A DNA stretch of 64,000 nt from Octopus sinensis (lineage: Eukaryota): NCBI RefSeq assembly GCF_006345805.1, contig NC_043026.1, forward strand, positions 12,379,579-12,443,578, read 5' to 3'. Positions 1-64,000 of this stretch are shown here, piece by piece. The translations under genes and the position numbers were made by a program. Position 1 is the first letter of the stretch; every line of letters begins with the position of its first letter. The notes under the pieces are model-generated. The model made no database searches. It was not told the origin of the DNA and saw only the letters and a program-made list of their open reading frames with translations.

Positions 1-237
1 ACTGGGTCGATGTAATCGACTTAATCCCTTTGTCTGTCCTTGTTTGTCCCCTCTGTCTTTAGCCCCTTGTGGGTATATATATATATATATATTCAAATAT
101 GAATTAGAAGCAACTCGGAACAAAATCGAACACACATACACAAGGTATGTGTTAGTTCGTGAGTCAGCTGCGGTTTTTAGGCGTAAGAGAATATATTCTC
201 TATGCCCCTGGTGTAAAAGACACCTGAAAGTAAGTCG

Positions 238-1115
<878 letters not shown>

Positions 1116-1788
1116 CATGTATGAATAGTGAAAGTAAATTCGTGAGAGTTGTCTTTCCTGGCGTAATAAATCCTATAATTTTTTTGATTTTTGTGTTTCG
1201 TGGTTCGTAACTTTTTTCCTGTTATTAATTTCTGTCAGAAATAAATGTAATATTCTAAATTAGCAATTAAAAACTATGTTGAACATAGAGAAATCGGACT
1301 CTGTTCAAACGGAAAAGCTTCCATTTCTGACACAGTTGTAACGATATTCTGTAATACTTAGCATATTTTTGTAAGTATTCTTGCTCAAGAACACAACACA
1401 GAGCCTGGTCTGGGAATCGAATTCACTACCTCATGATTGTGAGCCTGACACTCTAACCACTGCGCTATGCACCTTCTAATGTCTTATATGCAGTTTCTAA
1501 ATTGTAGTGTTGTTAGTTCTAAGCAAGTAAAGTAAAATCCCTAGCCGGGGACCAGAGTGGGAGGCTGTCCTCTCAACCAATACGTTGCTGTGGGTGCCAT
1601 TGGATGACGGACTCCCGTGGTGATGTTATTCCATGCTTTCCATTCATAGCACTGGTCTTAGCATGCTTGATGTTGAGGTGCTGTGACTTCATGTCTTCCT
1701 TAATTTGTTTTGCCCAGTTCTTCTAGATATCACGGAGATGTACTTGCATAGCAAGTGATTTGATCTGAGATCGTGTGCTGAAACGAAA

Positions 1789-1993
1789 ACAATTGCAGCG
1801 TGGAAGGTGTTTGTAAGCCATTTAAGAAACACACAAAAGCCGTTCGATTCAGCACGGATTTTTGTCAGTGAACAGGTCGCGGTCTTAAAGCGACGAAAAT
1901 GTTTTGACAAATTAAACTTAAATGTTGAAGTGAATCGAACGGCTTTTGTGTATTTCTTAAATGGCTTACAAACACCTTCAACGCTGCAATTGT
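1789..1993. repeat. Foldback element with ~63-bp inverted arms (MITE-like)
   Basis: 1789-1851 is the near-perfect reverse complement of 1931-1993. Confidence 0.75.
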
Positions 1994-2444
1994 CTTCTAG
2001 ATATCATAAACAACAAAATGTCACACACAAAAAGGTTTTTTTTTTTTTTAATACTGTGTATCACATATTTACATCATCATCATTTAATACCTCTTTTCCC
2101 AGCTTGCATGGTGAGACAAAATTTGTTGAGGCAAGTTATCGATGGTTGGATGTCTTAACACCTGTTTCTAAGCAAGTTAATATTTCCATAGTCTAAGGTG
2201 GTGAACTGGCAGAATCATTAGTATGCTTGGCAGCATTTCATCTGTCTGTACATTCTGGGTTCAAATTCTGCAGAGGTCAGCTTCACCTTTCATGACCAAT
2301 AAAATAAGTACCATATATACTCACAGATAGATCACACTTTTTTTACCAAAAATTTCAAGAAAAACCAAGATGCAACTTATCCACTCGACATCACAGGAAT
2401 TTGTAGATTGGCGTATCAGTAGTCCAGGCATGTACCCTGGACTT

Positions 2445-3026
2445 GACCATCCCTTAGTACAAGTACAAATATATGGGAAACTACCACCTGTATAATCTCT
2501 TGTGAAAGGTAGAAGAGTCCAGTTTGCTGGGCATTGTTGCTGAGCTGAAAATGAGGCAATTTCTCCTCTTCTCCTCTGGAAGCCATCTGCTCGCGATACA
2601 AGAGGGCGCACACTCTCCTACCCTGATGTAATCTCCAGGGATACAGGCATCCAGCAACAGGACCTCTGTAATGCTATGATGGAGCATGAAGTCTGGTGTA
2701 GCATAGTAAATTCCATCGTCTCGACCATGGTCGAACAATGATGATGATATATATATATACATACATACATATCATCTCTTGTGAAAGGTAGAAGAGTCCA
2801 GTTTGCTGGACATTGTTGTAGAGCTGAAAACGAGGCAATTTCTACTCTTCTCCTCTGGAAGCCATCTACTCGCAATACCAGAGGGCGCACACTCTCCTAC
2901 CCTGATGTAATCTCCAGGGATACAGGCATCCAGCAACAGGACCTCTGTAATGCTATGATGGAGTGTGAAGTCTGGCGTAACACAGTAAATTCAATTGTCT
3001 CGACCACGGTTGAACAATGATGATGA
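2445..3026 (+). mobile_element. Two adjacent 5'-truncated RTE/RTEX-like LINE 3' ends with (TGA)n tails
   Basis: Both encode KGRRVQFAGHCCRAE...WRN.VNSIVSTTVEQ and end in tgatgatga. Same family as 35700-36062. Confidence 0.8.
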
Positions 3027-3189
3027 GGCCTGGGCTTTTCAGTTTTGAAGTTGTTATGGAAACACTTTTGGGAAAACGAAAATTTGCATGATGGTCTTTT
3101 TGACAGCATCGATTCACTCCGATTTTTAGTTTTAAAATTTTAATAATTGTGAAAATATTTTAATATTTTTAAGTGAAGTTTTGAAATAA

Positions 3190-3640
3190 AGGCGCAGGAG
3201 TGGCTGTGTGGTAAGTAGCTTGCTTACCAAATGCCTAAATGGCAAATTATATAAAATAAAGTAGCTTGCTTACCAACCACATGGTTCCGGGTTCAGTCCC
3301 ACTGTGTGGCATCTTGGGCAAGTGTCTTCTGCTATAGCCTCAGGCCAACAAAAAGCCTTGTGAGTGGATTTGGTAGACGGAAACTGAAAGAAGCCTGTTG
3401 TATATATGTATGTGTGTGTATATGTTTGTGTGTCTGTGTTTGTCCCCCCACCATCGCTTGACAACCGATGCTGGTGTGTTTACGTCCCCGCCACTTAGCG
3501 GTTCGGCAAAAAGAGACCGATAGAATAAGTACTGGGCTTACAAAGAATAAGTCCCGGGGTCGATTTTCTCGACTAAAGGTGGTGCTCCAGGATGGCCGCA
3601 GTCAAATGACTGAAACAAGTAAAAGAGTAAAAGAGAGAGA
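3190..3640 (+). mobile_element. tRNA-derived SINE, family A
   Basis: Head ggcgcaggagtggctgtgtggtaag with B-box ggttcagtccc, then cttgggcaagt, an internal (TA/TG)n tract and tail gactgaaacaagtaaaagag. Further copies at 18528-18940, 20660-21055(-), 23925-24500(-), 41155-41300, 43470-43870, 60490-60860(-) and 62465-62606. Confidence 0.85.
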
Positions 3641-3929
3641 GAGTATTTGATAATATTTAACAAATATTAGTTATATTTATTTTAAATAGGGCCATGTAAC
3701 TTCCCAGATTATAGTGCAACCTATCTGCAAGTCAACTGCAAATACCTACTTTGACAACCTCAAATTAAGGGTGAGACCTATTCGCAAATATACCTGTACT
3801 AGTCAAGTACTGGGATTGGTGTAATTCACCTACCCCAACACCTGAAATTGCTGACATTGTGCTAAAATTTGAAATCAATATTTCCATAGTCTTACATGTT
3901 TATAACAGAAGACTGGAAACAAACAATGG

Positions 3930-4313
3930 TGGAAGCACTCCGTCGGTTACGACGACGAGGGTTCCGGTTGATCCGAATCAACGGAACAGCCTGCTCGTGA
4001 AATTAACATGTAAGTGGCTGAGCACTTCACAGACACGTGTACCCATAACGTAGTTCTTGGGGATATTCAGCGTGACACAGAGAGTGACAAGGCCGGCCCT
4101 TTGAAATACAGGTATAACAGAAACAGGAAGTAAGAGTGAGAGAAAGTTGTGGTGAAAGAGTACGGCAGGGATGACCACCACCCCCTGCCGGAGCCTCGTG
4201 GAGCTTTTAGGTATTTTCGCTCAATAAACACTCACAACGCCCGGTCTGGGAATCGAAACCGCGATCCTATGACCGCGAGTCCGCTGCCCTAACCACTGGG
4301 CCATTGCGCCTCC
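3930..4313 (-). mobile_element. tRNA-derived SINE, family E
   Basis: Minus-strand head ggaggcgcaatggcccagtggttagg...ggtttcgattccc. Related copies at 20355-20640, 37626-37895, 49792-50090 and 50114-50418. Confidence 0.8.
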
Positions 4314-5180
4314 ACAAACAATATTGCTTGTATGATGGTGATGCTCATTTACAAGCACCCCATGATGTTAAGACAAGGGTACACACATATATACATGCTT
4401 CTTTCAATTTCCATCAACCACTCAAATCCACTCAAAAGGTCAGCCCACAGCTATAGAAGAAGACACTTGCCCAAGGTACCGTTCACTGGGATTGAACCTA
4501 AAACCACATCATTGGAAATAAATTTCTGAGCTACATAGCCTTTCCCTGAGATTGAGAAATCTATCTTGAGAGGTAATCTTTATCCTCACTTAAGGTCATC
4601 ATCATCATCATCATCATCATCGTTTAGCGTCCGTTTTCCATGCTAGCATGGGTTGGACGGTTCAACTGGGGTCTGTGAAGCCAGCAGGCTTCATCAGGCC
4701 CAGTCAAATCTGGCAGTGTTTCTACGGCTGGATGCCCTTCCTAACGCCAACCACTCCGTGAGTGTAGTGGGTGCTTTTTACGTGCCAGGTATGGTTTATT
4801 GACAAACTGTTATCTTCTTTATTGTTCTAATTTCAGTATGTGCACAGCTGAAGCTAGCATAAAGTGAGATTCTTACAGCATGTATGTTTTCCAAGCAGAC
4901 CCCATTTAAGTACTAATTAGGCTTGGCATTCCTTAACTTTGGTGATCGGAAGAGAACCAATGTATGCAGTATGATATGGCCATAAGCCATGTCAAGTATC
5001 AAATATCAGCAAATTATATTCAAAATAACATTGAAAATCACTTTGGAGAAATGTGCAACTTTTATCTTGCATTGAGGAAGTTTGTGAATTCTGTACTTTA
5101 TGGTTGTGTCATTACAAGTTTTAGTTAGAAGTTCATCATCATCATTTAACATCCACTTTCCATGCTGACATGGGTTAGAC

Positions 5181-5854
5181 CAGTTAGTTTTCAACCAGGG
5201 TTCCGCCAGTACAGTCTAGGGGTTCCGCAAGAAGTTACAAAACTGCTAAAATTGGCAGTAATTTTTAATTCTCCTGTGCAGATATGTGTGCATAAGACTA
5301 TTAAATTATTGCACAGGGGTTCCTCGAGCCAGTGGAATGTTTCCTTGGGGTTCCGCTCCAGCAAAAAGTTTGAAAAGCACTGGTCTAACTGACTGTGTCT
5401 AACTCAATGGTTTTCAACCAGGGTTCCGTGGAACCCTAGGGTTCCGCCAGTACAGTCCAGGGGTTCCGCAAGAAGTTACAAAACTGCTAAAATCAGCAGT
5501 AATTTTTAATTCTCCTGTGCAGATATGTGTGCATAAGACTATTAAATTATTGCACAGGGGTTCCTTGAGCCAGAGGAATGTTTCCTTGGGGTTCCACTCC
5601 AGCAAAAAGGTTGAAAAGCACTGGTCTAACTAGTGTCTAACTAGTGTCTAACTCAGTGGTTTTCAACCAGGGTTTCCCCAGTCCAGTCCAGGGGTTCCGC
5701 AAGAAGTTACAAAACTGCTAAAATCGGCAGTACTTTTTAATTCTCCTGTGCAGATATGTGTGCAAAAGACTATTAAATTATTGCACAGGGGTTCCCCGAG
5801 CCAGTGGAATGTTTCCTTGGGGTTCTGCTCCAGCAAAAAGTTTGAAAAGCACTG
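5181..5854 (+). mobile_element. Trimer of a ~200-bp hAT-like MITE inserted in an RTE 3' UTR copy
   Basis: Each unit has cagtggttttcaa...ttgaaaagcactg ends. The whole trimer is flanked by a perfect 8-bp duplication, ggttagac (5173-5180, 5855-5862). Confidence 0.85.
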
Positions 5855-6207
5855 GGTTAGACAGTTTGATAAGCTGGAGAGCTGTACCAGGTTCCAGTCT
5901 GATTTAGCATGGTTTCTACAGCTGGATCCTTCCTAATGCCAACCACTCCAAGAGTATAATGGATGCTGTTTTACATGCCACTGACACAGTGTCATTTATA
6001 TGACACCAATAACAGCCACAACTACAATTTCCCAGGTGCCATTTACCTGATACTGGCAACGGCCATGACTACGGTTTCACTTGGTTTCATGAGACTTCTC
6101 AAGCACAGTATAACACTAAGTCTTGCTTATTTATTATCACCTTCATGAGGCCCAACATTTGAAGATCATGCTTCACCAACTTGTCCCTTACCTCTGTGAG
6201 GCCCATG

Positions 6208-6490
6208 TTCATCATCATCATCATCATCATTGTTTAGCGTCCGCTTTCCATGCTAGCATGGGTTGGACGGTTCAACTGGGGTCTGTGAAGCCAGAAGGCT
6301 GCACCAGGCTACAGTCTGATCTGGCAGTGTTTCTACAGCTGGATGCCCTTCCTAACGCCAACCACTCCGTGAGTGTAGTGGGTGCTTTTTACGTGCCACC
6401 AGCACAGGTGCCAGGGGAGGATGTCAAACAGCCACGGTCGGATGGTGCTTTTTACATGCCACCGGCACGGAGGCCAGGTGAGGCTGGCAC
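6208..6490 (-). mobile_element. 5'-truncated RTE LINE 3' UTR (family C) with (GAT)n tail
   Basis: Matches the tail of the LINE at 18985-20180. Other copies at 4597-4790, 11085-11540, 21410-22075, 26489-26970, 28045-28636, 36222-36640, 50740-51020, 51088-51408, 59160-59770, 60978-61260 and 63310-63482. Confidence 0.85.
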
Positions 6491-7383
6491 TGAGTTCAAA
6501 TTCTGTGGAGGTCAACTTTGCCTTTCATCCTTTTGGCATTGATAAAATAAGTACCAGTGGAACACTGGTGGTGGTGGTGGTGGTGGTGGTGTGTGTGTGT
6601 GTGGGGGGGTGTAATCGACTTGGTTCCTCCCTTGAGATTAATGATCTTCTGCCAAAATTTCAAACTATTATTATTACTACTAAGGTGGTGTGCTGGCAGA
6701 ATCGTTAGCTCACTGGGTAAATTAATTAGTGGCATTTCCTTTGTCCTTACGTTCTGAGTTCAAATTCCACGGAGGTCAATTTCGCTTTTGATCCTTTTGG
6801 GATTGATGATATAAGTACCAGTTATACACTGGGGTCGATGTAGTCGAATTACTCCTCCCACCAAAAAACAAGAGTTTAAAGGACCAGTAATGATAAGGCT
6901 GTTGACTGGGAGAACACAAACATGGTTTAACCCTTTTGATACTAACCCGGCCAAAACCGGCTCTGGCTCTGTTGTATAAATGTCTTGTTTTCATAAGTTT
7001 TTCTTTAAAATATACCACCAAACCTTAGTCACAATTTATGATCCTAACACTAGCTTCACTCACGGAGTGGTTGGCGTTAGGAAGGGCATGAAACAAATAA
7101 TAAAATTATATAAATCTAAACCAGAACAAAAATCATTTCCTTCATTTTATATATACCGAATATAAAAGAAAAAGATTATACACAAGATACATGACAAAAT
7201 GTATATAAGATGCAAAATATAAAAATCCTATTATGGTACACAATATTTTATTTTCTAGCTTTTTTATCTGTTGTTTCAAGTCATTAGACTGCGGCCATGC
7301 TGGGGCACTGCCTTGAAGAATTTGTATTCGAAAGAAACGATCCCAGTACTTTGTTTTTGTTAAGCCTAGGTACTTATTCTATC

Positions 7384-7970
7384 TGTGGCGAGCTGGCAGA
7401 AACGTGAGCACACCGGGCGAAATGCTTAGCAGTATTTCGTCTGCCGTTACGTTCTGAGTTCAAATTCCGCCGAGGTCGACTTTGCCTTTCATCCTTTCGG
7501 GGTCGATAAATTAAGTACCAGTTATGCACTGGGGTCGATGTAATCGACTTAATACCTATGCCTGTCCTTGTTTGTCCCCTCTGTTTAGCCCCTTGTGGGT
7601 AGTAAAGAAATAGGTATTTTGTCTGCTGCTGTTACGTTCTGAGTTCGACTTTGCCTTTCATCCTTTCGGGGTCGATAAATTAAGTACCAGTTACGCACTG
7701 GGGTCGATGCAATCGACTTAATACCTATGTCTGTCCTTGTTTGTCCCCTTTGTGTTTAGCCCCTTGTGGGTAATAAAGAAATAGGTATTTCGTCTGCCGT
7801 TAAATTCTGAGTTCAAATTCCACCGAGGTCAACTTTGCCTTTCATCCTTTCGGGGTCGATAAATTAAGTACCAGTTATGCACTGGGGTTGATATAATCAA
7901 CTTAATCCCTTTGTCAGTCCTTGTTTGTCCTCTCTGTGTTTTAGCCCCTTGTGGGTAATAAAGAAATAGG
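7384..7970 (+). mobile_element. tRNA-derived SINE, family B, multimer (one head, three bodies)
   Basis: Head ggcgagctggcagaa and B-box gagttcaaattcc. The central gtcgactttgcctttcatcctttcggggtcgataaa domain resembles the MetaSINE domain (from memory). Flanked by the 17-bp direct repeat taggtacttattctatc. Confidence 0.85.
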
Positions 7971-8256
7971 TACTTATTCTATCAGTTTTTTTCTCCAAAA
8001 CCGCTAAGTTATGGGGTCGTAAACACATCAACGCTGGTTGTTAAGCAGAGGTGGGGAACACTGTGGGCCTTTTTCAGTTTCTGCCTACCATGTCCACTCA
8101 CAAAGCTTTGGTCAGCCCAAGACACTTACTCAAGGTACCATGCAGTGGGCTTGATCTGCATTTGATGAATGAATTTCAGTAAGGAAGCTCATTAAAGGCT
8201 GCAGATTTTCATGAATTCTTTTCATGGTCCATATGTTAAAGTTTCTCCTTGTAGAC

Positions 8257-9190
8257 CAGTGGTTTTCAAGCAGGGTTCCGCCAGTACAGTCCAGGGGTTC
8301 CGCAAGAAGTTACAAAACAGCAAAACGTCCTCTCTCCTGTGTGAATACGTATGTGTACTGTAAGGTTACCTTTCCGAGAGAAAGACTTTTTACAGATATC
8401 ACAGTGGTGTGATGGTCTTTCTATATCTTTTGATCTCTCATCAATAAAATTAATCCCTTGAGGCTGCGATTTACACTTAACTTTCTTATTATATAATTCA
8501 TTTTCCATATTTTTCCTTTTCTGATTACAATAGACCAGTGGTTTTCAACCAGGGTTCCGCCAGTACAGTCCAGGGGTTCCGCAAGAAGTTACAAAACTGC
8601 TAAAATCGGCAGTAATTTTTAATTCTCCTGTGCAGATATGTGTGCATAAGACTATTAAATTATTGCACAGGGGCTCCCCGAGCCAGTGGAATGTTTCCTT
8701 GGGGTTCTGTTCCAGCAAAAAGATTGAAAAGCACTGGTCTAACTAGTGTCTAACTCAGTGGTTTTCAACCAGGGTTCCGCCAGTACAGTCCAGGGGTTCC
8801 GCAAGAAGTTACAAAAATGCTAAAATCGGCAGTAATTTTTAATTCTCCTGTGCAGATATGTGTGCATAAGACTATTAAATTATTGCACAGGGGCTCCCCG
8901 AGCCAGTGGAATGTTTCATTGGGGTTCTGCTCCAGCAAAAAGATTGAAAAGCACTGGTCTAACTAGTGTCTAACTGACTGTGTCTAACTCAGTGGTTTTC
9001 AACCAGGGTTCTGCCAGTACAGTCCAGGGGTTCTGCAAGAAGTTACAAAACTGCTAAAATCGACAGTAATTTTTAATTCTCCTGTGCAGATATGTGTGCA
9101 TAAGGCAATTAAATTATTGCACAGGGGTTCCCCGAGCCAGTGGAATGTTTCCTTGGGGTTCCGCGCCAGCAAAAAGTTTGAAAAGCACTG
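8257..9190 (+). mobile_element. Composite hAT-like element: MITE left end, ZNF fragment, MITE trimer
   Basis: Left TIR at 8257 and ~201-bp units at 8536-8736, 8756-8956 and 8990-9190. Flanks ttgtagac and gtgtagaa match at 6/8. Confidence 0.7.
8319..8508 (-). pseudogene. Truncated C2H2 ZNF gene fragment: start codon, leader and finger 1
   Basis: [60 protein letters not shown], then fused to MITE sequence. Confidence 0.9.
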
Positions 9191-9419
9191 GTGTAGAATA
9201 TGAACGTGGAATGCTGACATCCATATGCCTCCACATTCATACTCTACAAGGAGAAACTTTAACATATGGACCGTGAACAGAATTCATGAAAATCTGCAGC
9301 CTTTAAAAAAAGCTGCCATTCATCAAATGCAGATCAAGCCATTATAGAAGCAACAGGAATTTTAAAATACCTAAATGTTTTGGTTAGAGCTTTTTCATTA
9401 CATTATGCCTCATGTAAGC

Positions 9420-9640
9420 TCTGTCTGCGACGATTTCATCTCAATCGAAGGAGAGGGGCTTTCTCCGTCCAGGCTGCGGATCCGTGGAATAAGATGCCAA
9501 CGGCCGCTTGGTTCAAAGTCTCCCTTGACCACAAATGGCCTGAACTCTTTACATGAACACCACCCTGTACATAACTCCATGTCCCCCTACATGGCCTTGC
9601 TTTTTGCTTTTTGAGCCAAAAAATTAACTATCTAACTAAT
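9420..9640 (+). mobile_element. CR1-like LINE 3' end
   Basis: Encodes RRGAFSVQAADPWNKMP...FKVSLDHKW and ends in a taac-type tail. A second copy lies on the minus strand at 52897-53020. Confidence 0.65.
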
Positions 9641-9799
9641 TAATTTTCAGTCAAATTTAGAGCAATCTCAAAAAATTAGTGTAGTTGAAGTCAATGAATA
9701 TATAGCAGATTTCAAAACTGCTATTTAAGAAATACGGTACTCAAAGTATTGTGAGAATCCTTCAAGCAAAGGAATGTGTGACTGCAGATGTGTTGATAT

Positions 9800-10195
9800 A
9801 ATAATAATAATAATAATAATTGTGTACAGTGCTCAGGTGCACTACAACTCATCTAAAGTGCATATATAATCAGGTGTAGTTTCGGCGGATTTCGGAAAGC
9901 ACGAGGGCCTTAAAGGATGCAGTGTCATGGCAGTCAACAACTGACGCAGGCAGTTTGTTCCATGCTTCAGCAACTCTGAACGTGAAAAAATGTTTCCGAA
10001 AGTCATGGGAGCTGTGTTGTTTTCTGACTTTGTAGGCATGTCCACGTGTGTTGGACACATGGAGATCAAAAAGGTGTTCAATGTTGTTGTTGGTGAGGTG
10101 GTTGATAACTTTGTGGGTGTTTACCAAGTCCGTCGCCAGACGCCGGAGCTTCAGTGAATCCATGCCCAGGGAAACAAGGCGCTCCTTGTTTGGAC
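9800..10195 (-). mobile_element. CR1-clade LINE 3' end (ORF2 C-terminus with (ATT)n tail)
   Basis: KERLVSLGMDSLKLRRL...TRGHAYKVRK...FFTFRVAEAWNKLPASVV matches the CR1 ORF2 C-terminal signature. Confidence 0.85.
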
Positions 10196-10536
10196 AGATA
10201 TTCTTCCACTAAACACTTAATAGGTGCTAAATTATTCAACAAGAGAAGCATCACTAGTTTTAAGAATGAACTTCCAACAGAAGAGAGAGTACTGACCACT
10301 GAAGGATATTTACTTGTACTTGTGGCGGCATTCACCCTGGGCGGGTTGAGTCGGCTTCTTTCACCACCCTCGAGACATTGTATTCGCCATTGAGAATTCA
10401 TGGAAGAAGTTTCGTGGGAATATGTGGATTTCACAAGCGGTCCCCATCAATCCCGCATGTAGAGACATCCTGTTTGCCGCAGATTGTCCGCAGACGCAGG
10501 GGAAGAACGACCGAGGAGCCACCGGTTGCCGAAACA

Positions 10537-10910
10537 GACACTCCGAGGATTTTCACCAGAGCCCCCTGTCTGCTGGGTTGTGGCCCTAATACCACTTGGT
10601 GTCAGACCAATACGCCTTGGGTGGCCCTACCAGGAACCGAAGTTCCCGACAGCACAGCTCTGACACTACCCATTGCCAGCGTCACCACCACAGTGAGGAG
10701 GGTATGGACTTTGGGGACGCAAACAGACACTCTGAGGATTTTCACCAGAGCCCCCCGTCTGCCAGGTTGTGGCCCTAATACCACTTGGTGTCAGACCAAT
10801 CCACCTTGGGTGGCCCTACCAGGAACCGAAGTTCCCAATGGCATAGCTCTGACACTACCCGTTGCCAGCGTCCCCACCACGGTGAGGAGGGGATGGACTA
10901 AATGACACCG
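10537..10910. repeat. Two tandem copies of a 189-bp GC-richer unit
   Basis: gacactccgaggattttcaccagagcc recurs 189 bp later, seen as a 63-aa repeat in ORF 10378-10905. Confidence 0.8.
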
Positions 10911-11980
10911 AAGGATATCCCATGATTGACAAAGAAAAGCTTGAAACTGAACTCAAAGTATTCTATTGTAGATCCGATATGCATGAATATTGCAAATTAA
11001 TTGAGCTGCTGAAATTTATCTAGGAAAATAACCTAGATGGTGTTCTTAGTGAAATTATGAAATAAATAAAATCCTCTTGACAATTTCCAGCGCCACCCCG
11101 ACAGGCCTCTGTGCAGGTGGCATGTAAAAAGCACCATCCAATCGTGGTCATTTGCCAACCCCATCAGGCCTCCGTGCCGGTGGCACATAAAAAGCACCAT
11201 CCGATCGAGACCATTTGCCAACCTCGCCTGGCCCCCGTGCCAGTGGCACATAAAAAGCACCATACAATCGTGGCCGTTTGCCAGCCTCGTCTGGCACATA
11301 AAAAGCACCATCCGATCGTAGCCATTTGCCAGCCTCGTCTGGCATCTGTGCAGGTGGTACGTAAAAAGCACCCACTACACTCACGGAGTGGTTGGCGTTA
11401 GGAAGGGCATCCAGCTGTAGAAACACTGCCAGATCAGACTCTGCCTGCTGCAGCCTTCTGACTTCCCAGACCCCAGTTGAACCGTCCAACCCATGCTAGC
11501 ATGGAAAATGGACGTTAAACGATGATGATGATGATGATGAATTTCCATGACTGCATCAGATGCAGAACACTGCTTTTCAACACTGAAAAGAATGAAATCT
11601 TTTCTAAGGAGTACTATGAATCCTAGAAGACTAAATGTACTTGCAGTGCTTTCAACGGAGAAAAATTTCCTCAACAGTAATCCTGGGACCAAGGGAAAAA
11701 ATTAGTAACCTCTTCACTCAAAGTAAAACAAGAAGAGCAGATTTCATTTTTAAATGAATGAATGAATCTTAAACTGTAACAATTTATTAATAAGTATAAA
11801 ATAATTTTTTCGTTTAGGATTTTATCAAGTTTATGTATAAATTTTCTTTTTATGTGTTTGTTTCGTTTTACACAAAATTAAAACAATGGCAGAACAATTT
11901 TCTGAATCAGCACCCCTATTAATTTTAGCCACAAGCCACCACTGATTATCAATTATATTAACGAAACTGGAAGGATAAAT

Positions 11981-12911
11981 GGATCTTTTCGGTTTGACCG
12001 GCAGTTTTTTAAAATAATTTCCACGTAACTAAACACTTTTAAACTTCGCATACTGGTAGAATGTGTTTATAAAACACCTTTTTCTCTTGGCTTTATTGAG
12101 AAAATTCTATAGTTTGTAAGATATTTGTTGTTGCTTTTTCTTCAATTTCTGCAATTTCAACCAATCAATGAATCGATGACATCTATATTGAGGTGAAAAC
12201 AGGATCTTTTCCTTTTGAACGGCACATTGTAACATAATTTCTAGGTAACTAAAAAGTTTTAAACTTCGTATACTGGTAGAATGTGTTTATAAAACATCAT
12301 TTTTTTCTTGGTTTTATTGAGAAAATTCTATAGTTTGTAAGATATTTGGGATCTTTTCACTTTGACCGGCAGATTTTTTAATAATTTCCACGTAACTAAA
12401 CACTTTTAAACTTCGTATACTGGTAGAATGTGTTTATAAAACATCATTTTTTTCTTGGTTTTATTGAGAAAATTCTATAGTTTGTAAGATATTTGGGATC
12501 TTTTCACTTTGACCAGCAGATTTTTTAAATAATTTCCACGTAACTAAACACTTTTAAACTTCGTATACTGGTAGAATGTGTTTATAAAACATCTTTTTCT
12601 CTTGGCTTCATTGAGAAAATTCTGTAGTTTGTAAGATATTTGTTGTTGCTTTTTCTTCAAGTTCTGCAATTTCAACCAATCAATGACGTCTATTGAGGTA
12701 AAAAAACATTCTGTGCCGTATGAATATGTCCCTCGTTTAACAAAACAGATTGGGTTTATTTTACACTTCTGAAGAAAAAAAAGATACCCTTCCTCCACCC
12801 CTAACCCTAAAACAGATTGAAATGCAATAGATCAATACTAGGGTCATAATTACGGGTGACAATTTCATATGACACTGCTAGAAAAAACTACTGTTCAAAC
12901 CGAAAAGATCC
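11981..12911 (+). mobile_element. Merlin-like MITE family M1 (~410 bp) with about four stacked left ends
   Basis: TIR ggatcttttcggtttgaNcggcagtttttt; flanks ggataaat/agataaat match at 7/8. Confidence 0.75.
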
Positions 12912-12975
12912 AGATAAATTAAATAGTAGACCTGCTGTGGTCTATTTCTCACAAACCAGATTGATATTGAAACAG

Positions 12976-13827
12976 TTACTCTTTGGTATGAATGCCAGAA
13001 TGTCTAATTAAATGACACTTTTGAGAGAATGATTTACCACAGATATCACAATGATATGGTTTTTCTCCTGTATGAATACGCGTGTGTTTTGTTAAATTAC
13101 TTGACATAGAGAATGATTTACCACAGATGTCACAGTTATATGGTTTCTCCCCCGTATGGATGAGTTTGTGAGTATTTAAGTGATGGTTTGTTGAGAATGA
13201 CTTATCACAGATATCACAGTGATATGGCTTCAATCCTGTGTGAATGTATTTATGAGCAGTTAAGTTAGCATTTCCAGAGAAGGATTTACCACAGATATCA
13301 CAGTGATATGCCTTCTCTCCTGTATGGATGCGGTAGTGTCTAGCCAAGTTGTTAGTTTGGGAGAATGATTTACCACAAATATTGCAGCGATATGGTTTCT
13401 CTCCTGTATGAATACGTATGTGTTTGGTTAAGTCATTACTCCCATAGAATGATTTAGAACAAATGTCACACCGGTATGTTTTCTCTGAAGTATGGATACA
13501 TTTATGAGTCGTGAGATTACCTTCATCAGAAAATGTCTTACCACAGATATTACAGTGATATGGTTTCTCTTCCGTATGAATACGTACATGTTTTGTTAAA
13601 TCAGTAATGCTAAAGAATAATGTAGCACATATATCGCATTCATATCGTTTCTCTGCAGTATTAATACATTTGTGAGCTGTAAGGCTACTTTCTTCAGAAA
13701 ATGATCTATCACAGATATTACAGTGATATGATAACGCTTCATTCTCTTTTTTTATATCATCGGGAAAACCAATTCTTTCAGACTGCACGTTACATTCAAC
13801 TTTATCTCCACACAATTCATTTTCCAT
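12976..13827 (-). CDS. C2H2 zinc-finger protein, gene 1 (283 aa; 8 intact fingers, 1 degenerate)
   Basis: Open frame of tandem CxxC...HxxxH fingers with TGEKP-type linkers. The ATG of MENELC at 13827 is preferred over the upstream TTG. Splice acceptor at 14085-14086. Confidence 0.93.
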
Positions 13828-14084
13828 AATGTTTTTCTCTATTTCCAAAATAAACAGATGTTATCACTTCTCTCTTATTTTAACTGCTATATTCACATCA
13901 ACTGTGTTTGTTCCTGATGTCTGATGCTGTAAACTTCTTTGTCACCCAAGTTCAGAACTATTTCACTGTAATTCACGACAGATTTACATAAACAGGGTTA
14001 TATGTAATTTGTGGTCTAAAAAATTTTTAGTCTTTAAAAGATGATAAATATTGATGTTCTTTAATGCCAATGTCAGCTGATTTT

Positions 14085-14100
14085 CTGAAATAAGAGAGAA
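14085..14100 (-). promoter_or_regulatory. Splice acceptor of the gene 1 coding exon
   Basis: ttttctctcttatttcag|aaaatcagc. Homologous acceptors at 26300(-), 32591(+), 53183(-), 56678(+) and 63263(+). Confidence 0.7.
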
Positions 14101-14282
14101 AAAACAGTATAGGATGTAATAAATACTTAAGAAGTAGAGATACAACATTGGAAATTTTAGTACATATCTATAATAAGCAGAATTTCTTTTGTAGTTTGGT
14201 ATAAAAACAGTGACATCTATATTGATCCACTGTTTACATCTGGAAACAGTAAGCTGATATATGTGCTTTAAGGTTGTAAATA

Positions 14283-15145
14283 TCCTCATCATCATCGTTT
14301 AACGTCCGTTTTCCATGCTAGCATGGGTTGGACGGTTCGACCGGGGTCTGGGAAGCCAGAAGGCTGCACAAGGCTCCAGTCTGATCTGGCAGTATTTCTA
14401 CAGCTGGATGCCCTTCCTAACGCCAACCACTCCGTGAGTGTAGTGGGTGCTTTATACATATATATATATATACATCATCATCATCATCATCGTTAAACGT
14501 CCGTTTTCCATGCTAGCATGGGTTGGACGATTCGACCGGGGTCTGGGAAGCCAGGAGGCTGCACCAGGCTCCAGTCTGATCTGGCAGTATTTCTACAGCT
14601 GGATGCCCTTCCTAACGCCAACCACTCCGTGAGTGTAGTGGGTGCTTTATACATATATATATATACATCATCATCATCATCATCGTTAAACGTCCGTTTT
14701 CCATGCTAGCATGGGTTGGACGGTTCGACCGGGGTCTGGGAAGCCAGGAGGCTGCACAAGGCTCCAGTCTGATCTGGCAGTATTTCTACAGCTGGATGCC
14801 CTTCCTAACGCCAACCACTCCGTGAGTGTAGTGGGTGCTTTATACATATATATATATATACATCATCATCATCATCATCGTTAAACGTCCGTTTTCCATG
14901 CTAGCATGGGTTGGACGGTTCGACCGGGGATCTGGAAAGCCAGGAGGCTGCACAAGGCTCCAGTCTGATCTGGCAGTGTTTCTACAGCTGGATGCCCTTC
15001 CTAACGCCAACCACTCCATGAGTGTAGTGGGTGCTTTTTACGTGCCACCGGAGCTGGCAACGCCCACGATCGGTTGGTGCCTTTTACGTGCCACCGGCAC
15101 AGAAACCAGTCAAGATGGCGCTGGCATCGACCACGTATTGATTTC
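14283..15145 (-). repeat. Four tandem copies (~194 bp) of the RTE 3' end
   Basis: The same junction, gggtgctttatacatatata...catcatcat, occurs three times. Confidence 0.85.
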
Positions 15146-15439
15146 GAACAACGTCGTCAAAACATTTGTATATATCGATAAGAGGAAACAAAAACAAAAA
15201 AAAAAAACAAAGAAAAAAACTGTGGTCACCGAGAATTCAATAGTAGCAACAAAAGTTTAATATTAACAGATATATCTTCGTCATAGATTAACTCTGTAAT
15301 ACTCACGGAAATGTTTTATAAAGGATATTATTACAACAATGCGTGGTACGGGGCTGCGAGACCAATTTCATAAAAAGTAACACAAAGGTTGAAAAAATTG
15401 TGGACTGTGATAAAGTAACAGATTATACATCCACCCACA

Positions 15440-15466
15440 CACGCGTATGTATATATATATGTGTGT

Positions 15467-15513
<47 letters not shown>

Positions 15514-15656
15514 GAGAGAGAGATGTATATACATATGTGTGTATATATATATAGAGAGAAAGAGAGATATGTATATACATATGTGTATATATATATAGAG
15601 AGAGAGAAAGAGAGATATGTATATACATGTGTATATATATATAGAGAGAGATATAT

Positions 15657-15702
<46 letters not shown>
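15440..15702. repeat. Compound (TA)/(GA)/(TG) microsatellite
   Basis: Directly visible. Confidence 0.9.
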
Positions 15703-16238
15703 ATATTGGTAAAAACGGTAAGATAACAATAGAAAGAAAGAGACCTCAATATTATGTAAATAGAGGAAATTTATCCGTAATTATAATATGTGACAATTAT
15801 TCGGTAGCCAAGATAAAACTCAGAGTTTCGGATGCCGAGGTGGAAATCCACAACACCATCTCAGAGTTTCATCTTGGCTACCGAATAATTGTCACCTATT
15901 ATTTTACATATAGTTGTAGAGAGGTTATGGGTGTCTGGCTTTATGAGCCTGACGTGTCGCCTACGCAGCACAGAGCTTTATAGGTGCGAAATTACTGGTC
16001 AGTCTATGACCGGCCATAACAATAAACTGCCTTAATATATATATATATGTGTATATATATGTATATGTAGGTCCCGGGTTGAGTCGGGGTTAACCACAGT
16101 AAATAAGGTACTCAATACATAGCAGAGTAAAGTAATTTATTTTATAGAAGGAGCTTCTACAGGACTATTTCATCTGAATGAAACAGTTCTAGTCCTGTAG
16201 CTCTAGCTCCTTCTATAAAATAAATATGTATATATGTG

Positions 16239-16284
<46 letters not shown>

Positions 16285-16344
16285 GTGTGATCGGTAACAA
16301 TTACAGTTTGATCGATAATTTTTAAACAATGCGATGTTCGATTA

Positions 16345-16505
16345 GGATTCTTACCTTGTCAGAATTGAATTTTCATGGAGCTGGAATTCGATATCGGGGA
16401 ATAATAGAGTGTAAAGTCGAAAGTCTACGCGGCCCAAAAACGTCAACAACACAAGGGCTGGAGCTACACAACGGAAGAGGGAAATCGGTGGTACTGCGCA
16501 TGCGT
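16345..16505 (-). promoter_or_regulatory. Putative promoter and non-coding first exon of gene 1
   Basis: NRF1-like ACGCATGCGCAGT (16493-16505, minus strand), nearby cggaag, locally raised CpG and donor aag|gtaagaatc at 16354. A further donor, ttcc|gtgagt, lies at 15306. Confidence 0.5.
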
Positions 16506-16582
16506 ATCTAATATTTAATTTATGTAAGGGAAGACAATTCTTAGCTTTCATTACTGTAACTTTTAGTTTCAGTATATATATT

Positions 16583-17508
16583 TCTTTATTGCCCACAAGG
16601 GGCTAAACAAGGGGACAGACAAAGGGATTGAGTCGATTACATCGACACCAGTGCGTAACTGGTACTTAATTTATCGACCTCGGCGGAATTTGAACTCAGA
16701 ACTTAGTGGCAGACGAAATACCTATTTCTTTTCTACCCACAAGGGGCTAAACACAGAGGGGACAAACAAGGATAGACAAAGGGATTAAGTCGATTACATC
16801 GATCCCAGTGCGTAACTGGTACTTATTTAATCGACCCCGAGAGGATGAAAGGCAAAGTCGATCTCGGCGGAATTTGAACTCAGAACGTAGCGGCAGACGA
16901 AATACCTATTTCTTTACTACCCACAAGGGGCTAAACACAGAGGGGACAAACAAGGATAGACATAGGTATTAAGTCGATTACATCGATCTCAGTGCGTAAC
17001 TGGTACTTATTTAATCGACCCCGAGAGGATGAAAGGCAAAGTCGATCTCGGCGGAATTTGAACTCAGAACGTAGTGGCAGACGAAATACTTATTTCTTTA
17101 CTACCCACAAGGGGCTAAACATAGAGGGGCTAAACAAGGACAGACAAAGGGATTGAGTCGGTGACATCAATCCCAGTGCGTAACTGGTACTTAATTTATC
17201 GACCTCGGCGGAATTTGAACTCAGAACTTAGTGGCAGACGAAATACCTTTTTCTTTACTACCCACAAGGGGCTAAACACAGAGGGGACAAACAATGACAG
17301 ACAATGGGATTAAGTCGATTACATCGACTCCAGTGCGTAACTGGTACTTAATTTATCGACCCCGAAAGGATGAAAGGCAAAGTCGACCTCGGCGGAATTT
17401 GAACTCAGAATGTAAAGGACGAAATACCTATTTCTTTACTACCCACAAGGGGCTAAACACAGAGGGGACAAAGGGATTAAGTCGATTACATCGACCCCAG
17501 TGCGTAAT
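16583..17508 (-). mobile_element. Family B SINE body multimer (about 5-6 units)
   Basis: Repeated ~150-185-bp units. Similar arrays at 32990-33578, 39589-40014, 41810-42146 and 53840-54190; near-monomers at 27395-27605, 28950-29185 and 39080-39312. Confidence 0.85.
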
Positions 17509-17647
17509 TATATATTAACCGAAAATAAAACACTTCTAACTTGAAAAAAAAAATAATAAATAAATATGACAATTTATTTGAAAGTTTTCAGAAGAAAAAG
17601 AAAACAAAATTTAAAAGTTTGTGATTAGTTCATGGCGAAACTATTTC

Positions 17648-18072
17648 GGCAATCTTTCGTCTCTAGTAGACCTTTCCGTCGATTTCCGTAAAAAACTTCT
17701 ATTTTTTTTACATATGGGCTTGCGGGAACTTTTGAAGTAATGAGAGCGAAAAAGACTAAGAGAAAGCGATTGTATGACGAGGGAAGTTCTTTTGAAGTTA
17801 CCGTGCATGGGAAGCATTGATGTACATGTGTGTGTGTGTGTGTGTTTGATGGGGTGTGGGAGACAGACAGTATGTTGTGTAAGTGAAGTGCTTCCGTTAG
17901 TGTGTGTGAAGAGACAGAGTAATGTGTGAAAGAAAGAGATAACTGAAATTTTTTACTCGGTGTATGTGTATATGTATGTATATTACTTCAAAAGTTCCCG
18001 CAAGCCCATATGTAAAAAAAAATTTTTTTTACGGAAATCGACGGAAAGGTCTACTAGAGACGAAAGATCGCC
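17648..18072 (+). mobile_element. Merlin-like MITE family M2 with ~90-bp TIRs
   Basis: ggc(a/g)atctttcgtctctagtagacc... at both ends. Near-identical to 40302-40729. Confidence 0.75.
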
Positions 18073-18984
18073 AAGCTGAGTTATTTTCTCACATTCTTCC
18101 TTATGGTTTGCTTTCAGAGGAGAAGGTGACTGCTTTTTTTTTAAGTAATAAATTACGTAAGGGACTTTTAACATTTATCACCGGCGTCATTCAAACGGGG
18201 AAATATTCAATTATACCGTCTATTTAATAAATTTATAATCAGTTCAGCGAATTTAATTGTGTAATGTGTAATAATTATCTCATCTTATGGTGATCATTAA
18301 TATTCGTGGATAAGTTAGGGTGACTTACATTTTTCAGGATCGGTGCTTCGTCACCTTAATTACAATGTTAGGTTACACAGCGAATTGCTTGTTCCTTATT
18401 TTGCGTGGACAGAGAAAATGGATTTTGATCATCAATAAATTAATAACTTCCTGGCCCTTCTTGACTTTTCATTTGGATTTCAAACCAAACATTCTACTGG
18501 TAAGTAGAAAATATATCTACGCCACATAGGCGCAGGAGTGGCTGTGTGGTAAGTAGCTTGCTAACCAACCACATGGTTCCGGGTTCAGTCCCACTGCGTG
18601 GCATCTTGGGCAAGTGTCTTCTGCTATAGCCCTGGGGCGACCAATGCCTTGTGAGTAGATTTGGTAGACGGAAACTGAAAGAAGCCTGTCGTATATATGT
18701 ATATATATGTATGTATGTGTGTGTATATGTTTGTGTGTCTGTGTTTGTCCCTCTAGCATTGCTTGACAACCGATGCTGGTGGGTTTACGCCCCGTTACTT
18801 AGCGGTTCGGCAAAAGAGACCGATAGAATAAGTACTGGGCTTACAAAAGAATAAGTCCCAGGGTCGATTTGCTTGACTAAAGGCGGTGCTCCAGCATGGC
18901 CGCAGTCAAATGACTGAAACAAGTAAAAGAGTAAAGAGTAATATATATATATATATATGGCAACAAATATAGCAATGAATTCAG

Positions 18985-20180
18985 GGTACAAGTAGGGGTT
19001 CACTAAGGATCAGTCCAATAGCAGAGGAATTAAGTTGGGCTGTACCTGGGAGCTCCTCTATGCTGATGACCTTGTTCTTATAGCTAAATCATTACCAGAA
19101 CTAGTTTGAAGAGTGGAAGCAAGATCTAGAATCAAAGGGCCTTAGAGTTAATATAGCTAAAAACCAAAGTTTTGATAAGCTGGGAAGTGGACAAATCACA
19201 AATCCCTTCGGATAGATGGCCCTGCTTGATATGTAGAAAAGGCATAGGTAGAAACTCCATAAGGTGTACCTGGTGCAAGCTATAGACTCATAAGAGGGGC
19301 AGGAATATCAGAGGTAGGTTAACAGGGAGAATAGTCTTTGTGTGTGGCAGATGCACAGGTACAATAAACACTAGAAATATACAAAAAATAGACTCCATCA
19401 AATGCCAGGTGGGGATTTCTAGAAGTAATTGATAACTTCTGTTATCGTGGTGACCAAGTCAGCAGTGGAAGTGGATGCTCTGAGAGTGTAGCTGCTAGAA
19501 TAAGACTAGACTGGGCAAAGTTCAAAGAGCTTCTACCTTTGTTGGCAACAAAGTGCCTCTTCCTCAGAGTGGAAAGCAGATTGTATGATGCCAGTTTGCA
19601 AACAGTTGTGTATGGGCTGTGACCATTAGAGGACATGCAAAGGCTTGCTAGGAATGAAGATTGTATGCTTCAGTGAATGTGCATGTAAGACAGAGTGTAA
19701 GCATTTTGAGAGAGAAACTGGGTATAAGAAGCATCAGATGTAGTGTACGAGACATGACTGCACTGATATGGTCGTGCGATGTGCATGGACAAGGACAGAT
19801 GTATAAAGAAGTGCTGATGTCAAACTGAGGGGAGAACCTGTGGAAGAGGTGGACTCAGGAAGACCTGGGATGAGGTGATGAAGCATGATTTTGGCATGAT
19901 AGGCCTCATAGAGGCAATACCAAATGACCGAGACCTTTGGCGATATGCTGTGCTTGAAAAGACTCGTCAAGCCACATGAACTCATAGTTGTGGCCTATAT
20001 CAATGGCACATAGAAAAAATAGCACCCATAATACTCTCAGAGTGGTTGATGTTAGGAAGGGCATCCAGCTGTAGAAACTCTGCCAAAACAGACAAGAACT
20101 TGGTGCAGCTCCCCAGCTTACCAGTTCCAGTCAAACTGTCCAACCCATGCCAGCATGAAAAGTGGACAGTAAATGATGAT
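18985..20180 (+). mobile_element. Degenerate RTE-clade LINE (RT domain through 3' tail)
   Basis: Frameshifted translation gives WELLYADDLVLIA, LESKGLRVNIAK, NFCY.GDQVSSG.G and DRDLWRYAV, continuous with the family C UTR and gatgat tail. Confidence 0.85.
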
Positions 20181-22325
20181 GTATTTGTGTCTGTGTTCTT
20201 TTCCCCACCACCACATTTTGAAAACCGGTGCTGGTGTGTTTATGTTCCTATGACTTAATGGTTCGGTAAAAGAGACCAATAGAATAAGTACTGAGATTGA
20301 TATTGGCAACCTTTCTGTCTCGGGAGACAATGGAGTTGCGCATGTTTTTTTTGTTTTTTGTGGACTTGCGGTTATAGGATCGTGGTTTCGATTCCCAGAC
20401 CGGGCGTTGTGAGTGTTTATTGAGCGAAAACACCAAAAGCTCCACGAGGCTCTGGCAGGGGATGGTGGTGATCCCTGCTGTACTCTTTCACCACAACTTT
20501 CTCTCACTCTTTCTTTTGTTGGCCTGCTCGCTTAACCATCAGGGTGGCGTCATTTGAAGGCTAAAAAACAATGCGAAGCACATTGTGACCAGCGATGTGT
20601 AGCAACATCTGATAGTTTGGTCGATCACGGTGATATAAATATATACACATGTGTGTTTACTCTTTACTCGTTTCAGTCATTTGACTGCAGCCATGCTGGA
20701 GCACCGCCTTTAGTCAAGCAAATCGACCCCAGGACTTATTCTTTGTAAGCCCAGTACTTATTCTATTGGTCTCTTTTGCCGAACCGCTAAGTGACGGGGA
20801 CGTAAACACACCAGCATCGGTTATCAAGCAATGCTAGGGGGACAAACACAGACACACCCACATATATATATATATATATATACATATATACGACAGGCTT
20901 CTTTCAGTTTCCGTCTACCAAATCCACTCACAAGGCTTTGGTCAGCTCGGGCCTATAGCAGAAGACACTTGCCCGAGATGCCACGCAGTGGGACTGAACC
21001 CGGAACCATGTGGTTGGTTAGCAAGCTACTTACCACACAGCCACTCCTGCGCCTATGTGTTTGAGAGAGATAGTCTACTTGTCTTGACATTGCGTTGCAA
21101 GAACATGCCTAGCCATGGAGAAATATTACCTTGCTTGGGAGCAGGTGAGGGTTAGTGACAGGAAGGGCATCTGGCTGCAGAAAATCTACCTTAAGAAACT
21201 TTGACTCCTGCAAGCTTGGAAGAAGGACGTTACAACGATGATGATGATGATGATACCAACATGGCTGTAGCCAAACATGATCATCAGCTCTGAGACATCA
21301 AGTACCAGTATGGAAGACAGAAGATTTGCAGGATGATCACACTGCAAATTACTCAACCAGTTGGGATTTTGTAGGAACAACAAAGAAGACGGCCTCATCA
21401 TCTACGAGTTGTCATAGAAACAGCTGCAAAATAGTTTTAGATGAAGAAGAAAATCAAAATCGAAATCGATCAACATCAATGGAAATTGTAGCTGTGATAC
21501 TAGTGCCGGTGGCACGTAAGAGAACCATCCGAACGTGGCCGTTGCCAGTGCTGCCCCGCCTGGCCTCCATGCTGGTGGCATGTAAAATGCACCATCCGAT
21601 CGTGGTCGTTTGCCAGCCCCACCTGGCCTCCGTGCTGGTGGAACGTAAAAAGCACCATCCGATCGTGGCCGTTGCCAGCCCCGCCTGGCCTCCGTGCTGG
21701 TGGCACATAAGAGAACCATCCGAACGTGGCCGTTGCCAGTGCTGCCCCGACTGGCCTCCGTGCTAGTGGCACGTAAAATGCACCAATCCGATCGTGGCCG
21801 CTTGCTAGCCTCGTCTGGCACCTGTGCAGGTGGCACGTAAAAAGCACCATCCGATCGTGGCCGTTTGCCAGCCCCGCCTGGCACCTGTGCAGGTGGCACG
21901 TAAAAAGCACCCACTACACTTAGAATAGTTGGCATTAGGAAGGGCATCCACCTGTAGAAACACTGCCAGATCAGACTGGGCTTGGCGCAGCCTTCTGGCT
22001 TCCCAGACCCCAGTTGAACCGTCCAACCCATGCTAGCATGGAAAACGGACGTTAAATGATGATGATGATGATGATGAAGAATGAGCCATGGGTGTTTGCT
22101 ACTGGAACGGAAGTCTGGACTAGATGAAACCCAGCAAGGTTGAGTGTGCTCAATATTGAAGGAGGCACCACTTGGTCCTTGGATGCCTTTAGTAGAGTTT
22201 ATTCTGTTGCCAACATTCAAACCAAGTTTGTGGTCTTCAGATGATTTACTACCCCAGTTTACTAACCCCGTTCAAAACTATCAAAGTGTGAGATAGAATG
22301 TGAAAAAGTTGAAGTCAAAAGATTT

Positions 22326-23776
22326 TTAACCCTTTCATTACCAGCCTGGCTGAATTTTAATTGGCTCTGAGTACAAATGTCTTGTTTTCATAACTTTTGA
22401 ATTAAAATTTTCCGCCAAACCTTAGTCACAATTTATGTTCCTAATACCAGCTGAATGATAACTAAGTTATTTTACTAAATTCTTTGTTATATTTAAAATT
22501 AATTGAAAGAAACTCAGAGCATCTCAACAGAAATATGGTAACAAGAGGGTTAAAATATATAATAGAGAAACAATTCTTAACCCTTTCGATACCAACCTGG
22601 TTGAAACCACCTCTGGCTCTGTAGTACAAATGTCTTGTTTTCATAAGTTTTGAATTAAAATCTTCCACCAAACCTTAGTCACAATCTATGTTGCTAACAC
22701 TAGCTGAATGGTAACTAAGTTATTTTACTAAATTTTTTGTTATATTTAAAGTAATTGAAAGAAACTCAGAACATCTCAACAGAAATATGGTAACAAGAGG
22801 GTTAAAATATATAATAGAGAAACAAATGTCTTGTTTACACAAGTTTTGAATTAAAATTTTCCACCAAACCTTAGTCAAAATTTATGTTCCTGACACTAGA
22901 TGAATGGTAACTAAGTTATTTTACTAAATTTTTTGTTATATTTAAAGTAATTGAAAGAAACTCAGAACATCTCAACAGAAATATGGTAACAAGAGGGTTA
23001 AAATATATAATAGAGAAACAAATGTCTTGTTTACACAAGTTTTGAATTAAAATTTTCCACCAAACCTTAGTCAAAATTTATGTTCCTGACACTAGATGAA
23101 TGGTAACTAAGTTATTTTACTAAATTCTTTGTTATATTTAAAATTAATTGAAAGAAACACCGAGCATCTTAATAGAAATATTGTAACAAAAGGGTTAAGA
23201 AGAAAAAATAATCAGCAGAAGACATGAGAGAAGGAGACCTCAATGTGGTCACTCTATATGCTAGAAATAATAAATTTCTTTCAATCCCCACCCTTTCAAC
23301 TGCTTCTAATGTCCATCTGCCCAAATGTAGAGATGTTTTTAACCCTTTCAATACCAACCCAGCTGAAACCAGCTCTGGCTCTGAGTACAAATGTCTTGTT
23401 TTCACAAGTTTTGAATTAAAATTTTCCACCAAACCCTAGTCACAATTTATGTTCCTAACACTAGCTGAATGGTAACTAAGTTATTTTACTAAATTCTTTG
23501 TTATATTTAACCCTTTAGTGTTCGCATTATTCTACCAAAATTAATGCCTTTTTATCCACATTGTTTTGAACTAATCATGCATTATCTTGTAGCTGTGAGA
23601 TTTTGATGAGGTAGCTGTTAATTTTTAAAACGATATTGTAGGGTTGGTGTGAGAGACCAGATCTGACCAGTTTGAACATAAAACAGACAGAATACTTTTG
23701 GCCGGTTTAAATGCTAAAGGGCTAAATTGAAATAGAAACAGAGCATCTCAAAATAAATACAGTAACGAAAGGGTTA
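22326..23776 (+). mobile_element. Cluster of ~220-bp piggyBac-like MITEs
   Basis: TTAA|CCCTT...AGGG|TTAA at 22330-22549 and 22581-22801, then truncated and nested copies. Relatives at 6928, 32183-32410 and 61262-61490. Confidence 0.75.
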
Positions 23777-24821
23777 AAGAAGCAGGAAAACATGTTCTAT
23801 GGAGGGGGCTGATGCATTGTAGATGCAGAGCTTCATCTTTTGAGGGATAGAGCAGTGGCACCGAAGGGGCTTTCATAAGGAGTGCGTGACCCTGGCAGCT
23901 GGACCACATCTGCGGTTGATCTCTCTTTTACTCTTTTACTTGTTTCAGTCATTTGACTGCGGCCATGCTGGAGCACCGCCTCTAGTCGAGCAAATCGACC
24001 CCGGGACTTATTCTTTTATAAGCCCAGTACTTATTCTATCTGTCTCTTTTGCCGAACCGCTAAGTGACGGGGACGTAAACACACCAGCATCGGTTGTCAA
24101 GCAATGCTAGGGGGACAAACACAGACACACAAACATATACACACACACATATATACGACAGGCTTCTTTTAGTTTCCGTCTACCAAATCCACTCACAAGG
24201 CATTGGTCGGCCCGAGGCTATAGCAGAAGACACTTGCCCAAGATGCCACGCAGTGGGACTGAACCCGGAACCATGTGGTTGATTAGCAAGCTACTTACCA
24301 CACAGCCACTCCTATGCCTATTTATATACATATATACGACAGGCTTCTTTCAGTTTCCGTCTACCAAATCCACTCACAAGGCATTGGTCGGCCCAGGGCT
24401 AGAGCAGAAGACACTTGCCCAAGATGCCACGCAGCGGGACTGAACCCGGAACCATGTGGTTGGTTAGCAAGCTACTTACCACACAGCCACTCCTGCGCCT
24501 ATATCTCTGGTGTCAGGTCTCCATAGCTGGTGACCGTGGAGCCCAGGTAGATAAATCAATGGTGCTTTTTTTTTATTCCTTTATTCTAAAAACATGTTGA
24601 ATAGAATATAAGTGAATATCCTGAAAGATTGTTCTTTATTAAAAAAATAATACAACAGTAAGTCATGTCATTAACATACATTAGTCAGGCATGTCATTAA
24701 CATACATTAGTCAGTCATGTCATTAACATACATTACAGATAGTTATATAAAATAGTGATATCACACATGGTTTTCTCTTTTCCTGTGAAAATACAGTTAT
24801 TGTTATGATGGAAGATATTTT

Positions 24822-25235
24822 GGATCTTTTAGATTTGAACGGCAGTTTTTTCTAGCGGTGTCATATGAAATTGTCACCCATAATTATGACCCTAGCATCG
24901 ATCTATTGCATTTCAATCTCTTTTAGGGTTAGGGTTAGGGGAAAAGTATCTTTTTTTCTTCACAAAAGTAAATAAACCCAATCTGTTTCTTAAATGGGGG
25001 ACATATTCATACGGCACAGAATGTTTTTTTTTACCTCAATAGACGTCAGTGATTGGTTGAAATTGCAGAAATTGAAAAAAAAAAACAACAAATATCTTAC
25101 AAACTATAGAATTTTCTCAATAAAGCCAAGAGAAAAAGATGTTTTATAAACACATTCTACCAGTATACGAAGTTTAAAAGTGTTTAGTTACGTGGAAATT
25201 ATTTTAAAAAACTGCCGGTCAAACCGAAAAGATCC
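24822..25235 (-). mobile_element. Merlin-like MITE family M1
   Basis: Both TIRs present; same internal sequence as 11981-12911 in reverse orientation. Confidence 0.8.
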
Positions 25236-25385
25236 AAATAGTGTTATCACACATGGTTTTATTTTTTCCTGTGAAAATACATTTATTGTTATGACGGAAG
25301 ATATTTTTCATTAAATGATTTTTGATGTCGATACAGCAACTCTTCAGTATGATACACGTTTAATTGTAATTTTGGAGAGAATGAT

Positions 25386-26174
25386 TTAGCACATATCAAA
25401 GTGGTATAGTTTCCTTCCTTTATGAATACGTTTATGTTTAGTTAGGTTACATCCCTTGGAAAATGATTTACCACAGATTTCACAATGATATGGCTTCTCA
25501 CCTGTGTGAATACGTTTGTGACTAGTTAAGTTACTACTTTTAGAAAATGATTTATCACAAATATCACAGTGATATGGTTTCTCTCCCGTATGAATATGTC
25601 TGTGTTCAGTTAAGTTGCTTATTTTTGAGAATGATTTCCCGCAGACATCACATGGATATGGCTTCTCTCCTGTATGAATTCGTTTGTGATTAGTCAAGTT
25701 ATCACTTTTGGAGAACGATTTGCCACAGTCATCACACTGATATGGCTTCACTCCAGTATGAATGCGTGTGTGTGTAGCCAAGTCACCAACCTTGGAGAAT
25801 GATTTACCACAGATATCACAGTGATATGGTCTCTCTCCTGTATGAATATGTTTGTGTTCTGTTAAATTACTTCTTTTAGAAAACGATTTATAACAGGTAT
25901 CACATTGATACGGTTTCTCCCCTGTATGAATGCGTTTGTGACTAGATAAATTATTACTTTTCGAGAATGATTTACCACAGACGTCACAGTCATATGGTTT
26001 CTCTCCTGTGTGAATGCGTCTGTGCGTTGTGAGGTTACCCCTACGAGAGAATGACTTTTTACAGATATCACAGTGGTATGTCTTTCCTGTATCTTTTGGA
26101 CGCTCATCCGTAAATTCAATCCTTTGAGATGGCATATTCCATTCTGCAGTGTTCCCACACATTTCATTCATCAT
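25386..26174 (-). CDS. C2H2 zinc-finger protein, gene 2 (262 aa; 8 fingers)
   Basis: Intact ORF with ATG start, conserved leader and TGEKP linkers. Acceptor ttatttcag| at 26300-26301. Confidence 0.93.
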   Translation of the reverse strand: MMNEMCGNTAEWNMPSQRIEFTDERPKDTGKTYHCDICKKSFSRRGNLTTHRRIHTGEKPYDCDVCGKSFSKSNNLSSHKRIHTGEKPYQCDTCYKSFSKRSNLTEHKHIHTGERPYHCDICGKSFSKVGDLATHTRIHTGVKPYQCDDCGKSFSKSDNLTNHKRIHTGEKPYPCDVCGKSFSKISNLTEHRHIHTGEKPYHCDICDKSFSKSSNLTSHKRIHTGEKPYHCEICGKSFSKGCNLTKHKRIHKGRKLYHFDMC

Positions 26175-29100
26175 GATTTTCCTTTCTTACCACAATATTC
26201 GGATGGTTTTCTAATTTCTCTTTTTATTTATTCTGGTTATCTCAAACTGTAATCTTAGTATCTGGAGATGCTGTAAACTTCAACGTAATCCAAGATATTC
26301 TGAAATAACAAAAAGATATAATATACTATAGCAGAAATTTTACATTTCTGTAACAATAAACTATAGATATAAACTTTTATCTGAACAATTTACTGCATAA
26401 TTTGTCATTAATCCATTCGTATTCAAATTATTCTGTCCAGGAAGACATGAGAAGAAATGGTGAGAAAGGATCTTTGGATGTTGGGCTCCCATCATCATCA
26501 TCGTTTAGTGTCCGTTTTCCATGCTAGCATGGGTTGGACGGTTCAACTGGGGTCTGGGAAGCCAGAAGGCTGCACCAGACCCAGTTTGATCTGGCAGTGT
26601 TTCTACAGCTGGATGCCCTTCCTAATGCCAACCACTCCATGAGTGTAGTGGGTGCTTTTTACATGCCACCGGCACAGCTTCCAGATGGGGCTGGCAAACG
26701 GCCACGGTCGGATGGTGCTTTTTATGTGCCACCGGCATGGGGGCCAGGCAATGCTGGCAACAGCCACGATCAGCTGGTGCTTTTTACGTGCCACCAGCAT
26801 GGGGGCCAAGCGAGGCGAGCAACGGCCACTATCGGATGGTGCTTTTTACGTGCCACCAGCACAGGGGGCCAGGCCAGGCGGGCAACGGCCACGATCGGCT
26901 GGTGCTTTTTACATGCCACCGGCATGGGGGCCAGGCGTGGCTGGCAGCGGCCACGATCGGATGGTGCCTTTTTATAAACTTTTATCTGCACAATTTACTG
27001 TATAATTTGTCATTAACCCATTCGTATTCAAATTACTCTGTCCAGGAAGACGTGAGAAGAAATGGTGAGAAAGGATCTTTGGATGTTGGGCTCTATTGAG
27101 GAAATGACATGGGACTGGGAGATGTAAGTTGCTGTACTTGATAAGACACGTCAAGCTAAATAAAATCTGTCTTCCACACATACAAGCTTGTCCTTTCAGA
27201 TACTGGTGCCACTTAAAAAAGCACCCGTGTCAGTGTTGCGTAGTGCATCCATACCTGTAGCACATAAAAATCACCCAGCACACTCTGTAAAGTGGTTGGC
27301 ATCAGGAAGGGCATCAAGCCATAGAAAACATGCCACAGCAGACAGTCGGAGCCTGGACAGCTCCCTATTAGCCAGCTCCATGTCAAACCTATTTCTTTAC
27401 TACCCACAAGGGGCTAAACACAGAGAGGACAAACGGATTAAGTCGATTATATCGACCCCAGTGCATAACTGGTACTTAATTTATCGACCCCGAAAGGATG
27501 AAAAGTAAAGTCAACCTCGACGGAATTTGAACTCAGAATGTAGCGACAGACGAAATACGGCTACGCATTTCGCCCGGCGTGCTAACCACTCTGCCAGCTC
27601 ACCGCCTTGTATATTTGAAAACGGTGTCCAACCCATGCCAGCATGGAGTCCAGATCCAGCTGGTTTCCTAACCCAGGATGAATTTTGCTTCATCACTTTG
27701 AGCCACATATAAATATATGGTCTATTGGAGGCCCACAATATATTGAGAGTCCATGAAAAAATTTTGCTCCAGATGTATTTATTGGAAGAAACAACTGGAT
27801 TCCTTTCTCTAATGTTTTACATGCGAAGACAAAGAAGTACAAGGACACCGTTTTCAGACATAAACAGCGAGTCAGGACCCGATAAGGACATGCAACCAAG
27901 TTAAGCTGTGGACTTCATATGATTTATTTCCTCCATTATCCGAGAGATGGCTCCACTTACTGGCCTCGTTCGGTTTTGTTTATGTTCAAAAGGTCATTCC
28001 ATTGTCTTCATTGTCCAACATGTTCTTGTTTTAAACATATGTGGGAATTTGTATCTTTGTGGTACCAGTGCCGGTGGCACATAAGAAAACCATCCGAACA
28101 TGGCCGTAGCCAGTACCGCATCGACTGGCCTCTGTGCTGTGGGCACGTAACAAACACCATCCGATCGTGGCCGTTTGCCAGCCTTGTCTGGCACCTGTGT
28201 CGGTGGCACATAAAAAACACCATTCGAGCGTGGCCATCTGCCAGCCTCGTCTGGCACCTGTGTCGGTGGCACATAAAAAACACCATCCGAGCGTGGCCGT
28301 TCGCCAGCCTCGTCTGGCACCTGTGTCGGTGGCACATAAAAAACACCATCCGAGCGTGGCCGTTCGCCAGCCTCGTCTGGCACCTGTGTCGGTGGCACAT
28401 AAAAAACACCATCCAAGCGTGGCCATCTGCCAGCCTCGTCTGGCACCTGTGTCGGTGGCACATAAAATCACCCACTATACTCTCGGAGTGGTTGGCGTTA
28501 GGAAGGGCATCCAGCTGTAGAAACACTGCCAGATCTGACTGGCCTGGTGCAGCCTTCGGGCTCCCCAGACCTCAGTTGAACCGTCCAACCCATGCTAGCA
28601 TGGAAAGCGGACGTTAAACGATGATGATGATGATGATTATCCGACAGATGGCTCCACTTACTGGCCTCGTTCGGTTTTGTTTACGTTCAAAAGGTCAATC
28701 CATGGTCTTCATTGTCCAACATGTTCTCGTTTTAAACACATGTGGTAAACTATTGCAACATAATACCGTGTCATAATTACATGTTATATGAAAAATAAGT
28801 GTCAATTATATGTAAAAAAAATTGTTGGAAGTCGTATGAAGATTTTCGTTGACCCTCATGCACTTCAAACTTTGACCTTGAGGTCATTGCACATATTTCA
28901 CATTCCCACTGGAATGTACTAGAAACACATTGAATTATTTAGTTTATATTTTACCTATTTCTTTACTACCCACAAGGGGCTAAACACAGAGGGGACAAAC
29001 AAGGACAGACATAGGTATTAAGTCGATTACATCGACCCCAGTGCGTAACTGGTACTTATTTTATCGACCCCGAAAGGATGAAAGGCAAAGTCGACCTCGG

Positions 29101-29194
29101 CGGAATTCGAACTCACAACGTAACGCAGCCGAAATACCGCTAAGCATTTCGCCTGGCGTACCAACGTTTCTGCCAGCTCGCCGCCTTTAGTTTA

Positions 29195-30480
29195 TATTTT
29201 ACCACAATCAGAATGTATATCTAACTCGTGGTTAACTGTAAGACACAAACAAGCCGTCCGTGAAAGCATCTTTCAAACTGGTTTCTGTTTTCCCCCCATC
29301 TTGCTCTTGTGTCATAATTATATGTTATATGAAAAATATGCGTCAATTATATGTAAAAAAAATTGTTTGAAGTCGTGTGAAGATTTTCGTTGACCCTCTT
29401 ACACTTCAAACTTTGACCTTGAGGTCATTTGTCATATTTCACATTCCCGCTGGAATGTACTAGAAACACATTGAATTATTTAGGTTATATTTTACCACAA
29501 TCAGAATGTATATCTATAAGGTTGTCCAAAAGTTCGTAGAAAGTCTTGGAAAATAATGGTCTTTATTTTGAGGAATAATTTTTGTTGTTTTTGTTAGTAC
29601 TTGGCGAGTAAAAATTCAATTTTCGCAAGTGTTTACGAACTTTTGGGACAACCTAATAACTCGTGGTTTACTGCAAGACACAAACGAGCCGTCCATGAAA
29701 GCATCTTTCAAACTGGTTTCTATTCCCCCCCCCCATCTTGCTCTTGTGTCATAATTATATGCTATATGAAAAATAAGTGTCAATTATATTTTTTAAAATT
29801 CTTGGAAGTCGTGTGAAGATTTTCATTGACCCTCATGCACTTCAAACTTTGACCTTGAGGTCATTGCTCATATTTCACATTCCCGCTGGAATGTACTAGA
29901 AACACATTGAATTATTTAGGTTATATTTTACCACAATCAGAATGTATATCTATAAGGTTGTCCAAAAGTTCGTAGAAAGTCTTGGAAAATAATGGTCTTT
30001 ATTTTGAGGAATAATTTTTGTTGTTTTTGTTAGTACTTGGCGAGTAAAAATTCAATTTTCGCAAGTGTTTACGAACTTTTGGGACAACCTAATAACTCGT
30101 GGTTTACTGCAAGACACAAACGAGCCGTCCATGAAAGCATCTTTCAAACTGGTTTCTATTCCCCCCCCCCATCTTGCTCTTGTGTCATAATTATATGCTA
30201 TATGAAAAATAAGTGTCAATTATATTTTTTAAAATTCTTGGAAGTCGTGTGAAGATTTTCATTGACCCTCATGCACTTCAAACTTTGACCTTGAGGTCAT
30301 TGCTCATATTTCACATTCCCACTGGAATGTACTAGAAACACATTGAATTATTTAGTTTATATTTTCCCACAATCAGAATGTATATCTTAACTCGGGGTTT
30401 ACTGTAAGACACAAACAAGCCGCCCGTGAAAGCCTCTTTCAAACTGGTTTCTATTTTTCCCTCCATCTTGCTCCACTTAT
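29195..30480. repeat. Local tandem duplication; the most similar pair has a 436-bp period and carries a ~140-bp mariner-like MITE
   Basis: ORFs 29601-29816 and 30037-30252 are identical. MITE TIR aggttgtcc(c)aaaagttcgta at 29517-29655 and 29953-30091. Confidence 0.8.
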
Positions 30481-30639
30481 TTCTTAATACAAAGCTAAAA
30501 CATTCCCTTCTAGATGCAACACTATAAAACGTACTAAATCTAGCACTCGCGGCAGTTTCGCGAGAAAAGAGATCTCCACCTTCTGTAACCACATAACCGT
30601 CGCCATCTGAGAAGCCTTGTTAATTTCGGGGCTGATTCT

Positions 30640-31340
30640 TACCTTCCTGGACATGTTTTTTTGTTATTGAGCGAAATAGCTGGAGGTAGAAATAGGTGGA
30701 ACAAATTAAGGATAAAACCTGACCTTACCTCGGATGATGACTTCCTGCTTCAAGCTGCTCACAAAGAAGAGAGAGAACAGCACCAACTAACTACTCATAT
30801 CTAGAACAAGCAAAGCTCCGGGGTCCTGGAGTTACCAGAGACGGGACTCAGACCAAACGCGTCGACCGCCAAAATCTTTTTGTTTTTTGCCTTCTTTTTT
30901 CCACGCGCAGGCTCGGTCTCGTGCCCGTGACGTCACTTCCTATTCCTAATTAAGCCCATAATTGCTAACTATTAACATAAGACGTCTATCTAATAATTAC
31001 TCTGACAACATCACGATATTGTTTTCGTTATGTCATATTTGATATCAAGAGAGACTGTTGTTAGCCACTGAACAAAAAAAAAATTGTTACAATCGACAAT
31101 ATATTGAAAGAAAAAGGGATGTAATAAGAGTTGTTATTCTTAGTATATCCTTCACGCATGCGCAGTTTCATTTCTTTGTCATCTTGATGTCATTGTGTTG
31201 TCTTCTGGATTCGCTTCTGCTGCAGATCTTTATGACAACAGCCTTTATGAAACCACACAGTTATAGTATCATCTCTCGAATTGTCTTTCACGACTACTAC
31301 GCAGTTTTGTAACGATATCCTTTATAAAGCATTTCTGTAA
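30640..31340. promoter_or_regulatory. Putative bidirectional promoter with first exons of genes 2 (-) and 3 (+)
   Basis: gtgacgtcacttcct (CRE overlapping ETS) at 30927-30941 and ACGCATGCGCAGT at 31154-31166. Minus-strand donors at 30728 and 30642, plus-strand donor gtaagt at 31337. Confidence 0.55.
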
Positions 31341-31439
31341 GTATGCAATGATGAAAGTATTATGCATTAATACTACAGGCTTTCGTTGACACTGTAGAAT
31401 TCAAGACACCGACTTGTTTTTTCTTTGTAAAGATCGGTG

Positions 31440-31701
31440 GGCGATCCTTCGGTATAGGTACCGTAAGTACCGGAAGTGGCTTTGTTTACATTTCTGAAGA
31501 AACCCTTTTCTCCCAACCCTAACCCTAACCCCTCATATATATAAGAAAAAAAAAACACTATATTATAACTGTTCTAAGGTAGCATAATAATTTGCTCTAT
31601 AAATTGGGGCTAGAATGAATGGTTTGACGAAAATTTAACTGCCTCTATACACTTTCTTGAAATGTATCAGGTGCTTCCGGTACCTGTTCCGAAGTTACGC
31701 C
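31440..31701 (+). mobile_element. Older Merlin-like MITE family M3
   Basis: Imperfect TIRs ggcgatccttcggtataggtacc / ggtacctgttccgaagttacgcc. A related right end lies at 63018-63208. Confidence 0.55.
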
Positions 31702-33856
31702 TTTCGGTATTTTGCCCACAGTCAACTAAAATGAATGCTTTTTTGAGGTTGGAAGAAAGGCGTTAGTGTTAATTCTATTCTCCTATTCTAAATTGCTTTA
31801 ATCAGTATCATAAAAGTATATCCAAGACAGAAGTAAATTAATATTACATTAATGAATATTATTAGAATAAACTTGGTGGTTTGTCTTGTTATTTGTTTAA
31901 TATTTCCAATCTTTCATCTCAAACCATGTATAGAACTATTGAATTAATATCGACGTCTGACCAGCAACATAAAACATATTTTGGCCAGTTTACATGCTAA
32001 AGGGTTAAATTGGGGACCCACAGTAAATTAAGGGTCCATGAAAAAATTTTGCTCCAGATGTATTTATTGCAAGAAACAACTGGATTCCTTTCTCTAATGT
32101 TTTACAGGAGTTCAACCCTACACAAGTTAACGTGTAAAAACGAAATAGGGATTTAGGAAGAAGTGTCTATAAAAGCTAGTTTTTAACCCTTTAGTGTTCA
32201 CATTATTCTGCCAAAACTAATGCTTTTTCATCCACATTGTTTTGAACTAATCATGCATTATCTTGTAGTTATGAGATTCTGGTAAGGTAGCTGTTAATTT
32301 TTAAGACGATATTGTAGGGTTAGTGTAAGAGACCAGATCTGGCCAGTATGAACATAAAACAGGCAGAATACTTTTGGCCGGATATGGTCAGTTTAAATGC
32401 TAAATGGTTAAACATAGAATGGCAATGAGGGTCCATGAGAAGCAAATTGTAATCAAATGGGTCCATAGGTAAAAAAGGGTTGAGAATCGGTGATTTAGAC
32501 AAAGGTTTGTATCTATAGTCTATCATTATAGAAGTGTTGTAAAATTTCTACTGTGTCTTCTAAAGCTTATACTCTTCTTCTGTTATTTCAGAATACCAGA
32601 TGGTGTTGGAATTAAAGAACAGTTTTGGTTACCTTGGATACGTCATCAATATTTATTGTTTTCTAAAACACAAGGAAGATGTTATACAGAAGGGATTAAC
32701 CATGTTTATATAAATCTATGTTACAGTGCCTGTGAAATATTTCCTATGAAATTATTAACAAAACTTCTCTGCTTCACTGTCTTGCAAGACGAGGTGGTTT
32801 TCCGTTCTAATTAAACTGGTATTATGTTATGGAGCGTCCTGAACACCCCTCGTGTGATTGAAGGTGGACTAACCCATTACAATGAATAAGAACTGAGTGA
32901 GCTGTCAAGGTGTAGTTGAGGGGTGTCAGCCTGACTGTTTTGGTTAAACAGTCAGTAGTTGAACAGTGAATACTGTGTAACATATTACTCTACTACCCAC
33001 AAGGGGCTAAACACAGAGGGGACAAACAAGGACAGACAAACGGATTAAGTCCATTACATTGACCCCAGTGCAAAACTGGTCCTTTATTTATCAACCACGA
33101 AAGGCAAAGTCGACCTCGGCGGAATTTGAACTCAGAACGTAATGACAGGTGAAATACCTATTTCTTTACTACCCACAAAGGGCTAAACGCAGAAGGGACA
33201 AACAAGGACAGACACACGGATTAAGTCGATTACATCGACCCCAGTGCGTAACTGGTACTCAATTTATCGACCCCGAAAGGGATGAAAAGCAAAGTCAACC
33301 TGGGTGGAATTTGAACTCAAAATGCAATGACAGATGAAATACCTATTTCTTTACTACCCACAAAGGGCTAAACACAGAGGGGACAAACAAGGACAGACAT
33401 AGGTATTAAGTCGATTACATCGACCACATTGCGTAACTTGGTACTTAATTTATCGACCCCGAAAGGGATGAAAGGCAAAGTCGACCTCGGCGGAATTTGA
33501 ACTCGGAACGTAACTGCAGATGAAATACGGCTACGCATTTCGCCCGGCGTGCTAACGATTCTGCCAGCTTGCCGCCTTAACATACTTATGTTCAAGAAGT
33601 ATGGAATGCATTCTGTGTTAATATATTTCTGCAACAGGTTATTCTTAGATAACGACAACTCACTATTTATTTATGTAATACCTTTTTACACCAGACGTGT
33701 ATACTCATATCATAACATATTATTTAGGCATTTGCAGGTTAATCGCTAAATTCACAGTTAATGGAGATACTGGAAATATAGCAAAATAAATATTTGTTAA
33801 GAATAACGAAAAAGAAAAAAAAGACAACTGTGTATTGTAGCGTGAGCAGAAAAGCT

Positions 33857-35413
33857 ATGGAAACGGAATTGTGTGAGGATTTTGTTAAATGTGAAACACC
33901 ATCTAAAAGAAATGATTTTACTGACGAGATACCAACTGATATACAAACATCATCATGCTACCCTGATATCTGTAAAAAGTCATTCTCAGAAAGTGGTTGC
34001 TTAAATTCTCACAAAGATACTCATACAGAAGAGAGACCATATCAGTGTGATATCTGTGGTAAATCATTCTCACAGAAAGGAAACTTAAGTAAACACAAAT
34101 TTATTCACACAGGAGAAAAACCATATAACTGTGATATCTGTGGTAAATCTTTCTCTCAAGTGTATAATTTAGTTATTCACAAACGTATTCATACAGATAA
34201 AAAACCGTGTCATTGTGATATCTGTGGTAAATCATTCTCTCAGAAAAGTAACTTGACCAAGCATCAACGTATCCATACAGGGGAGAAACCATACGAATGC
34301 AATGTCTGTGGTAAAACTTTCTCTCAAATATATAATCTAATTATTCACAAACGCATCCATACTGGAGAGAGGCCGTATCAGTGTGATATCTGTGGTAAAT
34401 CTTTCTCACAGAATGATGACTTAAATAGACATATACGCATCCATACAGGAGAGAAGCCATATCAGTGTGATATCTGTGATAAATCGTTCTCCCGGAAAGG
34501 TAGCTTGAGCACTCACAGACACATTCACACAGGAGAAAAACCATATTGCTGTGTTATGTGTGGAAAATTTTTCTCTCAAAATGCTCACTTAACTAAACAC
34601 AAGCACATTCATACAGGAGAGAAACCATATAAATGTGATATTTGTGACAAGACATTTTCTCAGAAATGTAACTTAACCACACACAAACACATTCACATCG
34701 GCCAGAAACCCAAACCATACGACTGTGATATCTGTGGTAAATCATTCTCCCAGAAAAGTAACTTAAGTACACATAAATACATTCATACAGGACAGAGGCC
34801 AAAACCATATCAGTGTGATATCTGTGGTAAATCATTCTCTCTGAAAACTAATTTAACAACACACAAATACACTCATACAGGGGAGATACCAAAACCATAT
34901 CAGTGTGATATCTGTTGTAAATCATTCTCCCAGAAAGGCAGCTTGACTACGCACAAACACATTCATATCGGAGAGAAACCATATCACTGTGATATCTGTG
35001 ATAAATCATTCTCCCAAATATATCATTTAACTAGTCACAAACTCATACATTCAGAGGAGAAGCCCTATGATTGTGATATCTGTGGTAAATCTTTCTATAA
35101 AAGTGATAACTTAACTAGACATATACGTATTCATACAGGTGAGAAACCATATCACTGTGATATCTGTGGTAAATCCTTCTCTCAGAAAGGTACCTTAACT
35201 ACACACAAACACAGCCACACTGGAGATAAACCATATCAGTGTGATATCTGTGGTAAATCGTTCTCTCTAAATCACCACTTATCTGCCCACAAACTCATTC
35301 ATACAGGAGAGAAACCATATCAGTGTAATTTTTGTGGTAAATCATTCTCACGAAATGGTTCCTTAACTAAACACAAACGTCTTCATAGGGGAGAAACACT
35401 ATCAATCTCTTAA
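33857..35413 (+). CDS. C2H2 zinc-finger protein, gene 3 (518 aa; 16 intact fingers, 1 degenerate)
   Basis: Intact ORF. The ATG of METELC at 33857 matches the paralogue starts. Three linkers are extended. Confidence 0.94.
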
Positions 35414-35699
35414 CAACACACAAACACATTCCTACAGGAGAGAACCCATATGAGTGGCATATATGATAAAGCATTCTCACATAAAAGACAACGTTTGTAT
35501 GTATTCATACAAAGGAGTAATTACTCATTCATTTTGTCCATTTTTTTTTCTATGACGATTCCATCTAACATATTTTTGCGAAGTAAGAAAAGATATTGCT
35601 GATTTATTTCGCATTTTGTGTAAATCGATGATAAATGTACTCTTAGTATATCAGTGGTAATATCACTGTACAACTGTTATGTTAAAAGAAGCTTGAGAG

Positions 35700-36062
35700 G
35701 CGGTTGGATGGAACCTACACTCGCCTCCTTATGAGAGCTCAAAATCTCTCGTGGAGGCGCCATCCAACTAAAATGCAAATATATGGGAAATTACGACCTG
35801 TGTCATCTCTTGTGAAAGGTAGAAGAGTCCAGTTTGCTGGACATTGTTGTAGAGCTGAAAAAGAAGTAATTTCTACTCTTCTCCTCTGGAAGCCATCTAC
35901 TCGCAACACCAGAGGGCGCACACTCTCCTACCCTGATGTAATCACCAGGGATACAGGCATCCAGCAACAGGACCTCCGTAATGCTATGATGGACCGTGAA
36001 GTCTGGCGCAACATGGTAAATTCCATTGTCTCGACCACGGTCGAACAATGATGATGATGATG
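35700..36062 (+). mobile_element. RTE/RTEX-like LINE 3' end
   Basis: DGTYTRLLMRAQNLSWRRHPT...RRVQFAGHC followed by a (TGA)n tail. Confidence 0.85.
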
Positions 36063-36769
36063 TTATGTTAAGAAATAAATACAAAAACTATAAAAGAAAA
36101 TATTTGATGATATAAAAGGTTGAACAAATATTTTATATACTTCTGTGTATTTTATGTATGTTTTGCTTTTACATTTGTTGTATGTGTATCACTCTGGGAA
36201 TGATTCTGTTGATGGTAAGATTTCATCATCATCATCATCATCGTTTAACGTCCGCTTTCCATGCTAGCATGGGTTGGACGATTTTGACTGAGGACTGGCG
36301 AACCAGATGGCTGCACCAGGCTCCAATCTTGATTTGGCAGAGTTTCTACAGCTGGATGCCCTATCTAACGCCAACCACTCCGAGAGTTTAGTGGGTGCTT
36401 TTTACATGCCACCGGTACGGGGGCCAGTCAGGCGGTACTGGCAACGGCCTCACTCGAATCTTTTTACACATGCCACCGGCACAGGTGCCAGTAAGGCGAC
36501 GTTGGTAATGATCACGCTCGACTGGTGCCCTTTTACGTGCCACTGGCACAGAAGCCACTTGGCTGCTCTGGCAACGATCATGCTTGGATGGTGCTCTTGG
36601 CACCCTACTAGTACGGGCACAAGTGCCAGTAAGGCGACGCCGTATTCTTAATTATTACTTGATTCCTTCTGGACTTAAAGATTATGCTGAACGTTAATGA
36701 CCAAATGTCAACGTAACCCCGTACTTCATATAAATGCTTGAAAGAAATAAAGCTAGCATGTTCTGCTAG

Positions 36770-37208
36770 ATGGGTAATGTCAGTGTGCACACATGATAGA
36801 GTGTAAATGATTTCAAGAGGAAAGCTGCGTGTAAGAGGCTTCAGATGTTGTGTGCAAGAGAGAAGACTGCACTGGTTTGGTCATGTGATACATATAGATG
36901 GGGCCAGTTGCATAAAGAAGTGCCGAGCCCTACTTATTGAGGGTACCTGTGGAAAAGATAGACAAGAAGATGTGGGATGGAGTGATGAGAGAGGATCGTA
37001 GGATGCTGGGCCTCACTGAAGAAATGACAATGGACTGGGAGATGTGGCAATTTGTTGTTGATAAGATACGTGAAGCTAAGTAAAATCGCTGTCTTCCACA
37101 CATAAAAGCTTGTCCTTTCAGGTGCTGGTGCCACATGAAAAGCACCCGTGGCAATGCTGCATAAATGCACTTGTGCCAGTGGCACATAAAAAGTACCCAG
37201 CACATTCT
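36770..37208 (+). mobile_element. Degenerate RTE LINE 3' coding end
   Basis: CVQERRLHWFGHV...IKKCR motif. Similar fragments at 27090-27340 and 53550-53715. Confidence 0.7.
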
Positions 37209-38056
37209 AGGGATTTTGACCTTTAAATTTTGGGAAAAAAAGTGTGGATTATACTTGAGGATTTACGGTACCCTTTTTGCACTTCGTATCTAATAAAAAA
37301 AAGTTACTGGTTGATTCTTTAGCAATAAATAATCGTGACAAAACATCAATATTGTGGGGAGAGGGTTAACTTGATTGCATCGACCTCAGTGTTAAACTGT
37401 ACTTATTCTATCGAACCCGAAAGGATGAAAGGTAAAGTCGACCTCAGCGGAATTTGAACTCAGAACATAAAGACACACGAAATACCGCTGAGCGTTTTGC
37501 CCGACATGCTAACGATTTTTTTCTGTTCTAGTCACAAGGACCGAAATTTTGGGGGAGGGGTCCAGTCGATTCCAGTACGCAACTGGTATTTAATTTATCG
37601 ACCCCGAAAGGATGAAAAGCAAAGTCACGAGGCTCCGGCAGGGGATGGTGGTGATCCCTGCTGTACTCTTTCACCACAACTTTCTCTCACTCTTACTTCC
37701 TGTTTCTGTTGTACCTGTATTTCAAAGGGCCGGCCTTGTCACTCTCTGTGTCACGCTGAATATCCCCGAGAACTACGTTAAGGGTGCACGTGTCTGTGGA
37801 GTGCTCAGCCACTCACGTTAATTTCACGAGCAGGCTGTTCCGTTGATTCGGATCAACCGGAACCCTCATCGTCGGAACCGCCGGAGTGCTTCCATCCACA
37901 GTATATGCACATGCTTTTCTCCGTGTGAATGTGTAAAAGTATGAATGTGTATGTATGTGTGTGAGCGCGCTTTGAACATTATATACTTATACAGGGCGAA
38001 CTATATGTATTTTGAGTTCAAACCAAAACACTTTTATTTCAAAATAAATGTAATTT

Positions 38057-38569
38057 TTATACGTGAAACTGCCAACTCTTCAAATTCTCCAGATATTCTA
38101 TCTCTTTCACCAGTTCTGGATCCTCCATCATCTCTACCAGTCTTTCAACTTTCGATTCATTCTTCAGTTGTTTCTTCTGTTTCGTGTGCCATTCCAAATC
38201 ATAGAGCCTCTCTAGAGTCTGCTTTTCCAATTCCTTCAATTCAGGCATCTCTATATCATCCAGATTCTTCGTCATCTGTAGCTTCAAATCTTGATTCAGC
38301 TGCTTTTCCAGGTCCTCCAACTCCTGTTCTAACTGCTTCTCCTGTCTCTTCAGCACTTGTACCAAATCTTCCATCATTTCCTTCTTCTCCTTCACCTCAC
38401 CTTCCTCGCATGTATTGATCACCTCCGACACAGGATCTTTGAAATTCACTTTTCTTGTTTCATTTATAAAAAGATGTTTCTTATGAGGAAACCTGTGAAT
38501 AGTTGCTTCATCTGTAGAGTTGGGATCAGGACCAACAGAATTTATCTTTTGACGAACTGAGAAACTCAT
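38057..38569 (-). CDS. Orphan 170-aa Glu/Lys/Leu-rich, probably coiled-coil, ORF
   Basis: 513-bp ATG-started frame in single-copy AT-rich DNA with heptad-like Leu spacing. cggaaatgacgtc lies 36 bp upstream and AATAAA about 19 bp after the stop. Confidence 0.55.
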   Translation of the reverse strand: MSFSVRQKINSVGPDPNSTDEATIHRFPHKKHLFINETRKVNFKDPVSEVINTCEEGEVKEKKEMMEDLVQVLKRQEKQLEQELEDLEKQLNQDLKLQMTKNLDDIEMPELKELEKQTLERLYDLEWHTKQKKQLKNESKVERLVEMMEDPELVKEIEYLENLKSWQFHV

Positions 38570-40301
38570 TAAAAAACGTTTACTTCTAGAAATGAAGAGG
38601 AAAAGACGTCATTTCCGATGTGGTGTAGCTGTCGGTGACAATGGTGACAAAAAAAATTACAAAAAATAACTAAATGAACAAAGAAACAACAAACAAAAAG
38701 AGGAATATATATAGAGAGAGAATGAAAGAAACTAATAAATGTGTAGTGGATCTTGCATGCATGAAGGGGATTCGATCCACCACAGCCAAATTTAAATTAA
38801 TACAGCAACAGAATTTTCCCACGGTGGAACAATGGTTTTTCTCTGACAGCAGTTTTGCATTTTCCAGATGCCTTTAGCTAGGCCGAAATAATGTCTTCAC
38901 CACTTGACCCTTTCTAATCTCTTCTACTCCACTAAAAGCTAGAATAGAGATAACAAGACTAAATCTATTGTTCTCAATGATATATCTATCCTTCTAGATA
39001 GTTGTATAAGCAAGCACACCCCAAGCAAAAATCAGTTAGTCACCTTGGTGACAAACTCGTGAGTTGAGAGAGATCTAACATCCGTTTCTTTATTACCCAC
39101 AAGGGGCTACACACAGAGGAGACAAACAAGGACAGACAAACGGATTAAGTCGATTACATCGACCCCAGTGCGTTACTGGTACTTAATTTATCGACCCCGA
39201 AAGGATGAAAGGCAAAGTCGACCTCGGCGGAATTTGAACTCAGAACGTAACGGCAGACGAAATACAGCTACGCATTTCGCCTGGCGTTCTAATGGTTCTG
39301 CCAGCTCGCCGCCTTATCTAACATCAATTAGTGAACCGACCACTAGAGTCATGGAGGCAGGAAGACAAAACGGCCAGGAGGGGGGGGAGAAAGACAACGT
39401 CCCACACTCTCTGACTCTCACTAGCTCTAATTCTGTTCTCTTACAACATCATTCTATCTCTCTCCGCAATTACTACTAAACAATGAAGAGGACGCAAACA
39501 CAAACTTTACTTCACATGCTTTTGGATTTATCAAAACCTGCCCATTGAGGCAAGGTATTTGTAACGTAACGGTATATAAATATATACCGGCGAGCTGGCG
39601 AGCTGGCAGAAACGTTAGCACGCCGGGCGAAATGCTTAGCGGTATTTCGTCTGCGTTACGTTGTGAGTTCAAATTCCGCCGAGGTCGACTTTGTCTTTCA
39701 TCCTTTCGGGGTCGATAAATTAAGTACCAGTTACGCACTGGAGTCGATATAATCGACTTAATACCTATGTCTGTCCTTGTTTGTCCCCTCTGTGTTTAGC
39801 CCCTTCTGGGTAGTAAAGAAATAGGTATTTCGTCTGCCGTTACGTTGTGAGTTCAAATTCCGCCGAGGTCGACTTTGCCTTTCATCCTTTCGGGGTCGAT
39901 AAATTAAGTACCAGTTACGCACTGGAGTCGATGTAATCGACTTAATACCTATGTTGTCTGTCCTTGTTTGTCCCCTCTGTGTTTGGCCCCTTGTGGGTAA
40001 TAAAGAAATAGGTATATAAATACTTCTTTAAAATTTCATACATTGTCTATCTTCCACATCCTACAACATGCAATAACAACAACAACTTTTTATCGTCAAA
40101 ACTGCTGACCACAATACATCATAATATTGTTTACCAATCAATTTAAAACCGTTACAAATGTATCTGTAAATAACTCAAGCCCCATCAATCAAGCACAAAA
40201 TACACAGATGAAGAAAGATGAAAAGGAAAAAGAAATTACATAAAAATAAATATAGCAATGAAATTATCTACTAACTGAAGAGAGTAAGATATATGAATTT
40301 G

Positions 40302-40729
40302 GGCAATCTTTCGTTTCTAGTAGACCTTTCCGTCGATTTCCGTAAAAAAAATTTTTTTTTTTTTTACATATGGGCTTGCGGGAACTTTTGAAGTAATGAG
40401 AGCGAAAGAGACTAAGAGAAAGCGATTGTATGACGAGGGAAGTTCTTTTGAAGTTACCGTCCAGGGGAAGCATTGATGGACATGTGTGTGTGTGTGTGTG
40501 TTTGATGGGGTGTGGGAGACAGACAGTATGTTGTGTAAGTGAAGTGCTTCTGTTAGTGTGTGTGAAGAGACAGAGTAATGTGTGAAAGAAAGAGATAACT
40601 GAAATTTTTTACTCGGTGTATGTGTATATGTATGTATATTACTTCAAAAGTTCCCGCAAGCCCATATGTAAAAAAAAAAAAAATTTTACGGAAATCGACG
40701 GAAAGGTCTACTAGAGACGAAAGATCGCC
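40302..40729 (+). mobile_element. Merlin-like MITE family M2
   Basis: Long TIRs, GG...CC termini and a perfect 8-bp TSD, tgaatttg (40294-40301, 40730-40737). Confidence 0.85.
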
Positions 40730-41590
40730 TGAATTTGTCCAAACCAAAAGATCAATAAGTAATATATCAACCTGTGATCCATATGAAGTCGGACTTCTGA
40801 AGAAAAACGGGATTAAAGTGAGCAAAGTCTTCGAATCGTATTTGTAAGATTGTGACGTCAGATTCATTTCGAGCATGCTTCGTGATGTAATACTGTTCTC
40901 TATTCTGGAGACGAAGATTTTTGTACATTATTTACAACGGACCTTGTTTGTTGTTACCGCAACTTACGGACTTATAGCGTAGTGGATAAGAGCGCGGGAT
41001 ACTAACCCTCGGAGTCTGATAAATAACATCAGTAGAAACAGAATACCTTAGGAATGAGAACAGAGTACGCCGTTAGTCAAATAGGATCTTTTCTTTTTCT
41101 GTTACACGTGTGTCTAAAATTATTCGTTTGGTTCTAGCAGTTTGTTTTGACTGCTTACCAACCACATGGTTCCGTGTTCAGTCCCACTGCGTAGCATCTT
41201 GGGCAAGTGTCTTCTACTATAGCCTCAGACTAAACAAAGCCTTGTGAGCGGATTTAATAGACGGAAACTGAAAGAACCCCGTCGTATGTATGTATGTATG
41301 TATGTATGTATGTATGTAGAATTATTTTGTGTGTTAATTGTTTAAACTATTTTCCATTGCTTTCGGTTTTTTTTTCTTAATTGTTAAATTAATTTAATTG
41401 TTACGCGTGTGTCTAAAATTATTCGTTTGGTTTTAGCTTTACAGTTTGTTTTGAGATACACGTGTCTTAATTGTTAATTTAATTTGTTTTTGAGAATGGC
41501 TAGTCTAGGCGAGTTGTTTGATACAATGAAAACGGAGGAAGCTGCTAAAAGATCCTTGATATAAAGGGTTGGGTTCGAAATTCCACCAGA

Positions 41591-41634
41591 ACACCTGATG
41601 AAGGCTGGATATTACATCAGCTGAAACGTTGTGG
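41591..41634 (+). ncRNA. Minimal type I hammerhead ribozyme motif (Penelope-like)
   Basis: cac-CTGATGA-aggctg...cagct-GAAA-C-GTT-gtg: intact core, stem II and a short stem I. Confidence 0.5.
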
Positions 41635-42251
41635 TCACAGCAAACATGGTGAGGACACCTCTCCGTCCGTTGTAAATAATCTTCATGACGTAATTGCTGA
41701 AAACTTTTGACTGATGTGAATAACGGTGGTTTTATATAACGTTTTGAAATAAATGTAATTTGATCATTTTTCTCTTTTACTTGTTTCAGTCATTTGACTG
41801 TGGCCATGCTGAGGTCGACTTTGCCTTTCATCCTTTCGGAGTCGATTGAATAAATACCTGTTACGCACTGAGGTCGATATAATCGACTTAATCCGTTTGT
41901 CTGTCCTTGGTCGTCCCCTCTGTGTTTAGCCCCTTGTGGGTAGTAAAGAAATAGGTATTTCGTCTGTCTTTATGTTCTGTGTTTAAATTCCGCCGAGGTC
42001 GACTTTGCCTTTCGTCCTTTCAGGGTCGATTAAATAAGTACCAGTTACGCACTGAGGTCGATATAATCGACTTAATCCGTTTGTCTGTCCTTGTTTGTCC
42101 CCTCTGTGTTTAGCCCCTTGTGGGTAGTAAAAAAAAAATAGGTATTTATATTCTCTAAATATTGTTCAAAATTTCACCTACATAATCTATTGCAAATAGT
42201 ACGCGCATCTGTATGTGCGTACGTGTGTGTGTGTGTGTGTGCGTGTACCTG

Positions 42252-42600
42252 TTCCAAAGAAGACTAAGGTCGTTTCATCTGCAGGAAAGGTGACGGCCTC
42301 AGTTTTGGGGATGCAAAGAGCATTGTGCCTATTGACTATCTTGAAAAGGGCCGCACCATCAATAGAGAGTGCTACACCAACTTGCTGAAGCAGTAACGAA
42401 AGATCATCAAAACCAAACATCCAGGAAAATTGATGAAAAGGATCTTGTTTCATGAGGACAATACTGCAACACACAAGCCCTTGTTTTCAATGGCTACTGT
42501 GCATGACTGTGGCTTTGAACTAGTTGTTCACCCTCCATTTTCTATTGATTTGGCCCCCTCTATCAGATGAAAAAACACGAGAAAACACTTGACTGGGAGC
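42252..42600 (+). mobile_element. Degenerate mariner transposase fragment
   Basis: SAGKV.ASVF.DAK.IV.IDYLEKGRTIN...LFHEDN...CGFELVVHPPFSIDLAPS, a mariner catalytic region with stops. Confidence 0.85.
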
Positions 42601-42704
42601 TGGATGTTTTTCCTTCTTGTCCCATTTTTGTATTTTTTATATATAAAAATATAGCGGCGTACATACACCTTGGTCTCTCTAGCCAAAGGAGTCAGTCGCC
42701 ATGA

Positions 42705-42887
42705 GAGATCGTTAGCCACTACACACATTTTTTTCTCTCCTTGTTTTTTCTGTGTCCCTTTCTGTAGAAGAGCGTAGGCTCGAAACGTAAAAGACTTTTT
42801 CTATTCCTGAGCGTTATACTAATACATCTGTTTGTTTTGTACACCACCTGTCTTCGTCTTTTGTTGGTTTTTTTCGTAAACTCTCCC

Positions 42888-42890
<3 letters not shown>
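42705..42890 (+). mobile_element. ~185-bp repeat with (TA)n tail, possibly a Penelope-type terminal repeat; second copy at 43900-44080
   Basis: Two near-identical direct copies containing a hammerhead-like motif. Confidence 0.5.
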
Positions 42891-42920
<30 letters not shown>

Positions 42921-44319
42921 TATAAAGTTGAAAATGCACTGGGATTCGTTTAGATTTTTTTTTAATTTGTAAAGATTTAACCGGTTTCAGATTTCTTTGA
43001 TTTTCAAAAGTTGAGAGGGAAAGACGTGGAGCCATGCTGTAACTTCCTTGCTGCTGATTGGAATTCAAAAATTGCCTTGTTTTATAGAGAGAACATGGCT
43101 CAAATTAGTACCTGTTTTGGACACGTTTTGATTGGTCGAAATTCTTGAAGATAATATGCCAGGCTAGCTTTGGTTGTAGCATTTTCCTTTTCTACACCAC
43201 GGACATTGTTATTACAGAATCGTTGTTAGAAAAACCGTTTCATCGTTACCTTTTCAAAAATTGCATCTTTGTCAATTTTTATACGTTTGTTTGTTCCAGT
43301 AGATGATGATTTACAATTTACATCAACATTGAAAACTCTTGGAGCTTGTCCTTAGCCTTGCCAATGACAAACTCTCTCACTCCCCCCACACACACACACA
43401 CTTTCTTCCTGTCCGTCTGTCTATCTCTTTCTTTCTCTCTCTAAAGTAATATAATGAACACTAAAATACATAGGCGCAGGAGTGGCTGTGTGGTAAGTAG
43501 CTTGTTTGCCAACCGCATGGTTCCGGGTTCAGTCCCACTGCGTGGCACCTTGGGCAAGTGTCTTCTGCTATAGCCTCGGGCCGACCAAAGCCTTGTGAGT
43601 GGATTTGGTAGACGGAAACTGAAAGAAGCCCGTCGTATATATGTATATATATATATATATGCGTGTGTGTGTTTGTGAGTCTGTGTTTGTCCTCCTAGCA
43701 TTGCTTGACAACCGATGCTGGTGTGTTTACTTAGCGGTTCGGCAAAAGAGACTGATAGAATAAGTACTGGGCTTGCAAAAGAATAAGTCCCGGGGTCGAG
43801 TTGCTCGATTAAAGGTGGTGCTCCAGCATGGCCGCAGTCAAATGACTGAAACAAGTAAAAGAGTAAAGAGTATATATTACACTATATGAGACACCGTGAT
43901 TGATCGTTAGCCACTACACACATATTTTTCTCTCCTTGTTTTTTCTGTGTCCCTTTCTGTAGAAGAGCGTAGGCTCAAAACGTAAAGAACTTTTTCTATT
44001 CCTGAGCGTTATACTAATACATCTGTTTGTTTTGTACACCACCTGTCTTCGTCTTTTGTTTTTTTTCGTAAACTCTCCCTACTAATATATTTATACGTAC
44101 ATTATAACAAACAACCTTAAATAATGCTTGAAAACTGCCTTTACCAATTTGTTAGAAATATTTGTTCATAGACACAATTCACCAGTTCATCATTTTATGA
44201 AATGAAAATTCTTGTTGAACCCGATTTGTACTCTTCTTAACATTGATCATTAAAAGAACTTCCTGATTTTCAAATCAAACTTTATTTTGTTTTTCTTATT
44301 CAGGCTTTAAGTTAAAGTG

Positions 44320-44357
<38 letters not shown>

Positions 44358-45255
44358 TTAGCGTCCGTTTTCCATGCTAGCATGGGTTGGACGGTTTAGC
44401 TGGGGTCTGTGAAGCCGGAAGGCTTCATCAGGCCCAGTCAGATTTGGCAGTGTTTCTACGGCTGGATGCCCTTCCTAACGCCAACCACTCTGCGAGTGTA
44501 GTGGGTGTTTTTTACGTGCCACCTGCACAGGTGCCAGACAGAGCTGGCACAACGGCCACGAACGGATGGTGCTTTTACGTGTCACCGGCACGGGGGCCAG
44601 CCGAGGCTGGCAACGGACACGAACGGATGGTGCTTTTACGTGCCACCGACACGGGGCCAGACAGAGCTGGCAAACGGCCACGAACGGACGGTGCTTTTAC
44701 GTGTCACCGGCACGGGGGCCAGCCGAGGTTGGCAACGGACACGAACGGATGGTGCTTTTACGTGCCACCGACACGGTGCCAGACAGAGCTGGCAAACGGC
44801 CACGAACGGACGGTGCTTTTACGTGTCACCGGCACGGGGGCCAGCCGAGGCTGGCAACGGACACGAACGGATGGTGCTTTTACGTGCCACCGACACGGGG
44901 CCAGACAGAGCTGGCAAACGGCCACGAACGGACGGTGCTTTTACGTGTCACCGGCACCGGGGCCAGCCGAGGCTGGCAACGAACACGAACGGATGGTGCT
45001 TTTTTCGTACGTGCCACCGACACGGGGCCAGACAGAGCAGGCAAACGGCCACGAACGGACGGTGCTTTTACGTGTCACCGGCACGGGGGCCAGCCGAGGT
45101 TGGCAACGGACACGGACGGAAGGTGCTTTTACGTGTCACCGGCACGGGGCCAGGCGAGGCTGGCAACGAACACGAGCGGATGGTGCTTTTACGTGCCACC
45201 GACACGGGGCCAGACAGAGCAGGCAAACGGCCACGAACGGACGGTGCTTTTACGA
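44320..45255 (-). mobile_element. RTE 3' UTR copy with an expanded 61-bp minisatellite (~12 units, alternating A/B)
   Basis: ggtgcttttacgtg recurs at 44568, 44629, 44690 and onward; odd and even units differ consistently. Confidence 0.85.
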
Positions 45256-45487
45256 CCTCCGAAAAAAAAAACATGTATCGACTCTGGAAACTGTCTCTCC
45301 TTCGGCACTCAACAAGCTTTACGTGTCATCTTTATCTTAGGCTTATTTCACGCAGTTAAGAGCACACGGTTCACTACCTTATAGTAACACACTATAGCAG
45401 AATTCACTCCTAGTTTTCTGAGTCAATCTCAATCATTGACTAAGCACGCGTCTACCTTAATTTTGTTTTTAAAAGAAAAGAATCTCT

Positions 45488-48400
45488 GGATTTTTTTTCG
45501 GTTTGAACGGCAGTTTTTAAAATAATTTCCACGTAACTAAACACTTTTAAACTTCGTATACTGGTAGAATGTGTTTATAGAACATCTTTTTCTCTTGGCT
45601 TTATTGAGAAAATTCTATAGTTTGTAAGATATTTGGGATCGTATCGGTTTGAACGGCAGTTTTTTAGAATAATTTCCACGTAACTAAACACTTTTAAACT
45701 TCGTATACTGGTAGAATGTGTTTATAGAACATCTTTTTCTCTTGGCTTTATTGAGAAAATTCTATAGTTTGTAAGATATTTGGGATCGTTTCGGTTTGAA
45801 CGGCAGTTTTTTTAAATGATTTCCACGTAACTAAACACTTTTAAACTTCGTATACTGGTAGAATGTGTTTATAGAACATCTTTTTCTCTTGGCTTTATTG
45901 AGAAAATTCTATAGTTTGTAAGATATTTGGGATCGTATCGGTTTGAACGGCAGTTTTTTAGAATAATTTCCACGTAACTAAACACTTTTAAACTTCGTAT
46001 ACTGGTAGAATGTGTTTATAAAACATCTTTTTCTCTTGGTTTTATTGAGAAAATTCTATAGTTTGTAAGATATTTGGGATCGTATCGGTTTGAACGGCAG
46101 TTTTTTAGAATAATTTCCACGTAACTAAACACTTTTAAACTTCGTATACTGGTAGAATATGTTTATAAAACATCTTTTTCTCTTGGCTTTATTGAGAAAA
46201 TTCTATAGTTTGTAAGATATTTGGGATCTTTTCGGTTTGAACGGCAGTTTTTTAGAATAATTTCCACGTAACTAAACACTTTTAAACTTCGTATACTGGT
46301 AGAATGTGTTTATAAAACATCTTTTTCTCTTGGCTTTATTGAGAAAATTCTATAGTTTGTAAGATATTTGGGATCTTTTCGGTTTGAACGGCAGTTTTTT
46401 AAAATGATTTCCACGTAACTAAATACGTTTAAACTTCGTATACTGGTAGAATGTGTTTATAAAACATCTTTTTCTCTTGGTTTTATTGAGAAAATTCTAT
46501 AGTTTGTAAGATATTTGGGATCTTTTCGGTTTGAACGGCAGTTTTTTAAAATAATTTCCACGTAACTAAACACGTTTAAACTTCGTATACTGGTAGAATG
46601 TGTTTATAAAACATCTTTTTCTCTTGGTTTTATTGAGAAAATTCTATAGTTTGTAAGATATTTGGGATCTTTTCGGTTTGAACGGCAGTTTTTTAAAATA
46701 ATTTCCACGTAACTAAACACGTTTAAACTTCGTATACTGGTAGAATGTGTTTATAAAACATCTTTTTCTCTTGGTTTTATTGAGAAAATTCTATAGTTTG
46801 TAAGATATTTGGGATCTTTTCGGTTTGAACGGCAGTTTTTTAAAATGATTTCCACGTAACTAAACACGTTAAACTTCGTATACTGGTAGAATGTGTTTAT
46901 AAAACATCTTTTTCTCTTGGTTTTATTGAGAAAATTCTATAGTTTGTAAGATATTTGGGATCTTTTCGGTTTGAACGGCAGTTTTTTAAAATAATTTCCA
47001 CGTAACTAAACACGTTTAAACTTCGTATACTGGTAGAATGTGTTTATAAAACATCTTTTTCTCTAGGTTTTATTGAGAAAATTCTATAGTTTGTAAGATA
47101 TTGGGATCTTTTCGGTTTGAACGGCAGCAGTTTTTTAAAATAATTTCCACGTAACTAAACACGTTTAAACTTCGTATACTGGTAGAATGTGTTTATAAAA
47201 CATCTTTTTCTCTTGGTTTTATTGAGAAAATTCTATAGTTTGTAAGATATTTGGGATCTTTTCGGTTTGAACGGCAGTTTTTTAAAATGATTTCCACGTA
47301 ACTAAACACTTTTAAACTTCGTATACTGGTAGAATGTGTTTATAGAACATCTTTTTCTCTTGGCTTTATTGAGAAAATTCTATAGTTTGTAAGATATTTG
47401 GGATCTTTTCGGTTTGAACGGCAGTTTTTTAAAATGATTTCCACGTAACTAAACACTTTTAAACTTCGTATACTGGTAGAATGTGTTTATAAAACATCTT
47501 TTTCTCTTGGTTTTATTGAGAAAATTCTATAGTTTGTAAGATATTTGGGATCTTTTCGGTTTGAACGGCAGTTTTTTAGAATAATTTCCACGTAACTAAA
47601 CACTTTTAAACTTCGTATACTGGTAGAATGTGTTTATAGAACATCTTTTTCTCTTGGCTTTATTGAGAAAATTCTATAGTTTGTAAGATATTTGGGATCT
47701 TTTCGGTTTGAACGGCAGTTTTTTAAAATGATTTCCACGTAACTAAACACGTTTAAACTTCGTATACTGGTAGAATGTGTTTATAGAACATCTTTTTCTC
47801 TTGGCTTTATTGAGAAAATTCTATAGTTTGTAAGATATTTGGGATCTTTTCGGTTTGAACGGCAGTTTTTTAAAATGATTTCCACGTAACTAAACACGTT
47901 TAAACTTCGTATACTGGTAGAATGTGTTTATAAAACATCTTTTTCTCTTGGTTTTATTGAGAAAATTCTATAGTTTGTAAGATATTTGGGATCTTTTCGG
48001 TTTGAACGGCAGTTTTTTAAAATAATTTCCACGTAACTAAACACGTTTAAACTTCGTATACTGGTAGAATGTGTTTATAAAACATCTTTTTCTCTTGGTT
48101 TTATTGAGAAAATTCTATAGTTTGTAAGATATTTGGGATCTTTTCGGTTTGAACGGCAGTTTTTTAAAATGATTTCCACGTAACTAAACACTTTTAAACT
48201 TCGTATACTGGTAGAATGTGTTTATAAAACATCTTTTTCTCTTGGCTTTATTGAGAAAATTCTATAGTTTATGAGATATTTGTTGTTGTTTTTTCTTCAA
48301 TTTCTGCAATTTCAACCAATCAATGATGTCTATTGAGTTGAAAACATTCTGTGCCGTATGAATAGGTACCTCGTTTAAGAAACAGATTGGGTTTATTTAC

Positions 48401-48541
48401 ATTTGTGAAGTAAAAAAGATACCCTTCCCCCCACCCCTAAAACAGATTGAAATGCAATAGATCGATAATAGGGTCATAATTATGGGTGACAATTTCATAT
48501 GACACCGCTAGAAAAAACTCCCGTTCAAACGGAAAAGATCC
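45488..48541 (+). repeat. 147-bp satellite (19 units) made from the left end of MITE M1 and closed by one normal right half
   Basis: cgtaactaaa recurs every 147 bp from 45532 to 48179. Every unit begins with the TIR; the single right TIR ends at 48541. Confidence 0.93.
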
Positions 48542-48784
48542 AAATTTTCCAGTCTGATACATTTTAATAAAAAGCACTTTGTCCACCTTTGCCTTCTGAG
48601 TTCAAATTCCTTCCTAATTTGTTAACTTTTGAGTTCCATCCTTCTCATTCTCAAAAGTATATTCAAATAAGTAGGGTTTCTTTTTAGAACTGGAGGATAT
48701 ACCCCCAACTTGACCAAATGCTAACCTCTGACAAATATAAAGTGCAAACCATGTTGGAATAGTGTTGTTATTAAAACAGTACTG

Positions 48785-49100
48785 TGAAGGCGCATGGCTC
48801 AGTGGTTAGAGCGTTGAGCTTACAATCGTGAGGTTGTGAGCTCGAATCCCGGACCGGGCTGCGTGTTGTGTTCTTGAGCAAGACTCTTTATTTCACGTTG
48901 CTCCAGTTCACTCAGCTGTAGAAATGAGCTGTATCGGTCCCTTTGCTTTTCCCTTGGATAACATCAGTGGCATGGAGAGGAGAGGCTGGTATGCATGGGC
49001 GACTGCTGGTCTTCCATAAACAACCTTGCTCGGACTTGTGCCTGGGAGGGTAACTTTCTAGGTGCAATCACACGGTCATTCGTGACCGAAGGGGGTCTCA
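48785..49100 (+). mobile_element. tRNA-derived CORE-like SINE
   Basis: A/B boxes (tggctcagtgg, ctcgaatccc) followed by cttgagcaag...gctccagttcactcagctgtagaaatg. Confidence 0.7.
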
Positions 49101-49325
49101 GAACTGTCACTGTTACACCTCATCCAAATGCTCACGCACAAACATGCCATAACCACTAGACATGGAGAGGAATTACAACCCTGTTTCGTGGTCTGCTACC
49201 ACAACAGCTCCTTTATAGGGTCCAGTTAGCTCAAGACATCATCAAAAGATCCCCAAAAAGTACTGGGGTCAATTCAGTTGACTTAAAAATTCTCCAAGGT
49301 GGTGCTCCAGTATGGTCGCAGTCTA

Positions 49326-49619
<294 letters not shown>

Positions 49620-50419
49620 TCACAGAAGCCTTTTGACATTGATAGAATTATTCTTGTATATGAACGGAGATAAACATGGTTAATTGTCTGTTCAGAGCAA
49701 TGCTGCTCAACCAGGGTCCAAGTAAGACTTCTGGGGGTCATCACAAGCAAAATGGTAAATTAGGGATCCACAGTAGTTTATTAAGGGTCCATGTGGAGGC
49801 ACATGGCCTAGTGGTTAGAGCAGCGGACTCGTGGTCGAGGGATTGTGGGTTCGAATCTCAGACCGAGCGATGTGTGTGTTTATGAGCGAAACACCTAAGC
49901 TCCACGTGGCTCCGGCAGAAGGTAATGGCGAACTTCTGCTGACTCTTTCGCCATAAATTTCTCTCTCTCTTTCCTCCTGCATCTTGCAGCTCACCTGCGA
50001 TGGACCGGCGTCCCGTCCAGGTGGGGAACCTATACGCCAAGAAACCGGGAAACCGACCCTTATTAGCCAGGCATGGCTCGAGAAGGAACAAAACAATATA
50101 ATCCATCATTGTCGTGGAGACACATGGCCTAGTGGTTAGAGCAGCGGACTCGCGGTCGAGGGATCGTGGGTTCGAATCTCAGACCGGGGCGATGTGTGTG
50201 TTTATGAGCGAAACACCTAAGCTCCATGTGGCTCCGGCAGAAGGTAATGGCGAACTTCTGCTGACTCTTTCGCCACGACTTTCTCTCACTCTTTCCTCCT
50301 GCATCTTGCAGCTCACCTGCAACGGACTGGCGTCCTGTCCAGGTGGGGAACCTATACGCCAAGGAAACTGGGAACCCGGCCCTATGAGCCAGGCATGGCT
50401 CGAGAAGGAACAAACAAAA

Positions 50420-51713
50420 GGTCCATGAAAAAATTTTGCTTTAGATATATTTATTACAAGCAGCAGTTAGGTTTCTTTCTCTGGTGTTTTACAAAGCTCA
50501 ACCTATACATGTAAATGCATGAAAAACAAAACAGGATATTTGAAAGGAGCATCTATAAAACAAGTTTTTAAACACTGAATGGCTATTAGGGCCCACCAGA
50601 ATAAAACAGTAATCAAAGGGGTCCATAGATAAAAAATGGTTGAGAGCCCCTGCTTTAGATGTATGTATTGGTATGTATTGCAAGAAACAGCTGGGTTTCT
50701 TTCTCTGAACATTTTACAAAGTTCACCCTACACAAGTTCATCATCATCGTTTAACGTCCGTTCTCCATGCTAGCATGGGTTGGACGGTTCGACCGGGGAT
50801 CTGGGAAGCCAGAAGGCTGCACCAGGCTCCAGTCTTATCTGGCAATGTTTCTACAGCTGGATGCCCTTCCTAACGCCAACCACTCTGTGAGTGTAGTGGG
50901 TGCTTTTTACGTGCCACCCGCGGCTGGCAACGGCCACGGTCGGATTGGTGCTTTTTATGTGCCACCGGCACGGAAGCCAGATGAGGTGGCACTGGCTTTG
51001 GCCACGATTCGGATGGTGCTTTTTAAGTTAATGTGGGAAAAACAAAATAGGAAATTTGAAAGAAATTTCTATAAAGCTAGTTTTTAACTTGTGTCGGTGG
51101 CACATAAAAACACCATCCGAGCGTGGCCATCTGCCAGCCTCGTCTGGCACCTGTGTCGGTGGCACATAAAAAACACCATCCGAGCGTGGCTGTTCGCCAG
51201 CGTCATCTGGCACCTGTGTCGGTGGCACATAAAATCACCCACTACACTTTCGGAGTGGTTGGCGTTAGGAAGGGCATCCAGCTGTAGAAACACTGCCAGA
51301 TCAGACTGGAGCCTGGTGCAGCCTTCGGGCTCCCCAGACCCCAGTTGAACCGTCCAACCCATGCTAGCATGGAAAGCGGACGTTAAATGATGATGATGAT
51401 GATGATGATGAATAGCTTTGAGGGTCCACCAGAATAAAATAGCAATCAAAGGGGGGTCCATAGATAAAAAATGGTTGAGAACCCCTGCTTTAGATGTATG
51501 TATTGGTATGTATTGCAAGAAACAGCTGGGTTTCTTTCTCTAACATTTTACATAGATCAACCTACACAAATGAATGTTTGAAAAACAAAATAGGAATTTT
51601 GGAAGAAGTTTCTATAAAACACGTTTTTAAACACTGAATGGCTATGAGGGTCCACCTGAATAAAATAGCAATCAAAAGGGTCCATAGATAAAAAAAACGG
51701 TTGAGAACCCCTG
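50420..51713 (-). mobile_element. Fragmented second hAT-like MITE family (H2) with two RTE UTR insertions
   Basis: Repeated gggtccatagataaaaaatggttgaga(a/g)cccctg ends at ~50650, ~51487 and 51713. Confidence 0.6.
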
Positions 51714-51748
51714 GTTTGGAGAGAAATGATTTATTACAGACATCACAG

Positions 51749-52522
51749 TTAAGTGGGTTTCCTGTCATGAATGCCCTTGTGCTTAATTAAGTCATTGTTT
51801 CGAGAAAAGCATTTATTGCAAATATCACATTGATAGGGTTTCTCTCCCGTATGAATGAGTTTGTGTTTGGTTAAATTGCCTATTTGTGAGAATGATTTCC
51901 CACAGATGTCACAGTCATGTGGCTTCTCTCCTGTGTGAATGCGAATGTGCTTGGTTAACGTACTTCCATCAGAAAAAGATTTACCACAGATATCGCAGCG
52001 ATATGGTTTCTCTCCCGTATGAATACGCTTGTGTTTAATTAAGGTACTTCCTTCAGAGAATGATTTACCACAGATATTACAGTGATAAGGTTTCTCTCCT
52101 GTATGAATGTTCTTGTGAGTAGCCAGGTGATCATTTCGAGAGAAGGATTTACCACAGATATCACAATGATATGGTTTCTCTCCTGTGTGAGTATGTTTGT
52201 GTATATTTAAGTGATCGTTTCGAGAGAAAGATTTACCACAGATATCACAGTGATATTGCTTCTCTCCTGTGTGGATACGTTTGTGTTTATTTAAGTCATG
52301 ATTTTGAGAGAAGGACTTACCACAAATATCACAATGATATGGTTTCTCTCCTGTATGTGTACGTTTATGAGCAGTGAGGGTACGTTTTCGAGAGAAGGAT
52401 TTTTTACAGACATCACAGCAGTATAATACTTTACCTGTATCTTTTGACGTCTCCTCTGTACAGTCCGTCTTTTTAGACTGTGTCTTACATTTAGCACCGT
52501 CCTCACCCAATTCGTTTTCCAT
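51749..52522 (-). CDS. C2H2 zinc-finger protein, gene 4 (257 aa; 8 fingers)
   Basis: Intact ORF starting MENELG; acceptor ttattccag| at 53183-53184. Confidence 0.92.
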
Positions 52523-52853
52523 AATTTCTCACAAAATACAAGCTTTTCTTTGTTAGTCAAACAAATATAAATTCAGCTATATATCATCAATTCTAAAGTT
52601 ATTCAATGTATTAAGAACTTGCATATCCTTTCATAGTCCTTGTATAATTAGAAGGCAGTATCATCCAAACATTTAGCACCGTCCTCACCCAATTCGTTTT
52701 CCATAATTTCTCACAAAATACAAGCTTTTCTTTGTTAGTCAAACAAATATAAATTCAGCTATATATCATCAATTCTAAAGTTATTCAATGTATTGAGAAC
52801 TTGCATATCCTTTCATAGTCCTTGTATAATTAGAAGGCAGGATCATCCAAACA
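52488..52853. repeat. 182-bp tandem duplication spanning the gene 4 start codon
   Basis: catttagcaccgt at 52488 and 52670; the copies differ at about two bases. Confidence 0.9.
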
Positions 52854-55246
52854 TTAACGAACAGAAATTTTGCTCATTATCTCTGTGTTAGATAAGTTAA
52901 GTTAGTTAAGTTAATTTTTTGGCTCAAAAAGCAAAAAGCAAGGCCATGTAGGGGGACATGGAGTTATGTACAGGGAGGGTGCTCATGCCATTTCTGGTCA
53001 AGAGAGACTTTGAACCGACTTTTTAGTCTTCATAAAATATATAGTAATTCTATCATAATTCTACATGAACAAGGTTATATCTCTTTGGTGTAAATAAATT
53101 CTTTTAGTCTTTGAACGATAATGGATATCATGATTCGTTGAAAGTCAAAAATTATTCTTTAACTCTGATGTCATTTGGTTTTCTGGAATAAAAGAGAAAC
53201 GGTGTAAAACAATCGCGGATACTTAAAAAAAAAAATGAAGATTTAACAGTGGAAATTTGACATCTTTGATGATAATTATATTGATAAATAAGGCAATGAG
53301 CTGGTAGAAACATTAGCATGCTGGGTAAAATGCTTAGCGGTATTTCTGAGTTCAAATTCCGCCGAGGTCGACTTTGCCTTTCATCCTTTCGGGGTCAAAG
53401 TAAGTACCAGTTGAGCACTGGGGTTGATGTAATTGACTTACCTGCCTCCCCCAAAATTGCTGGCTTTGTGCTAAAATTTGAAAACAATATTTATTCAGAA
53501 TAAGGTGGTGAGTTACACAGGAGCCATTAAAACAACAGTTACTCAAGAAATCAGTTTTATCAAATACTGCAGGGGCTCTTTAGAGGTAGGGGATAATTTC
53601 TTCTACCTAGGAGACCAAATTAGTAATGAGGGAGGATGTATAGAGAGTGTAATAGCTAGAACAAGGATAAAATGGAGAAAATACAGAGAGCTTTTATCTC
53701 TGTTGGCAGTGCCTTGAACGAATCTCTTTAAAAATCACAGACTACTGTCTTAAAAAAAAACTAGAAAAGGCAACTTATTCTTAAACCAATTAAATGGTAA
53801 AATATTAATCACACTGTTATTCCCTAATTTTATCCAATAATTACATCGACACCAGTGCGTAGCTGGTACTTATTTAATCGTCACCGAAAGGATGAAAGGC
53901 AAAGTCGACCTCGGCGGAATTTGAACTCAGAACGTAACGGCAGACGAAATACCTATTTCTTTATTAACAACAAGGGGCTAAACACAGAGGGGACAAACAA
54001 GGACAGACATAGGTATTAAGTCGATTACATCGAGTCCCAGTGCGTAACTGGTACTTAATTTATCGACCCCCGAAAGGATGAAAGACAAAGTCGACCTCGG
54101 CGGAATTTGAACTCAGAACGTAACGGCAGACGAAATATACCGCTAAGCATTTTGCCCGGGCTGCTAACGATTCTGCCAGCTCGTCGCCTAATGTATTACC
54201 ATTGACAAAGCGGGGGGACCCAATATTTTTGTTTTATAGTAAAATACAACTGCTTATAAAAATAATAATATAAAAATAATATACTTACTCGGCATAAATT
54301 AACAACAGTGTAGAATTATATATATATATATCATTCAGACATTAATTGCATAAGTTGGGACAAAATTAATTATATATTCTTTTCCAGTTCTCAAATTGGA
54401 GATCTGACCGTTTAGAGCGATCAGTATACTTATAGAGATAATTATAAGAATTTATATTTGATATAAGAATAATTACTCAGGATATAACCTCAACCGTTTT
54501 ATATACACCCACAAACTCCAATTAAAGACAGCATACGGGAAAATAGATTTACCTTACCGGTGCCTACCCACAATTTTCTACATTGATAAATAATTCCGAA
54601 AGGGAATAGATGGTTTCATAAATCAGGGTATGCTTAATATATGCTTAATATATGTTGGTTTCTGTGTTGATTATCGTGTGCAAGCATTGTTTCGATATCA
54701 GATGGACAGTGATTTGTGTGTATTTTACAAAGAACTGCTATTGATAGCGAATTTAGTTTAATTCAACATCCGATCTCCTAACTTCCCTTCTGGCAGTCTG
54801 ATACAATTCCCTGCTACCACCGTTCTTCCAGTTGTTCCAAGCTTGTATCTCTTTTTCTCTAATAGCCCTGTCTACAACATTGTTCCACCACCGTGTCATT
54901 GGGTGGGTCTTGAACTCCAAACCGTGAGCTTTGCAAAGCGAACTGTGAAAGTAAAAGAAACCGAAACAGGAGCAAGGGAGATGACTCCCATGTTAGCCCC
55001 TACTCTTCTCCGATTCACTGCGATCCTGCACTTCCTGTCTCCATCTTTACCGTTCCCTTCGAACATAACATTATTTGTTTCCTACAAATTCGTTCTTCCA
55101 CCTTTTTATATTCAACATTCTCAAGGTATTCTAATTATATTCAACTAATTTCTTTTTCTACACTTCCTGCTTTTCTTTTAAATATTGATCTTTACATTTC
55201 GGGGCTGTTTTCTAAGGGTTTCTATCTCTTCAACCACCTCCTAGAG

Positions 55247-56005
55247 CAGTGTTTATTGACCTGTGGACCCCTTTTTAGCTGACGAACCCCACCATAATCA
55301 TTCGATGTATAAAAACTCAGTGTTTATTGACCTGTGGACCCCTTTTTAGCTGACGAACCCCACCATAATCATTCGATGTATAAAAACTCAGTGTTTCTTT
55401 ACCTGTGGACCCCTTTTTAGCTGACGAACCCCACCATAATCATTCGATGTATAAAAACTCAGTGTTTATTGACCTGTGGACCCCTTTTTAGCTGACGAAC
55501 CCCACCATAATCATTCGATGTATAAAAACTCAGTGTTTCTTTACCTGTGGACCCCTTTTTAGCTGACGAACCCCACCATAATCATTCGATGTTTAAAAAC
55601 TCAGTGTTTCTTTACCTGTGGACCCCTTTTTAGCTGACGAACCCCACCATAATCATTCGATGTATAAAAACTCAATGTTTCTTTACCTGTGGACCCCTTT
55701 TTAGCTGACGAACCCCACCATAATCATTCGATGTTTAAAAACTCAGTGTTTCTTTACCTGTGGACCCCTTTTTTGCCGACGAACCCCACCATAATCATTC
55801 GATGTATAAAAACTAGTTTTATAGATACTTATTTCAAAATTCCTATTTTATTTAACGTTAAAGAAACTTGTTTCTTCCAAAATAAATACATCTAAAACAG
55901 AACCTTTTCATGGACCCTTAATACACTACAGCAGGTCCCTGGTTTACTGTTTTGTTTGCGTAGATCCACAAAACCCCTTTTATGGACCCTAGTTGAGAAC
56001 CGTTG
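55247..56005 (+). repeat. hAT-like MITE (H2) with its left end amplified as 8 x 71 bp
   Basis: Unit starts at 55247, 55318, 55389 and on to 55744. Right end gttgagaaccgttg; flanks tcctagag/acctagag match at 7/8. Confidence 0.8.
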
Positions 56006-56092
56006 ACCTAGAGGTTCCATACCTTTTGTAAAATAATAGAAATTATTTATGTCTTCAAATACGAGAATATTAATGCTTCTTCATTATTATCC

Positions 56093-56400
56093 TATACTAG
56101 CAGTATCGCCCGGCGTTGCTCAGGTTTGTTTCGACCCTTTAGAATTGGAAGTTTTGAAAAGTAAAAATTTTGCATCGTGTAGCTTGTTATTCTCTTTAAG
56201 TGAACATTTTTCTGGTTGAAATACACCGAAAAATGGCGACAGAGCAGTAAAAAAATCGGGATCTTTATAGAAAAAAGGCACCTTTTTGATGTAAATAATT
56301 TTTGATGTTAACATGGTCCGATTTGAATTTTTTCTTCTATGGAATGAACAAGCCGCCTTCTATCATAGTCTCAATTTTGGTCAACTTGCGCTGCAGAGTC
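56093..56400 (+). mobile_element. Possible non-autonomous Helitron-like element
   Basis: Starts tactagcagtatcgcccggcgttgct, resembling invertebrate Helitron-type 5' ends from memory. The 3' end is not defined. Confidence 0.35.
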
Positions 56401-57055
56401 TCTGCTGAGGACAATTCAGACCCACTAAAGCCCGAATACATTTTCTCTAACCCGCTGCCAAGCGGCACGGAAATCATGTCCAACTAACAAAACAGGAAAC
56501 CAGTAACTGAATCAATGCATGCACAGTAACCGGAAGCAAGATTCTTACCACATGACCATGTCTGCACTTATTATAGATTATTATTATAAAAATGTAAAAT
56601 TTTCACTACTGAATCTCAATTTTTTTTTTTTTTTTGTAATAATCTGCTATAGTTTATACTGTTTCTATGCTATTTCAGAAGACCAAGTGAAATTGGAATT
56701 CAAGAATAATTTTTTACTTCAAATGTAATCACCAATATTCTTCATCTTTAAAGACCAAAGGAAGTTGCTATGCAGAACACATATAACTTCATATATATAA
56801 ATCTGTGGTGAATTTGCTTTGAAATATTTCCCCCTGACGAAGACTGTCAAAAATTTCTTTACTTTACTATCTGGAATATGATCACACTGATTTCAAGTTC
56901 TAATTAAATTTAGAATACAACAGAGTTTAATATGTCTTCAGATCCTGATTAAGGTCACAGCTGAAGTAATTAGAGCTGAATTAATTTCAATTAGGGATTT
57001 CAAAAAATAAATAAAAAGGAAAGCATTTGTATATTGATGTAATAGAATACGAGTA

Positions 57056-57919
57056 ATGGAAAATAAGTTGTGTGAGGATAATGTTGAATGTAAATCACAA
57101 TCTAAAAGAAATGATTTTCTTGATGAGATACCGAAAGATATAGAAAAAAAATCGTACCACTGTGACATCTGTGAAAAGTCATTCACTCGAAAAGATAGCC
57201 TCACCATTCACAAACGCATTCATACAGGAGATAAACCATATCACTGTGATATCTGTGGTAAGGCGTTCTCGCAGACGGGTAGTTTGACTACACACAAACG
57301 CGTCCATACATGTGAAAAACCATATCACTGTGATATCTGTGGTAAATCATTCTCTGAAGGAACTCACTTAACTAAACACAAACGCATTCATACAGGAGAG
57401 AAGCCATACCACTGTGATACCTGTGGTAAGTCATTCGCTCTCAGTGGTAATTTAACTACTCACAAACGTATTCATACTGAAGAGAGACCATATCAGTGTG
57501 ATATCTGTGGTAAATCATTTTCAAATGGCAGCACTTTAGCAAAACATAAGCACATTCATGCAGAAGAAAAACCATATCACTGTAGCATCTGTGGTAAATC
57601 CTTCTCTCAAACAGGTAGCTTAACCACACACATACGTATTCACACAGGAGAGAAACCATATCCCTGCGATATTTGTGGTAAATCATTCTCTCAAAATGAC
57701 AACTTGACTAAACACAAACGTATTCATACAGGAGAGAAACTTTTTCACTGTGATATGTGCATCAAATCATTCTCACGAAATGACCATTTAACTAGACACA
57801 TGCTCATTCATACAGGAGAAAAACCATTTTATTGTGAAATCTGTGGTAAATCATTCTCTCAAAGAGGGCACTTAACTATACACAAGTATATTCATACAGA
57901 AGAGAAACAGAGTGATTGA
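57056..57919 (+). CDS. C2H2 zinc-finger protein, gene 5 (287 aa; 9 fingers)
   Basis: Intact ORF starting MENKLC; acceptor tatttcag| at 56677-56678. Confidence 0.93.
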
Positions 57920-57963
57920 TATCTGTGTTAAACCTTTATCTTTAAAAAGAAAAGACAATTTAT

Positions 57964-58357
57964 GGATCTTTTCGGTTTGAACGGCAGTTTTTTCTAGCGG
58001 TGTCATATGAAATTGTCACCCATAATTATGACCCTAGTATCGATCTATTGCATTTCAATCTGTTTTAGGGTATCTTTTCTTTTCTTCACAAATGTAAATA
58101 AACCCAATCTATTTCTTAAACGAGGGACATATTCATATTGCCCAGAATATTTTTTACCTCAATAGACGTCAGTAATTGGTTGAAATTGCAGAAATTGAAA
58201 AAAAAAAAAACAAATATTTTACAAACTATAGCATTTTCTCAATAAAGCCAAGAGAAAAAAGATGTTTTATAAACACATTCTACCAGTATACGAAGTTTAA
58301 AATTTTTTAGTTACCTAGAAATTATGTTAAAAACTGCCATTCAAACCAAAAAGATCC
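57964..58357 (-). mobile_element. Merlin-like MITE M1
   Basis: Both TIRs present and a perfect 8-bp TSD, caatttat (57956-57963, 58358-58365). Confidence 0.88.
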
Positions 58358-58498
58358 CAATTTATTACGTGTGTTCATACAAAAAGTATCTCTATCAATA
58401 TGTAAATGATATGTAACAATAAATGTATTCACACAGGAAAGTATAGCCATGTGATAACAACCTCATATTAGTATACTTATACTGGGGACAAAATTTAT

Positions 58499-58910
58499 GG
58501 ATCTTTTCAGTTTGAACAGCAGTTTTTAACATAATTTCTAGGTAACTAAAAAATTTTAAACTTCGTATACTGGTAGAATGTGTTTATAAAACATCTTTTT
58601 CTCTTGGCTTTATTGAAAAAATTCTATAGTTTGTAAAATATTTGTTGTTTTTTTCTCTTCGATTTCTTCAATTTCAACCAATCACTGAGGTCCAATGAGG
58701 TAAACAACATTCTGTGCCGTATGAATATGTCCCTCGTTTAAGAAACAGATTGGGTTTATTTACATTTCTGAAGAAAAAAAGATACCCTTCCCTCCACCCC
58801 TAACCCTAAAACAGATTGAAATGCAATAGATCGATACTAGGGTCATAATTATGGGTGACAATTTCATATGACACCGCTAGAAAAAACTGCCGTTCGAAAC
58901 GTAAAAATCC
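58499..58910 (+). mobile_element. Merlin-like MITE M1, opposite orientation to its neighbour
   Basis: Both TIRs present; flanks aaatttat/aaattttc. Confidence 0.82.
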
Positions 58911-61626
58911 AAATTTTCCAGTCTGATACATTTTAATAAAAAGCACTTTGTCCACCTTTGCCTTCTGAGTTCAAATTCCTTCCTAATTTGTTAACTTTTG
59001 AGTTCCATCCTTCTCATTTTCATAAGTATATTCAAATAAGTAGAGTTTCTTTTTAGAACTGGAGGATATACCCCCAACTTGACCAAATGCTAACCTCTGA
59101 CAAATATAAAGTGCAAACCATGTTGGAATAGCGTTGTTATTAAAACAGTACAGTTACTGTTACTTACTTACTTTACTTTTTTGTTTAACGTCCGTTTTCC
59201 ATGCTAGCATGGGTTGGACGGTTCAACTGGGGTCTGGGAAACCAGATGGCTGCGCCAGGCTCCAGTCTGATCTGGCAGTGTTTCTACAGCCTGATGCCCT
59301 TCCTAACGCCAACCACTCCAAGATTGTAGTGGGTGCTTTTTATGTGGCACCTGCACAGGTGCCAGACGAGGCTGGCAAACAGCCACGATCAGGTGTTGCT
59401 TTTTATGTGCCACTGGCACGGCGGCCAGACGGGGCTGGCAACAGCCACAATCAGATGGTGCTTTTTATGTGCCACCGGCACAGAGGCCAGTCTGGGCAGC
59501 ACTGGCAACATTCGGATGGTTCTCTTACGTACCACCGGCACTGGTATCACAGCTACAATTTCCATTGATGTTGAACGATTTTGATTTTCACTTGCCTCAA
59601 CAGGTCTTCACAAGTAGAGTTTGTGTCACAAGAAGGAAAGGTATGCATAAGTGGGCTGGCTACGTCCCAGGTAGAGGCCACGGGTTATGGTCTCACTTGT
59701 CCTGCCGGGTCTTCCCACGCACAGCATGGTCTCGGTCTCTGGTCATTTCCTCGGTGAGACCTAAAGTTCACCTCATCCAAATGCTCACACACAAACATGC
59801 CATAACCACTAGACATGGAGAGGAATTACAACCGTGTTTCGTGGTCTGCTACCACAACAGCTCCTTTATAGGATCCAGTTAGCTCAAGACATCATCAGGA
59901 GGAACCATGTTCGATTTCGGCCCCTACTCCTCTACCGTTTTGACGTGGCGGGGACCCCCTCCTTTCGGAAGTGTCTTCAGCTCTGGTGTTGGGTGTATGT
60001 CTTCTTTCTTCTTCTTTCTTCTCTTCCCTGGCCTCTTCAATGTATCGTCAGCGAGTGTCAGCCAGTGACTGACTGACTTGTCAAATTTTTCCCTTTAAAT
60101 ACCTGCTGCTAGGCTCCAGCAGGCAGCCACAGCAAGTTGTCACATGACACTGTCTCACCTTAACTGACTAGTGAAGGTGCGTAGTTTTAGCCCGTGCTTT
60201 TTCTAAACGACCGTCACCTGACAGGCAGTCCCAGCAAGTTGTTATGTGACACTGTCTCACCTTAACTGACAAGTGAAGGCGCGTATTATTTCTTCTCCCT
60301 GCATCTTCTACTAAAGCTTTTTCTAACTCTATAATATAACAACCCACTTTATACCACCATCCTAGTTTGCCATACATCATGTACATTTACTCTGCTCAAC
60401 GTACCTCTTAGCCACTCATCAAACACTTTGCTCAATCTTTTATTATCGTAACTGCAACTGTCTGGTATTCCCTCTCTCTTTACTCTCTTTTATTAGTTTC
60501 AGTCATTTGACTGTGGCCATGCTGGAGCACCGCCTTTAGTTGAGCAAATCGACCCCCAGGACTTATTCTTTGTAAGCCTAGTACTTATTCTATCGGTCTC
60601 TTTTGCCAAACCTCTAAGTTACAGGGACGTAAACACACCAGCATCGGTTGTCAAGCGATGTTGGTGGGGACAAACACAAACATATACACACACATATACA
60701 TATACATATATACGACGGGCTTCTTTCAGTTTCCGTCTACCAAATCCAATCACAAGGTTTTGGTCGGCCTAAGGCTATAGTAGAAGACTAAGGTGCCACG
60801 CAGTGGGACTGAACCCGGAACCATATGGTTCATAAGCAAGCTACTTACCACACAGCCTCTCTGAAAAAAAAAAAACTTTTAAAGGTTACAAAACCCTGTC
60901 CGAGATGATGGCCTGCAGGGCTTCTGAAGTGATGAAGTGTGAACAGTGAATAGTCATCACTTCATGTACTTCTGGTAATCATCATCATCATCGTTTAACG
61001 TCCATTTTCCATGCGAGCACAGGTTGGGCGGTTCGTCTAGGGTCTGGGAAGCCAGGAGGCTGCACCAGGCTCCAGTCTGATCTGGCAATGTTTCTACGGC
61101 TGGATGCCCTTCCTAACGCCAACCACTCCGTGAGTGTAGTGGGTGCTTTTTACATGCCAGGCGAAGCTGGCAACGGCCACGATCAATTGGTGCTTTTTAC
61201 GTACCACCGGCACGGGCCAGTCAAGGTGGCGCTGGCATCGACCACGTACGGATGGTGCTTTTTAACCCTTTTATGTTTAAGCCGGCCATATCCGGCCCAA
61301 ATATCCTGCATGTTTTACATTCAAACTGGCCATATCCAGCCCCTCACACCTAACCTACATTGACATTCTAAGATTAAACTATCACACCATTGAAACTTCA
61401 AAGCTATAAGATAATGTATGATTAATTGAAAATAATTTGAGTGTAAAAAGTATTACATTTAACAGATTAATCTGAACAGTAAAGGGTTAAAGTTATGTAT
61501 GTATGTGTGTGTGCATGTGAAAGTGTATATATTCGTGTGTGTGTTATTTCCCCCTCAACTTCATGTGTGTTTGCTGATTGTAAACAAAGGCCTCACTATT
61601 CACACAAACAGTCTCATATGTGAGGT

Positions 61627-62112
61627 ATACTTGCCATCTCAATATGGCTAACCACTAAGGGTGGGTGTTACTGTAGCTTTTAGCCCCAGGAGAACATCGT
61701 CTCCAGCTGGCTTTAGGCACACTTTCTATGCCCTTATAGTATTTGCAAAGAGAGGTCATCCCTCCCTCGTCAACCTAAGTGATACGCACGGACTGCAGTT
61801 TCTAGGTATTGACCTGTCGTCGGCGTACGATAATCACCGGTTTTCGACGAAGGGAGACCCAATGCAAATCCTTATAACGTTTTTCCAGTAACTTTTCGTC
61901 ACTGATCTCGAAAAACTGTCTGCAAGCAATAATAAATCTCTGAACGAGATGTAAACAGTAACCGCTTGACAACGTAAAGTATACTAGCCATCTCAATATG
62001 GCTAACCACTAAAGGTGGGTGTTACTGTAGCTTTTAGCCCCAGGAGATCATCGTCTCCTGCTGGCTTTAGGCACACTTTCTGTGCTCTTATGGTATTTGC
62101 AAAGGGAGGTCT
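61627..62112. repeat. Two ~130-bp direct repeats around a ~220-bp CpG-rich core
   Basis: 61627-61757 matches 61980-62112. Confidence 0.75.
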
Positions 62113-62294
62113 CATATGATTATAGTCCAATACGAAAGCATGTTCGGGTTGCATGATCTTCATAACGTAATTACAGATTATTGTAATATTTACAATAATC
62201 TGTCATATTTACAATAAACTGTCAGCAAAGAGAAAAAGTGGTGGTGAGGGAATAGAGGAGCAGTTGTTTCCCTTACATATGTGAAGGATTTAAC

Positions 62295-62345
62295 GTGCAT
62301 GCGCAGTAGTGATTTCCTCTCTTCGTTCTTTCACCGCGGCTCGCT
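62295..62345 (+). promoter_or_regulatory. Putative promoter of gene 6
   Basis: GTGCATGCGCAGT at 62295-62307, the same motif and relative orientation as for genes 1 and 3. Confidence 0.4.
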
Positions 62346-62615
62346 AATATTTCTTCTTCTTTTTACATTTTAATTTGACTACTTAACTATTTTAAAGCAT
62401 ATTTATTTTCCAATCGAATAATTATTTTCATGACAATATTCTCAACCCCTGTAAAATAATATAATATGGCTGTGTGGTAAGAAACTTGCTTTCCAACCGC
62501 ACGCTTCCGGGTTCGGTCCCACCACCTGGCACCTCGGGTAAGTATCGTCTACTTATTGTTTCGGGGCCTTGTGAGTGGATTTGATAGACGGAAACTGAAA
62601 GAAGAGCGTTGTGTG

Positions 62616-63006
62616 GGTTCTACTTAAGAAGAGTGGTCCCGGTGCGCGCGCATCCGCGCTGGCTAGTCGTGACTAGTCGATCCTTTGTGTTTTATTTACT
62701 TTGCTAGGTAGTCGTTGTAGGATCAACTAGTCACGACTAGCTGGCGCGAGTGCGCGCACCGGGACCACTCTTTTTAAGTTGTACCCGTTGTGTGTTTGTG
62801 TGTATATATATATATATAGGTACTACTTGAGAACAGTGGTCTCGGTGCGCGTACTCGCGCACCCGCGCCAGCTAGTCATGACTAGTCGATCCTTACTTTG
62901 TGTTTTTGTGTTTTATTTACTTTGCTAGGTAGTCGTTGTAGGATCGACTACTTACGACTAGCTAGCGCGGATGCGCGCACCGGGACCACTATTCGCTAGT
63001 AGTACC
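62616..63006. mobile_element. Two CpG-rich palindromic Merlin-like MITEs (M4): 62616-62786 and 62819-63006
   Basis: ~70-bp TIRs with GGT(A/T)C termini. The first has the 9-bp TSD cgttgtgtg; the second sits in a (TA)n tract. Confidence 0.8.
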
Positions 63007-63263
63007 ATATATATATTGTACCATAACTGCCAAGTCTGTTTCTTTACATTTGAAGAAAAAGATCATCACTTTCCGAAAAGGGTTTTTTTTTATATATGTT
63101 GGGTTAGGGGTGGGGGAAAAGGGTGTCTTTTTTTTTCTTCAGAAATGTAAACAAACCCACGTGGGTTTATAATTGGCAGTTATGGTACTTGTACCGAAAG
63201 ATCGCCCAATTTTGTCTATATATATATACCCTATAGTATATATATCATTTCTTTTTCTTTCAG

Positions 63264-63751
63264 AATGCCTGATGACATTGAAGTTAAGGAACATACCTCA
63301 TCAATATTTATAAAAGCACCCACTACACTCACGGAGTGGTTGGCGTTAGGAAGGGCATCCAGCTGTAGAAACATTGCCAGGTAAGACCGGAGCCTGGTGC
63401 AGCCTTCTTGCTTCCCAGATCCCTGGTCGAACCGTCCAACCCATGCTGGCATGGAGAACGGACGTTAAACGATGATGATGATTGTCCTTTGAAAATTACA
63501 GGAAGATGTTTTAGACTTGCTTGTATGAATTAAAGGTAGAATTATTATGAAATGTTTTCTCTGACTGGAGATTCTTAGCAACATTTCTCTACTTCACTAT
63601 CTGGAATGTCTAGATAATGATTTTTGTATTCCAATTAACTTTGGAATACAAAAGAGTTAGCAGCATCTCGGATGAAGAAAATCACAGTTGATGGCTGAAT
63701 AAAATTTGTCAGGAATAAAATTTAAAGATGAAAATCAGCATTTGTCTATTG
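63264..63751 (+). other. 5' UTR part of the coding exon of a probable sixth ZNF gene whose CDS lies beyond the window
   Basis: Acceptor tttctttcag| at 63262-63263. 63590-63690 aligns by eye with the gene 5 UTR (cttcactatctgga...ggaatacaaaagagtt). Confidence 0.6.
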
Positions 63752-64000
63752 CAGTGCTTTTCAACATTTTTGCTGGAGCGGAACCCCAAGGAAACATTCC
63801 ACTGGCTCGAGGAGCCCCTGTGCAATAATTTAATAGTCTTATGCACACATATCTGCACAGGAGAATTAAAAATTACTGCCGATTTTAGCAGTTTTGGTAA
63901 CTTCTTGCGGAACCCCTGGACTGTACTGGCGGAACCCTGGTTGAAAACCACTGAGTTAGACACAGTCAGTTAGACACTAGTTAGACCAGTGCTTTTCAAT
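63752..64000 (-). mobile_element. Start of another hAT MITE multimer
   Basis: Unit 63752-63953, 33-bp spacer, next unit from 63987. Confidence 0.85.

Follow-up and report, generated by a model that had tools for sequence, protein, structure and literature searches.

How did the beginning of a zinc-finger gene come to lie between the two ends of a MITE, and did the resulting block ever move? The question is raised by positions 8257-9190 of an octopus C2H2 zinc-finger (ZNF) cluster. A preliminary description answered it with a Pack-type hAT element that had captured its ZNF piece some 55 kb away and carried it to its present site, a DNA-transposon route for the spreading of ZNF modules. Taken as a whole, that interpretation stands as far as the Pack-type element and a plausible nearby donor are concerned, whereas the composite need not have moved, the claim on the junction was wrong and the spreading route is unsupported. 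All positions are given in coordinates of the window, i.e. the whole 64 kb stretch of DNA that was analyzed; the range covered consists of the window and a 35.6 kb orthologous locus of Octopus vulgaris.

The region is a tandem ZNF cluster with many repeats. Five intact single-exon ZNF ORFs, which have a MENELCED-type leader in common, are found in the window:

12976-13827, minus strand: intact single-exon ZNF ORF z1
25386-26174, minus strand: intact single-exon ZNF ORF z2
33857-35413, plus strand: intact single-exon ZNF ORF z3
51749-52522, minus strand: intact single-exon ZNF ORF z4
57056-57919, plus strand: intact single-exon ZNF ORF z5, the fifth gene

The O. vulgaris locus (OX597841.1:3711348-3747001) is the orthologue of window positions 1-18072 in reverse orientation, with 92-98% identity, and was used as an independent second assembly carrying the composite; by this measure the window stems from a close relative or from another individual of O. 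vulgaris. An exact look-up of 17 window ORFs in the protein collection found none of them present. In a search with the full z5 protein vertebrate zinc-finger proteins dominate, and an octopus orthologue is absent among the matches listed. A look-up of contigs that encode this protein gave no record.

The block itself has a length of 934 bp and is bounded by both ends of one hAT-like MITE family. Together with its flanks, which are read as the two copies of a target-site duplication (TSD), it is composed of the following parts:

8249-8256, plus strand: left TSD copy TTGTAGAC, the same 8-mer in O. vulgaris
8257-8331, plus strand: MITE left end, truncated (unit positions 1 to ~75), 68 nt of it at 95.6% to the full unit
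8332-8508, minus strand: captured ZNF coding piece with ATG, 33-residue leader, finger 1, linker and the start of finger 2
8509-8527, minus strand: ZNF 5' leader of 19 nt, taatcagaaaaggaaaaat, colinear with the z5, z3 and z1 leaders
8528-8535, minus strand: internal 8-mer gtctattg (CAATAGAC on the plus strand), adjoining the trimer
8536-8736, plus strand: MITE unit C, a full unit
8737-8755, plus strand: array spacer of 19 nt between units C and B
8756-8956, plus strand: MITE unit B, a full unit
8957-8989, plus strand: array spacer of 33 nt between units B and A
8990-9190, plus strand: MITE unit A, a full unit whose right TIR ends at 9190
9191-9198, plus strand: right TSD copy GTGTAGAA (TTGTAGAA in O. 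vulgaris), from comparison of the flanks

The outline drawn in the preliminary description, with MITE TIRs at 8257 and 9190 and a MITE trimer that ends in the right TIR, is confirmed by this anatomy. The left TIR CAGTGGTTTTCAAGC at 8257-8271 and the right TIR at 9176-9190 (reverse complement CAGTGCTTTTCAAAC) match the family TIR CAGTGSTTTTCAAYC, from which each deviates by one mismatch, and the trimer consists of the units C, B and A.

A ZNF leader, an ATG and finger 1 had also been reported from inside the block, and they are found there on a minus-strand ORF. The ATG is located at 8508-8506 and finger 1 at 8341-8409, followed by the linker HTGE and then R-T/P-F-C-C. Pfam zf-C2H2 matches residues 34-56 of the fragment ORF as a complete finger (29.4 bits versus a cut-off of 25.2), and the Pfam double-domain match reaches residue 65. 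The frame continues open into the MITE up to a stop at 8266-8268, which gives 80 aa; this ZNF read-through is the only ORF in the 934 bp, and no transposase was found inside the block. Leader and finger 1 are homologous to the five window ZNF genes at 68-82%, and the fragment shares 76% identity with z5 (176 nt), 81% with z2 (133 nt) and 99% with O. vulgaris. Against protein databases the sole match of the fragment ORF is P0001, a 74-aa 'hypothetical predicted protein' of O. vulgaris, which is the O. vulgaris orthologue of the captured fragment itself. With the 65-aa fragment as query, an exhaustive HMMER scan gave a list swamped by multi-finger proteins and was uninformative. A 31-mer of leader plus ATG had zero matches in metagenomes. 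Judged by its sequence features, namely TIRs of one family at both ends, a TSD, a piece of a host gene and no transposase, the block 8257-9190 is a Pack-TIR, and the earlier classification as a Pack-type hAT element is upheld on the same features.

The MITE unit has a length of ~201 nt and the ends CAGTGGTTTTCAACC ... GATTGAAAAGCACTG. CAGTG on both sides fits the short TIRs of hAT elements, which begin with 5'-YARNG, the TIRs are complementary at 13/15 positions, and in the DNA fold of one unit the ends are paired (z = -2.65). The TIR pattern of the family is matched 17 times in the window, with 0.71 matches expected; 14 of the 17 fall in three arrays and the solo left end at 8257. The units mutually align at 93-98%. 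No solo full unit with a TSD of its own was found in the window; the full units all stand in arrays, and it is the array that is flanked by the TSD. The ordinary comparator for the composite is the following array:

5181-5854, plus strand: trimer array of three units, with a perfect 8-bp TSD GGTTAGAC in its flanks (5173-5180 and 5855-5862)

This trimer splits a SINE-like repeat, and 18 other window copies of that repeat cross the site uninterrupted. Whole MITE arrays insert as one unit with an 8-bp target-site duplication, and in the window the array of 2-3 units, not the single MITE unit, behaves as the mobile entity of this family. The 8-bp duplication and the CAGTG ends fit the hAT superfamily, so that the family appears to be hAT-like and non-autonomous; its TIR presumably resembles hAT-Charlie ends. 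No hAT transposase was found among the window ORFs of at least 150 aa. When three target sites are compared with the hAT consensus nTnnnnAn, TTGTAGAC agrees at both positions, and in GGTTAGAC and CAATAGAC the A at position 7 is the sole agreement. A nature of the MITE as an RNA-derived SINE was rejected, since searches for tRNA and Rfam matches gave none and both TIRs and an 8-bp TSD are present.

GTCTAACT 8-mers linked through AGT or GACTGT make up the spacers, which are 19, 22, 30 or 33 nt long. The array at 5.2 kb has three units in the window versus two in O. vulgaris. The array of the composite reads C, 19-nt spacer, B, 33-nt spacer, A in the window and C, 33-nt spacer, A, 22-nt spacer, D in O. 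vulgaris, where D is a fourth unit with a 22-nt deletion. Units B and C are 98.5% identical, and window unit A is the orthologue of the second O. vulgaris unit (98.5%). Because unit number and spacers vary between orthologues, a shared spacer and a shared trimer count are weak evidence for a donor.

Whether the block is an insertion at all can be read from its surroundings, which form a palindrome that the preliminary description had overlooked:

8148-9340, no strand: host palindrome with inverted repeats I1 and I2, which received the insertion

The left arm is made up of 8148-8248 and 9199-9217, the loop lies at ~9218-9223 and the right arm at 9224-9340. With 8257-9198 deleted in silico the left arm reads ...AAAGTTTCTCCGTGTAGAATATGAACGTGGA, and the right arm, as reverse complement ...AAAGTTTCTCCTTGTAGAGTATGAATGTGGA, is colinear with the rejoined left arm straight across the site. 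The second arm of the palindrome thus serves as an 'empty site', from which the target is read as TTGTAGA(A/G). The flanks TTGTAGAC and GTGTAGAA agree at 6/8 positions, as given in the preliminary description (chance P = 0.0042 by our calculation), and those of O. vulgaris (TTGTAGAC and TTGTAGAA) at 7/8 (P = 0.00038).

As excision of 8257-9198 restores the palindrome arm, we are dealing with a genuine insertion rather than a segmental duplication. In a repeat-rich tandem ZNF cluster a segmental duplication, an assembly artefact or a resident ZNF pseudogene that was later flanked by independent MITE insertions has to be considered, and we regard all of these as extremely unlikely. Both borders lie exactly at TIR ends with a TSD, which together with the regenerated arm argues against any such origin. 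Homology of the flanks outside 8257-9190, which had been named as the mark of ordinary segmental duplication, is absent: the similarity to the 63.7-kb locus discussed below has a score of 16 outside the block versus a shuffle mean of 17.8, and the homology ends at the outer TIR of the array. The structure recurs in the independent O. vulgaris assembly, so that an assembly artefact is excluded. An inversion between two oppositely oriented arrays was rejected as well, as the composite is flanked by both halves of the palindrome.

The left junction shows where MITE and gene were fused. Read against the paralogues and the MITE, it is located within ~8326-8345. On the gene strand the paralogues read CACACAGGAGAGAAACCATAT..TGT, corresponding to HTGEKPYxC, and the fragment reads CACACAGGAGAGAGG(C/A)CGTTTTGCTGT / TTTGTAAC..., followed by the MITE; translated, the O. 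vulgaris sequence is HTGERPFCC, and in the window its P is replaced by T. The preliminary description had let the fragment end near the 9-mer tctcctgtg (8333-8341), but the ZNF frame runs ~18 nt further, with a canonical E-R-P-F-x-C beyond the 9-mer. The left MITE ends at about position 75, ahead of the MITE's own copy of the 9-mer (unit positions 89-97). Along the gene strand, a canonical HTGERPF-x-C is followed by the switch to the MITE at a GT microhomology; the exact microhomology is these 2 nt, inside an imperfect patch of 11/14. The similarity between MITE and ZNF, the 9-mer included, is at chance level, with 179 of 300 shuffles scoring as high. For this reason a MITE with an older ZNF-derived segment was rejected, as was a guiding role of the 9-mer at the junction, past which the ZNF frame goes on.

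The next question is that of the donor. The genes z1-z5 were rejected, as the best of them are only 76-82% identical to the fragment. A candidate is found at the right end of the window:

63500-63743, plus strand: upstream region of a ZNF family gene, ~200 nt colinear with the z5 upstream region, with the coding part expected past the window end
63744-63751, plus strand: gtctattg, read as the upstream TSD copy of the candidate donor array, which it directly precedes
63752-64000, minus strand: candidate donor array, oriented with respect to the gene as in the composite, running off the window

Both z5 and z1 have upstream regions homologous to the flank 63500-63751 (score 69 against z5, shuffles 20.9 +/- 2.9). 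The array is composed of unit Y (63752-63953), a 33-nt spacer (63954-63986) and the first 14 nt of the next unit, and it interrupts the ZNF upstream region at gtctattg, ~20 nt before the expected ATG; at this very 8-mer the homology of the fragment begins. The earlier observation that gtctattg both adjoins the trimer of the composite and precedes this array is borne out (8528-8535 as reverse complement, and 63744-63751). At the same leader site the paralogues have gtatattg (z5), gtgtattg (z3) and gtttattt (z1), and the gtctattg of the composite is native ZNF leader, which we read as a TSD copy of the donor array that was carried along. Joined at gtctattg, the 63.7-kb flank and the fragment form a chimera that is colinear with z5 from ~200 nt upstream through the ATG; the two loci are therefore complementary halves of one order, i.e. 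upstream region, 8-mer, array, 8-mer, leader and ATG. z5 is the best paralogue for both the 63.7-kb flank and the fragment.

Because 8-mer, orientation and leader position are the same, the gene at 63.7 kb, or a close relative, is a credible candidate donor on sequence grounds. The value of the 8-mer has a limit: the target sites of the family (GGTTAGAC, TTGTAGAC, CAATAGAC) share ...TAGAC, so that the 8-mer may partly reflect target preference, and its coincidence by chance would be roughly 1 in 64 if ...TAGAC is preferred, versus 1 in 65,536. The array units contribute less. The 33-nt spacer is identical at both loci (8957-8989 as reverse complement and 63954-63986), as had been stated, though with coordinates that were off by one, unit Y having a 1-nt insertion. 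Differences at several sites between the corresponding units had been conceded as well, and unit A and its positional counterpart Y differ in 12/202 aligned columns (~94-95% identical); Y and C are 97.5% identical, and unrelated family copies are 93-97% alike. As all identities between loci amount to 93-97%, the units hold no donor-specific signal, and unit-by-unit identity was rejected as a donor identifier.

The same limits leave room for another paralogue as donor, one in which an array occupies, or formerly occupied, the homologous position in the leader, by descent or by independent insertion; we consider this possible but doubtful. It would account for an identity of merely 94-95% between A and Y in a family whose spacer types recur and change between orthologues and whose target sites share ...TAGAC, and the window ZNF genes are tandem paralogues with leaders alike. 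A database search with a MENELYNKK leader profile also found this leader in no annotated octopus protein except P0001, the fragment's own orthologue. Against a different paralogue stand the identical 8-mer, orientation and leader position at 63.7 kb, the common best paralogue z5, the deviating 8-mers of the remaining window paralogues and the same-chromosome bias of gap filling, which favours a nearby donor. With the 63.7-kb gene as donor, the sequence past the array is predicted to read CCACTG / gtctattg / taatcagaaaaggaaaaatATG, with the leader gtctattgtaatcag...ATG and an ORF that, under template switching, would continue onward as ...GAGAGGCCGTTTTGCTGT.

For the origin of the composite we favour in-place gap repair of a resident array, copied from the array of the donor, to which we give about an even chance. 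The composite holds, inside its own ends, an inner full MITE end, gtctattg, the leader, the ATG, finger 1 and the start of finger 2, and this order can be derived in four steps. The resident array at the 8.5-kb site would have suffered a break or an excision gap, and the broken end would have invaded the homologous array in the ZNF leader, 55 kb off on the same chromosome. Synthesis would then have passed through and beyond the end of that array and copied, after the TSD 8-mer and the leader, the ATG with ~195 coding nucleotides, until the new strand was rejoined to the resident left end at the 2-nt exact (11/14 imperfect) microhomology. The composite itself need never have moved. The 55-kb transposition of the preliminary description is thus not required, as a single repair event in a resident array yields the same product in fewer steps.

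The competing account would have the composite built at the donor, from the leader array and a second MITE end in the gene, and then transposed over 55 kb into the palindrome. The block has correct left and right ends in proper relative orientation and a TSD at its new site, multi-unit arrays of the family do move whole, and the terminal unit in the window is preceded by a 33-nt spacer, which mirrors the array at 63.7 kb. Multicopy Pack-TIRs that were mobile after template switching are documented (PMC8277862). On the other side, the left MITE breaks off at ~75 and passes straight into the gene with no TSD of its own, so that transposition requires an extra insertion and deletion, or else template switching at the donor locus. 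A second copy of the composite was not found in the ~100 kb covered (window and O. vulgaris locus, which hold one orthologous copy). The terminal order of the array also differs in O. vulgaris (C, 33-nt, A, 22-nt, D), and for this reason the resemblance to the end of the donor may be secondary. One repair event, compared with a second MITE insertion, a deletion and a jump, favours in-place repair, and we hold transposition of the composite to be possible but the less probable course. If repair took place in a resident array, the terminal unit D of O. vulgaris might be a remnant of the resident element; window unit A has one D-like site near its right end, where the same state is that of the family majority.

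The composite and its junction are the same in the window octopus and in O. vulgaris, with differences at 3/279 positions in 8257-8535, and the capture event is therefore older than the split from O. vulgaris. Both octopuses have an open 80-codon frame, at a divergence too low for a test of constraint. In the gene model of P0001 the first exon (ATG...KSFSRK) has its splice site at a GT within the finger and is followed by two small exons, the second of which stops 61 nt short of the next ZNF gene's ATG. This chimeric transcript may be real or an artefact of gene prediction. To judge from its sequence, the composite is most likely an inert gene relic, which possibly provides a chimeric transcript with an alternative first exon; the copy looks old and single, and is probably inert.

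The spreading of ZNF modules by a DNA-transposon route, as proposed in the preliminary description, finds no support in a copy that is single, predates the O. vulgaris split and holds a single finger. Octopus ZNF biology gains little from one old one-finger relic of which no spread is seen. A wider reading, in which leader MITE arrays act as homology bridges through which ZNF starts are copied repeatedly to new sites, give rise there to new first exons or chimeric transcripts and have a share in the C2H2 expansion of cephalopods, we regard as very unlikely. The splicing of P0001 toward the next ZNF gene would be one case of it. Should many array-bounded ZNF starts exist genome-wide, a connection with the C2H2 expansion of octopus would be worth testing. 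The composite is of significance as a clean and unusually legible cephalopod case of the capture of a gene fragment by a DNA transposon.

The proposed mechanism is that of the gap repair of P elements in Drosophila, where gaps are repaired from ectopic templates and internal-deletion derivatives with 'filler' sequence are formed. Break, ectopic strand invasion, preference for the same chromosome, template switching and rejoining at microhomology are the points of likeness. The octopus case differs in that it concerns a hAT-like family and an ancient event, and that its mechanism is deduced from sequence only.

The array that carries the ZNF piece has its own counterparts. DINE-TR1/Tetris in Drosophila and the pearl-type elements of bivalves belong to the tandem arrays and satellites that stem from MITEs or hAT elements. 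The likeness consists in MITE-sized head-to-tail units and a unit number that shifts by unequal crossover. Unlike these satellites, the octopus array is short (2-3 units) and is still one transposable unit with its own 8-bp TSD.

Plant Pack-MITEs, Pack-MULEs and Pack-CACTA elements are often multicopy and demonstrably mobile, with several gene fragments each. The octopus composite shares with them the TIR boundaries, the non-autonomous nature and the gene fragment inside; it differs by its one known copy, its one fragment, its superfamily and its animal host. Pack-MULEs were reportedly described by Jiang et al. in 2004.

The capture of gene fragments by TIR transposons is a known kind of event in animals, to which a cephalopod example is added on the strength of the features described above. 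A survey of animal Pack-TIRs reported 370 cases, 208 of them hAT (Tan et al. 2021, Nat Commun 12:4280, PMC8277862). Octopus and molluscs are mentioned neither in that survey nor in its accessible supplements (PMC8277862), and a search of the literature for zinc-finger capture by hAT elements or MITEs in octopus found nothing specific. According to the survey, single-copy Pack-TIRs result mostly from transposition-independent gap filling, the parent lies on the same chromosome in 59.8% and the median microhomology is 2 bp, and multicopy Pack-TIRs are explained by template switching followed by transposition (PMC8277862). One of its examples, Pack-hAT-N8_XT of Xenopus tropicalis, carries 291 bp of the CAPSL 5' UTR (PMC8277862). 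The octopus composite resembles these elements in being non-autonomous, of a type like hAT, the one mostly represented, and single-copy within the ~100 kb covered, with a short piece of a host gene, a TSD, a parent (here a candidate) on the same chromosome, ~2 nt of breakpoint microhomology and possible chimeric transcription. With this pattern of a single copy, the same chromosome and a 2-nt microhomology the case fits the single-copy animal Pack-TIRs and gap filling.

Two differences set it apart from the animal Pack-TIRs. The carrier is a tandem MITE array and not a single element, and only one breakpoint lies at a microhomology, the other being inside true homology. As an array of this MITE family also stands in the candidate donor gene, the copied filler includes an inner TIR and the donor's TSD 8-mer, and this retained inner end with its 8-mer points to the origin of the copy. 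It suggests that copying began by homology inside a sister element, and in this respect the octopus composite bears on the question how Pack-TIRs are formed.

The MITE family that bounds the composite, the block at 8257-9190 enclosing a zinc-finger (ZNF) gene fragment, also forms a trimer at 5.2 kb, the host of which is a SINE-like repeat. The features concerned are listed by window position.

5173-5862: MITE trimer of the composite's family, flanked by an 8-bp target-site duplication, GGTTAGAC, whose two copies match perfectly
5383-5404, 5624-5653, 8737-8755, 8957-8989 and 63954-63986: spacers between MITE units
8148-8248 and 9199-9340: palindrome of about 210 nt hosting the composite, loop at about 9218-9223

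In the O. vulgaris counterpart of this trimer (about 12990-13445 of the orthologous locus L001) the first unit and the left copy of the duplication are deleted. The spacers, with lengths of 19, 22, 30 and 33 nt, consist of the 8-mer GTCTAACT linked via AGT or GACTGT. The reverse complement of this 8-mer, AGTTAGAC, resembles the target sites GGTTAGAC, TTGTAGAC and CAATAGAC of the family, which hints either that the arrays grew via insertion beside target-site copies already present, or that ...TAGAC targets are favoured by the family.

At the right boundary of the composite (9190-9192) GCACTG is directly followed by GTGTAGAA, whereas O. vulgaris has GCACTT followed by TTGTAGAA (L001, about 9336-9338); the two sequences differ here by two adjacent substitutions, located exactly on the border between TIR and duplication. 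The arms of the host palindrome are 83-97% complementary, and no further copy of it was found in the window or in L001. It is possibly another foldback or MITE-like element.

In the annotated gene model of the O. vulgaris protein P0001 (L001:10001-25654) the ATG...KSFSRK exon of the ZNF fragment is joined to two further exons, one at about 19572-19601 and another at about 25589-25654. This last exon stops 61 nt short of the start codon (ATG) of a downstream ZNF gene of 256 aa. Either P0001 represents a chimeric transcript, or the model is an artefact of gene prediction.

The window also contains several tandem repeats.

45495-48282: 147-bp satellite, 19 copies, 97% identity
12202-12642: 3-copy array of the 147-bp unit, near the ZNF gene z1
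11095-11344, 21503-21911, 26651-26974, 28060-28467, 44510-45254, 51090-51234 and 59332-59497: recurring minisatellite, about 62-63 bp (GGCACGTAAAAAGCACCATCCGATCGTGGCC...)
55247-55814: array of a 71-nt repeat

The minisatellite sits inside a dispersed repeat and gives rise, in several reading frames, to long ORFs that are spurious. The ZNF gene z4 is followed, immediately 3' of its stop codon, by two minus-strand occurrences of CAGGGGTTCTCAACC (51473-51487 and 51699-51713, spaced 226 nt). The match of CAGGGGTTCTCAACC to the MITE TIR at 13 of 15 positions suggests a related element family, and the 71-nt array possibly represents a further family of this type.
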